From positions 27,429 through 91,428 of the forward strand of contig VGJV01000003.1 in assembly GCA_016867315.1 (NCBI GenBank): a stretch of DNA of 64,000 nt, in the 5' to 3' direction. This stretch comes from Candidatus Liptonbacteria bacterium. Lineage in GTDB: Bacteria; Patescibacteriota; Minisyncoccia; UBA6257; 2-01-FULL-56-20. A model generated the notes under the pieces. The model searched no databases and had not been told where the DNA came from. It worked only from the letters and a program-made list of their open reading frames with translations. This document shows, piece by piece, positions 1 through 64,000 of the stretch. Position 1 is the first letter of the stretch, and the number at the start of each line of letters is the position of its first letter. The translations under genes were made by a program, and so were the position numbers.

Positions 1-1
1 G

Positions 2-94
2 GCTGAGTTTCTCGGAGAAATGCCAACTGTTGAAGACATCGCGGCTCACCGCAAACCTGGCGACCCGGGATGGCAGGGCTCGCTGACCCACTAA
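2..94 (+). CDS. 3' end of an unidentified CDS entering the window (…AEFLGEMPTVEDIAAHRKPGDPGWQGSLTH*)
   Basis: Open frame from the window edge to a TAA at 92-94. Too short to assign. Confidence 0.25.
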   Translation, partial: AEFLGEMPTVEDIAAHRKPGDPGWQGSLTH

Positions 95-263
95 TTCCAA
101 TCGGGAGTAAGGATTCTCCTTCATAAATAAAAATCCAAAAAACAATTTGTGCGGGCAATTGGGAAAACTGATTGCCCCGCTCAATTGAGTCCGAGAGTGA
201 AAATTCGCCGATTGGCGAACTCGTGGATTCAACAGAGTGAATGTTTTTTAACAATCTAACAGA

Positions 264-737
264 ATGCAAATTCCAGAAGTGAAATTCAAGGAAATCGGTG
301 AAGTTACGCCATCGGGCACAGCGATTATGGAATGTCTTAAGAATCCAAATCTTGTGGACATGTTCAACACTCATGTGCCGGAGCTGTTACAAATTGCGGA
401 TTACGAAGTGCCTCGTGCGGTCATTGGAATGGGAGAATTTACAGTAGAAGAGCCGTTAGGTTTCGTATCCATCGTGGAGTCGTTGCTCCAGGGGCATCCG
501 GAATGGCTTTTCGCTCCGCCGTCACTCTTTCTTTGCGGAACTGAAACTGAAGACGGTGGATGGGTTTTGCCAAAATTGGGCAGTATTGTGGTGCTCCACA
601 CTCCGAAAATCTTCCGAGGTGGCCAGATTTTCTACCCACGGCTTCACGAGATCCACGGCGTCAAAGCATTTGGACTTGCGCCGTGGAAGGAACTCAAAGG
701 CACAATTCGTTTTCCGGTGATAGCAACAAAAGGATAA
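264..737 (+). CDS. hypothetical protein (157 aa)
   Basis: Clean ORF with no recognisable motifs. Two small hairpins lie in its 5' region (151-180 and 204-219). Confidence 0.45.
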   Translation: MQIPEVKFKEIGEVTPSGTAIMECLKNPNLVDMFNTHVPELLQIADYEVPRAVIGMGEFTVEEPLGFVSIVESLLQGHPEWLFAPPSLFLCGTETEDGGWVLPKLGSIVVLHTPKIFRGGQIFYPRLHEIHGVKAFGLAPWKELKGTIRFPVIATKG

Positions 738-740
738 TCC

Positions 741-935
741 ATGACAATTGAGGAATTTTTGAAAGATCCCAATCGGAGAAAGCCAGTTGTCGTCATCCGC
801 GATGATGCGCCGAATGGCAGGTCATATGTAGATCCACTGTTCCTCCGGTACATTGCAGCGGATCGTGTAGAAATCACTTTGCCTGGCTATGAAGGCACAG
901 GTCGGGTTGTCCCGATCGATGAGCAGGCCAATTAA
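741..935 (+). CDS. small hypothetical protein (64 aa), possibly co-transcribed with 264..737
   Basis: It starts 4 nt after the previous stop. No motif recognised. Confidence 0.3.
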   Translation: MTIEEFLKDPNRRKPVVVIRDDAPNGRSYVDPLFLRYIAADRVEITLPGYEGTGRVVPIDEQAN

Positions 936-1014
936 ACAAACTATAATCTTAACCAATCGGAGAGGCGCGACAAACGCTCCTCTTCTTTTGCTTTTATGCT
1001 ATATTCGATTCGCA

Positions 1015-2289
1015 ATGTCAGATTTTGAAATATTAAAACAAAAAGTAACAAAAGAGCTCCCCGATTCTGCGGGCGTGTATTGTATGCGCGGATCAAAAGG
1101 GGATATTCTCTATATCGGCAAAGCTGGTAATCTTCGTCGGCGCGTCTCAAGCTATTTCCTTCGCGCACATGATGCTCGGATCGAGCGCCTTATGCAGGAG
1201 GTGCGGGAGATCGGCTATGAAATCACTGAAACTGCACTTGAAGCTCTCATTTTAGAGGCGAAGCGCATCAAAGAACATCACCCCGTCTACAATATCCGCG
1301 AGCAGGATGATAAAAGTTTTTTACATGTCGTAATCACCAAAGAAGAATTCCCCAGAGTACTTCTCATCCGCGGTAAGGAAAAATATGGAATAAAAGGAAA
1401 ATCGTTTGGGCCTTTTACTTCAGCTTCCAGCTTAAGGGAAGCACTCCGCATTTTGCGGCGCATTTTCCCATGGAGCCTGCACGAACCGGAAAAAATCGGA
1501 AAATACTCCCGCCCTTGTTTTGATTATGAAGTGGGACTTTGCCCAGGTACGTGCATAGGGGCTATAGATAAAAAAGAATACCGGAAGAATATAAAGCGTC
1601 TCACGGGAATTTTTGAAGGAGGAAAGAAGCGTGTGATTCGAGAACTCGAAAGAGAAATGGAAAGGGCAAGCAAAGCCCTGGAATATGAAAAAGCAGCCAA
1701 GCTCCGCAAGCAGATATTTGCGCTACGTCATATTCATGATATCGCCCTCATCAGGGATGAGAATGATCCTGCTACTCGCGACTCGCTATCTGCTACTCGC
1801 TATCGTATTGAAGGCTATGACATCTCGAATATCTCCGGCACGGCGGCAGTGGGGTCCATGGTGGTATTTGAAGACGATCAGCCTGCAAAGCGTGAATATC
1901 GCAAATTCAAGATTCGCACGATCGCACAGTCGGATGATGTGGGAATGCTTAAAGAAGTACTTCGGCGGAGATTTACGAGATACCAGTCGAGGTTGAACCT
2001 TAAGAATGTCCAAGGTTCAACCTCGGTGCCCGCGTGGCCGCTCCCGCACCTCATCCTGATTGATGGGGGAAAGGGACAAGTGAATGCGGCGGAAGAGATA
2101 TTGAATGAAACCGGGCTGGCGATTCCGCTTATCGGAATGGCGAAAGGCCCCAAGCGGAAAAAGACGGAAATTATCGGCACTATTCCCGCAGGAATAAAAC
2201 TCAGCACCTTGATTCAGGTTCGTGACGAAGCGCATAGATTTGCGATTACCTATCACAAACGGGTGAGGGGAAGGGAATTCTTGCAGTAA
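1015..2289 (+). CDS. uvrC: excinuclease ABC subunit C (UvrC), short form lacking the C-terminal HhH region
   Basis: GIY-YIG motif (GVYCMRGSKGDILYIGKAGNLRRR), UVR motif (EYEKAAKLRKQIFAL) and UvrC endonuclease-domain motif (RDEAHRFAITYH). The ORF track begins at 889, but the conserved N-terminus starts at M 1015 (MSDFEILKQKV…). Confidence 0.85.
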   Translation: MSDFEILKQKVTKELPDSAGVYCMRGSKGDILYIGKAGNLRRRVSSYFLRAHDARIERLMQEVREIGYEITETALEALILEAKRIKEHHPVYNIREQDDKSFLHVVITKEEFPRVLLIRGKEKYGIKGKSFGPFTSASSLREALRILRRIFPWSLHEPEKIGKYSRPCFDYEVGLCPGTCIGAIDKKEYRKNIKRLTGIFEGGKKRVIRELEREMERASKALEYEKAAKLRKQIFALRHIHDIALIRDENDPATRDSLSATRYRIEGYDISNISGTAAVGSMVVFEDDQPAKREYRKFKIRTIAQSDDVGMLKEVLRRRFTRYQSRLNLKNVQGSTSVPAWPLPHLILIDGGKGQVNAAEEILNETGLAIPLIGMAKGPKRKKTEIIGTIPAGIKLSTLIQVRDEAHRFAITYHKRVRGREFLQ

Positions 2290-2532
2290 ATCCTTTAACG
2301 TCCCCTTCACTTTTTAGGCGTAGGGTTAAGTTTAGCGGCTTAAGCCTTGCTTAAGATTAGCTTGTCAAACAAAAATTGCGGATCCCCGAATATTATGAAA
2401 AAAATCGGTCTCTCTCTATCCTCTCTCGTTCTTACTTTATCGGCGCCGGAGAACTACTGATCACTGATAAGGAGGCTTGATAACAAAAACTAGGGGGCTC
2501 ACTACGGGCTCCCTCGTTTTTGTTTCGATAAG

Positions 2533-3132
2533 TTGCCTATATGGTCGCGTCAATTTATCCTGAAGCATATGGCAAAAGAAAAAAATATTGAATTATTAAA
2601 CGTCCTTAAAAAAGGCGGGGTGGCGGTGATACCTACCGACACAATCTACGGAATTGTGGGCTCCGCGCTTCGCAAGGAAACAGTAGCGCGCATTTACAAC
2701 CTCCGTAAAAGGAATTTGAAAAAACCTTTCATCGTGATTATTTCTTCCCTGGACGCCCTCGCTCAATTTGGAATCAAATTATCCCTCCTTCACCGTCCCG
2801 TAATGCGGTTTTTAAAGGGAGTGTGGCCGGGAAGAGTAAGCGTGGCATTGCCGGTAAAAAGCAAAAAATTCGAATACATTCATCGGGGTACGAACTACAT
2901 CGCTTTCCGGATACCCGCGAAAAAATCCCTGCGAGAGTTACTTGAAAAAACCGGGCCGCTCGTGGCGCCGAGTGCGAATTTGGAGGGGGAGCCGCCCGCG
3001 ACCACCCTACGAGAAGCACAAAGATACTTTGGCGCACGGGTAGATTATTACGTAGATGGAGGAAAAATACAGAAAAAAGCTTCCACCATCGTAAAAATAT
3101 TGGGAAGCAAGCCGGTCACACTGCGAAAATAA
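2533..3132 (+). CDS. L-threonylcarbamoyladenylate synthase, YrdC/TsaC family
   Basis: YrdC-domain signature GGVAVIPTDTIYGIVGSAL. The likely true start is M at 2569 (MAKEKNIELL…). Confidence 0.8.
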   Translation: MPIWSRQFILKHMAKEKNIELLNVLKKGGVAVIPTDTIYGIVGSALRKETVARIYNLRKRNLKKPFIVIISSLDALAQFGIKLSLLHRPVMRFLKGVWPGRVSVALPVKSKKFEYIHRGTNYIAFRIPAKKSLRELLEKTGPLVAPSANLEGEPPATTLREAQRYFGARVDYYVDGGKIQKKASTIVKILGSKPVTLRK

Positions 3133-3241
3133 ATGTTCTAGTTGATCTAAATGGTCTAGCTGAAGGATCCCAACGTCTACAACGTTTAGAACAATTATAA
3201 CGAGCTTCGCGATAGAACGAGCTTGGGATATAATCTTCGGG

Positions 3242-4912
3242 ATGCTTACGGACGAACTTCGCCCAATTATAAAAGGAGAAGTAGAGGACGATGAGAAGAC
3301 GCTTGAGGCGCACAGCCGGGACTATTCGATTTTTCGCGTGAAGCCGGAAGTGGTGGTTTTCCCAAAAGACGCTGAAGATGTGAAGAGTTTAGTGAAATTT
3401 GTAAGTAAAGAGAAGAAAAAAGGCAGACAGATTTCTCTCACGGGACGCGCGGCGGGGACCGACATGACCGGCGGGCCTCTTTCCGGCTCGATCGTGGTCA
3501 ATTTCACGCGTCATATGAACCGAATCAAAAAAATAGAGGGGGATTCCTTCTCCGGTTCCGGCCAAGCGTACGCCATCGTGGAACCCGGAGTATATTTCCG
3601 GGACTTTGAGCGGGAAATTGCGAAGCGGGGATTGATGTATCCCTCGTATCCCGCCTCGAAAGAACTGTGTGCGATCGGCGGGATAGTGATGAATAATTCC
3701 GGTGGAGAGAAGACGCTTCGGTACGGAAAAACCGAGGAATATGTAGAAAGTATCAATATGGTCCTTGCGGACGGAGAGGAGCATCATATAACTCCTCTTT
3801 CGAGCGGCGCACTCAAAGAAAAACTCAAAAAAAGAGATTTGGAGGCAACCTTATGGAGAAAACTCAAAGCGCTCCTTGAAAAAAACGGAGCCCTTATTGC
3901 GGGCGCAAGGCCTGAAGTTTCCAAAAATTCTTCCGGCTATCCGCTTTGGAATATATGGGATGGGAATACCTTCGATCCCGTGAAATTATGTGTGGGTTCG
4001 CAAGGTACGTTGGGGCTTATGACCGAGGTACGTGTGCGCCTCTTACCGCAGCCGAAGCACAGTCGCCTGGTAGTGATATTCTTGCGCAACCTCTCTCCGC
4101 TTGCGGCCTTAGTGAATACTCTCTTGGACTTTAAACCCGAAAGCATCGAATCCTACGACGACAAAACGCTGGGAGTAGTGCTTCGATATTTGCCGAGTTT
4201 TATTCGGTCAATGAAGGGGAGTTTCTTCAAGCTTTTGTGGGAATTCTTGCCCGAAGCCGGGATGGCGCTTCGAGGGGGAATTCCAAAGATGGTCCTCTTG
4301 GTGGAACTTACTGCGGAGAGTGAAGGAGAGCTCCGGGCGAAGACAATGAGGTTGGTGCAAGTAGTGCGTCGGAATTTCCGAATTCCTGTACGTGCAATTC
4401 GCGATAAAGCCGAAGAAGAAAAATATTGGACGATCCGAAGACAAAGCTTCGCCTTGCTGCATGGGCATATTAAAGACCGAGATACCGCCCCGTTTATCGA
4501 TGATATTGCAGTGCGTCCAGAGCATCTTCCCGAATTTCTTCCCAAATTGAACGCAATTCTCGAGCCATATAAAAAATCGCTCATATACACCATCGCGGGG
4601 CATCCCGGGGACGGGAATTTTCATATAATCCCGCTGATGGACTTGAAAAACCCCGAAGTGAGAAATCTGATCCCGACTATTTCAGAGAAGGTATATAATC
4701 TTGTGTTGGAATATCATGGCACGATTACGGGGGAGCACAACGATGGCCTCATTCGTACGCCGTATGTAGAAAAAATGTATGGCAAAGAAATGGCGGATCT
4801 TTTCGAGGCAGTGAAGACTCTTTTCGATCCGCAAGATATTTTTAATCCAGGAAAAAAAGTAAGAGGCACGCTCGCGTATGCTCTGGATCACATCTCGAGT
4901 GCTAGGCAGTAA
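3242..4912 (+). CDS. FAD-binding oxidoreductase (FAD-linked oxidase/GlcD-like dehydrogenase family)
   Basis: 556 aa. An N-terminal FAD-binding PCMH-type region (VVFPKDAEDVKSLVKF…RAAGTDMTGG) is followed by a C-terminal FAD-oxidase-like region. Confidence 0.7.
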   Translation: MLTDELRPIIKGEVEDDEKTLEAHSRDYSIFRVKPEVVVFPKDAEDVKSLVKFVSKEKKKGRQISLTGRAAGTDMTGGPLSGSIVVNFTRHMNRIKKIEGDSFSGSGQAYAIVEPGVYFRDFEREIAKRGLMYPSYPASKELCAIGGIVMNNSGGEKTLRYGKTEEYVESINMVLADGEEHHITPLSSGALKEKLKKRDLEATLWRKLKALLEKNGALIAGARPEVSKNSSGYPLWNIWDGNTFDPVKLCVGSQGTLGLMTEVRVRLLPQPKHSRLVVIFLRNLSPLAALVNTLLDFKPESIESYDDKTLGVVLRYLPSFIRSMKGSFFKLLWEFLPEAGMALRGGIPKMVLLVELTAESEGELRAKTMRLVQVVRRNFRIPVRAIRDKAEEEKYWTIRRQSFALLHGHIKDRDTAPFIDDIAVRPEHLPEFLPKLNAILEPYKKSLIYTIAGHPGDGNFHIIPLMDLKNPEVRNLIPTISEKVYNLVLEYHGTITGEHNDGLIRTPYVEKMYGKEMADLFEAVKTLFDPQDIFNPGKKVRGTLAYALDHISSARQ

Positions 4913-4968
4913 CTACGAAGATACGAAACAATACGAAAATACGAAATTCGTACTTTCGTAACTATTCG
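4904..4968. repeat. symmetric heptamer array: 4 x TACGAA(A/G) then 4 x (T)TTCGTA, forming a long imperfect palindrome
   Basis: Read directly: …ctacgaagatacgaaacaatacgaaaatacgaaattcgtactttcgtaactattcgtaatttcgtag…, between the FAD oxidase stop and the pgeF start. Confidence 0.7.
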
Positions 4969-4992
4969 TAATTTCGTAGATAATAATTTGTC

Positions 4993-5733
4993 ATGTACCA
5001 AATCCCAGAATTAAATAAATTTCCAAAGCTTCTCCATAATATTTCTCATAAAGAAGAGGGGAATATGTCCTTCCGATGGGGAGGACAGGTTCTCTCGAAT
5101 CGAGAGAGGTTTTTAATAAAAGTAGGAGTGGGGCTTGAGATGTGTGTGGGTGCGAGTCTTGAACATGAAACAAAAGTAACGCGCGTCGAGACGAAACACC
5201 GGGGAATGGGCATGCGAGACCCGGAGACTGCAGTGCCCGGAGACGCGTTTCTTACGAATGCTCCGGGGACATTTCTATTTCTTCTCACGGGGGATTGCTT
5301 GCCTATTGCTGTGTATGACCCCATGGAGAAGGTGGTGGGGTTAGTACATGCGAGCCGGAAAAATTCTCCTCTCGGCCTCATGAGAAAAGTAATCGATCGT
5401 ATGGAAGAATGGTACGGCTCAAAAGCTAAAAATATAGTAGTGAGTATCGGGCCGGGAGTACGAAAAGAAAGTTATATATTCCCCCCAGTTATGAAAGAAG
5501 AACTTATGCCAATATGGAAGAAATTCCTTATAAAGATAGATGAGGAAAAATTTGCATTAGACGTAGTGGGCATGAATAGTGCAGAACTTAGAAATTCGGG
5601 AGTGCGGGAAGAAAATATCCACGTTGCTCCTCAGGACACCATCGCCGATCCGGCTTTTTTCTCCCATTATCGCAGCCGCCTCACGGGGGAAGCCGAGGGG
5701 AGAATGGCCACGGTTTTAGGAATTAAGTCTTGA
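4993..5733 (+). CDS. purine nucleoside phosphorylase/polyphenol oxidase YfiH/PgeF (DUF152) family
   Basis: Conserved LTGDCLPIAVYDP…GLVHASRKNS…SIGPG core of the YfiH family. The true start is probably downstream of the 4993 ATG. Confidence 0.65.
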   Translation: MYQIPELNKFPKLLHNISHKEEGNMSFRWGGQVLSNRERFLIKVGVGLEMCVGASLEHETKVTRVETKHRGMGMRDPETAVPGDAFLTNAPGTFLFLLTGDCLPIAVYDPMEKVVGLVHASRKNSPLGLMRKVIDRMEEWYGSKAKNIVVSIGPGVRKESYIFPPVMKEELMPIWKKFLIKIDEEKFALDVVGMNSAELRNSGVREENIHVAPQDTIADPAFFSHYRSRLTGEAEGRMATVLGIKS

Positions 5734-6011
5734 GCATGGCAAAACATTTAGAGATAAAAATATTTGGAAGAGTGCAAGGGGTATTTTTTAGAGAGGAATC
5801 CAAGAAGATGGCAAAAGAGCTGGATATCGTGGGATTTGCGCGAAACGAGGCAGAGGGAGCAGTATATATGGAAGTGGAAGGCGAAGAGAAAAATCTATCT
5901 GCTTTTCTCGATTGGTGCAAGAAAGGTCCCGCGGGGGCTTCCGTGACCAATATAGAGGTAAGAGAAGGAGCGGCGCAGGGATTTAAAAGTTTTACGATTC
6001 AATGGCGATAA
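5730..6011 (+). CDS. acyP: acylphosphatase
   Basis: 93 aa with the acylphosphatase signature (IFGRVQGVFFRE…GFARN). Confidence 0.8.
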   Translation: MSMAKHLEIKIFGRVQGVFFREESKKMAKELDIVGFARNEAEGAVYMEVEGEEKNLSAFLDWCKKGPAGASVTNIEVREGAAQGFKSFTIQWR

Positions 6012-6631
6012 AAATTATAGATATCTCGAGACCTATATCAGCGAAGGAGCCTATATATCCCGGGAATATGCCGGTGGAACTGATGGCGCTTAAAAAGTTT
6101 TCTAAAGACAAATCTAATCTTTCTGGCATCAAGATGGGATTGCATAGCGGGAGTCATATAGATGCGCCGCTCCATTATATAAAAATGGGAACATCAGTAG
6201 ACAAATTGCCGCTCGACGAGACAATAGGCTGGTGCCGCGTAGTGGATGTGAGCAAGCTCAAATCCGAAATCGGAGAAAAGGAGATAAAAAAGTTCCGGCC
6301 TCAGAGCGGAGAAATCCTGCTTTTCAAAACCCGAAACTCTCGACTGAAAGATAAACGTTTTAATCCTTCGTTTATCCATATAAATCAATCCGGCGCAGAA
6401 GTATTAGCGAAAGCCCGTGTGAAGGCGGTGGGAGTAGACGGGCCATCAGTACGTAAATTCCGATTGAAACCAGACACGGTTCACCCGCTCCTTTTGAAGC
6501 GAGGAATTTTGATCTACGAAGGCCTGGATTTAAGCAAGGCTAAGCCAGGGCGATACTTTTTTGTAGGCGCGCCCTTAAAAATCACCGGCGCCGAAGCCTC
6601 GCCTGTTCGCGCGATCTTAATCAAGAGTTGA
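6002..6631 (+). CDS. cyclase family protein (kynurenine formamidase-like)
   Basis: HSGSHIDAPLHY motif typical of the putative cyclase/arylformamidase family. Confidence 0.65.
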   Translation: MAIKIIDISRPISAKEPIYPGNMPVELMALKKFSKDKSNLSGIKMGLHSGSHIDAPLHYIKMGTSVDKLPLDETIGWCRVVDVSKLKSEIGEKEIKKFRPQSGEILLFKTRNSRLKDKRFNPSFIHINQSGAEVLAKARVKAVGVDGPSVRKFRLKPDTVHPLLLKRGILIYEGLDLSKAKPGRYFFVGAPLKITGAEASPVRAILIKS

Positions 6632-6668
6632 CGCTACGTGCTACTCGCTACATGCTACTTGCTATCCC

Positions 6669-9095
6669 ATGAACGCAATTTATCAGGAAAAAAACCCGAC
6701 GATTCTCGTGCTATTCGGAGCGACGGGAGATCTCACTCGGGAAAAGATAATCCCCGCACTCTTTCGGTTGCATCGAAAAAAACTCTTACCATCGCTGTTT
6801 CAGGTGGTGGGATTTTCACGCCGGGAACTTTCGCCGGAAGTGTTCAAAGAGAAGGTGAGGGAGGTAGTGACAAAGCTTCCCGAAGGAAAAACGCCTCTCG
6901 CGGATTCTTTCGTCTCTCTGTTCACCTACGTTCCGGGGTATTTCGAAAAACGGAGCGGCTATAAAAAGCTCGCTGAGTTTTTAGGATTCCGCGATAACGA
7001 ATGGAGAGTGTGTTCCAATAAACTTTTCTACTTCGCGGTGCCGCCGGAATATTACAAAAATATCATGCAGCATCTCGCCGCGTCGAGACTCACGGAGCCT
7101 TGCAGTCCGGAAGAAGGGTGGACCCGCGTGGTCGTGGAAAAGCCCTTCGGAAAAAATGCGAAAACTGCCGAGGAACTTGATGCGCTCCTGGGGAAGCTTT
7201 TCCGGGAAGAGCAGATTTATCGAATCGATCACTACTTAGGAAAAGAAACCGTCCAGAATATTCTTGCGTTTAGGTTCTCGAATTCCTTCTTTGAGCCTGC
7301 CTGGAATAATCAAACGATCGAATCCATTCGCGTGAGCATCTTCGAATCGAAAGGAGTAGAAGAGCGAGGAGATTTTTATGACGGAGTGGGCGCGCTGCGA
7401 GATGTGGGGCAAAATCATTTACTTCAGCTCTTAGCTCTTTTTACGATGGAGAATCCCGGAATATTCAATGCGGATTCCATCCGCGGAAAGCGTGCGGCAC
7501 TTTTGAAGACCCTTCGCATTTTGACGCAAAAAGAAATAGAAGAAAAAACAGTACGAGGGCAGTATCAGGGCTATCTCAAAGAAGCAGGAGTGCGGCGGGG
7601 TTCCTCCACGGAAACCTATTTTCAAATCGAAGCCGAAGTCAACTCTCCGCGCTGGGCGGGAGTGCCCATATACCTCGAAGCGGGAAAAAAATTAAAGGAA
7701 TCCAAAGTAGAGGCAGTAGTAAAATTCCGCCACCCCGCCCCATGCCTGTGCCCCATCGACCGCAAAAAACATTTTCATAATATTCTCCGATATCAAATTC
7801 AGCCGGAAGAATGCATCACTTCTTCATTCCTAGTAAAAAAGCCAGGAGAAAAACTTGTGCTCGAAGAAAAAGATTTTGTGCTGGATTATGGAAGCGAGAA
7901 AGATCACGACTTGTTTTTAGATGCATACGAAAGGTTGCTTCTGGGAGTAGTCCGAGGAGACCAAACACTTTTTGTAAGCACCGAAGAAATTCTTACGAGC
8001 TGGAAATTCATAGATCCGATCATAGGGAGGTGGAAGCGGGGCGCTCCTGAAATAGTGAGTTACATGCCAAAGAGTGATCCGATGAAAATTATACCCGAGG
8101 CGGTGCCTCACGCATTTCATGATAAAAGGGAAATCTTTCTTGCGGGATTAGGAAAGATGGGGAGAAATATGGCGGTTCGCCTCAGGGAGCATGGATGGAA
8201 AGTAAAAGCATTCGATGTAAGTCCGGACGCAAGAAAAGAAATTGAGAAGGAGGGTATAAAAGCGACGAGCAATCTCGCGACAGTGAAGGCTCTCCATGCT
8301 CCGCGACTCATTTGGCTTATGGTGCCTTCGCGCGCAGCCTCGCCTTCTGAAAAAAACCCAATTGACGAAATTCTTTTCGGAAAAGGTGGTCTCGCTGAGC
8401 TTTTGGAAAAAGGGGACGTAATTATCGATGGAGGAAACTCACTCTATACGGAAACAATGAGACGAAGCCGAATACTGGCTCGTTCCGGAATTACATTGAT
8501 AGATGCAGGGGTCTCCGGGGGTCCCAGTGGAGCCCGGCATGGAGCGGCGCTCATGGTGGGAGGAAAAACCGAAGTCATAAAAGAATTAGAGCCTCTATTT
8601 GGGGTGCTCGCGGTGCCGGGGGGGTACGCGCACGTGGGAAAATCCGGGGCAGGGCATTTCGTGAAAATGGTGCATAACGGAATCGAGTACGGCATGATGC
8701 AGGCCATAGCCGAAGGTTTTTCCATTTTGAAGAAGACGGATTTAAAATTAGATGTGAAACAAATTGCCGCCCTTTATAATCGCGGCACGGTAATCGAATC
8801 TAAGTTGCTCGATTGGCTCTATAAAGCGCTCGAAGCCTACGGGGAAGAATTAGAAGCCGTGAGTGGGACAGTTGGGCACCTTGGGGAAGGGGAATGGACG
8901 GCCAAAACAGCCAAACAATTGAATATTCCGGTCCCTATAATCGAAGGCGCGTTTCATTTTCGGGTGCGATCCGCAAAAAAACCTAGCTACACGGGGAAAA
9001 TTTTGAGCGCTTTAAGAAATCAATTCGGAGGGCATGCGATAGCAAAGGGCAAAGAGCAAATAACAAAGAGAAAGAGTAAGATACAAAGAAAATAA
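6669..9095 (+). CDS. zwf: fusion protein: glucose-6-phosphate 1-dehydrogenase (N-terminal, about 470 aa) plus short-form 6-phosphogluconate dehydrogenase (C-terminal, about 300 aa)
   Basis: N-terminal half: ILVLFGATGDLTREKIIPALF, RIDHYLGKE and the G6PD C-domain. From about aa 500: IFLAGLGKMGRNMAVRL Rossmann motif, then GGNSLYTETMRRSRILARSGITLIDAGVSGGPSGARHGAALMVGG (Gnd/YqeC-like). It is one uninterrupted 808-aa frame. Confidence 0.85.
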   Translation: MNAIYQEKNPTILVLFGATGDLTREKIIPALFRLHRKKLLPSLFQVVGFSRRELSPEVFKEKVREVVTKLPEGKTPLADSFVSLFTYVPGYFEKRSGYKKLAEFLGFRDNEWRVCSNKLFYFAVPPEYYKNIMQHLAASRLTEPCSPEEGWTRVVVEKPFGKNAKTAEELDALLGKLFREEQIYRIDHYLGKETVQNILAFRFSNSFFEPAWNNQTIESIRVSIFESKGVEERGDFYDGVGALRDVGQNHLLQLLALFTMENPGIFNADSIRGKRAALLKTLRILTQKEIEEKTVRGQYQGYLKEAGVRRGSSTETYFQIEAEVNSPRWAGVPIYLEAGKKLKESKVEAVVKFRHPAPCLCPIDRKKHFHNILRYQIQPEECITSSFLVKKPGEKLVLEEKDFVLDYGSEKDHDLFLDAYERLLLGVVRGDQTLFVSTEEILTSWKFIDPIIGRWKRGAPEIVSYMPKSDPMKIIPEAVPHAFHDKREIFLAGLGKMGRNMAVRLREHGWKVKAFDVSPDARKEIEKEGIKATSNLATVKALHAPRLIWLMVPSRAASPSEKNPIDEILFGKGGLAELLEKGDVIIDGGNSLYTETMRRSRILARSGITLIDAGVSGGPSGARHGAALMVGGKTEVIKELEPLFGVLAVPGGYAHVGKSGAGHFVKMVHNGIEYGMMQAIAEGFSILKKTDLKLDVKQIAALYNRGTVIESKLLDWLYKALEAYGEELEAVSGTVGHLGEGEWTAKTAKQLNIPVPIIEGAFHFRVRSAKKPSYTGKILSALRNQFGGHAIAKGKEQITKRKSKIQRK

Positions 9096-9123
9096 TCCTA
9101 AATTCATCGAATAACTTATTCAA

Positions 9124-10101
9124 TTGGCTATGAATATGTACAACGCAATAAAGACGTTCAATACCCAGTTTGGATTTGAACCCAAAATCGAGAACTTGAA
9201 TAATCTTCAGAGGCGAGAGAAATTTGTAGTGGCCGGCATGGGAGGTTCGCATCTCGCTGCGGATCTTTTCTCGATTATCAACCCCGAGCTTGATATTGAG
9301 ATTCATAAGGATTATGGCTTGCCCGCCCTTCCTGATCTGAAGAACAGGTTTCTCATTGCAAGTTCTTATTCTGGAAATACTGAAGAAACCGTGAGCGCAT
9401 TCCTTGAGGCTCGGAAACATAAGATTCCTGTAGCCGCAATTGCGGTGGGAGGAAAACTCATGGAATTAGCGAAAAAATTCAAAGTTCCTTACGTACAGCT
9501 TCCCGATTTGCAAATCCAACCCCGTTCGGCCCTGGGGGTGAGTATTATGGCCATGTTTGCATTGATGAATGACCGTCGTTTGCTTAAAGAAGCTTCACAC
9601 TTAAAATCGCGGCTTCGACCCGACAAAATCGAGGCAGTGGGGAAAGCGCTCGCATATAGAATCAAAGGAAAGGTTCCGGTAGTATATTCGTCTTCAGAGA
9701 ACGCTCCTATCGCGTACAACTGGAAAATAAAGTTGAACGAAACCGGCAAAATCCCGGCTTTTATGAATGTCCTTCCGGAGTTGAATCACAACGAAATGAA
9801 TGGTTTTGATGTGCATCCCTCTACCCGTCCGCTTTCTAGGGTATTTCATTTCCTTCTGCTCAAAGATAAAAATGACAATGAACATGTGCAAAAGCGCATG
9901 GAAGTACTCGCCTCCCTTTATGAAGCCCGTAAGTTGCCCGTCATGACCCTTGAGCTTAAAGGCAAGACGGTACTCGAAAAGATATTCTCCTCGCTCCTTC
10001 TTGCGGATTGGCTGGCATATCACACCGCGACACTTTATAAAGTGGATCCGGAGCAGGTCCCGCTCGTGGAAGAATTCAAAAAGTTGATAGCCAAGAGATA
10101 G
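9124..10101 (+). CDS. bifunctional phosphoglucose/phosphomannose isomerase (SIS-domain, archaeal-type PGI/PMI)
   Basis: GMGGSHLAADL and SSYSGNTEET signatures of the PGI/PMI family. Pathway context next to zwf-gnd. Confidence 0.7.
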   Translation: MAMNMYNAIKTFNTQFGFEPKIENLNNLQRREKFVVAGMGGSHLAADLFSIINPELDIEIHKDYGLPALPDLKNRFLIASSYSGNTEETVSAFLEARKHKIPVAAIAVGGKLMELAKKFKVPYVQLPDLQIQPRSALGVSIMAMFALMNDRRLLKEASHLKSRLRPDKIEAVGKALAYRIKGKVPVVYSSSENAPIAYNWKIKLNETGKIPAFMNVLPELNHNEMNGFDVHPSTRPLSRVFHFLLLKDKNDNEHVQKRMEVLASLYEARKLPVMTLELKGKTVLEKIFSSLLLADWLAYHTATLYKVDPEQVPLVEEFKKLIAKR

Positions 10102-10113
10102 ATTGTTGGTATA

Positions 10114-10941
10114 ATGGGAGAGATGAAAAAACTCTCCCGTTCGAAACTCGAGCTTTTTTTGGAATGTCCTCGGTGTTTTTGGCTAGATCAAGTAAAAGGC
10201 GTGAAGCGTCCTCCGCCTGCGCCTTATACGATAAACAGCGCCATCGATCATCTCTTAAAACAAGAATTTGATTCATACCGGGAGAAAGGTGAGCCTCACC
10301 CGATTATGACCAAGCACGGAGTGGAAGCCATTCCCTTTGCCCATCCTCAGCTCGACAAATGGCGACACAACTTCACGGGAGTCTCTCACCTGCATACACC
10401 GACTGGTATCCATATTTATGGAGCAGTGGATGATATTTGGGTAAACCCCAATGGGGAAGTCATGGTAGTGGACTACAAAGCAACGGGAGCAAATCAGCAT
10501 CAAATTTACGATTCCTACGGCCGACAAATGGAAGTATATCAGTGGCTCTTGCGCCGGAATGATCTGGAAGTTTCTCCTACGGGATACTTTGTATTCGCGA
10601 GGGTGAATAAAGGAAATGGTTTTGCTTCGCCCTCCGACTTGGCCGCCGAAGCTTCAGCGGAGAAGGCAGCGATGAAGCGAAACGGAAAAACAGGACTTTT
10701 ACCCTTCGACATTTTTGTTGAATCGCACACCGGGGATGATGCGTGGGTGGAAGAAACGATTATCGGAGCGGCAAAGCTTTTAGAGCAAACGAAAGCTCCT
10801 GTCGCCGCCGGGGATTGTGAATATTGTAAATATAGAGAAGCGGGACATATAGAAGACCTTCCGAAAGAATCAGCTGTTCCGATGGTTAAAAAGATTCTTA
10901 TTCCCGCTAAGAAATCTCGAGTTTCGAATCTGGGGATTTAG
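10114..10941 (+). CDS. PD-(D/E)XK nuclease, Cas4/RecB-like with a 4-Cys cluster
   Basis: N-terminal CPRCFWLD, a central V(V)DYKATG motif and C-terminal CEYCKY. No CRISPR or cas genes nearby. Confidence 0.5.
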   Translation: MGEMKKLSRSKLELFLECPRCFWLDQVKGVKRPPPAPYTINSAIDHLLKQEFDSYREKGEPHPIMTKHGVEAIPFAHPQLDKWRHNFTGVSHLHTPTGIHIYGAVDDIWVNPNGEVMVVDYKATGANQHQIYDSYGRQMEVYQWLLRRNDLEVSPTGYFVFARVNKGNGFASPSDLAAEASAEKAAMKRNGKTGLLPFDIFVESHTGDDAWVEETIIGAAKLLEQTKAPVAAGDCEYCKYREAGHIEDLPKESAVPMVKKILIPAKKSRVSNLGI

Positions 10942-10945
10942 CGGT

Positions 10946-11383
10946 ATGTTTCTCGCTAAAAAGTCCAAAGTATTCCACTGGACCCATCATGCGCGTGGGA
11001 AAATGCGCTTTTATCGTCTCTCCGAAGCGAGAGTTCGGCGGGTTGTTCATTCTCCTAAGCGAATTGAAGAAGGAGTAGCGCCTAAAACGGTGGCAATGAT
11101 GCAACCTTTGTCAGTAACAAGTAACAAGGAACAAGGGACATGGAAGGAGAAATGGAATCAGGAGCTTTGGGTAATGATTCAGGATAAAGGGAGTATCCGA
11201 AAAGTAATCAGTGCGTGGCGATACCCGGGGATGACGAAACCGGGTATTCCGCTGCCGGAGGAAATTCTGCGGGAGATTCGCGCCGGCGTGACAATTTCCA
11301 AAAATTCTGCGGAAGATAAAGAAAAGGTAAAAACTCGAATGCGGGGGATGCTCAGCAAATGGCGCCGCACCTTGCGCGGATGA
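10946..11383 (+). CDS. hypothetical protein (145 aa, basic)
   Basis: ORF only. Confidence 0.35.
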   Translation: MFLAKKSKVFHWTHHARGKMRFYRLSEARVRRVVHSPKRIEEGVAPKTVAMMQPLSVTSNKEQGTWKEKWNQELWVMIQDKGSIRKVISAWRYPGMTKPGIPLPEEILREIRAGVTISKNSAEDKEKVKTRMRGMLSKWRRTLRG

Positions 11384-11517
11384 GCCGCGACTAATGACCT
11401 ATGACCAATGACATATGACAAAATTCCATACAAGTTTACTCTCGACTGCTATAATAATTTTATTAAGCGGCGTTAATAAGTTATACGTCATCAGTTATTA
11501 GTCATAAGTCAAATTCC

Positions 11518-11961
11518 ATGCTCATCACCACTCCTGCATTTAAGAATGGCGAAAAGATTCCCAGAAAATTTACCTGCGAGGGAGGGGATATGAACCCCGA
11601 GTTCCAAATTCAAAATCTTCCTCAAGGAACAAAGAGCTTGGCATTTCTCATGGAGGATCCCGATGCTCCCGGAGGGACTTTTGTGCATTGGCTGGTGTGG
11701 AACATCGATCCTGGTGCCGCTTTCATTAAAGAAGAAAGCAAACCTTCAAAAAGCGTGGAGGGCACTAATTCCGGAGGGGCGATGGGGTACATGGGACCAT
11801 GCCCCCCTCGAGGTTCCCCTCATCGTTATTTTTTTCGCGCCTACGCATTAGACGCCTTTCTTTCGCTGATGCCGGGAGCAAAACGTCCGGAATTCGATGC
11901 GGAAATTGCCGGGCATGTACTCGCCGAAGCCGAACTTATGGGAACCTATGAACGCCATTAG
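11518..11961 (+). CDS. YbhB/YbcL family Raf-kinase-inhibitor-like (PEBP) protein
   Basis: PEBP signatures DPDAPGGTFVHWLVWNI and HRYFFRAYALD. Confidence 0.8.
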   Translation: MLITTPAFKNGEKIPRKFTCEGGDMNPEFQIQNLPQGTKSLAFLMEDPDAPGGTFVHWLVWNIDPGAAFIKEESKPSKSVEGTNSGGAMGYMGPCPPRGSPHRYFFRAYALDAFLSLMPGAKRPEFDAEIAGHVLAEAELMGTYERH

Positions 11962-12112
11962 GCGTAATTTCTAATTCCTAATATCAAAATCCTAAATAAG
12001 CCCCAACCTCCAATTTTCCAAATTGAAATTTCGTGCTTGGTATTCTAAAATTATTTAGAAATTAGTAATTAAATATTAGAAGTTTTGCTTTTTAATCTTT
12101 TATTCATAATTC

Positions 12113-12460
12113 ATGATTCACAATTCACAAGCATTGCTCATACGCTGGGGGTTGGCATTCGTATTTTTGTATGCGGGATTAGCCAGTTTGCTCCGACCTC
12201 TGGATTGGATAGGGTATTTTCCCCCGTTTCTCCTAGCGCTCATACCTCAAGGCTTTTTACTTCCTGCGTTTGCAGTAATAGAAATTGTGCTGGCGGTATG
12301 GCTTTTCTCGGGGAGACGGGTAAAAGCGGCAGGATGGGTGGCATTTTGCCTGCTCCTTGGCATTACAATATTTAACTTCGGCATATTCGACGTGGTGTTT
12401 CGGGATGTGGGGTTGGCGCTCGGCGCTCTCGCTTTAACGGCTGCGCATAGAGAAGCTTAG
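12113..12460 (+). CDS. DoxX-like small membrane protein
   Basis: 115 aa with 3-4 predicted TM helices. Confidence 0.45.
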   Translation: MIHNSQALLIRWGLAFVFLYAGLASLLRPLDWIGYFPPFLLALIPQGFLLPAFAVIEIVLAVWLFSGRRVKAAGWVAFCLLLGITIFNFGIFDVVFRDVGLALGALALTAAHREA

Positions 12461-12546
12461 ACCATACCGCATCATGTCGCTTGTGGATAACCCCCTTGAC
12501 AGCAGGATAGGGGAGGAATACGCTAAAAATAATCTAACTTAAAGCA

Positions 12547-12663
12547 ATGCAACATCTCTCGGCTTATCTCGGCACCCTTATGCTTACGCTTACGCTTTTT
12601 GCGTGGGTGTTTTGCTTTAGCTTTATTATTAAAACCGAGGGGGTCATGAGAACCAAGAGATAA
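12547..12663 (+). CDS. possible small hydrophobic peptide (38 aa: MQHLSAYLGTLMLTLTLFAWVFCFSFIIKTEGVMRTKR)
   Basis: Short ORF followed 25 nt later by a strong terminator. It falls below the ORF-track cutoff. Confidence 0.2.
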   Translation: MQHLSAYLGTLMLTLTLFAWVFCFSFIIKTEGVMRTKR

Positions 12664-12688
12664 CAGCTTCACGAACATAGATTCTCAC

Positions 12689-12724
12689 AGACCTCCTCGA
12701 AACCCGAGGAGGTCTTTCTTTTAC
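12689..12724 (+). terminator. rho-independent terminator (agacctcctcg-aaac-ccgaggaggtct + ttcttttac)
   Basis: Perfect 11-bp GC-rich stem, 4-nt loop and a T-rich tail, read directly from the sequence. Confidence 0.7.
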
Positions 12725-12902
12725 AAAATCAGACTCTCATCCCATTTGCACTTAGAGAAATAAAGGGCAAATGAGATGAGCGTCCACTTGGGGAAGCGGC
12801 GCTCAAAGAATTTCGGTTTTTATTGCACATGATTGTGGGCCAATCTGGTGCTAACTCTGGAATTCAAAAGGTCAAGAGGTCAATTAATTATTTTCAACGA
12901 AC

Positions 12903-13583
12903 ATGAAAATAGGAGTGTTAGGGAGCACGAGTCCGCTAGTAAGCATTCACCTCCAGAGGCTTATTGCGGAATCTACTCCGGCGAGGAAAGATCAGGATCA
13001 TCTGGAGGTAGTAAGTTACACCAACCCAAAGGTTGCCGATTACGAAAATGGGGTGGAAAAGGTGGAAGACCGCGAATATCACGAAACGCTCGTGACCTCG
13101 GCTCAACTCCTGGTGCGCGCAGGAGTCTCTATGATCGCAATTCCCTGTAACAAGGCCCATACAAGGATTTCAGACATTCAAGGCAGAGTACCGGTGCCGG
13201 TCACCAACATGGTGGAGCTCACCGTGCGCCGCGTTCTTGAAGATCATGGGAAAACCACAGTAGGACTTATTGCCCCTGCCCCTACTTCGAAAATCTACGA
13301 AGAAACCGTTCCAGGTTCTGGCATACATTGGATTGCCCCCACGGTGGCCGGCCAGGAATCGGTGATAAAAGTAATCAATGCGATCAAAGCCGGTGGTGAA
13401 GCCGATACTGCGGCAATCACCAAAGTGGCCAAAGAGCTAATCGAGAAAGGCGCCAAAGTGTTAGTGTTGGGATGCGCAAAGCTCTCGGTGGTAGCCGACG
13501 AAGTGGAAAAGCTAGGGAAACCAGTGGTCGATCCCATGCGAGTGCTCGCAGAGCACTTAGTGGACCAAGCTCGAGTAATATGA
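12903..13583 (+). CDS. aspartate/glutamate racemase family protein
   Basis: 226 aa with MKIGVLG… and IAIPCNKAH (the Asp racemase CNTAH-type motif). Confidence 0.65.
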   Translation: MKIGVLGSTSPLVSIHLQRLIAESTPARKDQDHLEVVSYTNPKVADYENGVEKVEDREYHETLVTSAQLLVRAGVSMIAIPCNKAHTRISDIQGRVPVPVTNMVELTVRRVLEDHGKTTVGLIAPAPTSKIYEETVPGSGIHWIAPTVAGQESVIKVINAIKAGGEADTAAITKVAKELIEKGAKVLVLGCAKLSVVADEVEKLGKPVVDPMRVLAEHLVDQARVI

Positions 13584-13599
13584 GAGGTTAGTAAAAACT

Positions 13600-13632
13600 C
13601 CCAGGGAATGTCTAGATGAGACATTCCCTGGA
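13600..13632. repeat. perfect 13-bp-stem palindrome (cccagggaatgtct-agatg-agacattccctgg) just after the racemase stop
   Basis: Read directly. There is no T-run after it. Confidence 0.6.
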
Positions 13633-13913
13633 ACTCGGGTGCGGATTTCAGGGAAAATCCTTGAAATCCCCATCGGAGCTAGGTATGCCGGTGTGGGAAA
13701 GAAGGCTCTTTGACGTCTAAAAATAAGGTAGATGTGAAAGAGGTAAAACGGTAGTACAACCTGGAGGTGTTTCCTCAACATCTCCGAGCAGCGGTAATGC
13801 ACTATGATACGTAACGAAGCAACGGGTATTCGGACCACTGTAGGGAATGGGAGGACCATTTCCTCCCCAGTGGTGCAAATGAGCTTAGCTCAATCAGAAA
13901 CGGGGGTGGCCAA

Positions 13914-15743
13914 ATGAAGGTTGCCTTTGCAGTGCAGGATGGTGATATTGCGGCAGAAGCTGCGGCAAGTGTCCTGGAAAGGAGAAATTATTCTGTCCGC
14001 CGACTCCAAAATGGCGACAGATGCACCTCTCAGGAAATTGCACTCTTCTCGCTTCACAATTGCCAGACGAACAGTCCAAATCGATGGCTGCGAGTTTCTC
14101 CTTGGAGGATCGAGAATCCTCCGGAATGGGCGACTACAACGCCATTCTGGATTGGAGTAAGACAAACTCCGGCATCGGCTCACAAAGCTCAAGATGGCGC
14201 GCATCGGTTTGAAGCCGCCTTATTGGGAATCGCAGACGCGTACACCGCCTGGCAACCGCAGGAAGGGGAAACTCTACCCCCATGGTTTTCAAGAAGCCAT
14301 AATGGTAAGGTGACCCGCGGACACGAGCAGGATTATCAGGGATGGCTCGCACGCGCAAAGGACGCAGCACAGGAATTGCTGACGGTCACCACTCCACAGG
14401 AGCCGAGTCTTCCTCCGGAGCACATCGAAGTGAAAGTGAGGATTCCTTTAGGGGAAATTAAGGAAAAAAAGGACATCCAATCTACGGAGGGGCCTTTTCG
14501 AATGCTCTTCGGATACAAGACCCACTACACTTCGAGAGTGATTCGGGCGCTCGGGACATTGTATCGGGAATACAATACACACTTCGCAAGGCTGGTAGAA
14601 GCAAATCGGGAATGGAATACCGACTATCAGTACTGCCAAGTGGCGGGAGCGATTACAAACTTCGCTGTTCAAATTGACATGAAGGGTTTGTCGCAAGGGT
14701 TTTTGGATGCGGCAGCACACATGTCCGAGAAAGAGATACTTACCGCATTGAGGAGCTCGATTTATGAGTTCGAAAACTCTCTCGCGATGTATCAATTACT
14801 CGAACGCTCGTTTCCGGATGAACAGGGAAATTCGTTCTTCAGGCAGGGCTTCCGCGCTACGCTCGACGAAGTGCGGCAGCGATTCCAGAGACCAATCGCG
14901 CTCTTGGCAGTCACTGCTCAAAAGTACCAGGCTATGCGTCAAGCAGAGTTTGGGAAAGCGCTCGCACAACCGCTCACCGATGCCGAAGTTCGAGAACTTT
15001 CGGGATTTGATACATTCTGGGGTCCTGAGGAATTCCGAAAGCATATAGAGGAGAATAAGGGAATATGTCGGTATCTTCTCTATGCTCGAACCAGCGATCC
15101 AATTGCGAAGCTCAAAGATTCAACGGTGATAGTGGATCATCCGCTTTTGGGCGACCCTCAAATGCGGCGGATCATTAAAGCCAATACAGTCACGATGAAC
15201 ATTGATGCACCAGGCATGCCTCATGAACGGCGTATCAATGACACGAAGGCTTACATGGCGCCGATGAACATGGGATTCGGAATTCAAACCGAGTCAGATC
15301 TTTACACCGGCTCTGAAAAAGTGGAGCTTTCCGAGGGGTTTAGGCAGCATTTAACTCTTCAAGGGATCGACCCTTCCGAGGTTGAATCTGGGAAAGTATG
15401 GCTGCGCATGAAACCCACATACGGCCATTACGGCTGTTACGGTCACGTGCGAGGCCCTCTTAATCGAAGTCGGGTGCGGTCTGAATTACGGACAAACCTC
15501 AACTCACGCGGGCCATATGTGGTTCAGCCGGAGATGAAGGTGATGGTCGTGGTGGACCAAGACACAGGGCGGGAATATACGGTCATTGATCGGAATTTCA
15601 TGTCTCTGATTAACGGGCAACCTTATTTCCTAGGCGGTTTTAGATCGCTGATGCCTCTGGATTCTACCGAAGCTCGCGAGGGTAGAAATCATGGGAACAG
15701 CTCGACTGTTTGGGCGGAAGTGTTGCAAACCTCTGAAAAATAA
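13914..15743 (+). CDS. hypothetical protein, 609 aa; the C-terminal region may be ATP-grasp-like
   Basis: Long ORF with locally higher GC than its neighbours. The C-terminal PYVVQPEMKVMVVVDQDTGREYTVIDRNF resembles ATP-grasp strands, but this is unconfirmed. Confidence 0.45.
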   Translation: MKVAFAVQDGDIAAEAAASVLERRNYSVRRLQNGDRCTSQEIALFSLHNCQTNSPNRWLRVSPWRIENPPEWATTTPFWIGVRQTPASAHKAQDGAHRFEAALLGIADAYTAWQPQEGETLPPWFSRSHNGKVTRGHEQDYQGWLARAKDAAQELLTVTTPQEPSLPPEHIEVKVRIPLGEIKEKKDIQSTEGPFRMLFGYKTHYTSRVIRALGTLYREYNTHFARLVEANREWNTDYQYCQVAGAITNFAVQIDMKGLSQGFLDAAAHMSEKEILTALRSSIYEFENSLAMYQLLERSFPDEQGNSFFRQGFRATLDEVRQRFQRPIALLAVTAQKYQAMRQAEFGKALAQPLTDAEVRELSGFDTFWGPEEFRKHIEENKGICRYLLYARTSDPIAKLKDSTVIVDHPLLGDPQMRRIIKANTVTMNIDAPGMPHERRINDTKAYMAPMNMGFGIQTESDLYTGSEKVELSEGFRQHLTLQGIDPSEVESGKVWLRMKPTYGHYGCYGHVRGPLNRSRVRSELRTNLNSRGPYVVQPEMKVMVVVDQDTGREYTVIDRNFMSLINGQPYFLGGFRSLMPLDSTEAREGRNHGNSSTVWAEVLQTSEK

Positions 15744-16898
15744 TTGAGTGAAGTTAATAAAAATGGTAATTTGAAGCCAGGTTCCGAAATTGGACCCTGG
15801 CTTCGCTCATTTAAGAATATGGAACAGATTATATCTCTCAGTAAAAAGTTAATTTCAATAAAGTCTGTCGAGGGAAATCCCAAAGCCCTGGGAGAGGCTT
15901 TAGAGCTCGTACTGCCGTCCCTCAAGGATTACACAATCGAGCGATTTTCTAAGAATGGAGTGCAAAGTGCGCTTGTATATAACACCAAAGCACGCCCTTC
16001 GCGCTTCAAAATAATTTTAAACGGTCACTTAGACGTAATTCCCGGGAAAGAGTCTCAATACATCCCTCGCGTAAAAGGAAATAAATTATTCGGAGCGGGT
16101 TCTATGGATATGAAGGCCAATGTGGCCTGTCTTATTGAGGCGTTTAAGACCGTGGCGAATAAAGTAAAGTACCCGCTGGCGTTGCAGCTTACGACTGACG
16201 AAGAGATAGGGGGATTCGATGGAACAAAATACCAAATCGAAAAAGGAGTGAGAGCTGATTTTGTCCTTGCCGGAGAACCTACGAACTTCGATATCGTGAA
16301 TAAAGCCAAAGGCGTGCTCTGGTTAAAAGTTTCTGCCTTAGGAAAAACCGCGCACGGAGCGTATCCATGGAGAGGAGAAAGCGCAGTTTGGAAAATGCAA
16401 AATTTTTTGGAAGTTCTAAAAAAGAAATTTCCACTTCCCAAGCAGCAGGTGTGGGCCACTACGATAAATGTGAGTCGTATCGAAACGAAGAATCAGGCAA
16501 TCAACAAAATCCCGGATGAGTGTTCGGTGTGGCTTGATATCCGTTTTATTCCTGAAGAAGCTCAAACTATACTAAAAAAGATCCGAGCGTTAGTCCCGAG
16601 AGGTTTCAAAATGGAAGTCCTCGCGAATGAACCGGCACTCTTCACTCCCCAAAATAATACATACGTAAAAACCCTCGAAAAATTAGGGAAAGATCTTCTT
16701 CATAAAAAAATTTTACTACGCGGGGCGCAGGGTACCTCCGATGCCCGACATTTCCGCCGAGTAAACTGTCCTGGGATTGAGTTTGGACCCATAGGCGGAG
16801 GAATCGGGAGCGATGGAGAATGGGTGGATATTCCAAGTCTTGGAAAATACTCTCAAATTCTTCAGAATTTTTTGCTAAAAATACAGGAAGAAATTTGA
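15744..16898 (+). CDS. M20 family metallopeptidase (ArgE/DapE-like deacylase)
   Basis: HLDVIP…G(A)GSMDMK motifs, GEPT and the M20 dimerisation region. Confidence 0.75.
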   Translation: MSEVNKNGNLKPGSEIGPWLRSFKNMEQIISLSKKLISIKSVEGNPKALGEALELVLPSLKDYTIERFSKNGVQSALVYNTKARPSRFKIILNGHLDVIPGKESQYIPRVKGNKLFGAGSMDMKANVACLIEAFKTVANKVKYPLALQLTTDEEIGGFDGTKYQIEKGVRADFVLAGEPTNFDIVNKAKGVLWLKVSALGKTAHGAYPWRGESAVWKMQNFLEVLKKKFPLPKQQVWATTINVSRIETKNQAINKIPDECSVWLDIRFIPEEAQTILKKIRALVPRGFKMEVLANEPALFTPQNNTYVKTLEKLGKDLLHKKILLRGAQGTSDARHFRRVNCPGIEFGPIGGGIGSDGEWVDIPSLGKYSQILQNFLLKIQEEI

Positions 16899-16932
16899 TG
16901 GAATTTCTTTAAAAAGGCATAATAAACACATA

Positions 16933-17322
16933 ATGCGACGGCATTCACATGCCTCAATATGTGCAGGTTTAGCAGGCGTCCTGGCTCTAGGAGTAGCACT
17001 TATTTTTTATCTCCCGGCTCACGGAGCCGCAACGGTAACCTCGGCTACGGGTGGTACGTCGATTTCGGTGGACACCGTAGGCGGAAGTTATACGACGCTT
17101 ACCGGCCCCGTTGTAAGTGAGGGAGATGTAGGAGAAATAGAAGAAGGGAATATTATTTTGAATGCACCTGTAGGATTTGAATTTCGCACCACCGCGAATA
17201 GTGTGACCGCCACGCGTACTAACATCAATGGGGGCTCATGTACGGGTTCCGGCAATAAAGTATTAAAAATTGATAATGGCACCTCAGACACAGTTACTCC
17301 TACGACAATCCGAAGGGAATGA
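16933..17322 (+). pseudogene. N-terminal part (signal/anchor plus first domain) of a Thr/Ser-rich Ig-like surface protein; frame breaks near 17270-17322
   Basis: 129-aa ORF with a signal-anchor. The next ORF continues the same compositional theme in another frame, overlapping by about 50 nt. Confidence 0.45.
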
Positions 17323-18937
17323 GACGCTCTGCAGCGGCATAATCACTTGGAGCGGCATTGTGGTGCGTCCCACAACGGGGGCGCTTCCAAGCGGAAATCT
17401 GACGGTGGCCGGCGATATCCAAGGGGTAACCAGTTCCACAAACTTCGGGACCCTCACGACCACCGCGGGAGCCGCCACTCAGCTTGCTTTCAGCGTGCAG
17501 CCTGCGAGTACTACGCGAACTTCTACAATTAATCCTGCAGTGCAAGTAGAAATCCGGGATCAGTATGGCAATCGAACGACAAGCAGCGCTTCGGTGAGTC
17601 TTGCAATCGGAACAAATCCCGCGAGTGGAACATTGAGTAATGGCGGCTCTACTTCAGCGGTTTCCGGCACGGCAAGCTTTGCCAGTTTGAATATCGATAG
17701 TGCAGGAGATAGTTATACGCTCATAGCGTCGAGTGCGGGACTCGCTTCGGCAACCAGTAATTCGTTTAATATCGGGAAATCTAGTCAATCAATCACGTTT
17801 AATGCCTTAAGTGATAAGACCTATGGCGATGCGGACTTCGAGGTAAGTGCAACCGCTTCCTCGGGACTTACTCCCACTTTTAGCGCGTCGGGAGTATGTA
17901 CGGTCTCTACAAGCACCGTGCATATCACGGAAACTGGTACCTGCACGATCACTGCGTCACAGGTCGGCAGCAATAATTATGCCGCCTCCTCGAATGTTTC
18001 CCGCTCTTTTACGATCTACGCCGATCTTTCCACTCTCAATTCGAATATCTCCACGGTAAGCAGTACTCTTTCCTCCGCAACAGTCGGTACTTCTTCTGGG
18101 AGTTATCCGCAGGCGGCGGTAGATACGCTCACCGCAGCCCTTACTACTGCTCGAGCGGTAACAAATACTCAATCTCAGTCCTCGGTAAGTACCGCCGCTT
18201 CGACTCTCGCTGCGGCTCTCGCGACATTTAATAATTCAGTTATCACTTTAAACTTTTCTACCGTCACGACCGGGGATGGATCACGCACGGCGAGCGTCTC
18301 ATATACTACCGAAGCCGCTGCCACTGCGAATGGTATTAGGGTAACGTTAGCCATTCCGGGAGGTACCACCATTTCCGCCCCTTCAGAGTGGGATGGTTCG
18401 ATTGCTCCTCCTGCCTCCGCGCTTTCATATAATAAACCCAATCCTGAAACGGGATTTACCGTAAGAGTGGATACTGCAGTATCGATTGGGGCAGGAGATA
18501 CGTCGCTCACGTTCGATAAGGGAGTCCGATTGTTCTTTGCTGGCCAAGCGGGGAAACGAGCCGGCTATTCCCGCGGCAGCGCGTTCAATGAAATCACTGA
18601 TTCTTGCAGTGAGGATTCCCAAGCGGCCGGGGATGCGCTGGTTGAGGGAGGAGACTGTAAAATAAATTCCGGGGAAGATTTGATTATTTGGACCAAGCAT
18701 TTCACTACGTTTCTTACATATGTGCAGGCACCGCCTACGGTTGGAGTTGGGCATTCGGGGGGAAATAATGTTCCGGCTTCCTCAGCTCCCGTTTCTTCCG
18801 GACAAGTGTTAGGTGCAGTAGCCTTCAATCCCGAAGAAGTCGAAACCGAAGAAACAACAATAACCGCGCTCCGAATACGATTGGTAGCGCTGCTCACGCA
18901 ACTCGTCGGCCTCCTAGAGCAATTATTGTGCAAATAA
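17270..18937 (+). CDS. cell-surface protein with Big/Ig-like repeats (TQLAFSVQPASTTRTSTINPAVQVEIRDQYGN…), likely a continuation of 16933..17322
   Basis: 555 aa, very Thr/Ser/Ala-rich, with repeated Ig-like adhesin motifs. Confidence 0.55.
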   Translation: MIMAPQTQLLLRQSEGNETLCSGIITWSGIVVRPTTGALPSGNLTVAGDIQGVTSSTNFGTLTTTAGAATQLAFSVQPASTTRTSTINPAVQVEIRDQYGNRTTSSASVSLAIGTNPASGTLSNGGSTSAVSGTASFASLNIDSAGDSYTLIASSAGLASATSNSFNIGKSSQSITFNALSDKTYGDADFEVSATASSGLTPTFSASGVCTVSTSTVHITETGTCTITASQVGSNNYAASSNVSRSFTIYADLSTLNSNISTVSSTLSSATVGTSSGSYPQAAVDTLTAALTTARAVTNTQSQSSVSTAASTLAAALATFNNSVITLNFSTVTTGDGSRTASVSYTTEAAATANGIRVTLAIPGGTTISAPSEWDGSIAPPASALSYNKPNPETGFTVRVDTAVSIGAGDTSLTFDKGVRLFFAGQAGKRAGYSRGSAFNEITDSCSEDSQAAGDALVEGGDCKINSGEDLIIWTKHFTTFLTYVQAPPTVGVGHSGGNNVPASSAPVSSGQVLGAVAFNPEEVETEETTITALRIRLVALLTQLVGLLEQLLCK

Positions 18938-18938
18938 A

Positions 18939-19865
18939 ATGCTTTCTCGACTAAAAAAATATTTTATTCCTCAAAGGGAAAATGATCATGCCCCCCATAT
19001 TTTGAGAGGAAAAGCCGTAGTAATCACGATAGCGGCAATCCTTATAGGAGAAGTGATATTTCTCTCCGGGGCTAAGTATGTGGCTCCGCAATCCGAGCTT
19101 TTTGCAGTGATATTTTCGAATGCATTGGTAGATGGAACGAATCAAAACCGCCTTGCAAATAACCTCCCGGAACTCCGGGTAAATCCCTTACTTGAAGCGG
19201 CGGCACGGGCGAAAGCCCTCCACATGGCGCAGAATGGCTATTTTGCCCACACAAGCCCCACTGGGGTTACGCCCTGGTATTGGTTTGAAATGGTGGGATA
19301 TGACTTTAGCTATGCCGGGGAGAATCTCGCAGTAAACTTCCTTGATTCGGAAGATGTAACAAACGCCTGGATGGAATCTCCGACCCATCGGGCAAATATT
19401 CTTCGAGGGAATTTTACTGAAATAGGAATAGCCACCGCGCAAGGAGAATATGAGGGGAAACCCGCTACGTTTGTAGTGCAGCTTTTCGGATCACCGGCGA
19501 AGAAAAAAGTAGCTGCTGCTCCGAACAGGCAAAAAGTATCTTCCCCGATCCTAGAAAGTTCTTCTACCCCGCTTTTCGTAGCCGTAAGAGGGGCAGAAAT
19601 AGCCGCTGAATCGTTGAATCCGAAATCAATAGAGCCTCAAAACAATCCGGTGCAAGGGGCCCTCGCTGCTCCGCGAAAACTCGCGAACGGAGTCTATATA
19701 TTCTTTATAGGGTTGTTTGCACTGGCATTACTGATTATGATATGGAACATGTCTCTTACGCGGCACCCCAGATTGATATTCGGAGGGGCCCTGGTGATTG
19801 TGGTCGCGGGAGCAGGAATCCTTATAAATCAGCACGTGTCGCTTCTCTCCGCCTCGATTCTTTAG
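18939..19865 (+). CDS. CAP (SCP/PR1-like) domain protein, membrane anchored at both ends
   Basis: CAP motifs GYFAHTSPTG, GENLA and W(M)ESPTHRANIL. Hydrophobic segments at the N- and C-termini. Confidence 0.7.
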   Translation: MLSRLKKYFIPQRENDHAPHILRGKAVVITIAAILIGEVIFLSGAKYVAPQSELFAVIFSNALVDGTNQNRLANNLPELRVNPLLEAAARAKALHMAQNGYFAHTSPTGVTPWYWFEMVGYDFSYAGENLAVNFLDSEDVTNAWMESPTHRANILRGNFTEIGIATAQGEYEGKPATFVVQLFGSPAKKKVAAAPNRQKVSSPILESSSTPLFVAVRGAEIAAESLNPKSIEPQNNPVQGALAAPRKLANGVYIFFIGLFALALLIMIWNMSLTRHPRLIFGGALVIVVAGAGILINQHVSLLSASIL

Positions 19866-19992
19866 GAATGAATCCCGTTAGAGACAAAAACGGGATATCT
19901 GAAGTATCCACTATCATGCGTTACCTAAAAATTTCAATGCAGAATAATTTAGTTTTCTACGGTTCCATAAAATGGAACCTGTCTCTAACGGG

Positions 19993-20985
19993 ATGAAACT
20001 ATCCATCGGCATTGTAGGCTTGCCGAACGTAGGCAAGTCCACTCTTTTTAAACTGCTCACGAAGCAGGATATTTTGGTTGCCAATTACCCATTCGCCACA
20101 ATCGATCCAAATGTGGGAATTGTACCTGTTCCAGATGAACGGCTGGGGGTGCTTACCACGTTGAGTCAATCTAAAAAAACAATTCCGGCGGTCGTGGAAT
20201 TTTACGATATCGCGGGATTGGTAAAGGGAGCGAATCAAGGGGAAGGCCTGGGGAACCAATTTCTCTCGCACATTCGGGAAACGCAAGCGATCGTGGTAGT
20301 ACTTCGGGTGTTTGGAGATCCAAGCGTTATCCACGTCGAAAACTCCGTAGATGCGATTCGGGATTTTGATATCATCCACACCGAACTTGCTTTAAAGGAT
20401 TTAGAAACCGTGGAAAAACGATGGAAAAAACTGGAAGCGGAAGCTCGGGGTGACAAAAAGGCGGCAAAAAACTTTGAAATATTAAAACAGGTAAAAGCCG
20501 CGCTCGAAGCCGGAAAATCGCTTAGACAGTTCCGTGACGAAGAGATTGTGAAAGAACTGGCGCTTTTAAGTGCCAAAAAAGAGCTCATTCTTTTAAATGG
20601 TGATCCGGAAGAAGTAACCCCGGCACTCGTCGAAAAGATCAAAGCGCGGGGTGCGGATTATCTTGTCGCAAACGTCGCACTTGCGGATGAAATTCCGGAA
20701 CTCATCCGGAAAGCCTACGAGATTCTCGATCTCATCAGTTTTTTCACGACGGGGGAAGATGAGACTCGGGCGTGGACAATCACGAAAGGAGACAAAGCGC
20801 CGCAGGCTGCAGGAGTAATTCACACTGACTTCGAAAAGAATTTCATTCGGGCAGAAGTAGTTTCATGCAGTAAGCTTGTCGAGGCCGGAAGCTGGAATAA
20901 AGCGAAGGAAAAAGGCTCATTGCGGGTAGAAGGAAAGGACTACGTTGTTCAAGATGGTGATGTTATCGTGGTGAGGCACGGCTAG
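19993..20985 (+). CDS. ychF: ribosome-binding ATPase YchF (Obg-family GTPase)
   Basis: MKLSIGIVGLPNVGKSTLF P-loop and a TGS-like C-terminus (GKDYVVQDGDVIVV). The ORF track starts at 19972, and M 19993 matches canonical YchF. Confidence 0.85.
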   Translation: MKLSIGIVGLPNVGKSTLFKLLTKQDILVANYPFATIDPNVGIVPVPDERLGVLTTLSQSKKTIPAVVEFYDIAGLVKGANQGEGLGNQFLSHIRETQAIVVVLRVFGDPSVIHVENSVDAIRDFDIIHTELALKDLETVEKRWKKLEAEARGDKKAAKNFEILKQVKAALEAGKSLRQFRDEEIVKELALLSAKKELILLNGDPEEVTPALVEKIKARGADYLVANVALADEIPELIRKAYEILDLISFFTTGEDETRAWTITKGDKAPQAAGVIHTDFEKNFIRAEVVSCSKLVEAGSWNKAKEKGSLRVEGKDYVVQDGDVIVVRHG

Positions 20986-21081
20986 TGTAAAATAGGGGAT
21001 GCCTGCCCCGTAGAATCGCGCAGTGGTTTATACGGGGTAATGGTCATCAGACATTCATAACGATTCCGTATAACGAAACCA

Positions 21082-21834
21082 ATGGCAAAGCCCATTATCG
21101 AGGTTAAGAATCTCATTAAAAAGTTTGGCGATTTCACCGCCGTAGACGGAATTTCTTTCGATATTGAAGAAGGGAAAATTACGGGACTTTTAGGTCCGAA
21201 CGGCGCAGGTAAGACGACTACGATTCAAATGCTGCTCGACATCATCACTCCCACCTCGGGAGAAATTCGCATTTTTGGAATGGACATGAGGCATTCGCGC
21301 GAAGCGATCTTGAGTCAGACGAACTTCTCTTCTCCCTACGTAACTCTGCCGCAGAATTTAAAGGTTTGGGAAAATTTGAAGACTTTCGCCAGGCTGTATG
21401 GTGTGCCTGATATCAATTTAAAAATCAAAGAACTCGCAGAATTTTTTGGAATAGAGAATCTACTTCCGAAACTTACTGCTACGCTCTCTACCGGGCAGCT
21501 TGCACGCCTGAATCTCACCAAATCTCTCCTCAATGATCCGAAACTCTTACTCTTAGACGAGCCCACTTCTTCTTTGGATCCCGATATCGCCGATCGAGTG
21601 CGCAAGCTCTTACTCCAAATCCGAAAGGAGAGGGGAGTGACGATGCTTTATACCTCGCACAACATGGCGGAAATCGAAGAACTTTGCGATCGAGTCATTT
21701 TCATTAATCATGGCAAAGTGGTGGACGATGGGACTCCCGCAGAGCTCGTAAAAAAATATGGCCATGAAGATTTGAACGACGTTTTCCTACATATTGCAAG
21801 AGAAGGAGAAATGAAAGCGTCGCAAAATTCCTAA
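21082..21834 (+). CDS. ABC transporter ATP-binding protein
   Basis: Walker A GPNGAGKTT, ABC signature LSTGQ and Walker B LLLLDEPTS. Confidence 0.85.
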   Translation: MAKPIIEVKNLIKKFGDFTAVDGISFDIEEGKITGLLGPNGAGKTTTIQMLLDIITPTSGEIRIFGMDMRHSREAILSQTNFSSPYVTLPQNLKVWENLKTFARLYGVPDINLKIKELAEFFGIENLLPKLTATLSTGQLARLNLTKSLLNDPKLLLLDEPTSSLDPDIADRVRKLLLQIRKERGVTMLYTSHNMAEIEELCDRVIFINHGKVVDDGTPAELVKKYGHEDLNDVFLHIAREGEMKASQNS

Positions 21835-21915
21835 TTTCTAATGTCGAATTTCTAACGAAATCCCGATGCTCAAATCCCAATTAGAAATTAGGTTAATTAG
21901 AAATTAGAAATTTCC

Positions 21916-22704
21916 ATGCGTTTCCATCGTGTCAGTGCACTTCTTCTGCGCCACTTGTATCTCTACAAGCGGAGCTTTCCCCGCCTCATGGATATCTTCT
22001 ATTGGCCCGTTATGGAACTTTTAGTATGGGGATTCTTGAGTGTCTATCTTGAAAAAACTCAAGCTGCGGGAGTAAACATTGCCACAATTCTTTTGGGAGG
22101 AATCATTTTCTGGGATCTCTTAAGCAGATCTCAGCAGGCGGTTTCGATTTCTTTTTTAGAGGATGTATGGGAACGAAATTTCTTGAATCTTTTCGTTTCT
22201 CCGCTCTCGATTACGGAATTTCTGGCCTCGACGTTCTTTGTAGGGGTTATTCGGATTATTCTCGTAGGAATAGTAGCAAGTATCCTCGCTGTACTGCTCT
22301 ATCAGTTCAATATTTTCATATTTGGACTATACCTCGTCCCTTTTGTGATAAATCTTTTCTTTTTTGGATGGACGCTGGGACTTTTTACTACCGGCATCAT
22401 TTTGCGCTATGGCACCTCCGCGCAGATTCTTGCCTTCGGCTTTATATTTCTCATTCAGCCGTTTAGCGCCGTATTTTATCCGATCTCTGCTATGCCCGGT
22501 TGGGCACAGTGGATCGCATATATAATTCCTTCGTCGTATGTATTTGAAGGCATGAGAGAAGTGATCGCGACCGGCACGCTGGGAGTAGCGAATCTCTCCG
22601 CCGCCTTCCTCACCAATTTCTTCTATTTAGCCCTGGTGCTGTGGTTCTTCTATCGAATGTTTGCGCGCGTAAAAGTGAAAGGATTGCTTCTCAAATTGGA
22701 TTAA
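21916..22704 (+). CDS. ABC-2 type transporter permease
   Basis: 262 aa with 6 TM helices, directly downstream of the ABC ATPase. Confidence 0.7.
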   Translation: MRFHRVSALLLRHLYLYKRSFPRLMDIFYWPVMELLVWGFLSVYLEKTQAAGVNIATILLGGIIFWDLLSRSQQAVSISFLEDVWERNFLNLFVSPLSITEFLASTFFVGVIRIILVGIVASILAVLLYQFNIFIFGLYLVPFVINLFFFGWTLGLFTTGIILRYGTSAQILAFGFIFLIQPFSAVFYPISAMPGWAQWIAYIIPSSYVFEGMREVIATGTLGVANLSAAFLTNFFYLALVLWFFYRMFARVKVKGLLLKLD

Positions 22705-23303
22705 GACCTCCGTTCCAGCGCCGATCCTAACGTTTCATCATCCGCAAACTCAATCTCGCCGCCCGTGGGAAGTCCTCTTCCTAGGCGGCTGATTTTTTTG
22801 GCGAATGATTCCAGCTCTCGGCCAAGTGTTGCGGCATTAAAATCTCCCACTGAAGTGGGGTTCAGTGCTACGATTATTTCTTCCGCTCGCCCGTTCATTT
22901 CTTTTTGAATAAGCGACTTCAAATTCTGGAGCCGTAACTTTTGCCACCCTTCGAGCACGCCGGTTTTTGGAATCTCTCCCAGGATTAAATATTTCCCTTT
23001 GAATTTCGCCGTACTTTCCAAAGACATCAAATCTGTTTCTTTTTCCACAAGCATAATAATATTCGAAACTCTCCGAGGATCGCGGCAAATTTCACATAGT
23101 CCATCCTCATTTTGATGCACAAAAAAACAGCGGGCGCAGGTCCGAATCTTTCTCATTCCATGAATCGCATCCCCAAGCTCTTTAATGTTGTTTTCCCCCG
23201 TCCGCAGTAAATAAAATGCCACCCGAGTAGCTTGACGCGGGCCCAAGGAGGGAAGTTCGGATAGCTTTTCAATAAAAAGGCGAATCGATTCCGGAAGACG
23301 CAT
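22701..23303 (-). CDS. recR: recombination protein RecR
   Basis: HhH N-terminus, C4 zinc finger (CARCFFVHQNEDGLCEIC) and Toprim domain. Confidence 0.85.
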   Translation of the reverse strand: MRLPESIRLFIEKLSELPSLGPRQATRVAFYLLRTGENNIKELGDAIHGMRKIRTCARCFFVHQNEDGLCEICRDPRRVSNIIMLVEKETDLMSLESTAKFKGKYLILGEIPKTGVLEGWQKLRLQNLKSLIQKEMNGRAEEIIVALNPTSVGDFNAATLGRELESFAKKISRLGRGLPTGGEIEFADDETLGSALERRS

Positions 23304-23414
23304 GATGGAAAAAATTTCTAATATCTAATTACTAATTTCTAAATAATGTCTCAATTCTAATATCCAATCTCCAAATTGGGAAATGGGATTTCGTTAGAAA
23401 TTCGATACTAGAAA

Positions 23415-24836
23415 TTAGGAATTCGCAGGCAAAAATTCTCCGAACCGAGCTTCAAGTTGCCGAAAAGAAGTACGCTCCGCATCGAAATAAAGATCCACGG
23501 AACCTAAGGGGCCGTTGCGGTGTTTGGCAATATTGATTTGCGCAATATTCTGTTCTTCGGGGGGCGCATCGAGCTTGTCTCTATCCTTGCGATAAATGAA
23601 CATCACCACATCGGCATCCTGCTCAATTGCGCCTGATTCCCGAAGGTCTGACAGCCGGGGAGCTCCTCCGCGCTGTTCGACGGTACGGGAAAGCTGAGAA
23701 AGCGCGAGTACAGGAGCTTGAATCTCACGAGCCAGCGCTTTAAGGCCTCGAGAAATTTCCGTAACCTGTTGCACGACGTTGTCGCTAGAGGTTCGGGGAG
23801 TAATAAGCTGGAGATAATCTACGACAATGAGTCCCAGGCCATGCTCCACTTGGAGTCTCCGCGCCATTGAGCGCATCTGCATGATATTCAAAGAAGGAGT
23901 ATCGTCGATATAGATAGTAGCTTGCGAGAGGCGATCCAGCGCCTCCTGAATCATCCGAAATTCGCCGTCATTCGAAATTTTTCCGGTAAGAATTTTCCAA
24001 AGCGACACTTGAGACTCTGCGGCTACTAAACGGTCAATGACTTGCTCCCGAGACATTTCAAGTGAAAAGAAACCCACGGGAATCTTCTCTCGCGTGGCGG
24101 CATGTCGGGCAATGTCCAATGCCAATGAAGTTTTTCCAAGCGAAGGTCGAGCTCCTATTACTACCAGATCAGACTTCTGAAGCCCAGAGAGCAGGTTGTC
24201 GAGTCCTTCAAAGCCCGTGGGCACGCCGCGATGCTTCCCTCCGCCTTGATGTAGTTTTTCAATGCGCTCATAGGCGTTTTTTAATTCTTCCTTGAGAGGC
24301 ACAAAATTCTTAGGTAAAGATTGCTGAGAAATCGCGAGAATCTTTTGCTCAATAGCATCAAGCAGATCTTCAATATCCTGCGAGGCATCGAACGCCGCTT
24401 CGCTTACTTCTCCGGAAACGCGGATTAGGTCTCGAAGCACTCGTTTTTCTTTCACGAGCTGCGCGTAATGAGCAATATGAGAGGAAGTGGCTACTCGGTT
24501 GGTAAGATCGGCGAGATAACTCGATCCCCCTACATCTTTAAGGGTGCCGTTCTCCTTGAGGCGATTACCGACACTTACGATATCGATGGGCTGATGCTTT
24601 TCATACAGTTCGATAACCGCCGAATAAATCCGTTCATGTCCGGGAGAGTAAAAGTCCGTGGGACCGAGAACGTCTGCCACTTTAAAAATGGCATTTTTGT
24701 CGATCAAAATACCGCCTAATACTGCCTGTTCCGCCTCTATATTTTGGGGCGGGAGTTTTAATTTATCCGTTCTTCCTTTCGTGGACATGCTTAATAAAAT
24801 TCCAAATCCCAGCACCAAATTCCAAACAATATTCAA
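23415..24836 (-). CDS. dnaB: replicative DNA helicase DnaB
   Basis: NIEAEQAVLGGILID N-terminal motif, Walker A GARPSLGKTSLAL, and RecA-like H2-H4 motifs. The probable true start is at 24788 (MSTKGRT…). Confidence 0.9.
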   Translation of the reverse strand: MNIVWNLVLGFGILLSMSTKGRTDKLKLPPQNIEAEQAVLGGILIDKNAIFKVADVLGPTDFYSPGHERIYSAVIELYEKHQPIDIVSVGNRLKENGTLKDVGGSSYLADLTNRVATSSHIAHYAQLVKEKRVLRDLIRVSGEVSEAAFDASQDIEDLLDAIEQKILAISQQSLPKNFVPLKEELKNAYERIEKLHQGGGKHRGVPTGFEGLDNLLSGLQKSDLVVIGARPSLGKTSLALDIARHAATREKIPVGFFSLEMSREQVIDRLVAAESQVSLWKILTGKISNDGEFRMIQEALDRLSQATIYIDDTPSLNIMQMRSMARRLQVEHGLGLIVVDYLQLITPRTSSDNVVQQVTEISRGLKALAREIQAPVLALSQLSRTVEQRGGAPRLSDLRESGAIEQDADVVMFIYRKDRDKLDAPPEEQNIAQINIAKHRNGPLGSVDLYFDAERTSFRQLEARFGEFLPANS

Positions 24837-24860
24837 CTTCCAAAACTCAAACTCGAAGAG

Positions 24861-26279
24861 TTATTTGGAATTTGGATTTTGATGCTTGGGATTTGCGGGC
24901 CATACAAATGGCCCGATAGGGGTGTCTTCTATCGTGTATCCTAGCTCCTCAATTTGCTTTCGCAAAGCATCTGACTGGATAAACTGTTGATTCCGCCTCA
25001 TTTCTTCTCTTTTTTTAGCCAAAGAAGATATTTTAGACGGCCGAGAAGGCAAAGAAATAGGAATTCCAAGCAGCGCAAAGCGGGAAGTTATAAAGGCATG
25101 CAAGCTGCGAATGGAACGGGAGTTGAGCTGCCAAAGGAAGGGATTTACCGTCCGCATCACTTCGAAAAGCACTCCCAACGCCTGCGGGGTATTTATGTCA
25201 TCCGCGAGCGTAGCTTCCCATTTGCGAGCATAGGAAAGCAGCGAAAATTTTTTTAATGGCTTCTTTGCTCCTTCAGTTTCTACGAATTTCAGCTTTCCTA
25301 AAAAAAGACGTACCCCTTCGAGAGTCTCTTCCGCTGCGAGAGCTAGTTTCTCGTCGTAATCAATAGGTGATCGATAATGATGGTTCAAGACTATAAATCG
25401 AAATATAGCAGGGGAATGGGCAGCAAGAAATTGCTGGGCGGTAATGAAATTTCCCAAACTCTTACTCATCTTTTCTCCGCCGACCGTGAGCATTCCGGTG
25501 TGCATCCAGATTTTCACGAAGGGCACTTTTCCGGAAGCAGCTTCCTGCTGGGCAATCTCGGCCTCATGATGTGGAAACTTAAGATCCAATCCACCTCCAT
25601 GAATATCATATTGCGGGCCGAAGAAATGTTCCGAAATCGCAGTGTCTTCAATGTGCCATCCTGGCCGGCCTGCACCAAGCGGAGAATTCCAGACTGGCTC
25701 GCCCGGTTTAGAAAACTTCCAGAGACAAAAGTCTCCTTTATTTCGTTTCTCCACCGATTCATCAATTCGCGACACTGCATCTTCTGCTGCAAGAGCGGTG
25801 CGGCGGCTTAACTTTCCATATGCCGGGAATCGAGCAATATCGAAATAATACCCATCGCCTTCGATCTTATATGCCACACCTCTGCGAACGAGACGCTGTA
25901 CTTGATCGATGATTTCGGAAATGAATTTGGTGGCAGGGGCATAGGTGGTAACTGCATCCACGCCGAATCGCTTCATGTCCGCGAAGTAGCTCTTAGTATG
26001 CCCTTTAGAAAAAATAAGCGGATCTGTTCCTTCCTGGGCCGCGCGTTTGATTATCTTGTCATCGATGTCCGTAATATTTTGGATGTAGCGCACCTCACAA
26101 CCAAGGCTTCTTAAGTATTTAGTAAAGAAATCGAAAAAGACGTAGGTCCTTACATGTCCGATATGAGTGGAGTCATACACGGTAGGTCCGCATACGAAAA
26201 GACGGAGCGGCTGCCCCTTGGGGGAAGGAAGCTTCTCTTTTTTTTGAGTAAGAGTGTTCCAGATCCGGATTGGCCGCAT
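24861..26279 (-). CDS. cysS: cysteine--tRNA ligase
   Basis: HIGH (THIGHVRTY), KMSKS and the C-terminal anticodon-binding region. Confidence 0.9.
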   Translation of the reverse strand: MRPIRIWNTLTQKKEKLPSPKGQPLRLFVCGPTVYDSTHIGHVRTYVFFDFFTKYLRSLGCEVRYIQNITDIDDKIIKRAAQEGTDPLIFSKGHTKSYFADMKRFGVDAVTTYAPATKFISEIIDQVQRLVRRGVAYKIEGDGYYFDIARFPAYGKLSRRTALAAEDAVSRIDESVEKRNKGDFCLWKFSKPGEPVWNSPLGAGRPGWHIEDTAISEHFFGPQYDIHGGGLDLKFPHHEAEIAQQEAASGKVPFVKIWMHTGMLTVGGEKMSKSLGNFITAQQFLAAHSPAIFRFIVLNHHYRSPIDYDEKLALAAEETLEGVRLFLGKLKFVETEGAKKPLKKFSLLSYARKWEATLADDINTPQALGVLFEVMRTVNPFLWQLNSRSIRSLHAFITSRFALLGIPISLPSRPSKISSLAKKREEMRRNQQFIQSDALRKQIEELGYTIEDTPIGPFVWPANPKHQNPNSK

Positions 26280-26315
26280 CTAAGTGATTTATATAACTAG
26301 TCCTAATCAGTAATT

Positions 26316-27215
26316 CTAGAACCAGCCTTTTCGCTTGAAGTAAAGCGCAAGACCCCCCATTCCTGCAAGGATAATGAATGCCAAAATCCAGAAAGCTCCA
26401 GGCATATCGATAATAGGCGTTCCACGCGCCGGGATGGTAAAAAGAGCAGCAATAAGCATGAACGGAAAGGTAAGAAAAGAAAGCATCGTAAATGTTTTCA
26501 TCACTGTGTTGATCTTCAAGTTCATAATCTGGTTATTCGTATCCCCGAAGTCATTAATAGCTTCCCGGTAATTTTCCACCTGGTTCACGATGCGAAGATG
26601 ATCCCCAATAAGATCATCCAAATAAATTTCCACTTCTTTATTCCAAAATTTCACTCCGCGAGACAAAAGGGACTGCAGAATAGTTTGTTGCAGTCGGACA
26701 ATAATTCTATATTCGGAAACATCCCGCTTGAGGTAGGAAACGCGCTCAAGCACTTCTTTCTCCTTATTTCTAAAAAGTTCTTTTCCCACCCCTTCCACTT
26801 TTTCACGTACGTGGCGCAACTGACGCTCCTGAAATTCGAGGAGAGCCTGGAGCACTCGATAGAGAAGTTTCAAAGAATTCTCCGCAGTGGTTTCTCCAAG
26901 CGTATCGAGAATCTCGATTTTTTCATTGTGGACCACGACTACGGTATCGCGGGTAATGATGAAATCCAGTTCGGTGCGGAGCGTGGTGGCTGTTTTCGGA
27001 TCGTAGAGAGGAAAATAATATACAAAGAAAAGATAATTGTCGTAATGCTCCACGCGAGCGCGGGCAGTAGCGGTTTTAAGTTCGTGGAGAATAACCGGAT
27101 GAATACCAAACTTGGCCTTGAGGAATTCGAGGTCTCTGTCCGTAGGCTTAAAGATGCGCAGGAGAGAAGCACTCTTTTGTTTGGTCATAAATCCATTATA
27201 CAGAAAAGCCAGCAA
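26316..27215 (-). CDS. CorA-like divalent cation transporter (divergent, no canonical GMN motif)
   Basis: CorA-like size and topology: a soluble N-domain plus two C-terminal TM helices. GMN is absent, so the assignment is tentative. Confidence 0.4.
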   Translation of the reverse strand: MLAFLYNGFMTKQKSASLLRIFKPTDRDLEFLKAKFGIHPVILHELKTATARARVEHYDNYLFFVYYFPLYDPKTATTLRTELDFIITRDTVVVVHNEKIEILDTLGETTAENSLKLLYRVLQALLEFQERQLRHVREKVEGVGKELFRNKEKEVLERVSYLKRDVSEYRIIVRLQQTILQSLLSRGVKFWNKEVEIYLDDLIGDHLRIVNQVENYREAINDFGDTNNQIMNLKINTVMKTFTMLSFLTFPFMLIAALFTIPARGTPIIDMPGAFWILAFIILAGMGGLALYFKRKGWF

Positions 27216-27245
27216 GTAAAAAACAAATGTTAGTAAATAGAAGCA

Positions 27246-27282
27246 TTAGCACTGTTGACACTAGATTGCTAAGGACTATAAT
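27246..27282 (+). promoter_or_regulatory. CIRCE-like operator (TTAGCACTG-N9-GATTGCTAA) overlapping a sigma70-like promoter (TTGACA 27255-27260, TATAAT 27277-27282)
   Basis: 16 of 18 positions match the CIRCE consensus TTAGCACTC-N9-GAGTGCTAA. It lies immediately upstream of hrcA-grpE-dnaK. Confidence 0.6.
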
Positions 27283-27294
27283 TTTCGAAGACCC

Positions 27295-27987
27295 ATGATT
27301 CTCGAGGACCGAAAAGCCAAAATATTAAATGCGGCAATAGAATCCTTCATTACCCGCGGAGAGCCGGTAAGTTCTCAATGGCTCTATGACCACTATCGGT
27401 TTGGCATCAAGCCGGCCATGATCCGGCACGAGCTCGAAGCCCTTACCGAGGAAGGATATCTTATGCAACCCTATCACTCCGCAGGGAGAATCCCGGCAGA
27501 TAAAGGCTTTGAGCTCTTTGCGCATTGGACCCTGGAAGCCGAGTCGCCGCCTCAAATAGATAAAGAATTACACACACTCCTTGAGGACAAAGCCTGGGAG
27601 CCTTTCCTCAAAGAACTCGCGGATGAACTTGGAGTACTCGGAGTATTGGGGAATGAGCGAGGAGAAGTGGCCAAGAAGGGTTTGGAATGTTTAGTAGAAC
27701 ATTTTGCTTGGGAAACTCCCGAAGAAATTCAGAGATTAGTACGAGATTTTGTGGAATTGGATGAGCGGGTAGGTGCAATAATAGAAGAGTGGACCGGAGA
27801 TCCGTTGCAAATCTTTATCGGGCGAAGGAGTCCGGTAACGCGCAGTGAAGGTTTGGCAGTCGTGATGGGTAAATATCAGATTCCAGACGGGGAAGTGGTA
27901 GTGTGTACTATCGGGCCGAAGCGGATGAATTATCGTCGAGTCATCCAGGTTATGAAAAGCATAGGTGAAATTCACAACGATGACTGA
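27295..27987 (+). CDS. hrcA: heat-inducible transcription repressor HrcA (short, 230 aa)
   Basis: N-terminal winged-helix region RKAKILNAAIESFITRGEPVSS and the hrcA-grpE-dnaK-dnaJ gene order. It is shorter than the usual 340 aa or so. Confidence 0.65.
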   Translation: MILEDRKAKILNAAIESFITRGEPVSSQWLYDHYRFGIKPAMIRHELEALTEEGYLMQPYHSAGRIPADKGFELFAHWTLEAESPPQIDKELHTLLEDKAWEPFLKELADELGVLGVLGNERGEVAKKGLECLVEHFAWETPEEIQRLVRDFVELDERVGAIIEEWTGDPLQIFIGRRSPVTRSEGLAVVMGKYQIPDGEVVVCTIGPKRMNYRRVIQVMKSIGEIHNDD

Positions 27988-28462
27988 AGAAATAAAAAAA
28001 GAAATTCCGAATGGAGAAAGTGAATTAGATAAGTGCAAGAAAGAAAAAGAAGAATATTTAGCGGGGTGGCAGCGGGCAAAAGCGGACTTTATCAACTATA
28101 AAAAAGAAGAAGCCAAAAGATTTGAGGACATCGCGAAGTACGCGAGCGCCACGCTTTTGGAGGAACTTATTACGGTACTCGATAACTTTGATCTTGCCAT
28201 TCAGGCTTTGAAGAAGGCGGGAGGAGTAGATAAGGGAATTTATATGATACGTGCGCATCTCGAGGATATCCTCCGAAAGAGAGGATTAACTCGAATCGAA
28301 TTGACCCCTCCGGCTCAATTTGATGCAAGCACAATGGAAGCCATCGAAGAAACATCTTCTGCCGAATCCCCCGGTACTGTACTCGAGGAGATAGCTCCTG
28401 GATACCGGCTGCATGACAAAGTAATAAGGCCGGCGCGAGTAAGAATAAGTAAAGGAAAATAA
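27965..28462 (+). CDS. grpE: nucleotide exchange factor GrpE
   Basis: GrpE coiled-coil and C-terminal beta domain; operon context. Confidence 0.85.
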
Positions 28463-28479
28463 TATTAAACATAATTATC

Positions 28480-30354
28480 ATGCCTAAAATAATTGGAATC
28501 GATCTTGGAACCACAAATTCCGCGGTAGCGGTAATGGAGGGGGGAGAACCTCGGATACTCGAGAATGCCGAAGGCAACCGCACCACCCCCTCAGTTGTAG
28601 CGTTAAACAAAGCAGGCGAACGTTTGGTGGGATTGCTTGCCAAGCTTCAGTCGGTTACGAATCCTAAAAACACCATCTTTTCGGTAAAACGCCTTATGGG
28701 ACGTAAGTTTAGTGATGAGCATGTTACGGGAGATCGCAAATGGCTCCCGTACGACGTTCAAAATTCCCAAACGGGAGGAGTAGAAGTAAAGATGGGAGAT
28801 AAATGGTATTCCCCGGAAGAAATTTCTGCATTTATCTTGGCAAAAATAAAAGCGGATGCCGAATCCAAACTTGGCGAGAAGGTGGAGGAAGCCGTCATTA
28901 CGGTACCGGCATATTTCGACGATTCGCAGCGGCAAGCGACCAAAAATGCAGGAGAAATTGCAGGCCTTAAAGTGCGTCGGATTTTAAACGAACCCACGGC
29001 GGCTGCGCTCGCCTATGGGATGAATAAACAAAAAAATGAAAAAATCGTCGTCTATGATTTCGGGGGTGGAACTTTTGATATTTCAGTGCTCGAAGTGGGA
29101 GATGACACTGTAGAAGTTCGGGCCACCGGAGGAGATACGCACCTGGGAGGAGATGATTTTGATAAGCGGCTCATCGAATATCTCGTAAATGAATACAAGA
29201 AAGCCGAAGGCATCGATATCTCGAAAGACCCACTTGCCCTGCAGCGCTTAAAAGAGGCCGCAGAGCGGGCGAAGCACGAACTTTCAACTGCCGCCGCCAC
29301 GGAGGTAAATCTGCCCTACATTACTTCGGATGCTTCGGGCCCCAAACACTTCCTGGTCCAAGTGACCCGGGCGAAACTTGAAGAGCTCGTACGCGATTAT
29401 ATCGAGCGCTCGATTGAGCTTACTCGGGAAACAGTGACGGCGCCTGCTCCCCGCGGTGCAGGCTTTGCCCTCACGGATATCAATGAAGTGATCTTGGTGG
29501 GAGGACAAACGCGTATGCCGGCCATGGTAGAAGCCGTAAAAAAACTCTTTAATAAAGAACCGCACAAAGGAATCAACCCAGACGAAGTAGTAGCGGTAGG
29601 GGCAGCGGTACAAGCCGGGATTCTCCAAGGAGATGTAAAGGATATCCTTCTACTGGACGTAACTCCGCTCACGCTTTCAATCGAAACACTGGGAAGCGTA
29701 GCTACTCCGATGATCCCGAAGAATACCACGGTGCCCACCGCAAAAACCCAAGTATTCTCGACCGCAAGCGACAACCAAACCTCTGTGGAGGTGCATGTGC
29801 TCCAAGGGGAACGGCCGATGGCAGCGGATAATAAAACGCTCGCACGATTTATGCTCGACGGTATTCCTCCGGCTCCCCGGGGAGTGCCGCAAGTGGAAGT
29901 AGTCTTCGACATCGATGCGAATGGGATATTGAATGTGAGTGCGAAAGATAAGGCGAGTGGTAAATCTCAGTCAGTGAAAATCCAGGCTTCCACGAATCTT
30001 TCTCGGGAAGAAATAGAAAAACTGAAGCAAGAGGCTGCCTCGCATGCTGCAGAAGACGCAAAACGTAAAGAATTAGCCGAAGTTAAAAATCAGGCCGAAA
30101 GTACGGTGTATCTCGCCGAGAAGGCTCTGAAGGATGGAGGAGAAAAAGTACCGGCAGACGTGAAAAAAACCGTGGAAGAAAAAGTTGAAGCTTTAAAGAA
30201 GGTAAAAGATGGAGAAGACGCGCAGGCAATAAAGGTGGCGCTAGAAGCCCTTTCTGCCGAAATTCAAAAAATCGGCCAGGCGTTCTATAATAATCCAGGG
30301 AATCAGACTCCTCCTAACCAACAAACTAATGATCCGGGACCTCAGCAGTCCTAA
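28480..30354 (+). CDS. dnaK: molecular chaperone DnaK (Hsp70)
   Basis: [18 protein letters not shown] and [15 protein letters not shown] Hsp70 signatures. Confidence 0.95.
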
Positions 30355-31351
30355 ACCAAATGATGCCGGGAACCTGGTGGCACAAGTGCCGCTGGAAACC
30401 GAGGAGCGCTCGAGCGGATTTTACTTCTCCCTCGTATTAGACGTCTTGACCGTAGCCTTCGCATTCTGGACGGGGCTCATGTACCAGAGTTTCCTAACCG
30501 GCGAGGCCTCGCTTGGAGGAGTAGCTGCGGTGGCAACGCTTTTCGGCACATTTTTGGCCGTGGGACTATATCTCACGAGGCACGCAGGGAGGCGAATACT
30601 TGTGATTGTGGGAGTAATCGTAGGACTGTTCCTTTTTACGCTTACGCCGGGAAACGCAGCGTACGTAGGTCTCTCGGCAATACTCACGTTTCTGCTTCTC
30701 CTTTGGGGGGAAGCACTGGCCCGCGCGAGGATCGCGAATTCTTTGGAGGTCCGTTTCACCCATGGAGTACAGCCTCTGCTGTCGAAAGCTACGACTGCGC
30801 TGGTTTTTTCCGGATTAATCCTCTTTATTCCGATATGGACTCCGGCGAAAGCGTTCCTGTCTCCCGCGGAATTCAATTCTTATTATGAAGTTATTGGGGG
30901 CACGCTCCATCGCTTCTACGGAGAAATAAATTTTTCCGGCACATTTGATCAATTCGCAAGCAGTTTGGCTCGTTACGAACTCTTAGGGAATGCGGATTTC
31001 AAGCGTCTCCCGCCGAGCAGGCAAGCGGCAGTAACAGAAGAAGTAACTGTGAAAGTAAAAGAAAATCTTGGAAAAACATTGGAAGTCAAAGTTGAAGAGG
31101 GCAAGAAATCTATGGGCGCAATATTCTATAAACTTTCTATGCGTACCCTCGGAGATCTGCAAGGGAAATTCGGAACTTGGTTTCTTGTAGGCTGGGCTAT
31201 TCTTTTATTTGCCATAATCCGCGGAGTAGGAGTGTTCCTATATTGGATTGCCGGTTTGCTAGGCCTTCTTATGTTTCACATTCTCCTTTTGTTAGGAATA
31301 ACGCGACTAAGAGGGGAAACGCGCACGCAGCAAGTGGCAGAATATATTTAA
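30329..31351 (+). CDS. hypothetical polytopic membrane protein inserted between dnaK and dnaJ
   Basis: 340 aa with multiple TM helices and no recognised domain. Confidence 0.5.
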
Positions 31352-31421
31352 TCAAAATCTAATAACTAATGACAGAGACCACATCTTGTTATACGTTATA
31401 AGTCATTAGTTAAGTATTCTT

Positions 31422-32492
31422 ATGAAGGATTACTACAAAATATTAGGAGTGGAACGCGGAGCGACGGAGGAAGAAATTAAAAAGGCATATAGAAAATTAG
31501 CGCACCAGCATCACCCTGACAAAAGCGGTGGAAATGAAACCAAATTCAAAGAAATAAACGAGGCGTATCAAGTGCTCTCGGACAAGAAAAAGAGAGAGAC
31601 GTATGATCGTTTTGGTACCGCGGAGCCCGGAGGATTCGGTGCCGGCGGTTTTTCATGGGATGGATTTGGTTTCGATTCGCAGGGAATGGGAGATATGGGG
31701 AATTTAGGTGATATTTTCGAAGATCTTTTTGAAAATCTTGGAGTACGTCCTCGTCGACGTTCCTATGCTCATGGATCTGATTTGGAAGTCAAAGAAGAAA
31801 TCACGTTAGAAGAAGCGCTTCGAGGAAAAGCGAAACACATAGAATTTAAAACGCTCGGGAAATGTGAAACCTGCAAAGGCCAAGGGGCGGATGCGGAAGC
31901 CGGATTTTCTCAGTGTGCGGCATGCGGAGGCCAAGGAGAAATTCGAATGGATAGAAGGACGTTCTTCGGAAGTTTTTCGCAGGTAAAGGCCTGCGAGAAG
32001 TGTCACGGCATGGGCCAAATCCCCAAAAAAGTTTGCAAAGTATGCAATGGCAATGGACGAATCTCCATTACAAGAGAAGTAGATGTAGAAATTCTTCCGG
32101 GCATCGAAGATAATCAGCTCATTCAGGTAAAAGGCATGGGGGAAGCGGGAGAGCGCGGAAGTGCCGCGGGAGACCTTTATGTACGCGTGCGCATTAAGCC
32201 GCACTCGGCGTTTGAACGCCGCGGCGACGACTTGATCGTAAAAAAAGAGTTGAAACTCAAAGATGTCCTTCTCGGTAATAAAGTGGAAGTGAAAACATTA
32301 GCGGGCGGGACCCTTCATGTGGAAATTCCACCGCACTTTAATTTAAAAGATCTTTTGAGGATTCCGGGAGAAGGAATGCCCCGGTTCGGCTCTTCGAGAA
32401 GGGGAGACCTCCTTGTGGATTTCATATTAAAAGCTCCGGCCCGCCTGAACCCTAAAGATAAAAAGGCGTTCGAGGATCTGCTTAAGGATTAA
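31422..32492 (+). CDS. dnaJ: molecular chaperone DnaJ
   Basis: J-domain HPD motif (HHPDKS), a G/F region, four CxxCxGxG zinc-finger repeats and the C-terminal domain. Confidence 0.9.
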
Positions 32493-32495
32493 AAT

Positions 32496-32569
32496 TGGTG
32501 CCCCCACTTGGAATCGGACCAAGGTCAACTGCTTAAAAGGCAGCTGCTTTACCACTAAGCTATGGGGGC
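32496..32569 (-). tRNA. tRNA-Lys (anticodon UUU), CCA encoded
   Basis: Reverse complement GCCCCCATAGCTTAGTGGTAAAGCAGCTGCCTTTTAAGCAGTTGACCTTGGTCCGATTCCAAGTGGGGGCACCA folds as a cloverleaf with a 7-bp acceptor stem, T-loop TCCGATT and anticodon loop CTTTTAA. Confidence 0.8.
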
Positions 32570-32576
32570 ATTCCCC

Positions 32577-32612
32577 GTCCACCCACCAGGACTTGAACCT
32601 GGAACCATCTCC
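32577..32612 (-). repeat. 36-bp exact copy of the 3' half (T-arm plus acceptor 3' strand) of tRNA-Lys(CUU), followed by a GC hairpin (32614-32632)
   Basis: 32577-32612 is identical to 32737-32772. The copy diverges exactly where the anticodon arm would begin. Confidence 0.7.
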
Positions 32613-32738
32613 TGGCGAAACGATGTTTCGCCAATTGGTTCGTTCGGCAAAAATAATTTTTGTACTTTCGCCTCACTATCAATTGTAAGAGGATAGTTGC
32701 TCCTTGTCCCGTAGATATCTTATGTTGGATTCCCTTTG

Positions 32739-32811
32739 TCCACCCACCAGGACTTGAACCTGGAACCATCTCCTTAAGAGGGAGTTGCTCTGCCAATTGA
32801 GCTATGGGTGG
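32739..32811 (-). tRNA. tRNA-Lys (anticodon CUU), CCA not encoded
   Basis: Reverse complement CCACCCATAGCTCAATTGGCAGAGCAACTCCCTCTTAAGGAGATGGTTCCAGGTTCAAGTCCTGGTGGGTGGA. Acceptor stem CCACCCA/TGGGTGG, T-loop TTCAAGT, anticodon loop CTCTTAA. Confidence 0.75.
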
Positions 32812-32839
32812 ACAAAGGGAATCAAGATATTGTACGGGA

Positions 32840-32861
32840 TGCCAATTGAGCTATGGGTGGA
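32840..32861 (-). repeat. 22-bp copy of the 5' portion (acceptor plus D-arm) of tRNA-Lys(CUU)
   Basis: tgccaattgagctatgggtgga at 32840-32861 is identical to 32791-32812. Confidence 0.6.
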
Positions 32862-32979
32862 AACTGAGCGAAAAAATAATAACAAAATTATAGATTTTGT
32901 AAAAGGCATTTTGAGATAAGGAGGGCTTTTTAAAGCCTTCCCATTTGAAAATATATTTGCTAAACTCTCCCTTAATCAC

Positions 32980-34209
32980 ATGCGACGTCCAGGACTGACT
33001 CTTTCTCTGATTGTCCTTCTCGCAATTATTGCGGGAATCTTCGTATATCCCAAAGGCTTGGGCGAAAAATGGCGCCCATGGAGGTTGGGACTCGACCTCG
33101 TGGGGGGCAGCCATCTTATTTATGGGATTGATTTGAAGGATGTGCAGCAAAAAGACCGCGAAACAGTCGTAAATGGACTTCGAGATGTTATCGAGCGGCG
33201 TGTAAACCTTTTTGGTGTGGGTGAACCGCAAGTATTTGTAGCTTCCGAAGGCGGCCAGAGTCAACTTATCGTAGAACTCGCCGGAGTAAAGGAAATTAGC
33301 GAAGCCATCAAGCAAATCGGGGAAACGCCCTTTTTGGATTTCCGAGAGGTGGAACAGAATGGCACAAGTACCGAATTTATAATGACAAACCTCACGGGCC
33401 GGTACGTGAGGGGTGCCGAACTCACGCTCGATCCCAACATGAATGCGCCGCAGGTAGCTATCACTTTCAATGACGAGGGCGCGCAAATTTTTGAGAAGCT
33501 CACCGAAGCCAATGTGGGGAAGCCGGTGGCAATATTTTTGGATAATACTTTGATCGAAATGCCTACCGTGCAACAAAAGATTTCCGGAGGCAACGCAGTG
33601 ATCACTGGCCGATTCACCATTCAGGAAGCGCAGAAACTTGTCGAAAGATTCAATGCGGGAGCATTGCCTGCGCCGATTACGCTTATCAATCAACAAACAA
33701 TCAGCCCGAATCTCGGAAGCGATTCTTTAAAAAAGGTTATTTTCGCCGGGGCCATAGGCACATTCCTCGTCATGCTTTTTATGATCTTCTACTATCGCAC
33801 GCTCGGAATTTTTGCCTCGCTCTCCCTTTTGATTTACATCACACTCACGCTCGCAGTCTTCAAGTTGGTGCCAATCACGCTCACACTCGCTGGGTTGGCT
33901 GGGTTCATACTCACGATAGGAATGGCGGTAGACGCGAACATTTTAATTTTTGAGCGGATGAAAGAAGAAATACAGCGAGGACTTACAAAGGCGGCGTCGC
34001 GCACCGAAGGATTTCGCCGTGCTTGGCCTTCCATTCGGGATTCCAATACCTCGACGATTCTTACTGCGATCATTCTTTACTTCTTTACTTCGAGTTTTGT
34101 GCAGGGATTTGCGCTTACGCTCCTCATCGGAACTCTGGTAAGTATGTTCTCGGCAATCACCACCACCCGTTACTTCCTCCAAGTGTTTTTAAAAGAGCGC
34201 GCAAGATGA
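32980..34209 (+). CDS. secD: protein translocase subunit SecD
   Basis: N-terminal TM, a periplasmic domain and a C-terminal 6-TM SecD/F core (GPSLGSD…, AGLAGFILTIGMAVDANILIFERMKEE). Confidence 0.85.
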   Translation: MRRPGLTLSLIVLLAIIAGIFVYPKGLGEKWRPWRLGLDLVGGSHLIYGIDLKDVQQKDRETVVNGLRDVIERRVNLFGVGEPQVFVASEGGQSQLIVELAGVKEISEAIKQIGETPFLDFREVEQNGTSTEFIMTNLTGRYVRGAELTLDPNMNAPQVAITFNDEGAQIFEKLTEANVGKPVAIFLDNTLIEMPTVQQKISGGNAVITGRFTIQEAQKLVERFNAGALPAPITLINQQTISPNLGSDSLKKVIFAGAIGTFLVMLFMIFYYRTLGIFASLSLLIYITLTLAVFKLVPITLTLAGLAGFILTIGMAVDANILIFERMKEEIQRGLTKAASRTEGFRRAWPSIRDSNTSTILTAIILYFFTSSFVQGFALTLLIGTLVSMFSAITTTRYFLQVFLKERAR

Positions 34210-34245
34210 TTCTACTTTCTACTTTTTAATTTCTATTTTCTAAAA

Positions 34246-35136
34246 ATGTTGAACGTCATCGGCCGTAAAAATATCTACTTCGCGGTCTCCGCCATTCTCA
34301 TAGTGGCGTCAGTGGTGGCAATCGGCCTATACGGTTTCAAGCAGGGAATCGATTTTCGGGGCGGGACGCTCTGGCAGCTCGCGGTTAAAGAAAATGCCCC
34401 GACTCCCACGGCACTCCAAAACGCTATTGTAGAAATGACTTCAGCAGATGTGCGCGTAAATCAGACAGAGCAGGGAGGTTTTCTCGTGCGATTGCCTGTG
34501 TTAGACGAAACTAACCACCAATCCTATCTCGAAGCCCTGAAGAAAAAGTATCCGTCACTCGAGGAACTTAGTTTTTCTTCGATTGGTCCATCTGTGGGAG
34601 CAGAACTTCGTCGCAAAGCGATAATGGCTATTATATTGGTTCTTCTAGGCATCTCGCTCTACATCGCATACGCCTTCCGGAAAGCTTCTTATCCGGTAAG
34701 TTCTTGGAAATATGGATGGGTAACACTCGTGACTCTTTTCCATGATGTAATAATTCCAGCCGGTTTACTCGCGTATCTTGGTCACACCCAGGGAGTGGAA
34801 ATAGACGGGAACTTCGTAGTTGCCCTCCTCGTAGTGATGGGATTCTCGGTGCATGACACGATCGTAGTATTCGACCGCATTCGAGAGAATGTGGTACTCC
34901 GAGGTCACAAAGAGCGCTTTGAAACAGTGGTAAACGACAGTATCAATCAAACCCTAGCTCGTTCCGTAAATACTTCGCTTACGCTTATTCTCGTGCTCAT
35001 TGCGCTCTACTTCATGGGCCCCGAAACACTCCGCTTCTTCGTTCTTACTCTGCTCATAGGGGTATCTGCAGGAATCTACTCGTCCATATTCATCGCGAGC
35101 CCCCTCCTGGTGGTTTTCAAAGGAAAAAGGGCCTAA
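34246..35136 (+). CDS. secF: protein translocase subunit SecF
   Basis: SecF motifs (IDFRGGT…, HDTIVVFDRIREN) downstream of secD. Confidence 0.85.
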   Translation: MLNVIGRKNIYFAVSAILIVASVVAIGLYGFKQGIDFRGGTLWQLAVKENAPTPTALQNAIVEMTSADVRVNQTEQGGFLVRLPVLDETNHQSYLEALKKKYPSLEELSFSSIGPSVGAELRRKAIMAIILVLLGISLYIAYAFRKASYPVSSWKYGWVTLVTLFHDVIIPAGLLAYLGHTQGVEIDGNFVVALLVVMGFSVHDTIVVFDRIRENVVLRGHKERFETVVNDSINQTLARSVNTSLTLILVLIALYFMGPETLRFFVLTLLIGVSAGIYSSIFIASPLLVVFKGKRA

Positions 35137-35165
35137 AAATGGGGTTGACTCTATAGGGGGGTATA

Positions 35166-36215
35166 TTGTATGATGGGTCCACAACTATGGAACGGAATCC
35201 CAAAGAATTAAATGAAATCTTGGCCACTCTTACGCCTCGACAGCGAGAGGTAATTGTGCGCCGATTTGGCCTTGGTAAATCTGAAGGTGAAACCCTTGCG
35301 GAAATAGGGGTGCGCTTTGGCATTACACGCGAACGAGTTCGCCAAATTGAGGCTTCTGCAATGAAACTTCTAAGGGAAAAAATCGAAGCGCATCCTACCC
35401 TGGGAAACTTCGTCGCTCAAACCTGCTCGTTCCTTAAGTCTCGCGGGGGAGTAGTGCCGGCACAAGCGTTCATTGAAGAAGCCGCTTCACGTTTTCCTGG
35501 TATTGAAGCTTCGCATGTCGCGCTTCTCGCGGATGCAACCAAAGCTTTTTCTTTTTATCCCGGGGATCGGCACTTCCATTCGCTCTACTATCTTTCGAAA
35601 AACGACTTGAAAGAAGCAAAAAGTTTTGTGGACTCGTGGGAAAAGCACTTGAGCGACAAGAAGGAATCGGTATTGGGAGGAGCTTACGACGCACACTTGG
35701 GCAAATTTGTAGAAGAAAAGAAGCTGCCTTCTGCGCACGTAGAAAGCTACCTTACCGCTTCAAAAAAGATTCATGAGAATCCTTATGGAGATGTCGGACT
35801 CGCGGCATGGGCAGAAATCAAACCTCAAACCATCCGGGATCGAATTTATCTGGTGCTAAAGAAAGAGGGGAAGCCTTCGCACTTCCGGGATATTGCCGAA
35901 AAAATTACGGCCGCTGGGTTTGATTCGCGTCCTGCGCTCGCGGCAACCGTGCACAATGAACTTATTAAGGATCCCCGTTTTGTCTTGGTGGGCCGCGGAA
36001 TGTACGCCCTGAAAGAACATGGCTATGAAACCGGTACCGCACGAGAAATAATCCGCAAAATCTTGGCAGAGCAGGGAGCTATGCACCCTAAAGAAGTAAT
36101 CCTCGCCGCCCAAAAGAATTGGTTCTTCAAACCGAATACTATCCTTGTGAATCTCCAGAATCGCTCTCACTTCGAGCGATTGCCGGACGGGCGGTATAAG
36201 GTGCTTGAAAACTAA
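35166..36215 (+). CDS. sigma-70 region-4 (HTH) domain protein with an extended C-terminal domain
   Basis: N-terminal LTPRQREVIVRRFGLGKSEGETLAEIGVRFGITRERVRQIE is a sigma-70 r4/LuxR-like HTH. The rest is unassigned; the C-terminal region is possibly HARE-HTH-like. Confidence 0.5.
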   Translation: MYDGSTTMERNPKELNEILATLTPRQREVIVRRFGLGKSEGETLAEIGVRFGITRERVRQIEASAMKLLREKIEAHPTLGNFVAQTCSFLKSRGGVVPAQAFIEEAASRFPGIEASHVALLADATKAFSFYPGDRHFHSLYYLSKNDLKEAKSFVDSWEKHLSDKKESVLGGAYDAHLGKFVEEKKLPSAHVESYLTASKKIHENPYGDVGLAAWAEIKPQTIRDRIYLVLKKEGKPSHFRDIAEKITAAGFDSRPALAATVHNELIKDPRFVLVGRGMYALKEHGYETGTAREIIRKILAEQGAMHPKEVILAAQKNWFFKPNTILVNLQNRSHFERLPDGRYKVLEN

Positions 36216-36286
36216 GACGAGAAAATAGCAAGTGCGACCCCCGCCCATGGTATACATCGGCGGGGGTTGTTCTATAATAAAGAAGC

Positions 36287-37642
36287 ATGGGTTTCGATCT
36301 CGGCGGAATTATCATTGAATTTTTAGACCTCACCAAATGGTTCTGGGTCTTTTTTATTCTATGGCCGCTCTTTAAGTCCACTTGGATCGGGTGGAGGCAG
36401 TTTGAATATGAGCATTCAAGCCAGTTCCGGCAAAATATGTTCGAGATCCGAATTCCTCGAGAAATCCGTAAGAGTCCTCGCGCGATGGAACAGGTACTTA
36501 TGGCACTTCATTCGTTGCGAAATGTAGCCGGAGACTTCGAGGAAATTTGGAAAGACGGAGAAATCACCAAATGGTTTACGCTCGAGATTTGCAGCTTCGG
36601 AGGAGAAATTCGTTTTTTTATTCGGTATTATTACAAGCAAAGGCCCCTCGTGGAGGCTGCGTTCTTCTCATATTATCCGGACGTTGAGCTTGTAGAGGTT
36701 GATGATTATATGGAAGATCTGCCGAAAGATATGGATGAGGTGTATGCCAAGGGATTGAGCATTTGGGGAGCAGAAATGGTGTTAAGAAAAGAGGAAGCAT
36801 ACCCTATTCGCACCTACCCTTTATTTGAAGCTCCAGATGAAGAACGGCAATATGATCCGATCTCTCTTACTCTTGAAGTACTAGGAAAAGCTAAAAAAGA
36901 AGAATTTATAGGCGTACAATTTTTGATTTCTCCCGCTTCAGATTGCTGGCAGGATGAATGGAAAGGACTCGTAGAACATCTCAAAGAACAAAGCGGCAAA
37001 AAACAAGGCGCCGCCGCGAAACCTAAAACCAAAACCGAATTCCCAGGAGGAATACTTCCCGCATTTCACGTGGAAAGCCCCAAAGAAGACCCGCTGGCTT
37101 CGCTTCGAGTCACACGGACTCCCGGAGAAACAAATGTTCTTGAGGCTATGGAAAATAATCTCTCCAAGCCCGCGTTTGAGACTGTAGCTCGTTTTATATA
37201 TCTTTCACCCTCGCCTCTTTTCTACGATTCCTTTGCCCGCCGTGGTATCGCAGGAATGTTCAATCAATACGCCGCGCAAGACCTGAATTCCTTCAAAAGA
37301 AATGACGAGGTAAGTACCCGTGTTCGGCCTTGGAATTGGCCTCATGTATTCTGGAATATCCGTGCGGAATATCGTAAGTCGGGATTACTATGGCAGTATA
37401 GACATCGACTAATGCCATTCCATACTTTTATGGCGAAACTCATCACTTCCCATTGGTTTTATTGGAATTTCAATTCAAAGACCATTACGCTAAATGTAGA
37501 AGCGATCGCAACACTTTTTCATCCGCCCACTTTTCTCGTGCTTACTGCGCCGCATATTAGACGCGTCGAAAGCCGCAAGACTGGCCCCCCTGCGGGACTT
37601 GCCATATACGGAAACGAAAAAGACATCGAACGATTTCAATGA
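36287..37642 (+). CDS. hypothetical membrane-anchored protein (451 aa), first gene of a 3-gene module ending in a TrwB/VirD4-like ATPase
   Basis: N-terminal TM helix (WFWVFFILWPLF), then a large soluble domain with no known motif. Confidence 0.5.
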   Translation: MGFDLGGIIIEFLDLTKWFWVFFILWPLFKSTWIGWRQFEYEHSSQFRQNMFEIRIPREIRKSPRAMEQVLMALHSLRNVAGDFEEIWKDGEITKWFTLEICSFGGEIRFFIRYYYKQRPLVEAAFFSYYPDVELVEVDDYMEDLPKDMDEVYAKGLSIWGAEMVLRKEEAYPIRTYPLFEAPDEERQYDPISLTLEVLGKAKKEEFIGVQFLISPASDCWQDEWKGLVEHLKEQSGKKQGAAAKPKTKTEFPGGILPAFHVESPKEDPLASLRVTRTPGETNVLEAMENNLSKPAFETVARFIYLSPSPLFYDSFARRGIAGMFNQYAAQDLNSFKRNDEVSTRVRPWNWPHVFWNIRAEYRKSGLLWQYRHRLMPFHTFMAKLITSHWFYWNFNSKTITLNVEAIATLFHPPTFLVLTAPHIRRVESRKTGPPAGLAIYGNEKDIERFQ

Positions 37643-37678
37643 CGTCATTAGTTATAAATCATCAGGTATAGTTTCGTT

Positions 37679-38194
37679 ATGTCTACCTCCACTCCATTAC
37701 TCACGTCTGCAGACTTTTGGCTTTCGGTGCATACCGTTTTGGCCTGGATTTTTCTTGTGCTCGATCTCGCTCTTTTAGTGGGTTTCGTATATGCATTTAG
37801 AAAAATAATCAAATTTCGCCCGCACGAACTTAAACCTGGCGAACGTCACCCCACAGGAATGGCCTCTCCTCAAATAACGGTATTCCGCGAACGCTGGGAG
37901 GCAGTCATGCGGCGTTTCGATCTAAATTCTCCCGAAGCCATGCGATTTTCCATCCTCGAAGCTGATATCCTCGTAGACGCCATTCTTAAAGATTCCGGCT
38001 TAGAGGGAGAAAATTTAGCAGACCGCTTAGCCAAAGTAACCCCGGAAAGCATTCAAAGTCTAAATCAGCTTTGGAAATCTCATCGGCTGAGAAATAAACT
38101 TGCAGAAACAAGTGAGTATGAGTTGTCTGCCGAAGAGGCGCAATCTGCCATTCAAGGGTATGAAGCCTTCCTTAAGGAAATAAAAATACTTTAA
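37679..38194 (+). CDS. hypothetical small membrane-anchored protein (171 aa)
   Basis: One N-terminal TM helix (VLAWIFLVLDLALLVGFVYAF). Tightly spaced between 36287..37642 and the ATPase. Confidence 0.45.
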   Translation: MSTSTPLLTSADFWLSVHTVLAWIFLVLDLALLVGFVYAFRKIIKFRPHELKPGERHPTGMASPQITVFRERWEAVMRRFDLNSPEAMRFSILEADILVDAILKDSGLEGENLADRLAKVTPESIQSLNQLWKSHRLRNKLAETSEYELSAEEAQSAIQGYEAFLKEIKIL

Positions 38195-38238
38195 CTAAAC
38201 CGTCATTTGTTATAAGTTATTAGTCATACGCCAATTCG

Positions 38239-39705
38239 ATGCCAAGACCCGGGAAAGTCCAAATAATTAAATATGCGCCTCCGCCCCCGGAGCTGCCCAT
38301 ATTCGGACAGGTAGACCCTAAAGAATGTTCTTTCATCGGTCGCACGAACTATGTTGCGGCTCTTGAAGAAAAGAAATTCATTTTCGGTATTAAGCGGAAA
38401 GATCGCCGTCGACACCTCTACATAGTAGGGAAGAGCGGCGTGGGCAAAACCAAGCTCTTAGAGCTCATGATCCGACAGGATATCGCCTATGGTCATGGGC
38501 TCTGCCTTATTGACCCACACGGCGACGTCGTAGACGCTACGATCGATTTCGTTCCGGAAAATCGTATCGAAGATGTGGTAATTATTGATCCGACGGACTT
38601 TGAATATCCGGCTTCCTTCAACCCGCTTTCGAACGTCGACCCTAATTTTAAGCATCAACTTACGCAGGGGCTAATTGAAGTATTGGAAAAGCAATTCGGT
38701 GCGAACTGGACGCCCCGGCTCGAGCACGTGTTCCGTTTCACCTGCTTGGCGCTTTTGGATTATCCTCATGCCACAATGCGCGGCATGATTTCAATGCTCA
38801 CCGATCGGAACTACCGGCAAAAAGTGGTGGAATACATCGAGGACGACATGGTAAAGCGCTTCTGGGCAATTGAATTCGCCGACTGGTCGGAGAAATTCGA
38901 TACAGATGCCATTATTCCACTCGTAAACAAGCTTGGGCAATTCCTTTCAGATCCCATGCTCCGAAACATTTTCGGACAGAAGGAAAATAAAATTAGTTTG
39001 GAACAGCTCATTAATAATAAAAAGATTATTCTCATCAATCTCTCGAAGGGGAGGTTGGGCGAAGAAAATTCGAGCTTCTTTGGTTCTATGTTTATTACAA
39101 AAATCAAACAAGCCGGTATGGCCCGTGCCGGAATGCCCGAAAAAGACCGGCACGATTTCTATCTTTATGTGGACGAGTTCCAAAACGTAGTTACGGAAAC
39201 ATTCGAAAACATCCTCTCCGAGGCTCGCAAATACGGGCTGAACCTCACGGTGGCGCACCAATATATGGGTCAACTCATTCCTAAGGTGCAAGCCGCCGTG
39301 CTGGGAAATGTCGGGAGCATTGTAATTTTCCGGGTGGGCGGTGATGATGCAGTCGCCTTAAAACCTGAAATGGCACCGGTATTCGACGTGAAAGATATGA
39401 TCAACTTAGGAGTTCGAGAGTTTTACATCAAAATGACGATAGATGGAGAGTCGTACGATCCCTTCTCTGCCGAAACGCTCGCGGTGCTTCCCGCTCCGCA
39501 TCGCTCTTTCCGAAAAGAAATAATCGCGGCCTCTCGCCGCAAGTTCGCAATCTCCGCAGATGCTGCGAAGAAACTCATCGCTGAAGAAGAATCCACTATT
39601 CTCCGCAGCGCACAAGAAAAAGCCATCATCGAAGGCAAATCCAAAGGCTCGGGAGGGGGTGCCCCCGCAGCTGAAAGCGAGAAAGTAGCCGAGCCCCTCA
39701 TTTGA
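38239..39705 (+). CDS. soluble P-loop ATPase of the TrwB/TraD/VirD4 (type IV coupling protein, FtsK-HerA superfamily) type, copy 1
   Basis: Walker A GKSGVGKT (38428-38451) is followed about 20 aa later by LIDPHGD, the T4CP DPxGD/E motif. Walker B FYLYVDEF, then LTVAHQYMGQL. No N-terminal TM helices. Confidence 0.7.
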   Translation: MPRPGKVQIIKYAPPPPELPIFGQVDPKECSFIGRTNYVAALEEKKFIFGIKRKDRRRHLYIVGKSGVGKTKLLELMIRQDIAYGHGLCLIDPHGDVVDATIDFVPENRIEDVVIIDPTDFEYPASFNPLSNVDPNFKHQLTQGLIEVLEKQFGANWTPRLEHVFRFTCLALLDYPHATMRGMISMLTDRNYRQKVVEYIEDDMVKRFWAIEFADWSEKFDTDAIIPLVNKLGQFLSDPMLRNIFGQKENKISLEQLINNKKIILINLSKGRLGEENSSFFGSMFITKIKQAGMARAGMPEKDRHDFYLYVDEFQNVVTETFENILSEARKYGLNLTVAHQYMGQLIPKVQAAVLGNVGSIVIFRVGGDDAVALKPEMAPVFDVKDMINLGVREFYIKMTIDGESYDPFSAETLAVLPAPHRSFRKEIIAASRRKFAISADAAKKLIAEEESTILRSAQEKAIIEGKSKGSGGGAPAAESEKVAEPLI

Positions 39706-39766
39706 AACCGGGATAGAATTGCGAATTATTCACAATTCCAAATTCCATATTCTAAATTCCTGAGTG

Positions 39767-40285
39767 CTAGTGGTGTCCTCCTCCATGCCCGAGTTGGATC
39801 TCAGACTTCACGGCAGGATACACAATGTGGTGCACAAATAATCCAAGCGCTACTCCAAGCACTACGGAAAGAAGAAACTCGTTATAAGTTCGGATAAAGA
39901 AATAGTGGAAGGTTGCATAAAACACCAAGAAGCTCGCGCTAAAAATACTCCAACCCTTGAGTCGCGGGGGAATTACTTTTTTACCCCCGGAGAAGAGGAG
40001 AAAGGTGAGTATAGCGCCGGAGAACGCAAGCCAAAGGTCGAAGCCCCGGTAAATATCTCCGGCGGGAAATGCAGTTTTGAAAAAGCCGCTTACCTGATAA
40101 ATAAGTACGATAATGAAAAGGAAAAAACCTGCCCAAAACCCTCCTCGACTCGAAGCGCTCGCCCGTTTATCCGCAGTTTCAGCAGTGTGTTTATACACCT
40201 CCCATAGCGCCATTCCGAGGAGTGTAGGCACCAACCCCCAAATCACGAGATCAAATATGAACTTGAGCATCCCTTCCATGGCCAT
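39767..40285 (-). CDS. hypothetical 4-5 TM membrane protein with a His-rich C-terminus (…LGHGGGHH)
   Basis: 172-aa ORF on the minus strand. Hydrophobic helices. Confidence 0.45.
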   Translation of the reverse strand: MAMEGMLKFIFDLVIWGLVPTLLGMALWEVYKHTAETADKRASASSRGGFWAGFFLFIIVLIYQVSGFFKTAFPAGDIYRGFDLWLAFSGAILTFLLFSGGKKVIPPRLKGWSIFSASFLVFYATFHYFFIRTYNEFLLSVVLGVALGLFVHHIVYPAVKSEIQLGHGGGHH

Positions 40286-40386
40286 TATTTAATCACGTAG
40301 AGCTCGAATCCGCAATACACATGGGAATCCTGTACGAATCAGAAATAAACCTTTAGAGTAAATATAATCTCACCGCGATTCATACA

Positions 40387-40560
40387 TGAATCCAGAAACT
40401 CGTCAGTGCCAAAATTGTCCCGTAAAATCGCGAGCGAAAAGCGAGCTTATTTTACGCGATCCCGTGATTTTTCGCGAAAGCGAAGAATTCTACGAGACAA
40501 AAGAGCTCGCGACCACGGCGTATAGCCGCGTGGCGGCCACGCCGCTTTACGCGGGATAAA
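40387..40560 (+). pseudogene. degenerate N-terminal remnant of a Cys-rich array paralog (MNPETRQCQNCPVKSRAKSELILRDPVIFRESEEFYETKEL…, 57 codons)
   Basis: Its start MNPET+QCQNC matches the N-terminus of the 61104 paralog (MNPETKNCQACKNPF…) and the CxNC…F…E.E.FY.K pattern. It ends just before the intact paralog at 40566. Confidence 0.4.
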
Positions 40561-40565
40561 CAAAC

Positions 40566-42320
40566 ATGAAAAATGAAGTGAGAAATTGTCAGAATTGTAA
40601 GTCTGATTTCACGATCGAAACGGAAGACTTCAACTTTTATCAGAAAATGCAGGTTCCGCCGCCCACATGGTGCCCAGATTGTCGGCTGGAGCGACGATTG
40701 GCATGGCGGAACGAAAGGGTGCTTTTTAGAAGAACGGACAGCATAACCGGCAAAACACTGCTCGCAGGGTTCCCGCAAGATGTGCCGTTTCCTATCTACG
40801 AACGAAACTATTGGTGGTCAGACGAGTGGGATCCGTTGCAATACGGAAGAGATTTCGATCCCTCAAGACCCTTCCTCGAACAACTGAAAGAACTAATGCA
40901 CACGGTGCCCTGGCCGAGCCGCAGTGTGATGTTCGAGACAAATTCGGAATATACGGATCAAGCCGGACATCTCAAAAATTGCTATCTTTGCTTCAACGCC
41001 GATTACTGCGAGAATTGTCTATATCTGGTCCGAGCGAATACCACCAAAGACACGCTGGATTCGCTGCAAGTTCAAAACTCCGAGCTTTGCTACGATTCGG
41101 TGCTCATCAACAAAAGTTTCCGCATGTTTTATTCATTCGACTGCGATGGCTCGAGTGATATGCATTTCTCAAAGCAGTGCGTGGGCTGTAATCACTGCTT
41201 CGGCTGCGTAGGGCTCCGAAAGAAAAGTTATCACATCTGGAATCAGCCTTATTCGAAGGAGGAATACGAAAAGAAATTGAAAGAAATGAACTTGGGCTCC
41301 CGCGCCTCGATCGAGGCCCTCAAAGCCGAAGCGCGTCGCTTTTGGCTCAAGTTCCCGTGCAAATACTACCGCGGGATTCGAAATATAGATTCGAGCGGAG
41401 ATATGCTTATCGATACAAAGAATGCCAAACAGTGTTACTGGGTAACGAATGCAAAAGACGTGCGCTACTGCCAAGATTTATACATCCAATCTGAAGACTG
41501 TTATGACTACACAGTCTGGGCAAATCATGGTACGCGGATTTATGAATGTCTCACCTGCGGCGAGGAAGTGCAGAACCTGAAATTTTGCTTCGATTGTTGG
41601 CCTGCCTGCCGAGATCTCGAATATTCCGTAGGCTGCCATTCGACTTCGGATTGCTTCGGCTGTGTCGGTTTGAAGAAAAAGCAATATTGCATACTGAATA
41701 AACAATATTCCAAAGAAGAATACGAAAAAATTCGCGAGCAGATTATCGCGCAGATGAAAGAAATTCCTTATGTGAATGAGAAGGGAATCGAATATAGGTA
41801 CGGAGAATTCTTGCCGACTGAATTTTCTCCTTTTGCGTATAACGAGACAATGCTTCTCGATGCGTTCCCACTCACTAAGGAAGAGGCGATAAAGAAGGGA
41901 TATCGCTGGCGGGATCCCGATCGCAAAGAGTATCAAACGACCCTTAAAGCTGCGGAGCTGCCGGATGCTATCAATGAAACAAAAGAAGAGATTACAAAGG
42001 AAATCCTCGAATGTGCAAAGTGCAAAAAAGCCTATCGAATTGTGGCGCCTGAACTCGCATTTCATAAGCGGCTCGAAATCCCATTGTCTGATATATGCCA
42101 AGATTGCAGGCATGCGGAACGGTTCACATTATTGAATTCTCCTCGATATTTCTCCAGGGCTTGCATGTGCGCCGGAGAAGCAGATGCCACGGGAGTGTAT
42201 AAAAATACCGCGACGCACTCACATGCAGGGCAGTGTCCCAGCAAATTTGAAACCGCGTATACTCCCGACCGCCCCGAGATTATCTATTGCGAAGAGTGTT
42301 ATCAAAAAGAAACCACTTAA
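40566..42320 (+). CDS. Cys-rich paralog family member 1 (584 aa), unknown function
   Basis: N-terminal C-x2-C-x21-C-x2-C-R (NCQNCKSDF…FYQKMQVPPPTWCPDCRLERR) and the WDP…YGRDFDPSRPF block. Two internal modules end C.GC.GL(R/K)KK.Y.I.N.QYSKEEYEK, followed by GEFLP…SPFAYNET. The C-terminus has C..C…YRI…FH…IP.S.IC.DCRH and a terminal C.C…NTATHSH…CP..FET.YTPDRPEIIYCEECYQ. Confidence 0.8.
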   Translation: MKNEVRNCQNCKSDFTIETEDFNFYQKMQVPPPTWCPDCRLERRLAWRNERVLFRRTDSITGKTLLAGFPQDVPFPIYERNYWWSDEWDPLQYGRDFDPSRPFLEQLKELMHTVPWPSRSVMFETNSEYTDQAGHLKNCYLCFNADYCENCLYLVRANTTKDTLDSLQVQNSELCYDSVLINKSFRMFYSFDCDGSSDMHFSKQCVGCNHCFGCVGLRKKSYHIWNQPYSKEEYEKKLKEMNLGSRASIEALKAEARRFWLKFPCKYYRGIRNIDSSGDMLIDTKNAKQCYWVTNAKDVRYCQDLYIQSEDCYDYTVWANHGTRIYECLTCGEEVQNLKFCFDCWPACRDLEYSVGCHSTSDCFGCVGLKKKQYCILNKQYSKEEYEKIREQIIAQMKEIPYVNEKGIEYRYGEFLPTEFSPFAYNETMLLDAFPLTKEEAIKKGYRWRDPDRKEYQTTLKAAELPDAINETKEEITKEILECAKCKKAYRIVAPELAFHKRLEIPLSDICQDCRHAERFTLLNSPRYFSRACMCAGEADATGVYKNTATHSHAGQCPSKFETAYTPDRPEIIYCEECYQKETT

Positions 42321-42321
42321 A

Positions 42322-44034
42322 ATGCAGAATATGAACTGCAAACACTGCAAAAAAGATTTTGCAGTCACTGCAGATGATCTACGGTGGTATGAAAAATTCG
42401 GAGTATGTATCCCAAAGCTTTGCCCACAGTGTCGGGCGCAGCGGCGGTTAGTCTTTCGAAACGAACGAAGCTTCTACAAGCGTCCCTGCGATAAGTGCAA
42501 AAAGGACGTGGTTTCGATGTATAGCCCCAACAAACCGTATACCGTGTACTGCCACGATTGTTGGTTTAGGGATGACTGGAATCCGCTTGATTTCGGTAGA
42601 GATTATGACTCCTCGCGGCCCTTTTTCGACCAGTTCAAAGAATTATGGGAAAAGGTGCCAAAAATTTCGCTTATCCATGTCCGGAGCGTGAATTCGGAAT
42701 ATCTGAATATCTGCGCCGATAATAAAAACTGCTACATGATTGTGGAATCTTCTAATAATGAAGATTCTATTCATTGCTATTGGATTCAAAAAACAAGGAA
42801 TTGTGTGGACACTTCTTTTTCCCATGAGTGCGAGCGCTGTTACGAATCGGACGACATTTACAATTGTTATCAAACACACTACAGCAAGGGGTGCCACGAC
42901 TGCCGGGATAGTTATTTTCTGTTCGATTGCAGAAATTGTTCTAATTGCATTGGCTGCGTGAATCTGCGCAACAAACAATATTGCGTGTTTAATGAACAAC
43001 TCTCCAAAGAGGAGTATCAAAAAATTTTGAAGGAAGCTCGACTCGACACTGCATCGGGCATAGAAAAATTGCGTGGCCAATTTGAAGAGTTTAAGAAAAA
43101 ACAGCCTCGCAAATTTGCGGAAGCGGTAAATGTAGTGAATTGCTCGGGGAATTATTTGAAGGATGCGAAAAACTGCAGCGACTGCTTCCATACATATGAA
43201 GCCGAAGACTGTAAATATGCGGTACACGCCTGGCGTGATGCGAAAGACTGCGTGGATACGGACACCACGGGCAGAGGAGTGCAGATGGTCTATAACTCGC
43301 ATAACACTGGCATCAATGCCTCGAATTGTATTTGCTGTGCGCTCTGCTGGGGAAACAACTTTCTTACTTACTGCGCGTATTGTTATGACTCACAAGACTG
43401 CTTTGCCTCCACCGGCCTCCGTAAAAAACAGCACTGCATTTTGAATAAACAATATTCCAAAGAAGACTACGAAAAACTCAAAACTCAAATTATTGCAGAT
43501 ATGAAACGCGAGGGCATATATGGGGAATATTTCCCGCCCTCCTTAAGCACGTTTGGATACAATGAGGCCTGTGTGCTCGAGCAAATACCGCTTATGAAAG
43601 AAGAAGCGCTCTCACAAGGTTTCAAATGGGAAGACCACCCTCGTGGCGCGTTCGGGAAAGAAACGGCAGGTTGGGAAAAAATTCCGGATTCTATCCTCGA
43701 GCTTCAATGCGATGCCTCCAAAGAAATTTTTGCATGTACTGCGTGTAGAAAAAATTATCGAATTATCTCTGACGAGCTTACGTTCTATAAATCGTTGGAA
43801 ATTCCCTCGCCGCGATTGTGTCCCGATTGCCGGCACGTGCGTCGCTTTACCGCGCGGGGTCCCAATCATGTAAAGGAAAAAAAATGTAGCTGCGAAGGTA
43901 TTAGAGCAGGGGGTTATCTGAATACTGCCAACACTTTCACGGAGAACATCCATGTCCTAACCGCTTTAAAACTGCCCATTATGAGGATTCCAATGCAATC
44001 CTTTACTGCGAAGAGTGTTATAACTCCGAAGTAG
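42322..44034 (+). CDS. Cys-rich paralog family member 2 (about 570 aa)
   Basis: Same architecture as member 1. The N-terminus has two complete CxxC…CxxC ribbons (NCKHCKKDF…CPQCR, CDKCKKDV…CHDC). The ORF track starts at 42184, overlapping member 1; the start is more likely at 42322 (MQNMNCKHC…). Confidence 0.8.
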   Translation: MQNMNCKHCKKDFAVTADDLRWYEKFGVCIPKLCPQCRAQRRLVFRNERSFYKRPCDKCKKDVVSMYSPNKPYTVYCHDCWFRDDWNPLDFGRDYDSSRPFFDQFKELWEKVPKISLIHVRSVNSEYLNICADNKNCYMIVESSNNEDSIHCYWIQKTRNCVDTSFSHECERCYESDDIYNCYQTHYSKGCHDCRDSYFLFDCRNCSNCIGCVNLRNKQYCVFNEQLSKEEYQKILKEARLDTASGIEKLRGQFEEFKKKQPRKFAEAVNVVNCSGNYLKDAKNCSDCFHTYEAEDCKYAVHAWRDAKDCVDTDTTGRGVQMVYNSHNTGINASNCICCALCWGNNFLTYCAYCYDSQDCFASTGLRKKQHCILNKQYSKEDYEKLKTQIIADMKREGIYGEYFPPSLSTFGYNEACVLEQIPLMKEEALSQGFKWEDHPRGAFGKETAGWEKIPDSILELQCDASKEIFACTACRKNYRIISDELTFYKSLEIPSPRLCPDCRHVRRFTARGPNHVKEKKCSCEGIRAGGYLNTANTFTENIHVLTALKLPIMRIPMQSFTAKSVITPK

Positions 44035-44118
44035 CATAGCCCTTCCCAAAACGTAAAACCTGTGGTAATGTAAAGACAGAAACCGTTCCTTTTAAAGGCC
44101 GAAAAACCATACTATCAA

Positions 44119-44427
44119 ATGGTTATTATCTATACTACGTGTAAGGATACGGCCGAAGCGACAAAGATCGGCAAGGTGATTTTGGACAGCAAATTGGCCT
44201 CTTGCGTGAACATCTGGCCCATCCAGAGCATGTTTCATTGGGAGGGAAAACTCGCTAATCAGCTCGAAGCCGGAATGCTGGTAAAAACCGTAGAACATCA
44301 CACTGCCGAGATCGAAGAATTGATCACGAAAAACCATTCCTATTCCGTACCTTTTATTGGCGTGATGCAGGTGCATCGCCATAATAGAGCGTACCGTGAA
44401 TGGATGAGTTCGGTGGTCAAACCATAA
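44119..44427 (+). CDS. cutA: divalent-cation tolerance protein CutA
   Basis: MVIIYTTCKDTAEA…SCVNIWPIQSMFHWEGK matches the CutA1 family. Confidence 0.8.
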   Translation: MVIIYTTCKDTAEATKIGKVILDSKLASCVNIWPIQSMFHWEGKLANQLEAGMLVKTVEHHTAEIEELITKNHSYSVPFIGVMQVHRHNRAYREWMSSVVKP

Positions 44428-45920
44428 TTTTTCAAATGAAGCTCGAGCTTATAAAAAAGCTCCCCACCGAAGGAGCAATAGTGTTTGTGATAAAAGAAGG
44501 AGTCTCTCTAAAGACACATCCATTTTTGAAGTTTCTCGGAGAGGAGGACAAAAAATATATCGAAACCGTCACGAATGCATCAGGTGCAAGTGGAATTTCT
44601 AATAAATTCTTGATTCTTCCCTCGGGAAGAAAAACTTTAATTATAAGTGTTCCTGCAAAAGATAAATTTACCGGCCGCAAAGCGATTCTCTCCGCCCGGC
44701 GGGTGATCGTGGCCGCTCGAAGTGAAAAACTGGCACAGATTGTCGTATTGCTCGAAGACTTTCAAGCCCGAACATCCCCGCAAGAAACCGCGACGATGCT
44801 TGGTACTCAACTGGAGATCGCCAATTTTGAATTTGTAGCATATAAAACTGCCCCTAAGGAAGGATGGAATTTTGTAGAAGAAGTCGGAGTATTCTCAAAG
44901 TACAGCCTAGAATCCTTACGCAAAGCGCTCGAAGCGGGAAAGGTAGTTGGAGAAGAAGTAAATGCGGCGCGAGTCCTCTCAAATACTCCTGGGGGAGATA
45001 TGACTCCTGCTGGCCTCGCTGAAGCAGCGCTCCAAGCCGGTAAAAAATCCGGGTTTAAAGTGACAATTTTGGATGAAAAAGAAATTACCAAACTCGGCAT
45101 GGGCGGCGTCTTGGGAGTCTCTAAAGGTTCCGTGGAAAAACCCCGCTTCATCGTCATAGAATACCTTCGCGGCAAAAAATCCGAAAAGCCGGTAGTGATA
45201 GTGGGAAAAGGAGTTACTTTCGATACTGGAGGATTGAACCTAAAACCCACGCAAGCGATCTATGAAATGCATATGGATATGTCCGGTGGAGCCGCCACAA
45301 TCCATATTCTCGGAGCACTCGCCCGGCTCAATGTAAAGAAAAACGTGATTGGGTTGGTACCTGCAGTAGAAAACATGCCCTCCGGTTCAAGTTTCCGCCC
45401 CGGAGACCTCTTAAAATCCATGTCGGGCAAAACCATTGAGGTAACGAATACTGATGCGGAAGGCCGAGTGATCCTCGCGGATGCCTTGGAATATGCCAAG
45501 CGTTACAATCCTCGTTTAGTAGTAGACATAGCTACGCTCACGGGCGCTGCGCTCGTAGCGCTGGGTCAACGAGCTTCTGCCATATTTTCGACCAGTGCTC
45601 CGGTAGAGCGTTCTCTTCGCGCAATTGGAGAAGAAACTGGAGATTTCGTCTGGCCGCTGCCCTTGTGGGAAGAATACGAAGAAGATATTAAAGGAATGTT
45701 CGGAGATTTTGCGAACTCCGGCAAGAGCCGCTGGGGAGGCGCGATTGAAGGCGCCGTATTCCTTCGCCAATTTATTCGCGACAAAGAAGGGAATGATGCA
45801 TATCCGTGGGTGCACCTCGATATTGCTCCCCGTATGACCTCGGTAGACGGAGAATTTCTGGCCAAGGGCGCCGCGGCTCCTTCCGTCGCCCTCCTCACGC
45901 AATTTTTGCGTGAATACTAA
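44400..45920 (+). CDS. pepA: leucyl aminopeptidase (M17 family)
   Basis: M17 signature NTDAEGRVILADAL, plus VGKGVTFDTGG and MDMSGGAA. The likely start is the M near 44430. Confidence 0.85.
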   Translation: MDEFGGQTIIFQMKLELIKKLPTEGAIVFVIKEGVSLKTHPFLKFLGEEDKKYIETVTNASGASGISNKFLILPSGRKTLIISVPAKDKFTGRKAILSARRVIVAARSEKLAQIVVLLEDFQARTSPQETATMLGTQLEIANFEFVAYKTAPKEGWNFVEEVGVFSKYSLESLRKALEAGKVVGEEVNAARVLSNTPGGDMTPAGLAEAALQAGKKSGFKVTILDEKEITKLGMGGVLGVSKGSVEKPRFIVIEYLRGKKSEKPVVIVGKGVTFDTGGLNLKPTQAIYEMHMDMSGGAATIHILGALARLNVKKNVIGLVPAVENMPSGSSFRPGDLLKSMSGKTIEVTNTDAEGRVILADALEYAKRYNPRLVVDIATLTGAALVALGQRASAIFSTSAPVERSLRAIGEETGDFVWPLPLWEEYEEDIKGMFGDFANSGKSRWGGAIEGAVFLRQFIRDKEGNDAYPWVHLDIAPRMTSVDGEFLAKGAAAPSVALLTQFLREY

Positions 45921-45941
45921 AATTAGGCTATTCTTAAAGGA

Positions 45942-47609
45942 ATGAGCTCGACTCGTTCCTGCAGGCAATGCAGGAACGCATTCTCTGTGGATGCTTCAGA
46001 CCTCTCATTTTATGAAAAAATGGGAGTTCCCGTGCCGGCACTCTGCCCCGAGTGCCGATTTCGACGTCGTGCCGGGTTTCGAAATGAACGCACGCTCTAC
46101 AAGCAAAACTGCAAACTTTGCGCCAAGTCGGTAATCACCATGTACAACCCAAAATCACCGCTTGTTGTGTACTGTAATGACTGCTGGGCTTCAGATAAAT
46201 GGGATCCGAGCGCATATGCGATGGAGTATGATCCTTCCCGCCCTTTCTTCGATCAGTTAAAAGAACTCTCTCAAAAAGTTCCTAAATCCGGAACGTATTC
46301 GAGTGCATGGGCAGGTCCGAATGTAAGAAGTGAATACACTAACTTCGCGGGGAGTAATAAAGACTGTTATCTTTGCTTTAATTCAGGCCCGGAAAATGAA
46401 AATTGCGCCTATTCCAGAGGCATCATGCGTTCGCGGGATACATTCGATACCTACTACGGTTATGAAACCGAAAGGGGATATGAGGGAATAAATATGCAAA
46501 AAAGCTCAGGTGTTGCCTGGGGACAAAATATCCTCGAATGTCTCGATTCCTGGTTTCTTTTGAACTGTGCGAGCGTCCAAAATTGCTTTGGATGTGTGAA
46601 TCTGCGTCATAAATCGAATGCCTTCCTAAATGAGCCTCTTGAAAAAGAAGAGTGGAAACGAAAAATTTTAGAAATTACCGGTAGCTATCAAAGAATTGAA
46701 GAATTTAAAAAACAATTTCAGGAACATGCACTCAAATTTCCGCGGCGAGAAAATAATAATTTGAAATCAGTTGATTGCACGGGGGATTACATATTCGAAT
46801 CCAAAAACTGTCATGACTCATTTGAGGTGGGTAATGGAGAAAATTTGAAATATGTGTTCTCTGTAAAGTTCACCAAAGACAGTTATGACTTAATTGGACA
46901 CGGGCGGAATTCTGAACTGCTGCTTGAGGGAGTGGGAGCCGGAGCAAGTCAGCGCATCATAGCCGGTTGGTGGATAGAAAATGCCCATGATGTGGAATAT
47001 TCTTTTGCGACGCGCGCGAGCGAATATTGTTTCGGCTGCGACGGAATAAAAGGAGGGAAGTATCGGATATTAAATAAGCAGTATTCAGAGGAAGAATATA
47101 AGAAACTTCGCGCGCATATTATAGAAGAATTGAAAAACATCGGAGAATATGGGCTCTTTTTTCCGCCCTCGCTCTCGTTTTTCGCATATAACGAAACCAT
47201 CGGACAGGACAATCTGCCGCTCTCCAAAGAAGAAGCTATCCGACAAGGCTTCCGCTGGGAGGAAAATCTTCCCGCCACGAAGGGTCAGGAAACACTAAAA
47301 GCGGAACAACTCCCGGATCACATTAAGGATGTGCAGGATTCGATTTTGAGCGAAATTCTCGCTTGTATTTCCTGCGGTCGGAATTATCGGCTTATCAAGC
47401 CGGAGCTAGAAGCATATCGACGAGCACTAATTCCCATTCCAAGAAAGTGCTTCAATTGTCGGCACCTAGATAGACTGACTCGCCGGGGCCCGTTTAAATT
47501 ATTCGACCGCACCTGCGCAAAGTGTAATAAAGCAATCCGAACCAACTACGCTCCAGAACGACCCGAAATTGTGTATTGCGAGACTTGTTACCAAAATGAA
47601 GTTATATAG
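45942..47609 (+). CDS. Cys-rich paralog family member 3 (555 aa)
   Basis: SCRQCRNAFSVDASDLSFYEKMGVPVPALCPECRFRRR, a second ribbon CKLCAKSV…CNDC, the KWDPSAY..EYDPSRPFFDQLKEL block, CFGCVNLRHK, ILNKQYSEEEYKK, FFPPSLSFFAYNETI and C-terminal CISCGRNYRL…CFNCRH…IVYCETCYQNE. Confidence 0.8.
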   Translation: MSSTRSCRQCRNAFSVDASDLSFYEKMGVPVPALCPECRFRRRAGFRNERTLYKQNCKLCAKSVITMYNPKSPLVVYCNDCWASDKWDPSAYAMEYDPSRPFFDQLKELSQKVPKSGTYSSAWAGPNVRSEYTNFAGSNKDCYLCFNSGPENENCAYSRGIMRSRDTFDTYYGYETERGYEGINMQKSSGVAWGQNILECLDSWFLLNCASVQNCFGCVNLRHKSNAFLNEPLEKEEWKRKILEITGSYQRIEEFKKQFQEHALKFPRRENNNLKSVDCTGDYIFESKNCHDSFEVGNGENLKYVFSVKFTKDSYDLIGHGRNSELLLEGVGAGASQRIIAGWWIENAHDVEYSFATRASEYCFGCDGIKGGKYRILNKQYSEEEYKKLRAHIIEELKNIGEYGLFFPPSLSFFAYNETIGQDNLPLSKEEAIRQGFRWEENLPATKGQETLKAEQLPDHIKDVQDSILSEILACISCGRNYRLIKPELEAYRRALIPIPRKCFNCRHLDRLTRRGPFKLFDRTCAKCNKAIRTNYAPERPEIVYCETCYQNEVI

Positions 47610-47622
47610 AGACCGAATAAGT

Positions 47623-47657
47623 CGAAGTCCCGCCATAGCTTTAGCGAAGGAGGATGA
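47623..47657 (+). promoter_or_regulatory. conserved 35-nt intergenic element, copy A (cgaagtcccgccAtagctttagcgaaggaggatga)
   Basis: 34 of 35 positions identical to 53318-53352. It lies downstream of paralog member 3. Confidence 0.5.
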
Positions 47658-47681
47658 AAGCTGCTACCAGCAGGAAGTGGT

Positions 47682-49361
47682 ATGGGACAGAAAATAGAAA
47701 TGAATGCTGAGATAAGAAATTGCAGAAGCTGCAAGCAAGACTTCACGATTGAACCGGACGATTTCACGTTTTATTCAAAAGTTGGAGTGCCCGCGCCGCA
47801 CGATTGTCCGGTGTGTCGTCAGCGTCGGAGGATGATTTTTCGAAATTTCAAGACGCTCTACAAGCGAAACTCCGATCGTTCTTCAAAGCCGATGATCTCG
47901 ATGTATGCTCCGCACGCATCATACAAGGTTTTCACCCACGATGAATGGTGGGCGGACAATTGGGATGCTCGGCAATATGGCCGAGACTTTGATTTTTCGA
48001 GACCATTTTTTGATCAATTTAAAGAACTTCTCCTTGCGGTGCCAAAGATGAATTTGGTAAGTGTTCAAAGTGAAAATTGTGAATACTCTAATTTTGCGTG
48101 GAAGAGCAAAAGCTGCTATCTCGTCTTCGGCTGCGTAGATAACGACACGTGCGCATACGGTCACATTGTTTGGGAATCGAAAGATTCTGTAGATAATCTC
48201 TATCTTTATAAATCTGAGCTTTGTTTTGAATGTGTGGATTGTTTATGGAGCTACGGCTTACTCTGGTCTCAAGAATGCGAGAGTTGCAGCGAGAGTATTG
48301 GGCTTTTCGACTGCCGGAGCTGTACCAACTGCATAGGTTGCGTAGGTCTAAAACAAAAGTCCTACCACATATTCAATCAGCCGGTAAGTAAAGAAGAATA
48401 TGTAAAGTTTTTAGCCGAGCATCCGCTTACCGATCCAAAAACACTTCCATATATTCTGGAAAAACAGCGTGAATTGAGGCGTCAAATACCTCAACGTCAT
48501 TTTTTTGGCTCACATAATAATGCGGTATCAGGAAATCACATATACCATGCAAAAAATGTGCGCTATTCCTTCGACGTAAAGGGAGGAGAAAACTCTAAAT
48601 TTGCATATACGACCCGCAAAGTAGTAGATGGCTATGATGTCGCGTTCTCACCAGACATAGAACTCGCATATCAAGCGCTCACCTCGCGCGGGAACGGGAT
48701 CTACTTCGCGCATATGAATTACGAATGCAGTGATATCTATTATTCGGATAGCTGCCAAAATGTGCATAACGCGTTTGGCTGCGCGGGGCTCAAGGGCGGA
48801 GAATATTTGATTTTGAATAAACAGTATTCAAAAGAAGAATACGAAACACTAGAAGAGAAGATCGTCGAGCATATGAAGAAAACAGGGGAGTGGGGAGAGT
48901 TCTTCCCGGCGACTCTTTCACCGTTCGCATATAACGAGTCCATCGCGCAGGAATATTTTCCACTAAGAAAGGAAGAAGTCCTCGCGTCGGGCTTTCGGTG
49001 GGAAGAAAATATTCCCCGCACTTCCGGACAGGAAACCATCTCTCATGATGCGCTTCCGAAAAATCCTGCCGAATTCGACGCAGATTCACTTTTAAAACAG
49101 GTTTTGAAGTGTGACAGTTGTGGTTACAATTTCCGTTTCACCGCCCAAGAAATTCCATTTTATAAACGATTAAATCTCCCCTTGCCCCGCAATTGTTTTA
49201 ACTGCCGTCACGAACGTCGCATGAAACAGCGAAATATACGTAAGCTATGGGATGGAAGCTGCGCGAAGTGCAATACAAAGTTTCAAACCTCCTACTCTCC
49301 GGAGCAGCAAAAGGAATTTAAAGTTTACTGCGACTCCTGCTATCTTCAAGAAATGGGTTAG
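47682..49361 (+). CDS. Cys-rich paralog family member 4 (559 aa)
   Basis: NCRSCKQDFTIEPDDFTFYSKVGVPAPHDCPVCRQRRR. The second N-terminal ribbon is degenerate (Cys lost). CIGCVGLKQKSYHIFNQPVSKEEY, LILNKQYSKEEYE, SPFAYNESIAQEYFPL and C-terminal CDSCGYNF…CFNCRH…KVYCDSCYLQE. Confidence 0.8.
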   Translation: MGQKIEMNAEIRNCRSCKQDFTIEPDDFTFYSKVGVPAPHDCPVCRQRRRMIFRNFKTLYKRNSDRSSKPMISMYAPHASYKVFTHDEWWADNWDARQYGRDFDFSRPFFDQFKELLLAVPKMNLVSVQSENCEYSNFAWKSKSCYLVFGCVDNDTCAYGHIVWESKDSVDNLYLYKSELCFECVDCLWSYGLLWSQECESCSESIGLFDCRSCTNCIGCVGLKQKSYHIFNQPVSKEEYVKFLAEHPLTDPKTLPYILEKQRELRRQIPQRHFFGSHNNAVSGNHIYHAKNVRYSFDVKGGENSKFAYTTRKVVDGYDVAFSPDIELAYQALTSRGNGIYFAHMNYECSDIYYSDSCQNVHNAFGCAGLKGGEYLILNKQYSKEEYETLEEKIVEHMKKTGEWGEFFPATLSPFAYNESIAQEYFPLRKEEVLASGFRWEENIPRTSGQETISHDALPKNPAEFDADSLLKQVLKCDSCGYNFRFTAQEIPFYKRLNLPLPRNCFNCRHERRMKQRNIRKLWDGSCAKCNTKFQTSYSPEQQKEFKVYCDSCYLQEMG

Positions 49362-49405
49362 AAGCAGTAACTCATCTACTAAGTATGCGATCGCTTAAGT
49401 AGTAG

Positions 49406-51160
49406 ATGAATCTCATAATGAACAATCAAATAAAAAGCTGTCAAAACTGCAAAAAAGACTTTGTGATTGCCCCGGAGGACTTTCAATTTTACGAACGTAT
49501 AAAAGTTCCGGCGCCGACGTTCTGTCCCGATTGTCGTCTCCAAAGACGCATGGCTTTCAGGAACGAACGAAGTTTATATAAAAACATTTGCGCACTTTGC
49601 AAAAAACAGTTTGTTTCGATGTATTCGCCAGACAAACCCTTTATAGTCTACTGCAAAGAATGTTGGTATTCGGATAACTGGGATCCGCTGCAATATGGTC
49701 AGGATTATGATTGGGATAAACCTTTCTTCGAACAGTTTCGGGAATTGATGCTTAAAGTTCCCAGAATCGGGATCATGCACATTCGCAACAATATCAATGC
49801 CGATTATGCGAACTATATCTCCGCAAGCAAGAATATTTATCTTTCTCAGTCCGTTATAGAAGGCTCAGAAAATATTTACTACTCTCGAAGTATAGATCGA
49901 AGCAAAGAAATCTTTGATTGTTTTAATGTCAAAGATTCCGAACGATGCTATGAAAATGTGGATGGTGGGAGAAATTATCGCTCGAAATTTCTGGTACGAT
50001 CGCGGGATTGCATTGATTCCGCATTTCTTTTCGACTGCGTGAACTGTCAGAACTGCATAATGAGCGCGAATCTGCGCAATCGGCAATATGTAATCCGCGG
50101 GAAACAATATTCAAAAGAGGAATATGCCACAGCCTTGGAGAAAATCGAATTCGGTAAACAAAGCGAAATTGAAAAATTAAAACAGGAATTCGAAAATGTG
50201 ATGGAAAAAGCCCTGCATAAATTCGCTAATATCACCAAATCAGTAACCTCAACGGGAGATAATATCGATAATTCTAAAAATGCGGCTTACCTCTTTGACG
50301 CATATAACTGCGAGAATGTGCGGTACGCGGCTAGGGCAATAGGATGTAAAGACTCCTACGATATCATGGGAGGGGCAAATCTCGAACTTGTATATGAACA
50401 GATGGCTGGTGGTTACGGAAGCAGAAACTCCTTAGCGTTAAGTCATGGGGAAGTGACGCTTGAGAGTAACTACACAGACTGGTGTCAAAGTTCCTCAAAT
50501 CTTTTCGGTTGCATATCACTTCGAAAGAAACAGTATTGTATTTTGAATAAGCAATATTCAGAGAAGGAATATAAGGAGTTCTATCCAAAGATTATCGAGC
50601 ATATGAATACAATGCCTTTCGAAGATAGAATGGGAAGAATGTACCGTTACGGAGAATTTTTCCCAATTGAGATTAGCCCATTCGCTTATAACGAGACGAT
50701 CGCAGAAGAATATTTCCTCCTCGCGAAGGAAGAAATTATGAAAAAAGGTTATACGTGGAGAGAACTCGATCCACTTCCGTACGTGCCCACTGTAAAGGGA
50801 AAAGATTTACCCGACGATATTGCGAATGTGGAAAATTCAGCAACCAAAGAATTGATAGAATGCGAAAATTGCAAACGAGTGTATCGAATAGTACAGCCGG
50901 AACTTGAATTTCTTCGGCGCGAACAAATTCCCTTACCGAGAACTTGCCAAGAATGCCGACACGCAAAAAGATTGACTCTCCGCAATCCCCTTAAATTATG
51001 GTCTCGAAAATGTATGTGTGACTATAAGGTATGGAAGAACACTGCGAAGCATGTCCATCATCCGGAAGATCGATGTTCAAACGAATTCGAAACGAGTTAT
51101 TCTCCAGAAAGGCCGGAGGTAATATATTGTGAGCAATGCTATCAAGCAGAAATTAGCTAG
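49406..51160 (+). CDS. Cys-rich paralog family member 5 (584 aa)
   Basis: SCQNCKKDFVIAPEDFQFYERIKVPAPTFCPDCRLQRR, CALCKKQF…CKECW, CQNCIMSANLRNRQYVIRGKQYSKEEY, CILNKQYSEKEYKE, SPFAYNETIAEEYF and C-terminal CENCKRVYRI…CQECRH…VIYCEQCYQAE. Confidence 0.8.
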   Translation: MNLIMNNQIKSCQNCKKDFVIAPEDFQFYERIKVPAPTFCPDCRLQRRMAFRNERSLYKNICALCKKQFVSMYSPDKPFIVYCKECWYSDNWDPLQYGQDYDWDKPFFEQFRELMLKVPRIGIMHIRNNINADYANYISASKNIYLSQSVIEGSENIYYSRSIDRSKEIFDCFNVKDSERCYENVDGGRNYRSKFLVRSRDCIDSAFLFDCVNCQNCIMSANLRNRQYVIRGKQYSKEEYATALEKIEFGKQSEIEKLKQEFENVMEKALHKFANITKSVTSTGDNIDNSKNAAYLFDAYNCENVRYAARAIGCKDSYDIMGGANLELVYEQMAGGYGSRNSLALSHGEVTLESNYTDWCQSSSNLFGCISLRKKQYCILNKQYSEKEYKEFYPKIIEHMNTMPFEDRMGRMYRYGEFFPIEISPFAYNETIAEEYFLLAKEEIMKKGYTWRELDPLPYVPTVKGKDLPDDIANVENSATKELIECENCKRVYRIVQPELEFLRREQIPLPRTCQECRHAKRLTLRNPLKLWSRKCMCDYKVWKNTAKHVHHPEDRCSNEFETSYSPERPEVIYCEQCYQAEIS

Positions 51161-51221
51161 CGATTTATGAAATAAGATTTATGATTTAAGAATCATACAT
51201 AAATCCTGAATCGTAAAATCA

Positions 51222-51518
51222 ATGCATTTCCGAATCGACAACGTAGGCGATAATATGAACACCGTCATGCGCCGGATAGGGTACACGCCCATCCGGTGGA
51301 CGGAAAAAGGGGAGTTGAACTGCGTCCGGCCGCTTCAAGGGCAGGACTACCCTCGTTTTCATGCGTATGTAAAAGAAGAACGCTTCACGCTAATTTTCAG
51401 CCTTCACCTGGATCAAAAGCGTCCTTCCTACGGCAATGAAACCGCACACAGTGGCGAGTATGAAGGAGAAATAATTCAAGAAGAAGCACGGAGGATTCAA
51501 AAGATCTTGAGCTTCTAG
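51222..51518 (+). CDS. hypothetical protein (98 aa) embedded in the paralog array
   Basis: ORF only. It sits between members 5 and 6 and ends 3 nt before member 6 starts. Confidence 0.35.
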   Translation: MHFRIDNVGDNMNTVMRRIGYTPIRWTEKGELNCVRPLQGQDYPRFHAYVKEERFTLIFSLHLDQKRPSYGNETAHSGEYEGEIIQEEARRIQKILSF

Positions 51519-51521
51519 AAA

Positions 51522-53309
51522 ATGGAGAACAGAATTTCAGAAAATCGGGATTGCCAAAATTGCAAACAGCAATTCACGATCGCTCCGGAAGATTTCGCAT
51601 TCTACGAAAAAATCCAGGTTCCACCGCCCACGTGGTGTCCGCGCTGCCGCAACATCCGACGGATGGCTTGGAGAGAAGAGGGCCATGCACTCTATCGGGA
51701 CACGTGCAAGCTTTGCGGCAAAAATATTATCACCATTCATGCGCCGGGACCGTTTACGATATATTGCCGAGAATGTTACAGGTCGGATAAATGGGACCCG
51801 TTGAGTTATGGGAAAGAATACGATTTTAGCATGCCCTTTTTCGCTCAATACCGGAAACTCATGGAAGAAGTGCCTCGACCGGCCCTCACCGGAATAAATA
51901 TCGTAAACAGCGAATTTACGCACGGCTGCAAGGGCGTAAAAAACTGTTATTTCTGTTTCATGAGCTATTTTTCCGAAGACTCGCAGCATAGTTATTTACT
52001 TCTTCTCTCTCGCCACGCGTATGATTCATACGTAACTGATAACTCAGACCAAGTGTACGAAACTCTCCATTCGAACCGGCTTTATAAGGTCGCGTTTGGA
52101 TACTTTGCAGATGACTGCTTAGAGTCCACATTTTTATATGATTGCATAGGCTGTTCGGATTGCTTCGGTTGTGTAAATCTCCGCAAACAAAAATATTGCC
52201 TTTGGAATAAACAACTTTCAAAGGAGGAGTATCGAAAACAAAAAGAATATTGGGATCTTGGGAGTTTTACTCGGTTAGAGGAAGCAAAGAAGAAGTTTCG
52301 GGAATTATATCTCTCGCTTCCGCATAAATATGCGCATGTAGTAAGCAGCCAAAATGCCACCGGAGATATTATCAGAGATACAAAAGACTGTGAGAAATGT
52401 TTTTCCGCCCTTGATGGCGTGCAAAATTGCAAATATGTCTATGTGGGGGGATTGAATTTAAAAGATAGCTACGATGTGAGCGGAGGAGGGGATACTGCCT
52501 CTCTTCTCTACGAGATTCTTGGTACAACGGAAGCACAGCGCTGCTTTTTTGCGAACGGCAGTTCCGGTTCGCAGGATATTATGTATTGCGATTGGGTAAA
52601 TGATTCCTCTCACGTTCTTGGAAGTATTGCCTTGAAACATAAAAAGTATTGCATCTTGAATAAGCAATATGAGAAGGAGGAGTATGCCCAAATGAAGGCC
52701 AAAATAATCGAGCATATGCACTCGATGCCATATGTGGACAAAAAAGGACGAGTCTATAAATTTGGAGAATATTTTCCCACCGAGCTTTCCGCATATGGAT
52801 ATAATGAAACATTCGGATTCTTCTGGTACCCCAAAACCAAAGAAGAAGTTCTAGAAGAAGGATGGAACTGGCATGATCCTCAGAAAAAGTCTTATGAGGT
52901 GACATTGAGACTCGAGGACATCCCTGACCATATTAGAGACATTCCCGATTCCATACTCAAAGAAACCATTGAGTGCGCACATGGAGGAGCGTGCAACGAA
53001 CAATGTACCACCGCGTTTCGGATCACTCCCGAGGAACTCGCCTTTTATAGAGACATGCGGATTGCCCTGCCTAGACTTTGCCCCAATTGCAGAAACTTCC
53101 AAAGAATTCACTGGCGAAATGGCTATGATTTATTTAAACGGAAATGCATGTGCGTCGGCATGCAGAATAAGGATGAGAATAAGTATAAAAATACTGCATC
53201 TCACTTTCATGGAGATGGCTTTTGCCCCAACGAATTCGAAACCACCTTCTCTCCTAAGCAACCGGAAATAATATATTGCGAAGCATGCTACCGCCAAGAA
53301 TTTATATAG
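51522..53309 (+). CDS. Cys-rich paralog family member 6 (595 aa)
   Basis: DCQNCKQQFTIAPEDFAFYEKIQVPPPTWCPRCRNIRR, CKLCGKNI…CRECY, CFGCVNLRKQKYCLWNKQLSKEEY, CILNKQYEKEEYAQ, and C-terminal ECAHGGACNEQCTTAFRITPEELAFYRDMRIALPRLCPNCRNFQR…IIYCEACYRQE. It is most similar to member 7. Confidence 0.8.
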   Translation: MENRISENRDCQNCKQQFTIAPEDFAFYEKIQVPPPTWCPRCRNIRRMAWREEGHALYRDTCKLCGKNIITIHAPGPFTIYCRECYRSDKWDPLSYGKEYDFSMPFFAQYRKLMEEVPRPALTGINIVNSEFTHGCKGVKNCYFCFMSYFSEDSQHSYLLLLSRHAYDSYVTDNSDQVYETLHSNRLYKVAFGYFADDCLESTFLYDCIGCSDCFGCVNLRKQKYCLWNKQLSKEEYRKQKEYWDLGSFTRLEEAKKKFRELYLSLPHKYAHVVSSQNATGDIIRDTKDCEKCFSALDGVQNCKYVYVGGLNLKDSYDVSGGGDTASLLYEILGTTEAQRCFFANGSSGSQDIMYCDWVNDSSHVLGSIALKHKKYCILNKQYEKEEYAQMKAKIIEHMHSMPYVDKKGRVYKFGEYFPTELSAYGYNETFGFFWYPKTKEEVLEEGWNWHDPQKKSYEVTLRLEDIPDHIRDIPDSILKETIECAHGGACNEQCTTAFRITPEELAFYRDMRIALPRLCPNCRNFQRIHWRNGYDLFKRKCMCVGMQNKDENKYKNTASHFHGDGFCPNEFETTFSPKQPEIIYCEACYRQEFI

Positions 53310-53317
53310 CAAGCATG

Positions 53318-53352
53318 CGAAGTCCCGCCGTAGCTTTAGCGAAGGAGGATGA
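53318..53352 (+). promoter_or_regulatory. conserved 35-nt intergenic element, copy B (cgaagtcccgccGtagctttagcgaaggaggatga)
   Basis: It lies downstream of paralog member 6 and upstream of ATPase copy 2. Confidence 0.5.
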
Positions 53353-53494
53353 TGCCTGTTATAAAGCCGAATTTCTATAGATGAATAATTTTTTCTGGCG
53401 TCTTAGGAAATATAAATATCTTCTGCGAATCCTCTGGCAACAGGTAATGTTCAGACTAAAGATAGTTATTCGGAAACTATTTAAATAGGCGTCT

Positions 53495-55477
53495 GTGGCG
53501 ATACATAACATCAAACATCCCTACAAAAAGGTGGCTCCAACTGCCCCGTTGTGGCATAATTTGGAAAGCGCAGACGCGCAACCCAAAAAAATGGGCTTCG
53601 AACCAGAGAAAGACGTCATCTATTTCGGCCGTACCGATTTCCGGAACACCAACCGGCTTTTTGGCATCAAAAGGAATGATCGCCGTCAACATGTCTACGT
53701 TGTCGGTAAAACCGGTACCGGTAAAAGTGTTCTTTTGAATAATATGATTGTGCAGGATATGGCGAACGGCGAAGGACTTGCCGTCGTCGATCCGCACGGA
53801 GAATTGGTGGAAGGGATCTTGGAAAAAGTCCCCGAGGATCGCATTGATGATGTAATTTATTTCAACCCGGCGGATATCGACTCTCATATTGGTTTTAATG
53901 TACTCGAACTTCCCGATCCGAAATACAAACACCTGGTGGCTTCGGGACTCATGGGCATTTTCACTAAGATTTGGGAGAATGTCTGGTCTGCAAGAATGGA
54001 ATATATCATGAATAACGCCATATTGGCGTTGTTGGATACTCCCGGTTCCACACTTTTAGGAATCACGAGAATTCTCGTAGACAAAGATTACCGACAGCAG
54101 ATCATTGCAAACATCAAAGACCCGGTGGTAAAGGCGTTCTGGGTTCATGAATATGAAACATGGCGTGACCAGTTCCGAAACGAAGCTATTGCTCCGATTC
54201 AAAACAAAGTAGGGCAGTTCCTTTCGACCGCACTCGTACGAAATATTGTGGGGCAGCAGCGGAGCACGATCGATATTTTCAATCTCATGAACGAAGGGAA
54301 AATATTTCTCATAAACGTCTCTAAGGGAAGAATCGGGGAAGATAACTCTGCGCTTTTGGGAGCCATGCTCATCACAAAGATGCAGCTTTCTGCAATGGAA
54401 CGTATCCGCGTACCCGAAGAAGAACGCGTGGATTTCTTCCTTTATGTCGACGAGTTTCAGAATTTTGCGACTGATTCATTTGCTGGGATATTGTCCGAAG
54501 CCAGAAAATATCGCTTGGATCTTATCCTCGCACATCAATACATAGGACAATTAGTAACTGATGTCTCGACTAAAGTGCGGGATGCGATCTTCGGAAACGT
54601 AGGAACGATGATCATCTTCCGTGTGGGCGCGACCGATGCGGAATTTTTGGAAAAAGAATTTGAGCCGGAATTCACTCCTCAAGATATAGTAAACCTCCCG
54701 AACTACGCGATTTACTTGAAGCTTATGGTGGATGGAGTAACCTCAAGACCTTTTTCAGCCTCGACACTTCCTCCTTTTAAGGTGGCGACCTCCGAAATGA
54801 CGAAGGAAATGATTATTAAAAACTCGCAAAAGCGATATGCGAGGCCCAGGGGAGTGGTAGAGGAAGAAATAAACCGATGGAGTGGCGTAATGACTACCGC
54901 AGAAGGTGCCCCCACGCTTCCCACGCAAAGTAAGGAGGGCGCATATCTCGCGACGTGCTCTTCCTGCGGTAAAACCACTACGGTTCCATTTGCTCCGGAT
55001 CCATCACGCCCAATTTACTGTAAAGACTGTCTGAATCGCGTGAAGGCCGGAGAGGTATTGCCAGTAAAACTCATGCCAAGATCGAAAAAAGTTCGGGATT
55101 CTTCGAAAGATGCGCTCGCAGCGGTAGGTATCGAATTTGCAGTAGAACCCAAGAGCGAAGAAGAGGTAGAAGAAGAAACCACTCCTGAGGCAGAAACCGA
55201 AGAGGCTGCCGCAACCACTCCTGCTGAAATTACAAAAGCCGAACAAGAAACAGAAAAATCGGAAGAAGCAGCGGAATCTACCCCCGAAGAAACCGCTCCG
55301 AAAGCCGAAGAGGCCAAACCGCAAACGAAAGGAATTTCGCTTTCTGAACTCAAACCCCCGAAGAAGACTCCAAAAATGAAAGAGCGCACTGCTCCGGAAA
55401 TAGATGTGGAGGAATTACGCAAATCCATCGCGGCTTCCCTTGATCAAATTTTAAGCAAAGACGAAGAGAAAAAATGA
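53495..55477 (+). CDS. soluble TrwB/TraD/VirD4-type P-loop ATPase, copy 2, with a C-terminal zinc ribbon and an acidic low-complexity tail
   Basis: Paralog of 38239..39705 (LFGIKRNDRRQHVYVVGKTGTGKSVLL…VVDPHGELVEG; Walker B FFLYVDEFQNF; LILAHQYIGQL). The extra C-terminus carries CSSCGKTTTVPFAPDPSRPIYCKDC, then an E/T/A/P-rich tail. Confidence 0.7.
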   Translation: MAIHNIKHPYKKVAPTAPLWHNLESADAQPKKMGFEPEKDVIYFGRTDFRNTNRLFGIKRNDRRQHVYVVGKTGTGKSVLLNNMIVQDMANGEGLAVVDPHGELVEGILEKVPEDRIDDVIYFNPADIDSHIGFNVLELPDPKYKHLVASGLMGIFTKIWENVWSARMEYIMNNAILALLDTPGSTLLGITRILVDKDYRQQIIANIKDPVVKAFWVHEYETWRDQFRNEAIAPIQNKVGQFLSTALVRNIVGQQRSTIDIFNLMNEGKIFLINVSKGRIGEDNSALLGAMLITKMQLSAMERIRVPEEERVDFFLYVDEFQNFATDSFAGILSEARKYRLDLILAHQYIGQLVTDVSTKVRDAIFGNVGTMIIFRVGATDAEFLEKEFEPEFTPQDIVNLPNYAIYLKLMVDGVTSRPFSASTLPPFKVATSEMTKEMIIKNSQKRYARPRGVVEEEINRWSGVMTTAEGAPTLPTQSKEGAYLATCSSCGKTTTVPFAPDPSRPIYCKDCLNRVKAGEVLPVKLMPRSKKVRDSSKDALAAVGIEFAVEPKSEEEVEEETTPEAETEEAAATTPAEITKAEQETEKSEEAAESTPEETAPKAEEAKPQTKGISLSELKPPKKTPKMKERTAPEIDVEELRKSIAASLDQILSKDEEKK

Positions 55478-56148
55478 GATTTGATATTCTCTCGATTTTC
55501 CCCGACATATTTTCCTCGTATGTAAGCGAGTCGCTCTTTGCGCGGGCAATAAAGAAGAGTCTTCTCCAAATCAAAATTCATGACCTCCGCAAATGGAGTA
55601 GAGAGCGACATCGCAAGGTAGATGATCGTCCTTTCGGAGGCGGACCGGGAATGGTATTCCAGGTGGAACCAATACATCGAGCCGTCGAAGCGATTCAGCG
55701 CCAAACAAAAAAATTAAAGCGTCGGCGGATAATTCTTTTTTCCACTCGAGGTAAAAAGCTGGATGCAAACACTGCGAAGCGTCTTTCGAAATATGATCAG
55801 CTTACGCTCATCTGCGGCCGCTATGAGGGAGTGGACGAAAGAGTGGCCGACCACATTGCCGATGAAGAAATCTCAATAGGGGATTATGTACTCTCCGGAG
55901 GAGAGCTTCCTGCGCTGGTACTCATGGAGGCGATAAGCCGTTTCAAAAAAGGATTTCTTGGCACCCGCGAGTCTCTCGAAGAAATAAAAGGTTTCTATCC
56001 CGTATACACCCGTCCCGCCTCATTTACTCCTAAATCCGGCAAGCGCTCCTGGAAAGTACCCGAGGTGCTCCTCCGTGGTAACCATGCCGCAATCGATGTC
56101 TGGCGCCGAAAATACGGCGAAGATGCAAGTAGGAGAATACACGCTTAA
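55474..56148 (+). CDS. trmD: tRNA (guanine37-N1)-methyltransferase TrmD
   Basis: MRFDILSIFPDIF…, GGGPGMV and the SPOUT knot region. Confidence 0.85.
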   Translation: MRFDILSIFPDIFSSYVSESLFARAIKKSLLQIKIHDLRKWSRERHRKVDDRPFGGGPGMVFQVEPIHRAVEAIQRQTKKLKRRRIILFSTRGKKLDANTAKRLSKYDQLTLICGRYEGVDERVADHIADEEISIGDYVLSGGELPALVLMEAISRFKKGFLGTRESLEEIKGFYPVYTRPASFTPKSGKRSWKVPEVLLRGNHAAIDVWRRKYGEDASRRIHA

Positions 56149-57553
56149 GCTTCTGCTTGGTTTTCTGACTGGAGCTGCGGTGGCTGCTTTTGGCATACCC
56201 ACCGAAGGAATAGTAATCGGAGGACTTCTTGCGATAATCTGGGTTCAGTATTTCAAACAAATAAAATTAGTGATGCTCTGCCTCGCCGGCGGAGCTTTTA
56301 TTTTTGGGATTCTTTATTTCCATCTCTACGCGCAGGGGAGTGTAACATTCTTGCGCCTCCCTCAAGATTCTCCGGCAACTTTCGAAGGATTGGTGGTTGA
56401 AGAGCCGAGAAACGCGAATCGCTTTGCTAGATTTACCATAGAGCTTCAGGAACCTTATCGAGGAAAAATAGGAGTCATAGATGAAGCTTCGGGAATTCAA
56501 TACGGAGATGTACTTCGTCTAGAAGGCAGAATCCGGATTGAAAATGGAGAGATTATAGCTAAATTTCCCAAAACAGAACGTCTCGCGCGCAATAAAGGAC
56601 ATTGGCTGAAGGAACAGCTTCTCGCAGTAAAGAGGGGAGTAATCCAAAGTTTTGAGCGCGCGCTTCCGCCCGACGAGGCCGCTCTTCTCTCCGGCATCAC
56701 GCTCGGCGCCCGAAGCTCCTTTTCTCCAAAACTTAAAGAGGATATGGCAATTTCAGGGACTATTCACATTGTCGCAGTCTCAGGCTACAACATAAGCATT
56801 CTCGCGATTGTATTGGGGAGCGCTGCGGCCCTTTTTATGAGAAGGCGCATCGCAATTTGGGTCGCAGTGATAGGAATATTGCTCTTCGTGGGAATCGTAG
56901 GAAGCGAAGCTTCGGTGGTGCGAGCAGCCATTATGGGAATACTCGGCCTCCTCGCGGAAGGCACGGGGCGACCGAACAATCAGGCCTATGCCATTGCGCT
57001 TGCCGCTTCACTCATGGTGGCATGGGACCCCACTATCATCCGCAACGACCTGGGTTTTATGCTTTCCTTTTTAAGCCTCTTAGGAGTGACATACCTCTCT
57101 CCCGCGCTTCAATCGCTTTGGAGAAATGCAAAAGATAAAGGTTTTTTCGCCTGGAAGGAAAACTTGGATACCACGCTCGGAGCGCAACTGGGCGTCTTGC
57201 CGGTGCTCCTCCTCACCTTCGGGAGCGTCTCCGCCACTTCGCTCCTCGCGAATATTCTAATAATTCCCTTAATTCCCATTACTATGGGAGTGGGATTTCT
57301 TTTAGGAATTATCCAATGGCTTTCTCCCTTGCTTGCGTTCCCGGTTACAGAAATAGCAAGATTGCTTACCGGCTATGAAATATGGGTAATTCAATTTTTT
57401 GCGGATACGGCGATCCCAATCGGAAATTTCTTTGCCTACCCGGTAGTCATAATCGCATATTATCTCTTCTTCGCTGCGTTTATCGCATATCGGAATAAAA
57501 AAGGTGAAATAAAACTCACCGAACCCTCTGCAATAAAAAATCTATGGTCCTAA
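56123..57553 (+). CDS. comEC: ComEC/Rec2 family competence membrane protein (membrane channel portion)
   Basis: DUF4131-like N-terminus plus the ComEC core (LLSGITLGARS…, ISGTIHIVAVSGYNISIL) and multiple TM helices. The ORF track starts at 56075, and M 56123 (MQVGEY…) is the likelier start. Confidence 0.7.
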   Translation: MQVGEYTLKLLLGFLTGAAVAAFGIPTEGIVIGGLLAIIWVQYFKQIKLVMLCLAGGAFIFGILYFHLYAQGSVTFLRLPQDSPATFEGLVVEEPRNANRFARFTIELQEPYRGKIGVIDEASGIQYGDVLRLEGRIRIENGEIIAKFPKTERLARNKGHWLKEQLLAVKRGVIQSFERALPPDEAALLSGITLGARSSFSPKLKEDMAISGTIHIVAVSGYNISILAIVLGSAAALFMRRRIAIWVAVIGILLFVGIVGSEASVVRAAIMGILGLLAEGTGRPNNQAYAIALAASLMVAWDPTIIRNDLGFMLSFLSLLGVTYLSPALQSLWRNAKDKGFFAWKENLDTTLGAQLGVLPVLLLTFGSVSATSLLANILIIPLIPITMGVGFLLGIIQWLSPLLAFPVTEIARLLTGYEIWVIQFFADTAIPIGNFFAYPVVIIAYYLFFAAFIAYRNKKGEIKLTEPSAIKNLWS

Positions 57554-58431
57554 AAACCAATCTCCAAAAATTTCTGCTCCCGAGTATCGCCTCACTCCTT
57601 ATACTGAATGTGTTCGTATGGCACTCCGTATGGAAGGGGCTCCCGGATCAAAATCCTTCGCTCCATTTCCTGGATGTAGGTCAGGGAGATGCCACCCTCC
57701 TCAAGCTTCCGGGCAATATATCAATTTTGACAGATGCAGGTCCAGACCGAAAGGTAGTGCAGGCAGTAAATGAACTATTGGGTCTAGATCGGCGCTATAT
57801 TGATATAGGAATCATCACTCATCCACAGCGAGACCATTATGGAGGATTTATCGATCTACTCAAGCACTTCAAATTTGGAGCAATAATTACGAATGGGCGC
57901 AATGCGGATACGGGAAAAGAAGCGTGGCGGGAATTTTTAGCCACCATACAGTCTGAAAATATCCCGCATATCGTACTGCGGGCAGGAGATCGAATTCGCT
58001 ATGCGAATAATAAAATAGATTTTTTATCTCCCGGACCCAATCTTTTGAAAAGCAAGGAGTTAAATGACACCAGCTTTGTAAATCGAATCCAAACTCCGGC
58101 TTTTTCCGCGCTCCTCACGGGAGATATAGGCATAAAAGTGGAACAATTTCTCTTAAAATCGGGGATCTCTCTCAAAACCGACATCTTAAAAGTCGCGCAC
58201 CATGGGTCTAAGTTTTCTTCAAACAAAGTGTTTTTAAATGCGGCGAATCCACAGATTGCACTGATTGGAGTGGGCAAAAATTCATACGGCCATCCCACAA
58301 ATGAAGTACTGAGCAGACTGAGAGCTGCCTCAGTAGGGGCGGTTCTCCGAACCGATGAGCGAGGCACAGTGAGCATTATCCCGCAAGGCGAGAAGCTTCT
58401 CATTTTCACACACCGCGCCAAAGGAGAGTAG
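57544..58431 (+). CDS. MBL-fold metallo-hydrolase corresponding to the ComEC C-terminal beta-lactamase-like domain, encoded as a separate overlapping ORF
   Basis: HxHxDH-like motif (THPQRDHYGG) and VAHHGSKFSS typical of ComEC's lactamase domain. It overlaps the ComEC membrane ORF by 10 nt in another frame. Confidence 0.65.
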   Translation: MVLKTNLQKFLLPSIASLLILNVFVWHSVWKGLPDQNPSLHFLDVGQGDATLLKLPGNISILTDAGPDRKVVQAVNELLGLDRRYIDIGIITHPQRDHYGGFIDLLKHFKFGAIITNGRNADTGKEAWREFLATIQSENIPHIVLRAGDRIRYANNKIDFLSPGPNLLKSKELNDTSFVNRIQTPAFSALLTGDIGIKVEQFLLKSGISLKTDILKVAHHGSKFSSNKVFLNAANPQIALIGVGKNSYGHPTNEVLSRLRAASVGAVLRTDERGTVSIIPQGEKLLIFTHRAKGE

Positions 58432-58446
58432 GGTATAATAAAGAAC

Positions 58447-59976
58447 ATGACACTCCTCATTCGAAACGTTCGCATCGTGGGAGAAGCTCGCGCATCTGAA
58501 GAGCGGAGCGATATATTCGTGCAAAACGATATTATTTCCGCTATTGGCAGCCTGGGAAATAAAAAAGCAGATGAAGTGATTGATGGCCAGGGAACATATC
58601 TCGCTCCAGGTTTTATCGATGTAAATACCGACTCCGATCACTATCTTACGCTCTTCGACAACCCGGCACAGGAAGATTTCTTGAAGCAGGGAGTAACTAC
58701 CATATTCGGCGGAATGTGCGGAGCCTCCTTGGCCCCGCTTCTCTATGGCAGCTTAGAATCCATTCGAAAATGGGGGGATATTCATTGTGTAAATGTAGGC
58801 TGGCAATCCTTAGGGGAACTTCTCGACATTCTAAGCTCGCGGGGTTTAGGAGTGAATTTCGGCACATTGATCGGCCATTCCACTATTCGGCGCGCATTAG
58901 CAGGAGAAAACTTTAGAAATCTCACCAAAAATGAGCTTAAGGTATTTATATCCACACTAGAACGAGGAATGTCGGAAGGGGGGTTCGGGCTTTCCTCCGG
59001 CTTGAGTTATGTCCACGCTCGAGAAACTTCATACGCTGAATTGAAAGCTCTAGGAGAGGTGGTGCAGAAACGTAATGGCGTATACGCCACGCATCTTCGA
59101 AAGTCCGGAGAAGACCTTTTAAATTCTCTCGAAGAAACGGTAAAACTACGCAAAGAAACCGGAGTAAAAACTATCATAAGTCACTTCCAGCCCTTCATGG
59201 GTACGGAAGAACTGTACGACACGGCCTTAAAAAATCTCGAAGAACTTTCTACAGACCGCGCGGTGTATTTCGACACCTATCCTTTCGATGCAAGTGTGGT
59301 ACCGCTCTATACGCTTTTGCCCCTGTGGGCACAAGAAACTAATTTGGAAACCATGGCCGCAAATTTGAAAGATGCATGGAAGCGAAAGAAAATTATTAAA
59401 GAATTGCCGGAACTCTCTGGGGACGGGCTCATCGTGGCAAGCGCCCCAGGCCACGAACCTTTGATAGGGAAAAACATCGAGACCTTAAAAGAAATGTACG
59501 GCGTCTCTCTAGGCGCAGAAGCTCTGCTGCAACTCATGCGCGCCACAGATCTCCGAGCAATCGTGTTTTATAAGAATATTGCTGCCAATCTTTTGACACA
59601 AGCCCTTGCACATCCGCGTTCTCTCATCGCGACGAATGCCGCGAGTATTAAAGAGGGCAGACAGATTGGGATGCTCAAACCCGAGCGCGCCACGAACACC
59701 TTCCCAAAGTTTCTCGATATAGTAAGCCTCAAGCGGCTCATGCCCCTCGAAAGCGCCATCCAAAAAATCACAAAAACTCCTGCCGAACTCTTGGGAATTA
59801 AGGGCAGGGGAGAAATTAAGGAAGGCAACTACGCTGATCTGGTAGGGTTTTCCTGGAAAGAAGGGGGAGCCTCGGCCACCGAAATTAAATTCGTGGTAGT
59901 GAACGGAACGATAGCCGTCCAAAATGGAATTTCTAAAGAAACGCTCAGGGGGAGAATATTAAAACACCAATCATAA
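58447..59976 (+). CDS. amidohydrolase family protein (N-acyl-D-amino-acid deacylase/D-aminoacylase-like)
   Basis: N-terminal beta-sandwich plus metal-binding region (IRNVRIVGE…GQGTYLAPGFIDVNTDSDHY) and amidohydrolase fold length. Confidence 0.65.
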   Translation: MTLLIRNVRIVGEARASEERSDIFVQNDIISAIGSLGNKKADEVIDGQGTYLAPGFIDVNTDSDHYLTLFDNPAQEDFLKQGVTTIFGGMCGASLAPLLYGSLESIRKWGDIHCVNVGWQSLGELLDILSSRGLGVNFGTLIGHSTIRRALAGENFRNLTKNELKVFISTLERGMSEGGFGLSSGLSYVHARETSYAELKALGEVVQKRNGVYATHLRKSGEDLLNSLEETVKLRKETGVKTIISHFQPFMGTEELYDTALKNLEELSTDRAVYFDTYPFDASVVPLYTLLPLWAQETNLETMAANLKDAWKRKKIIKELPELSGDGLIVASAPGHEPLIGKNIETLKEMYGVSLGAEALLQLMRATDLRAIVFYKNIAANLLTQALAHPRSLIATNAASIKEGRQIGMLKPERATNTFPKFLDIVSLKRLMPLESAIQKITKTPAELLGIKGRGEIKEGNYADLVGFSWKEGGASATEIKFVVVNGTIAVQNGISKETLRGRILKHQS

Positions 59977-61074
59977 ATGTTTGGAGCTCGGGGCCACCGT
60001 CCAGATTATTTCCTCATGGCCTTGGTGCTTGTATTGGTTGCTTTTGGATTAGTGATGCTCGTGAGTGCCTCCTCAGACCTTGGAAAGATTAAATTTAACG
60101 ACAGCTATTACTATCTGAAGCATCAGCTGATATATGGATTTTCGCTGGGCCTCCTCGGCTTTTTTCTTGCGGCAAATATTCGCTACACGATCTATAGAAC
60201 ATGGGCCTTTCCGCTGCTCCTCCTCACCATCGCACTCCTTATTCTTATTTTTACCCCATTGGGAGTAGAAGCGAACGCCGCCACTCGCTGGCTAAAGATC
60301 GGGCCATTTCGATTCCAACCAGCGGAGCTTCTGAAAATCACCTTCATAATCTACATTGCCGCCTGGCTCAGCCGGCCCAATGCAAAGCGTTCCGCCTCCT
60401 TTTTAAAAGGCCTTTTGCCATTTCTAATAATCTCGGGCGCCATATGTGCGCTCCTCATCATGCAGCCCGCAACGAGCACCGTGGCTATCCTTCTCGGAGC
60501 GGCCCTCGTGGTGTACTTCTTAAGCGGAGCTTCGCTTAAATATATTTTTGGCACAATTCTTGTCGCGGCGATTTGTGTGGGGTTGATTATTTACGCCACA
60601 CCATACCGCCGCGATCGAATTCTGGGATTTTTGAATCAAGACCAGCACCAAGAAACCAAAAATTATCAGGTGCGTCAGGCGCTTACCGCGATCGGAGCGG
60701 GTGGGCTCACCGGAGCAGGATACGGCCGCTCAGTGATCAAAAACAGCTTGCCCGCCTCAGTAGATGACTCTATATTTGCCATAGTAGGCGAAGAATTCGG
60801 CTTCTTAGGCAGTGGAGCCCTCGTAGCCCTTTTTGGAGCTCTCGTATTACGCCTTTTCTGGCTAGCCCGCCGCGCTCCCGATCTTTTTGGGCGGCTCATG
60901 CTCGTAGGTTTTGGCACGGTTATCGCGTTCCAGTCGCTCGTGAACATGGGTTCCATTTCGGGAATTTTGCCCCTTACCGGCGTCCCTCTGCCGTTTGTGA
61001 GTTATGGAGGAACCGCCCTCGCGGTATTCATGACCATGGCCGGAATTGCAACAAATGTGTCGAAATACACATAG
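59977..61074 (+). CDS. ftsW: SEDS family peptidoglycan glycosyltransferase FtsW/RodA
   Basis: 10 TM helices with conserved SEDS motifs (…IGPFRFQPAELLKI…, SDSIFAIVGEEFGFLG, PLPFVSYGGTA). Confidence 0.8.
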   Translation: MFGARGHRPDYFLMALVLVLVAFGLVMLVSASSDLGKIKFNDSYYYLKHQLIYGFSLGLLGFFLAANIRYTIYRTWAFPLLLLTIALLILIFTPLGVEANAATRWLKIGPFRFQPAELLKITFIIYIAAWLSRPNAKRSASFLKGLLPFLIISGAICALLIMQPATSTVAILLGAALVVYFLSGASLKYIFGTILVAAICVGLIIYATPYRRDRILGFLNQDQHQETKNYQVRQALTAIGAGGLTGAGYGRSVIKNSLPASVDDSIFAIVGEEFGFLGSGALVALFGALVLRLFWLARRAPDLFGRLMLVGFGTVIAFQSLVNMGSISGILPLTGVPLPFVSYGGTALAVFMTMAGIATNVSKYT

Positions 61075-61103
61075 AATCTAGGAGTTAGAAAATAGAATCT
61101 AGA

Positions 61104-62882
61104 ATGAACCCAGAAACAAAAAATTGTCAGGCCTGCAAAAATCCGTTCACGATCGAGCCGGAAGATTTGATATTTTACGAGAAAATCAAAGTACCACCTC
61201 CCACATTCTGTTGGCGATGCCGCATGCAAAGACGAGATAACTGGAGAAATGAGCGTTTGCTCTATAAGAGAAAATGTAATGTCCCAGGACATAGTGAAGA
61301 TATTATTTCCACGTTTGCTCCGGATGTGCCATGGGTGGTGTATGACCAAAAGGAATGGTGGAGCGATTCATGGAATTCGCTTGCGTATGGAAGAGAATAT
61401 AACTTCTCTAAACCATTTTTCTCCCAATTTAACGAGCTACTCCATAAAGTGCCGATTCCTGCTGTAGAGAATGAGAATCCGGTAAACAGCGAATACTGTA
61501 ATGCGGCCGCGGGCAACAAAAACTGCTATCTGTGCTTCGCTGCCGGATGGAACGAAAATGTAGCTTACTCAAACAAAATCGGGACAAGTAAGGATTCTCT
61601 TGATTGCTACATGGCTTCAAAAGTTGAACTTGGTTATGAGAATGTAAACTGCCACGATTCGTATCGGTTACTGTGGAGCGTGAACTCCAAAAACTGCCGC
61701 GATTCGCACTTTCTTTATAACTGCCGGAATTGTTCGAATTGCTTCGGGTGTGCAAATCTCGTCTCAAAGTCCTACCACATTTGGAACCAACCGTATTCTA
61801 AAGACGAGTACTTCGTGAAACTCACTGCACTCGACCTCTCCACACGAGAGAGAATTGAGGGACTCAAAGAAAAATTTTATAAAGAGATTGTTGCGAATAT
61901 GGTTCATAAATACGCGAGTATTCTCAACTCTTCAAACTGCACAGGCGACAACATTAATAATTCAAAAAATGTGGAAGTTTCATTTGATGTACTGACAGGA
62001 AGTGAAGATTCAAAGTTTCTCCAGCATTGCATGGAACTAAAAGACGCTTACGACAACATGGGGGCTTATAGATACAACCTTTCGTATGAAAATGTAAACG
62101 TGAATGTAGGCAATAATAATATTGCCACGATTGCGACCTATAACGCTCGCGCCAATCAATATTCGTATCACTGTCACGGTTGCAGCAATATTTTCGGGTG
62201 TATCGGCCTTCGCAGTAAAGAACATTGCATTCTGAACCGCCAGTATTCCAAAGAGGAATATGAACAACTGGTACCCCAGATCATAAAACACATGAACGAA
62301 ATGCCGTATGTAGATGCCGCCGGAAGGAAATACGGTTATGGAGAATTTTTTCCTGCGGAGATTTCTCCGTGGGCATATAACGAAACAATCGCGCAGGAAT
62401 ATTTTCCACTAAGCGAATCCGAAGCTCAAGCTAAAGGATTCCGCTGGAAAAAATCCGAAGGAAAGCATTACAACGTCACCATCGCTGCAGATAAAATTCC
62501 CGACCGAATCGCGGATGCACAGGATTCAATAGTAAATGAGGTAATCGAATGTGCGCATAAAGGTATCTGCAATGAACAATGCACCACCGCTTTTAAACTC
62601 ATCGACGCAGAGCTTCAATTTTATCGAAAGCTGAATCTTCCCATCCCGAATCTTTGTCCGAATTGCCGCCACTATGCACGTCTCAAGCAAAGAAATCCGC
62701 TCATGCTATGGAAAAGAAAATGTCGCTGCGCAGGCACTGCTTCCGATAACGAAGTCTATCACAATACCACCAAACACTTCCACGAAGCAGGGGAATGTCC
62801 CAATGAATTTGAGTCGAGCTACGCCCCCGAAAGACCAGAACTTATCTACTGCGAACAATGCTATCAAGCAGAAGTGAATTAA
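61104..62882 (+). CDS. Cys-rich paralog family member 7 (592 aa), located between ftsW and murG
   Basis: MNPETKNCQACKNPFTIEPEDLIFYEKIKVPPPTFCWRCRMQRR, CSNCFGCANLVSKSYHIWNQPYSKDEY, CILNRQYSKEEYEQ, SPWAYNETIAQEYFPL and C-terminal ECAHKGICNEQCTTAFKLIDAELQFYRKLNLPIPNLCPNCRH…LIYCEQCYQAE. Confidence 0.8.
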   Translation: MNPETKNCQACKNPFTIEPEDLIFYEKIKVPPPTFCWRCRMQRRDNWRNERLLYKRKCNVPGHSEDIISTFAPDVPWVVYDQKEWWSDSWNSLAYGREYNFSKPFFSQFNELLHKVPIPAVENENPVNSEYCNAAAGNKNCYLCFAAGWNENVAYSNKIGTSKDSLDCYMASKVELGYENVNCHDSYRLLWSVNSKNCRDSHFLYNCRNCSNCFGCANLVSKSYHIWNQPYSKDEYFVKLTALDLSTRERIEGLKEKFYKEIVANMVHKYASILNSSNCTGDNINNSKNVEVSFDVLTGSEDSKFLQHCMELKDAYDNMGAYRYNLSYENVNVNVGNNNIATIATYNARANQYSYHCHGCSNIFGCIGLRSKEHCILNRQYSKEEYEQLVPQIIKHMNEMPYVDAAGRKYGYGEFFPAEISPWAYNETIAQEYFPLSESEAQAKGFRWKKSEGKHYNVTIAADKIPDRIADAQDSIVNEVIECAHKGICNEQCTTAFKLIDAELQFYRKLNLPIPNLCPNCRHYARLKQRNPLMLWKRKCRCAGTASDNEVYHNTTKHFHEAGECPNEFESSYAPERPELIYCEQCYQAEVN

Positions 62883-62984
62883 AAGAATGCTACAATTCTG
62901 AAGTAGCCTAGCATTTAAGAATCACGGAGTGTTAATTGAAAATTGGGAGTAATTCGCAATTCACAATTCTAAATTCTCAATTCC

Positions 62985-64000
62985 ATGAATAAAATTCGAA
63001 TCGCACTCACGGGCGGCGGGAGCGGGGGACACGTATACCCCCTGCTTGCAATTGCGGAAGAGCTCCAGCGGATCGGCACGGCACAAAAAGCGAATCTGGA
63101 AATAGTACACTTTGGCCCGAAAGACGCATTTGCGCCGTTATTTACTAACGCGGGAATAAAGCGCCGCTCAATAATGGGCGCGAAGCTTCGCAGCTATTCC
63201 ACGCTTCAAAATATCCTCGACGTTCCAAAGTTTTTCATAGGAATCTTTCAGGCCTTTTTAAAGATTTTTTGGTATATGCCCGACGTGATTTTTTCGAAAG
63301 GTGGTCCCGGCGCCTTCCCCGTAGTACTTGCAGGCTGGTTTTATAAAATTCCGATACTCATCCACGAATCCGATGCCATCCCCGGAGCCACGAATATCCT
63401 ATCGTCCCATTTTGCCACGCGAATCGCAATTACATTCGAGGAAGCCAAACGTTATTTTGACCCGACCAGAACCGCTACGGTAGGCAATCCCGTACGGCCC
63501 TGGCTTATTAAAGACAAACCCGAACCGAAAGTTGCGAAACAACTCCTCGGATTCAACCCCGAAGCTCCGCTCACGGTAATACTAGGAGGTTCACAAGGCT
63601 CTCAAAGAATCAACGAATTTATAGTCGCAAATCTTCCCACAATCCTTAAAGAAACACAACTTTTTCATCAAACAGGTACGAACAATTTTTCTGAGATTGA
63701 AGCCCTCTCCAAGGCGGCGTTCCCAAGTGCCACGTCTTATAAAGTGGTGGCGTATATAACTGAAGAGCTCAAAAATGTACTGGCAGCTGCTGATTGCATA
63801 GTGGGACGCGCAGGAAATGGCACGATCTCAGAAGCTGCTGCATTTGGAAAACCCATGATCCTCATCCCTCTGCCGGAATCCGCGAATGATCATCAACGGG
63901 CAAACGCGCGAGAGTTTAAAAAAGTAGGTGGGGGAATAATCATCGAAGAAGCGAATCTTCTCCAGGAAATTTTCGTGAGTGCCTTGAAAAAAATACTCAC
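62985..64000 (+). CDS. murG: undecaprenyldiphospho-muramoylpentapeptide beta-N-acetylglucosaminyltransferase MurG (5' part; runs off the window)
   Basis: MNKIRIALTGGGSGGHVYPLLAIAEEL glycine-rich N-terminus and a C-terminal GT-B domain with a conserved G.G…E motif. Not in the ORF track because it is truncated by the window end. Confidence 0.8.
   Translation, partial: MNKIRIALTGGGSGGHVYPLLAIAEELQRIGTAQKANLEIVHFGPKDAFAPLFTNAGIKRRSIMGAKLRSYSTLQNILDVPKFFIGIFQAFLKIFWYMPDVIFSKGGPGAFPVVLAGWFYKIPILIHESDAIPGATNILSSHFATRIAITFEEAKRYFDPTRTATVGNPVRPWLIKDKPEPKVAKQLLGFNPEAPLTVILGGSQGSQRINEFIVANLPTILKETQLFHQTGTNNFSEIEALSKAAFPSATSYKVVAYITEELKNVLAAADCIVGRAGNGTISEAAAFGKPMILIPLPESANDHQRANAREFKKVGGGIIIEEANLLQEIFVSALKKIL

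Follow-up and report, generated by a model that had tools for sequence, protein, structure and literature searches.

A stretch of 64,000 nucleotides from a Candidatus Liptonbacteria contig (the window) encodes two related ATPases, here called copy 1 and copy 2, together with a family of array proteins that carry cysteine-rich ribbons. Copy 2 ends in a cysteine-rich extension of its own, which the initial annotation took for a zinc ribbon of the same type as those of the array proteins, followed by an acidic tail; it saw in this likeness a common binding partner or a domain exchanged between the two. The locus thus raises the questions of what the extension is, how it relates to the array ribbons, and what it might do for an ATPase. 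Coordinates of all features are collected in Table 1.

Table 1. Features of the window discussed in the text, in order of position.
Feature	Position	Strand	Evidence or remark
DUF8128-like membrane protein, one N-terminal transmembrane segment, upstream of copy 1	36287..37642	+	PF26449 on L001 homolog
Small membrane protein, 171 aa, between DUF8128-like gene and copy 1	37679..38194	+	synteny, hydropathy
ATPase copy 1, 488 aa, without ribbon or long tail	38239..39705	+	Pfam, motif search, alignment
x24 ribbon (zf_Tbcl-like), example copy	40575..40694	+	PF13451
x24 ribbons, 14 copies, ~120 nt each	starts 40575, 42000, 42325, 43723, 45948, 47352, 47709, 49098, 49427, 50849, 51540, 52986, 61113, 62562		
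Array paralog 1, C-terminal half-ribbon variant (C..FET.Y.P..PEIIYCE.CY)	42228..42311	+	HMM E 1.4e-9
Array paralog 2, N-terminal x17 ribbon (zf_Tbcl_2-like)	42475..42573	+	HMM E 2e-15
Array paralog 3, N-terminal x17 ribbon	46098..46196	+	ATPase-ribbon HMM E 1.3e-3
Array paralog 3, C-terminal x17 ribbon	47502..47600	+	ATPase-ribbon HMM E 8e-5
Array paralog 4, N-terminal x17 position, all four Cys lost: NSDRSSKPMISMYAPHASYKVFTHDEW	47859..47957	+	E 0.016
Array paralog 4, C-terminal ribbon (x19 variant)	49248..49352	+	PF23477 19 bits
Array paralog 5, N-terminal x17 ribbon	49577..49675	+	ATPase-ribbon HMM E 1.8e-3
Array paralog 5, C-terminal half-ribbon variant	51068..51151	+	HMM
Array paralog 6, N-terminal ribbon (x16 variant)	51693..51788	+	motif and HMM
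Array paralog 6, C-terminal half-ribbon variant	53217..53300	+	HMM
ATPase copy 2, ORF	53495..55477	+	660 aa from GTG 53495 (mechanical ORF start)
ATPase copy 2, likely start ATG 53591	53591..55477	+	628 aa
Copy 2, TrwB/VirD4-like P-loop ATPase core and all-alpha domain	53591..54883	+	Pfam, AF2, Foldseek
Copy 2, flexible linker, core to finger	54884..54937	+	AF2 residues 437-448, pLDDT <50
Copy 2, treble-clef zinc finger domain (zf_Tbcl_2 / CxxC-x17-CxxC)	54938..55060	+	curated cut-offs, AF2; four Cys in 54956..55030
Copy 2, basic segment (PVKLMPRSKKVRDSSK) and conserved L-x-x-x-G-I-E-F motif, short helix	55061..55138	+	conservation, AF2 helix 504-511
Copy 2, acidic E/T/A/P/K-rich disordered spacer	55139..55327	+	AF2 pLDDT 32-41
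Copy 2, conserved SLSELKP motif	55334..55360	+	conservation
Copy 2, conserved C-terminal amphipathic helix (IDVEELRKSIAASLDQILSK..., VDVEELRKSI..SL)	55394..55474	+	AF2 helix 606-627, pLDDT 73-92
trmD	55474..56148	+	PF01746 E 2e-44; start overlaps copy 2 stop (ATGA)
ComEC competence channel	56075..57553	+	profile match
Separate metallo-beta-lactamase (MBL) ORF	57544..58431	+	profile match
Array paralog 7, N-terminal x17 position, degenerate cysteines	61263..61367	+	HMM E 0.0075
Array paralog 7, C-terminal half-ribbon variant	62790..62873	+	HMM

Results

Copy 2 is a soluble ATPase of the coupling-protein type

Because Met33 of the mechanical ORF is invariant in the 115 homologs compared, its ATG is the likely true start of copy 2, and residue numbers of the structural model (for instance 450-490 for the finger) count from it. 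A public collection holds a protein 100% identical to copy 2, assigned PF10412 and PF23477. The core, with GKTGTGKS as Walker A and LYVDEFQ as Walker B, matched PF10412 at 58 bits and also PF02534 and PF12696; PF01580 stayed under its cut-off at 21 bits, and the best score against the NCBIfam TraD/VirD4 equivalogs was 43-44 bits, short of their cut-offs of 250-650. The AF2 model gave the core a pLDDT of 80-95, and Foldseek searches with it returned TrwB (1e9s, E 2e-12) as the best structural match, along with Cag-beta, DotL and HerA. No transmembrane segment was detected in copy 1 or copy 2 when a Kyte-Doolittle 19-residue mean of at least 1.6 was required; copy 2 is a soluble TrwB/VirD4-like P-loop ATPase without a membrane anchor.

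The P-loop core and all-alpha domain are common to copy 2 and the type IV coupling proteins (TrwB of R388, VirD4, TraD, DotL), but copy 2 has no N-terminal transmembrane domain, and inspection of all ORF translations of the window revealed no type IV secretion (VirB4 etc.) or relaxase genes. Its extension, a zinc finger followed by short motifs, likewise had no counterpart in the Pfam, NCBIfam and solved-structure matches obtained. Throughout the phylum, a genome of the Patescibacteria contains about two VirD4-like genes (PMC12102498); of 5,713 of them only 148 are close to virB4, and they have possibly been exapted (PMC12102498).

Copy 1 is 45% identical to copy 2 over 415 aa, the homology stopping just before the extension, and contains no CxxC...CxxC motif, which bears out the earlier statement that it lacks both ribbon and tail. 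The DUF8128-like gene keeps its position upstream of copy 1 in other loci. Its product matches the N-terminal part of phrog_5156, the C-terminal part of which is matched by both ATPases; it probably represents the membrane portion, now separate, of a coupling-protein-like unit that has been split, and may supply the anchor.

The finger of copy 2 is a canonical CxxC-x17-CxxC domain

The cysteines of the extension lie in CSSCGKTTTVPFAPDPSRPIYCKDC (ORF residues 488-512), a CxxC-x17-CxxC motif; the ribbon reported for copy 2 is therefore real, with a spacer of exactly 17 residues in place of the 16 originally counted. It scored 53.5 bits against TIGR04272 (CxxC-x17-CxxC; curated cut-off 36) and 50.2 bits against Pfam PF23477 (zf_Tbcl_2; curated cut-off 27), profile matches that are far above chance. 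AF2 predicts strands at residues 452-455 and 462-465 and a helix at 478-486, starting from the second CxxC, at a pLDDT of ~90, with disordered segments on both sides of the finger. Judged by its sequence, the region 450-490 is an ordinary, canonical member of the CxxC-x17-CxxC / zf_Tbcl_2 family, a four-cysteine treble clef of ~35 residues with predicted zinc binding. Two small Methanosarcina mazei proteins with this domain bind zinc as determined by ICP-MS (PMC12704099), and NCBI and JGI already name the homologs of copy 2 'CxxC-x17-CxxC domain-containing protein'. Among solved structures, a sequence search with the finger profile met nothing beyond generic CxxC knuckles, none of them better than E 0.06. 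In the literature we found no published ligand or function for the CxxC-x17-CxxC family and nothing relevant on PF13451, PF23477, zf_Tbcl or DUF8128, none of which is mentioned in the CPR protein-family paper.

Of the best 120 copy 2 homologs 117 have the finger, as do 76 of 80 species-level orthologs (95%), and F499, P501, P506 and Y508 are invariant in addition to the cysteines. Far from being special to the present genome, the fusion of ATPase and finger is ancestral in this ortholog group of Patescibacteria (Parcubacteria-type), nearly all of whose members have it.

In the family as a whole, 6702 cluster representatives carry the finger. The members found are mostly small proteins with 2-5 fingers and basic RGG/Lys-rich segments; among the best 150 of the 6702, 128 had two fingers, 112 RGG-like motifs and 102 K/R-rich C-termini. 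Copy 2 has the exact motif, the exact spacing and the predicted treble-clef topology of the family, but presents them as a single finger on a 430-residue ATPase, with an acidic spacer after it. Since the two-finger small proteins likewise end in an amphipathic helix, fusion of such a free-standing protein was considered as the source of the extension; this was rejected, the terminal-helix HMM reaching E 1.9 at best among them.

Conserved motifs flank the acidic spacer

Copy 2 continues for 148 residues after the finger motif. The acidic low-complexity stretch described earlier is present (63-68 aa, 23 Glu, net charge -17), but the tail also holds three conserved motifs; its conserved part is a disordered spacer flanked by these short motifs, the terminal helix among them. 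G545, I546 and E547 of the LGIEF motif are invariant. The three motifs are absent from the rest of the window, and no tandem repeat was found at the DNA level under the low-complexity tail. The spacer of copy 2 is the most acidic of 105 orthologs, the median net charge in the family being +2; as far as these sequences tell, the acidity is lineage-specific and no family feature. Five copy 2 orthologs have dropped the finger and kept the tail motifs, including the terminal helix, and four of the five still have array genes nearby; the finger is thus accessory, and is not needed for the association of ATPase and array.

The array proteins carry two unrelated finger types

The array proteins consist of a beta-solenoid core, each end bearing an x17 finger paired with an unrelated x24 finger, which corrects the domain map of the family to two paired finger types per end. 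The x24 finger (zf_Tbcl, PF13451) sits directly beside the x17 finger; it too has four cysteines, and a helix follows its second CxxC. Its matches to PF13451 were weak (16-26 bits). The x17 copies of the window scored 19-23.8 bits against PF23477 (23.8 for the C-terminal ribbon of paralog 3), below the cut-off of 27, and about one third of array-protein orthologs have a precomputed PF23477 match; we read these x17 ribbons, from their sequences, as divergent zf_Tbcl_2 members.

In profile-profile alignments the finger of copy 2 matched the array x17 ribbons with hhalign probabilities of 95.7-96.7% (E 9e-9 to 4e-10), and a further run gave 96.4% (E 1.3e-9). When the columns were shuffled 200 times, those of the cysteines being left in place, the real score was never reached, so the likeness extends beyond cysteine spacing. 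The two HMMs hit each other's targets reciprocally, inside the window only, and the secondary structures predicted from both models are in the same register. Against the x24 ribbons, in contrast, the copy 2 finger showed no similarity by profile comparison, hhalign giving a probability of 6-8% over 7-8 aligned columns; the x24 HMM found no match in copy 2, nor the ATPase-finger HMM any x24 ribbon.

It was nonetheless the x24 ribbons with which the copy 2 finger had been equated: the pattern CxxC...FY.K..VP.P..CP.CR, credited with the same '...P...P..C..C' spacing, describes CxxC-x24-CxxC ribbons. Both are four-cysteine fingers with a helix predicted from the second CxxC. Their spacers differ (x17 versus x24, the latter with an inserted extra helix), as do their Pfam families (PF23477 versus PF13451), and in view of the missing cross-matches the literal claim, that copy 2 bears an x24-type ribbon exchanged with the arrays, is already refuted at the sequence-profile level; we give it practically no credence. 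A ribbon type common to ATPase and array does exist, namely the x17 ribbon.

Whether this common type points to an exchange is a separate matter. The array ribbons scored 30-34 against ribbons of free-standing small proteins and 34-39 against the copy 2 finger; on these scores they are equally distant from both, and give no pointer to a specific exchange. Since the copy 2 finger is canonical in a very large family and the array ribbons are equidistant, the proposed exchange is unsupported. A recent domain exchange was likewise rejected as a candidate, there being no mutual closeness of ATPase and array fingers above that to other family members. A shared ligand or shared machinery of copy 2 and the array is plausible. 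Taken together, these results partly confirm the initial observation and partly support its interpretation.

ATPase and array genes share a conserved neighbourhood

In 45 of 80 species loci the finger-bearing ATPase has array genes within 10 kb, and in 31 they are adjacent to it; nearly all array pieces (123/124) are co-directional with copy 2, and in 25 of the 31 loci having all three components the array genes stand between the two ATPases. Copy 1 is as tightly linked to the arrays as copy 2, despite having no finger, and 17 loci have copy 1 beside copy 2 and no array gene within 10 kb. The conserved neighbourhood supports some functional link between ATPase and array.

This synteny, together with a finger family common to both partners, raises the possibility that the finger is a handle for protein: the x17 fingers of copy 2 and of the array proteins would bind the same receptor or each other, the arrays being clients, adaptors or substrates. 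Type IV coupling proteins do use C-terminal extensions to bring in substrates and adaptors, as in TraD-TraM and DotL-DotN/IcmSW. We consider such a role possible but doubtful: the finger-less copy 1 is equally array-linked, finger-less copy 2 orthologs retain the array neighbourhood, the array fingers are no nearer to the copy 2 finger than to those of unrelated small proteins, and the 17 loci pair the ATPases with no array gene close by.

On its other side, the order copy 2-trmD-ComEC-MBL recurs among loci, and ComEC lies within 10 kb of copy 2 in 20 of 80 species loci. No promoter or terminator signals beyond chance were found around the copy 2 gene, and no RNA families in the window besides two tRNAs. 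IS elements occur nearby in one locus.

Membership of the ATPase in a HerA- or MADS-like system, either for defence against phages or belonging to a mobile element, with the finger sensing foreign nucleic acid, would be compatible with the phrog_5156 match (E 2e-61), PADLOC mad8 matches (E 1e-15), weak HerA matches and those IS elements. However, the library matches are confined to the generic ATPase core and the defence-library search found no partner defence genes. Moreover, copy 2 stands among housekeeping genes (SecDF, DnaK/J, trmD, ComEC, FtsW) in a synteny kept across many species, with about two copies per genome throughout the phylum, and we regard a defence role as very improbable.

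Discussion

The reading that we favour, with a probability of roughly one half, is that copy 2 is an orphan coupling-protein-like motor with a tethered finger for capture or recognition, most probably of nucleic acid. Going by homology to TrwB only, the motor would form a hexamer, in which case the ring would carry six fingers on flexible tethers, to serve as capture or recognition modules. Nucleic acid is the most probable ligand because the finger occurs elsewhere in RGG/Lys-rich two-finger proteins, the motor belongs to the DNA-translocase superfamily and ComEC often adjoins. The low-complexity stretch would be a spacer whose composition drifts, acidic by chance in the present lineage, and LGIEF, SLSELKP and the terminal helix may be separate docking elements, which would explain their persistence where the finger is lost. 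FtsK and SpoIIIE offer a parallel, combining a hexameric motor of the same superfamily with a flexible linker and a small C-terminal DNA-recognition gamma domain. The analogy is one of architecture only; there is no sequence kinship to copy 2 beyond the P-loop core, and their recognition domain is a winged helix, whereas that of copy 2 is a zinc finger.

Several observations weigh against the favoured reading. The RGG-rich basic context of other finger proteins is circumstantial, and copy 2's own strongly acidic tail would repel nucleic acid; the finger is accessory, five orthologs being without it; and ComEC is near in about a quarter to a third of loci, with trmD in between here.

The finger could instead be a structural or regulatory add-on, concerned with stability, ring assembly or metal or redox sensing and unrelated to the arrays, in a phylum where such fingers are simply common. 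With 6702 representatives the family is both very large and promiscuous, the finger has been lost repeatedly with the rest of the protein kept, and there is no excess similarity between ATPase and array. Yet retention in 95% of species, together with the invariant non-cysteine residues, argues for a selected function of the finger; a tether between disordered linkers is unlike a core-stabilising element, and the array synteny would be left unexplained. An add-on of this kind therefore appears unlikely to us.

Beyond a motor that captures nucleic acid through its finger, we advance as speculation a single Parcubacteria-wide machine, made up of two anchor-less ATPases, the DUF8128-like protein, the finger-capped array and often ComEC, in which one ligand would be recognised throughout by way of the shared x17 finger. 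Such a machine might, for example, take up and process DNA, or else handle clients, and would be an exaptation of conjugation coupling proteins.

The ribbon of copy 2 by itself adds little, being a catalogued domain in a catalogued architecture. The useful part is its context: VirD4-like pairs detached from secretion, the role of which was left open by a 2025 survey, flank a multi-copy, unannotated, finger-capped family in the window and in most related species, often beside ComEC. This is a concrete grouping, open to test, for a very widespread but unexplained set of genes in organisms believed to rely on DNA that they scavenge.

The second ATPase carries a predicted treble clef finger

The window reads, from its ORF translations, like a Parcubacteria-type Patescibacteria chromosome (UvrC, DnaB, DnaK/J, SecDF, trmD, ComEC and FtsW), and its top protein matches come from MAGs of Liptonbacteria, Jorgensenbacteria and Minisyncoccia. 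Its two ATPases, copy 1 and copy 2, are 45% identical across 415 residues, with homology ending immediately ahead of the C-terminal extension of copy 2; inspection of copy 1 found no CxxC pair, which bears out the initial annotation that it lacks the ribbon. Since the homologs of copy 2 begin at an invariant Met matching residue 33 of the called ORF, the ATG at 53591 is probably the true start, and the public gene call is probably 32 residues too long at its N-terminus. One public homolog is 100% identical to copy 2.

The ribbon motif reported for copy 2 is present, although its CxxC pairs are separated by 17 residues and not by the 16 that had been counted; 148 residues follow the motif. The segment is a catalogued domain, exceeding the cut-offs of two family models: NCBIfam TIGR04272 ("CxxC-x17-CxxC domain") with 53.5 bits, where 36 are required, and Pfam PF23477 ("zf_Tbcl_2, probable treble clef zinc finger") with 50.2 bits, where 27 are required. 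In an AlphaFold2 model made with 115 homologs, two strands (residues 452-455 and 462-465) are followed by a helix (478-486) that begins at the second CxxC; for this reason the predicted layout is that of a treble clef, not of a classical two-hairpin zinc ribbon. Sequence searches detected no solved structure for the finger. [quoted passage not shown]

Coordinates of features in the window and of finger-less orthologs (residues of copy 2 counted from Met33)
Feature	Position	Strand	Remark
Copy 2 ORF as called	53495..55477	+	660 aa from GTG
GTG start to invariant Met	53495..53590		GTG 96 nt 5' of Met invariant in all homologs
Copy 2, probable extent	53591..55477		628 aa
Copy 2 CxxC-x17-CxxC motif	54956..55030		encodes CSSCGKTTTVPFAPDPSRPIYCKDC
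ATPase core	residues 1-431		pLDDT 80-95
Linker	residues 437-448		disordered, pLDDT below 50
Finger	residues 450-490		pLDDT about 90
Copy 2 stop/trmD start	55474-55477		ATGA overlap
Competence/DUF4131 channel ORF	56075..57553		ComEC part
Metallo-beta-lactamase ORF	57544..58431		ComEC part; 10-nt overlap with channel ORF
DUF8128-like protein	36287..37642		single-pass membrane protein
Copy 1	38239..39705		488 aa
Array paralog 2	42184..44034		listed start runs into preceding paralog; true start probably near 42322
Apparent frameshift, paralog 2	43905..44036	+	near 3' end
Half-ribbon, paralog 2	43947..44030		HPCPNRFKTAHYEDSNAILYCEECYNSE
Finger positions without cysteines	47859..47957; 61263..61367; N-terminal region of 40566..42320		x17 type, N-terminal
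Interrupting ORF	44400..45920		506 aa, between paralogs 2 and 3
Modelled array paralog	45942..47609		pTM 0.85
Finger-less copy 2 orthologs, other genomes	L084:12184-13902; L059:5748-7508; L069:1649-3493; L030:385-2109; L072:4365-6122		finger cleanly lost

The core of copy 2 matches PF10412, PF02534 and PF12696, contains Walker A and B motifs, and is closest among solved structures to TrwB (E 2e-12), Cag-beta, DotL and HerA. It scores far under the NCBIfam coupling-protein cut-offs and has no transmembrane segment, and no secretion-system genes were found among the ORF translations of the window. Exaptation has been suggested as possible for detached VirD4-like genes of Patescibacteria (PMC12102498), a picture that both copies fit. 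The DUF8128-like protein and a small membrane protein are encoded upstream of copy 1. In the 824-position phage protein profile phrog_5156, positions 78-217 match the DUF8128-like protein and positions around 390-806 match both ATPases, so that the two halves form one polypeptide in some phage or prophage proteins; these matches suggest that here copy 1 and its upstream neighbour are a split, membrane-anchored, coupling-protein-like unit.

The finger is widespread, and separable from the tail

A precomputed PF23477 match was found in all 120 best homologs of copy 2, and the exact CxxC-x17-CxxC motif in 117 of them; several are named "CxxC-x17-CxxC domain-containing protein" or [quoted passage not shown] at NCBI or JGI. 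Public family models and annotations already cover both the ribbon and its attachment to this ATPase, whose novelty is therefore low. Among 80 orthologous loci, one genome per species, the finger is kept in 76 (95%) yet can be lost, the remaining four encoding full-length proteins without it; none of 48 neighbouring copy 1 orthologs has it. Some relatives bear a tandem pair. In fragments of copy 2-type ATPases from other lineages (P0254 and P0262) two fingers in tandem are separated by a Pro-rich spacer, so that members of the ATPase family differ in how many fingers they have.

The tail had been described as acidic and of low complexity. It is acidic in this protein, but it contains motifs conserved across orthologs: CL.K[IV]K.GE immediately past the finger, L..LGIEF about 30 residues beyond, [LM]SLSELKP, and a terminal helix, [IV]D[IV][DE]ELR[KR][SA]I..SL (predicted pLDDT 73-92). 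The spacer from LGIEF to the helix is disordered (median 89 residues). Across the family it has a median net charge of +2; that of copy 2 in the window carries -14, more acidic than any other among the 105 measured, and the acidity is therefore lineage-specific. No DNA tandem repeat underlies this spacer, and the window contains no further instance of the LGIEF, SLSELKP or helix motif. All three (LGIEF, SLSxL and the ELR helix) persist in five finger-less orthologs; tail motifs and finger are therefore separable modules.

The finger resembles one of two array finger types

The seven array paralogs, which encode cysteine-rich proteins, carry two finger types, paired, at both ends: a CxxC-x24-CxxC finger ("FY.K..VP.P..CP.CR"; weak matches to PF13451 zf_Tbcl, one copy exceeding the cut-off) and, directly after it, a CxxC-x17-CxxC finger ("C..C.K....Y.P..P..VYC..C"; 19-24 bits against PF23477, slightly below cut-off). 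Ungapped profiles were built from 109 ribbons of the ATPase and about 120 of each array type. In the hhalign comparison, the ATPase ribbon matched the N-terminal x17 finger with a probability of 95.7% (E 9e-9, 29 columns) and the C-terminal one with 96.7% (E 4e-10, 32 columns); a second run of the x17 comparison gave 96.4% (E 1.3e-9). When every column of the target profile except those of Cys, which stayed fixed, was permuted in 200 rounds, scores averaged 12.5-13 and peaked at 26-27, and no shuffle reached the real scores of 34 and 39; the x17 similarity thus goes beyond generic CxxC spacing. Searched against the window translated in six frames, the HMM of the ATPase ribbon matched array x17 ribbons only, and outside the array the x17 HMM matched the ATPase only (E 3e-5). 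An AlphaFold2 model of one paralog places the x17 fingers in the register of the ATPase finger: one strand lies just ahead of the first Cys and another six residues past it, and the second CxxC has a helix. The x24 fingers of the model have an extra helix.

A ribbon type shared by ATPase and array, as the initial annotation proposed, is therefore upheld for the x17 fingers. The ribbons it had named are those of x24 type, which aligned to the ATPase over 7-8 columns with a probability of 6-8% (E about 5e-3) and whose HMM did not match the ATPase in the six-frame translation; taken literally, that claim is scarcely credible.

When all 1.84 billion cluster representatives were searched by HMMER with the profile of the ATPase ribbon, 6,702 proteins matched at E ≤ 1e-3. 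The best 150 of these are mostly small (median 210 aa) and include proteins of Thermoplasmatota archaea; 128 have two fingers, 112 RGG-like segments and 102 K/R-rich C-termini. By hhalign, the ATPase finger scored 81 against the small-protein fingers, a set chosen with the ATPase profile, and the array fingers are nearly equidistant (30-34 against small proteins, 34-39 against the ATPase). ATPase and array proteins therefore each drew fingers from a large, promiscuous family. A special relation between the two at the domain level was rejected, and the earlier suggestion of a domain exchanged between them is not indicated.

Several array genes show irregularities of their own. The C-terminal half-ribbon of paralog 2 (array HMM E 7e-7 to 2e-6) lies in a different frame from the remaining ORF, reflecting either a pseudogene or a sequencing error. 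In three paralogs the N-terminal x17 position lacks cysteines and retains its flanking sequence (e.g. NSDRSSKPMISMYAPHASYKVFTHDEW), and these are likely zinc-free finger relics. The ORF that breaks the array contains, by eye, an NTDAEGR motif typical of M17 leucyl aminopeptidases.

Copy 2 often lies near array, copy 1 and ComEC genes

Within up to 10 kb either side of copy 2 in the 80 species loci, at least one array-family gene was found in 45 (immediately adjacent, under 600 nt, in 31), copy 1 in 48 and ComEC in 20; 39 of the 40 loci with full flanks had at least one of the three. Array genes lie between both ATPases in 25 of the 31 loci having all three components, and 123 of 124 array pieces run in the direction of copy 2. 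Array-centred loci agree in three of four cases, and one repeats the window's order array-copy 2-trmD-ComEC-metallo-beta-lactamase. By a rough estimate for a family that forms a few clusters and a genome smaller than 1 Mb, chance would give such proximity in a few percent of cases. Divergent finger copies appear to cap array proteins whose genes are syntenic with copy 2, and from this synteny a functional link between ATPase and array is plausible; that the finger is purely structural or regulatory, unconnected to the arrays, is unlikely, and a role in a defence system very improbable.

The stop/start overlap of copy 2 with trmD, a tRNA methyltransferase gene, suggests that the two are translationally coupled. 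The order copy 2-trmD-ComEC also occurs in several other species (L005, L009, L014, L015, L069 and L084). ComEC is split in the window, in agreement with the near-absence of the fused form from CPR bacteria (PMC6744442).

As modelled, copy 2 is a TrwB-like ATPase that lacks a membrane anchor and bears a canonical four-Cys treble clef, tethered between flexible segments; by homology this motor would be hexameric and would hold six tethered fingers around the ring. The family's RGG/Lys-rich context, the motor's DNA-translocase ancestry and the ComEC neighbourhood point weakly to nucleic acid as the most likely ligand, and spacer and terminal helix may dock copy 2 to a partner. We give this explanation as a whole about even odds (roughly 0.5); the identity of the finger is near certain. 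The main rival, in which ATPase and array proteins have the finger in common as a protein handle, is doubtful: copy 1 has no finger yet is equally linked to arrays, and arrays are retained at finger-less copy 2 orthologs (array-family genes nearby in four of five). The interest left lies in the conserved, uncharacterised set of genes that groups the ATPase pair with the array and ComEC.

Follow-up and report, generated by a model that had tools for sequence, protein, structure and literature searches.

A derived and old insertion of a cysteine-rich family gene between ftsW and murG in a sub-clade of Liptonbacteria-like Patescibacteria

The canonical order of the division and cell wall (dcw) gene cluster is ...mraY-murD-ftsW-murG-murC..., in which ftsW is followed by murG. 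In the 64,000-nucleotide stretch of Candidatus Liptonbacteria DNA analysed here (the window), one further gene, called X, lies between these two. This locus raises the question of where X came from, when it entered the junction, and whether its position says anything about its function.

Gene X and its paralogs in the window

The presence of a 592-aa Cys-rich paralog between ftsW and murG, described in an earlier note on this DNA, was confirmed by the open reading frame, by Pfam matches on both flanks, and by BLAST against the paralogs. Gene X (61104-62882, + strand, as are all features given below) is an intact ORF with an ATG start, encoding 31 Cys and 17 His. Upstream, ftsW (59977-61074) encodes a 365-aa member of the SEDS lipid II flippase/polymerase family, which matches PF01098 (FTSW_RODA_SPOVE) over its full length at 4.8e-87. 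Downstream, the 5' part of murG (GT28; 62985-64000) matches PF03033 (5.5e-27) and PF04101 (4.5e-32) and is truncated by the window end. The ftsW-X spacer (61075-61103) has 29 nt with AGGAG inside, and the X-murG spacer (62883-62984) has 102 nt, including an AATTC-periodic element at 62941-62984 that contains TTCACAATTCTAAATTC at 62960-62976.

No terminator-like site was predicted in either spacer flanking X. As the three genes share one strand and are parted by short spacers, co-transcription of X with ftsW and murG is plausible from the layout. A promoter scan performed at best as well as on shuffled sequence, a 17-nt motif common to two intergenic sites was absent from all related loci, and an Rfam search over 38-64 kb returned zero matches.

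The dcw order had been described as otherwise conserved around X. This holds for the ftsW-murG pair and for nothing beyond it, since the window contains no other dcw genes; mraY had no match anywhere in the window, and neither mraY, mur ligases nor ftsA/Z were found in conserved order around the pair. The genes 5' of ftsW are instead an amidohydrolase, a split comEC and trmD, and in relatives murG is followed on its 3' side by gltX and an M23 peptidase. Compared with the canonical cluster, the dcw genes in the window's lineage are reduced to (mraY)-amidohydrolase-ftsW-murG.

The main array of the family, identified by BLAST, comprises six paralogs within 40566-53309 (40566-42320, 42316-44034, 45942-47609, 47682-49361, 49406-51160, and 51522-53309) and is interrupted by pepA at 44400-45920 (NCBIfam). 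Paralog 42316-44034 shows an apparent frameshift at a G5 run around 43915-43925. With X, the window holds seven family genes of about 1.75 kb each in 64 kb. X aligns end to end with all six over about 590 aa, with 36-44% identity and E values of 1e-115 to 1e-177 (BLAST); judged from this similarity, which is far above chance, X is a member of the family. The stated distance of about 8 kb from the main array is also correct, as the last member ends at 53309, 7.8 kb away. The sixth member had been named as the closest to X, a position that belongs to 49406-51160 (44.3%, 506 bits), with 51522-53309 second by a small gap (42.3%, 494 bits). A 57-codon stub at 40387-40560, likewise put forward as closest to X, has a family-type N-terminus (MNPETRQCQNC...FYETK), and its resemblance to the N-terminus of the family is confined to this start and a degenerate FYETK motif. 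Since the start lies near the family consensus, the stub is uninformative about X in particular, and it gave no tblastn match at E <0.01.

Age and origin of the insertion

The synteny check in relatives supported the assumption that ftsW and murG are normally adjacent: murG lies directly downstream in 61 of the 72 informative FtsW loci, with gaps of -4 to 372 nt, versus 1.9-4.6 kb where the junction is occupied. About 10 of the adjacent-pair loci share with the window the full synteny of T4CP, trmD, comEC, MBL, amidohydrolase and ftsW. The predominance of adjacency indicates that it is ancestral and that X is a derived insertion.

In the sub-clade of the window, unlike in the canonical cluster, ftsW and murG are parted by one to three family genes. 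In the FtsW tree, the window clusters with the loci L001, L005 and L007, and family genes occupy the junction in all four. The arrangement of ftsW, X and then murG, along with one or two additional family genes in between, was found in four other genomes (L001, L005, L007 and L164), which belong to a single FtsW clade together with the window; in L164, the ortholog of X is 76% identical and the junction holds three family copies. An occupied junction is therefore the inherited state in the immediate sub-clade, which the earlier note had named as the finding that would count against its own reading, while in the wider lineage it is not.

The phylogeny check bears directly on the age of X. X and its orthologs from L001 and L005 form a clade with 100% bootstrap support, and no window paralog is sister to X; the copy in L007 joins this clade at only 41% bootstrap, so that its orthology is less secure. 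The trees are neighbour-joining trees of single genes, and gains and losses were judged by parsimony. X is 56-76% identical to its orthologs in other genomes (74% in L001 and 72% in L005 by tblastn), compared with 36-44% to the window paralogs. The conservation of X matches or exceeds that of its neighbours, namely FtsW (72%), MurG (66-68%) and TrmD (68-69%); across L001, L005 and L007, the FtsW orthologs are 72-74% identical. Among the X orthologs, pN is 0.15-0.30 and pS is 0.78-0.91; the latter is saturated, which is why no dN/dS ratio is given. These data show that the insertion of X is derived, old, common to the sub-clade, and under purifying selection. The same pattern extends to the main array, in which each of the six paralogs clusters with genes from elsewhere, three of them with 100% bootstrap support, and has a nearer ortholog, 50-76% identical, in another genome. 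This shows that the window paralogs are ancient subfamilies and not products of ongoing duplication.

These results leave hardly any room for the original proposal that X is a recent duplicate of approximately the sixth array member, which jumped into the ftsW-murG operon as part of an actively spreading family. X is indeed a full-length paralog situated close to an array, and most relatives do keep ftsW and murG adjacent. Against it, X is less similar to the window paralogs than to its orthologs elsewhere, all window paralogs fall outside the fully supported X clade, four other genomes have a family gene at this very site, and the synonymous sites of the orthologs are saturated. What remains of the idea that the family spreads by duplication and insertion is relocation, as members of at least three subfamilies are found at the ftsW-murG junction across genomes, and X-clade orthologs occupy nearby junctions: in L006 the copy is flanked by a T4CP-like gene and comEC, in L016 by trmD and comEC.

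The recurrence at the junction needs consideration, because it could also be read as a sign of greater age. A second FtsW clade carries members of other subfamilies at this site, and such subfamilies were found there in L090, L107 and L007. One of them, X'A, occupies the site in two FtsW clades that are separate from each other (L001/L005/L164 and L090), a distribution that could stem from a single, older insertion that was lost several times instead of from two gains. Taken further, this would mean that the ftsW-X-murG arrangement is ancestral in Paceibacteria and that genomes with an adjacent pair have lost X, a reading to which the order X-mraY-ftsW-murG in the distant genomes L041, L056 and L080, with a family gene beside a mini-dcw cluster, lends something. 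We consider it very unlikely, as every distant FtsW clade (33-56% identity), like the clades sister to the group of the window, has ftsW directly next to murG, and with adjacency in 61 of 72 loci, many independent precise losses would have to be assumed.

Different subfamily members at one junction, together with additional small ORFs there in L005 and L007, might also suggest delivery by a phage, transposon or integrative element targeting the ftsW-murG spacer, with X as cargo. The sequence argues strongly against it. X is not framed by terminal inverted repeats or target-site duplications, and the repeats that were found are internal, resulting from the duplication within the protein itself. 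No transposase or integrase is present among the neighbours, and the GC content of X is similar to that of its surroundings (0.45-0.47). Further, tblastn gave no match in 50,697 GenBank phage records, no PHROG matched, and IMG/VR yielded one fragment only, at a contig end. Mobile delivery is accordingly regarded as extremely improbable.

We therefore favour, as a probable explanation of the whole locus, the reading that X is a vertically inherited and constrained member of an old orthologous subfamily, placed in the ftsW-murG junction by an array-derived insertion in the sub-clade. The starting point would be the state of the wider lineage, in which the main array lies just upstream of the VirD4-like ATPase, trmD, comEC, amidohydrolase, ftsW and murG, and ftsW abuts murG. 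In the ancestor of the Liptonbacteria-like sub-clade (the window, L001, L005, L007 and L164), a family member may have moved a few kilobases into the junction, presumably by a short-range, non-transposon rearrangement from the adjacent array. The moved copy would then have founded a satellite array at the junction, which now has one to three copies, with the window representing the one-copy form, and X would be co-transcribed with ftsW and murG. The location of X among dcw genes is in itself a modest, lineage-specific curiosity; it documents an old, stable, lineage-specific break in a gene pair that is among the most conserved in bacteria.

Predicted architecture and extent of the family

Based on the AF2 model (pLDDT 84, pTM 0.86), X is predicted to be a soluble protein in which two homologous treble-clef-like zinc modules surround a duplicated Cys-rich beta-solenoid; no transmembrane segment and no signal peptide were found in X. 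The predicted N-terminal zinc module (61104-61403, aa 1-100) has invariant C8, C11, C36 and C39 and is treble-clef-like. It is followed by the solenoid halves S1 (61461-61808, aa 120-235), ending in NCRNCSNCFGC...YSKDEY, and S2 (61896-62288, aa 265-395), ending in CHGCSNIFGC...YSKEEY. In the predicted C-terminal zinc module (62535-62879, aa 478-592), C483, C493, C518, C521 and C540 are invariant, and H485, C489, H523, C542, H558, H560, C565, C583 and C586 are kept in at least 90% of the members. The family has 31 invariant columns, 11 of them Cys, and X retains all. The two zinc modules are homologous to each other (hhalign probability 99.2%, E 2e-19), and so are S1 and S2 (99.9%).

The terminal modules share paired CxxC motifs with the treble-clef fingers zf_Tbcl, zf_Tbcl_2 and TIGR04272 (CxxC-x17-CxxC). 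At about 100 aa, they are much longer than the Pfam zf_Tbcl and zf_Tbcl_2 domains (37-48 aa), and they contain additional Cys/His sites as well as a conserved RNxxxLYKRKC segment. In its N-terminal module, X matches zf_Tbcl (PF13451) weakly, at 14.4 bits against a Pfam gathering cut-off of 24 (E 0.039). Of 50 family members searched at E up to 0.1, 20 gave a match to PF13451 for the N-terminal module (best E 1e-5) and five gave one to zf_Tbcl_2 (PF23477) for the C-terminal module (best E 3.6e-5).

For the solenoid, the nearest known proteins are other beta-solenoids, namely curlin CsgA-like repeats (8c50), the beetle antifreeze protein TmAFP (1ezg), gamma-carbonic anhydrases and left-handed beta-helix acyltransferases; no close structural relative was found. 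An assignment as a left-handed beta-helix (hexapeptide) transferase or gamma-carbonic anhydrase was rejected, since a hexapeptide repeat profile together with a close fold match was not found. The sequence also gives no indication of a 4Fe-4S ferredoxin-type site, as the motif in X is CxxCxxCxxC (C207, C210, C213, C216) instead of CxxCxxCxxxCP and no Fer4 Pfam match was obtained.

X has more than 5,600 homologs, and all the named ones belong to Patescibacteria. A profile search recovered 5,114 representatives of 50% identity clusters at E up to 1e-3, and copy numbers on single contigs of the sampled loci range from 7 to more than 14. Nothing above threshold was found for X in the curated families of Pfam, NCBIfam, PADLOC and PHROGs; PADLOC gave no match for paralog 49406-51160 either, and PDB sequence searches with the single X protein and with a 50-sequence profile gave zero matches. 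No description of the family was found in the Parcubacteria, Patescibacteria or CPR literature on cysteine-rich or zinc-finger proteins. When every ORF in 166 loci was searched with domain HMMs (N, C, S1 and S2), the matches were confined to family members and pieces of them, and no other architecture appeared. From this sequence evidence, the X family is, in all appearance, a large family of zinc-finger/beta-solenoid proteins from Paceibacteria (CPR) that has so far gone undescribed. As a Paceibacteria-specific multigene family, it would encode soluble multi-zinc proteins in the order zinc module, beta-solenoid, beta-solenoid, zinc module. CPR genomes devote a visible coding share, with more than 10 copies on some contigs, to one uncharacterised zinc-rich family that curated databases do not cover.

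Neighbouring ATPases and the meaning of the position

The main array is bounded on both sides by VirD4/TraD-like P-loop ATPases. The short one, at the upstream boundary (38239-39705), has 488 aa and matches TrwB_AAD_bind and T4SS-DNA_transf; its orthologs, 74-85% identical, adjoin family arrays in other loci. The long one, at the downstream boundary (53495-55477), has 660 aa with an acidic tail and a bona fide zf_Tbcl_2 (CxxC-x17-CxxC) finger, which the family domain HMMs did not detect in the 166 loci, and it marks the array boundary in many loci. Unlike canonical type IV coupling proteins, neither ATPase has an N-terminal membrane anchor, as no hydrophobic segment was found in either, and their PADLOC matches to the mad8 and HerA models come solely from the P-loop ATPase core. 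Among 79 X-anchored loci, 29 contain a VirD4-like gene, in 24 cases no more than 1.5 kb away from a family member, and both ATPase types occur together, as in the window, in five. A conserved block (55474-59976) joins the array to ftsW and consists of trmD (55474-56148), the comEC N-terminal part (56075-57553), the comEC MBL part (57544-58431) and the amidohydrolase (58447-59976); this order is kept in L001, L005, L007, L164 and about 10 FtsW-anchored metagenome loci.

A recent survey reported that VirD4 homologs in Patescibacteria are mostly encoded away from virB4, with only 148 of 5,713 adjacent, and left open the role of such "orphan" VirD4-like ATPases (PMC12102498). It also described VirB2 pilin paralogs as a tandemly amplified, divergent family near secretion-type ATPases (PMC12102498). 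The X family, which is unmentioned there, is comparable in forming arrays of divergent paralogs in tiny genomes in association with VirD4-like genes. The proteins of the X family differ from the pilins in being, as predicted, large, soluble and zinc-rich. Based on the gene neighbourhood, we tentatively suggest that the family might act with the flanking soluble ATPases in a zinc-dependent manner, as their binding partners or substrates and perhaps on nucleic acid, although we would not put this forward as the likelier case. The pairing of the array with an "orphan" VirD4-like ATPase offers a concrete, testable target for biochemistry.

The position of X could also be adaptive, if the family or this subfamily had a role in division or in growth of the cell envelope, such as that of a cytoplasmic beta-solenoid scaffold, and had been recruited into the ftsW-murG operon for co-expression. 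Family genes at the ftsW-murG junction in two clades and abutting mraY-ftsW-murG in others, the compact single-strand layout, the conservation of X as strong as that of FtsW, and a modelled beta-solenoid core compatible with polymer or scaffold roles are in line with this. On the other hand, orthologs of X reside at non-dcw sites in L002, L006 and L016, X has no similarity to bactofilins or known divisome proteins, and the proximity may be inherited synteny, because the main arrays lie ancestrally near this block. An adaptive position is therefore considered rather unlikely. The broader proposal, that the family and the two soluble ATPases form an undescribed Paceibacteria-specific cytoplasmic machinery whose recruitment beside or into mraY-ftsW-murG couples it to envelope growth, division or DNA uptake instead of reflecting inherited synteny, appears similarly doubtful.

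As a minor observation made by eye, the tail motif SYAPERPELIYCEQC of the C-terminal module of X looks like PFAPDPSRPIYCKDC of the neighbouring T4CP-like ATPase.

The junction between ftsW and murG

The gene X, the seventh member within the window of a Cys-rich Paceibacteria multigene family, is an intact forward-strand ORF at 61104..62882 (592 aa, ATG start, 31 Cys). It lies between ftsW (59977..61074; PF01098, 4.8e-87) and murG (from 62985, continuing past the window end, with both GT28 domains present), with spacers of 29 nt on the ftsW side and 102 nt on the murG side. The six ORFs of the main array (40566-53309) align with X over its full length (36–44% identity, E 1e-115 to 1e-177), and the last of them is 7.8 kb away; these data agree with the earlier note, which described a Cys-rich paralog between the two genes about 8 kb from the array. 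A Candidatus Liptonbacteria MAG on record includes a protein identical to X, annotated as hypothetical. The "otherwise conserved dcw order" of the note holds insofar as ftsW and murG are present, but they are the only dcw genes within the window, where mraY was not found; the 5' side of ftsW is occupied by trmD, comEC in two parts, and an amidohydrolase. As X shares its strand with ftsW and murG, has short spacers, and has no predicted terminator-like site beside it, co-transcription with both is plausible.

Relatives were sampled via FtsW, independently of X, as 80 metagenome loci (FtsW identity 33–65%). Adding the FtsW-containing loci of an X-anchored genome scan gave 84 loci, 72 of which reach far enough past ftsW to be informative. 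In 61 of these 72, murG lies immediately 3' of ftsW; family genes separate the pair in six, pepA directly follows ftsW in one, and something else does so in four. Adjacent loci have -4 to 372 nt between ftsW and murG, against 1.9–4.6 kb in the window and the related loci L090, L001, L007, and L005. About 10 adjacent loci have the window's whole block, namely the VirD4-like ATPase, trmD, comEC, MBL, the amidohydrolase, ftsW, and murG. Therefore, adjacency of ftsW and murG is ancestral in this lineage and X is an insertion, which sustains the claim that X interrupts a normally adjacent pair.

The Amidohydro_3-like amidohydrolase (509 aa, 58447-59976) is directly 5' of ftsW in most related loci, where it is recognized down to 27–32% identity; it lies between mraY and ftsW in L002 and L004, and looks like a lineage-specific part of the reduced dcw block. 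The window's comEC consists of two overlapping ORFs, 56075-57553 (Competence/DUF4131 part) and 57544-58431 (metallo-beta-lactamase part), and is likewise split in L001 and L164.

Age of the insertion and movement of the family

In a neighbor-joining tree of FtsW, the window clusters with L001, L005, and L007, and the junction is occupied by family genes in all four. Of these genes, the one nearest ftsW is orthologous to X in L001 (74%), L005 (72%), and L007 (56%, all by tblastn); X and the L001 and L005 copies cluster at 100% bootstrap, and the L007 copy joins them at a weaker 41%. In a fifth genome (L164), an X ortholog (76%) is followed by two further family genes and then murG. With one copy in the window, two in L001, L005, and L007, and three in L164, these junction contents demonstrate a satellite array of one to three family copies. 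The second copies of L001 and L005 and the third copy of L164 form a separate subfamily, X'A (100% bootstrap), to which window genes show at most 44% identity; X'A was either lost in the window lineage or kept outside the window.

The earlier note had proposed spread by duplication and insertion; a recent duplication and spread is contradicted by the paralog tree and the identities. Synonymous differences between X orthologs are saturated (proportion 0.78–0.91); for non-synonymous differences the value is 0.15–0.30. Conservation of X in L001 and L005 is about that of its housekeeping neighbors (FtsW 72%, MurG 66–68%, TrmD 68–69%). Each of the six array paralogs has nearer relatives in other genomes (50–71%) than in its own (31–44%), with 100% bootstrap for the other-genome grouping in three of the six. 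The paralogs thus represent ancient subfamilies, and X did not arise recently from any of them. Nor is member 6 (51522-53309, 42.3%) the nearest to X, as had been stated, since 49406-51160 is nearer (44.3%); the remnant at 40387 is a 57-codon stub whose only family feature is an N-terminus of consensus type. X is thus an old, conserved ortholog, and the junction is a secondary site of a small sub-clade for family members. Small extra ORFs occur beside the family genes in this interval in L005 (7328-7957, 209 aa) and L007 (9893-10369, 158 aa), suggesting that genes can accumulate in the junction.

Orthologs of the X clade occupy other junctions of this neighborhood: in L006 one stands between the VirD4-like gene and comEC, in L016 one separates trmD from comEC, and in L002 and L004 they are several kilobases 5' of mraY-amidohydrolase-ftsW. 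Family genes likewise separate ftsW and murG in a second FtsW clade (L090 and L107); the L090 gene is an X'A member, and the second junction copy of L007 belongs to yet another subfamily. A family gene is directly 5' of mraY-ftsW-murG in L041 and near the head of this cluster in L056 and L080, separated from it by one to three other ORFs. In this lineage, a neighborhood of about 25 kb ancestrally holds the array together with the reduced dcw block, and the family would move by short-range reshuffling inside it. A role of the family in envelope growth or division, which would make the dcw position of X adaptive, seems improbable to us.

No sign of a mobile-element origin of X was obtained, as neither flanking inverted repeats or target duplications nor a recombinase among its neighbors was found, its GC content is like that of its surroundings, GenBank phages gave no match, and only one IMG/VR fragment matched.

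Protein architecture and family size

No hydrophobic segment or signal peptide was found in X, and its AlphaFold2 model (50-sequence alignment) is confident (pLDDT 84, pTM 0.86). Profile–profile comparison revealed two internal duplications: the N-terminal 100 aa are homologous to the C-terminal 115 aa (99.2%, E 2e-19), and the two central halves to each other (99.9%, E 9e-31). X thus has the layout predicted Zn module, solenoid, solenoid, linker, and predicted Zn module. Invariant or near-invariant Cys and His concentrate in both terminal modules and in a CxxCxxCxxC stretch closing the first solenoid half. The treble-clef finger PF13451 is matched by 20 of 50 family members and PF23477 by five; X's own treble-clef match is below threshold.

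Searching the family profile against 1.84 billion cluster representatives yielded 5,114 members at E <= 1e-3 and 2,275 at E <= 1e-30. Named source organisms always belong to a Patescibacteria lineage, mostly to the Parcubacteria/Paceibacteria group, and literature searches found no paper describing the family. X as a dcw curiosity is of moderate to low interest; more promise lies in the family, which lacks prior characterization, and in its putative ATPase partners.

The array and its flanking ATPases

Two soluble VirD4/TraD-like P-loop ATPases, paralogs of each other, border the window array: a short one (38239-39705) and a long one (53495-55477) in which a zf_Tbcl_2 finger is combined with an acidic tail. 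A VirD4-like ATPase is present in 29 of the 79 X-anchored loci, no more than 1.5 kb from a family copy in 24, and both types occur in five; the short ATPase is 74–85% identical across genomes. Accordingly placed ATPases flank arrays in L008, L021, L025, L057, L082, and L165 as well. The "orphan" VirD4-like ATPases of Patescibacteria, mostly not next to virB4 (PMC12102498), may be partners of the X family. Gene neighborhood and domain type lead us to the tentative idea that family proteins could be zinc-dependent binding partners or substrates of the flanking ATPases, possibly acting on nucleic acid. The long ATPase also matches phrog_5156, a phage family of unknown function (2e-61), and the PADLOC mad8 model (1e-15).

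An AATTC-periodic intergenic element has two copies sharing the identical 17-mer TTCACAATTCYAAATTC, one right after the short ATPase gene (39716-39762) and the other right before murG (62941-62984); the chance expectation is about 0.04 matches, and the 17-mer is absent from all 163 related loci searched.

In the paralog at 42316-44034, the conserved C-terminal motif HFHGEHPCPNRF...ILYCEECYNSEVA (43900-44034) is in a different frame from the rest; the shift, at or near a G5 run (~43915-43925), reflects a genuine frameshift or else an assembly error in the homopolymer. The 57-codon ORF (40387-40560) has the family N-terminus MNPETRQCQNC ... FYETK at its start and departs from it thereafter; it is probably what remains, in decay, of the 5' end of a one-time array member. 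The leucyl aminopeptidase gene pepA (44400-45920) splits the window array. It was also noted in L044, L069, L095, and L099; in relatives its place is between array and long ATPase, and in L095 pepA stands in murG's place directly 3' of ftsW. Single runs of at least 10 family genes occur in L010 and L008 (one 56-kb contig), L014, and L165, occupying a considerable part of what is a very small genome.
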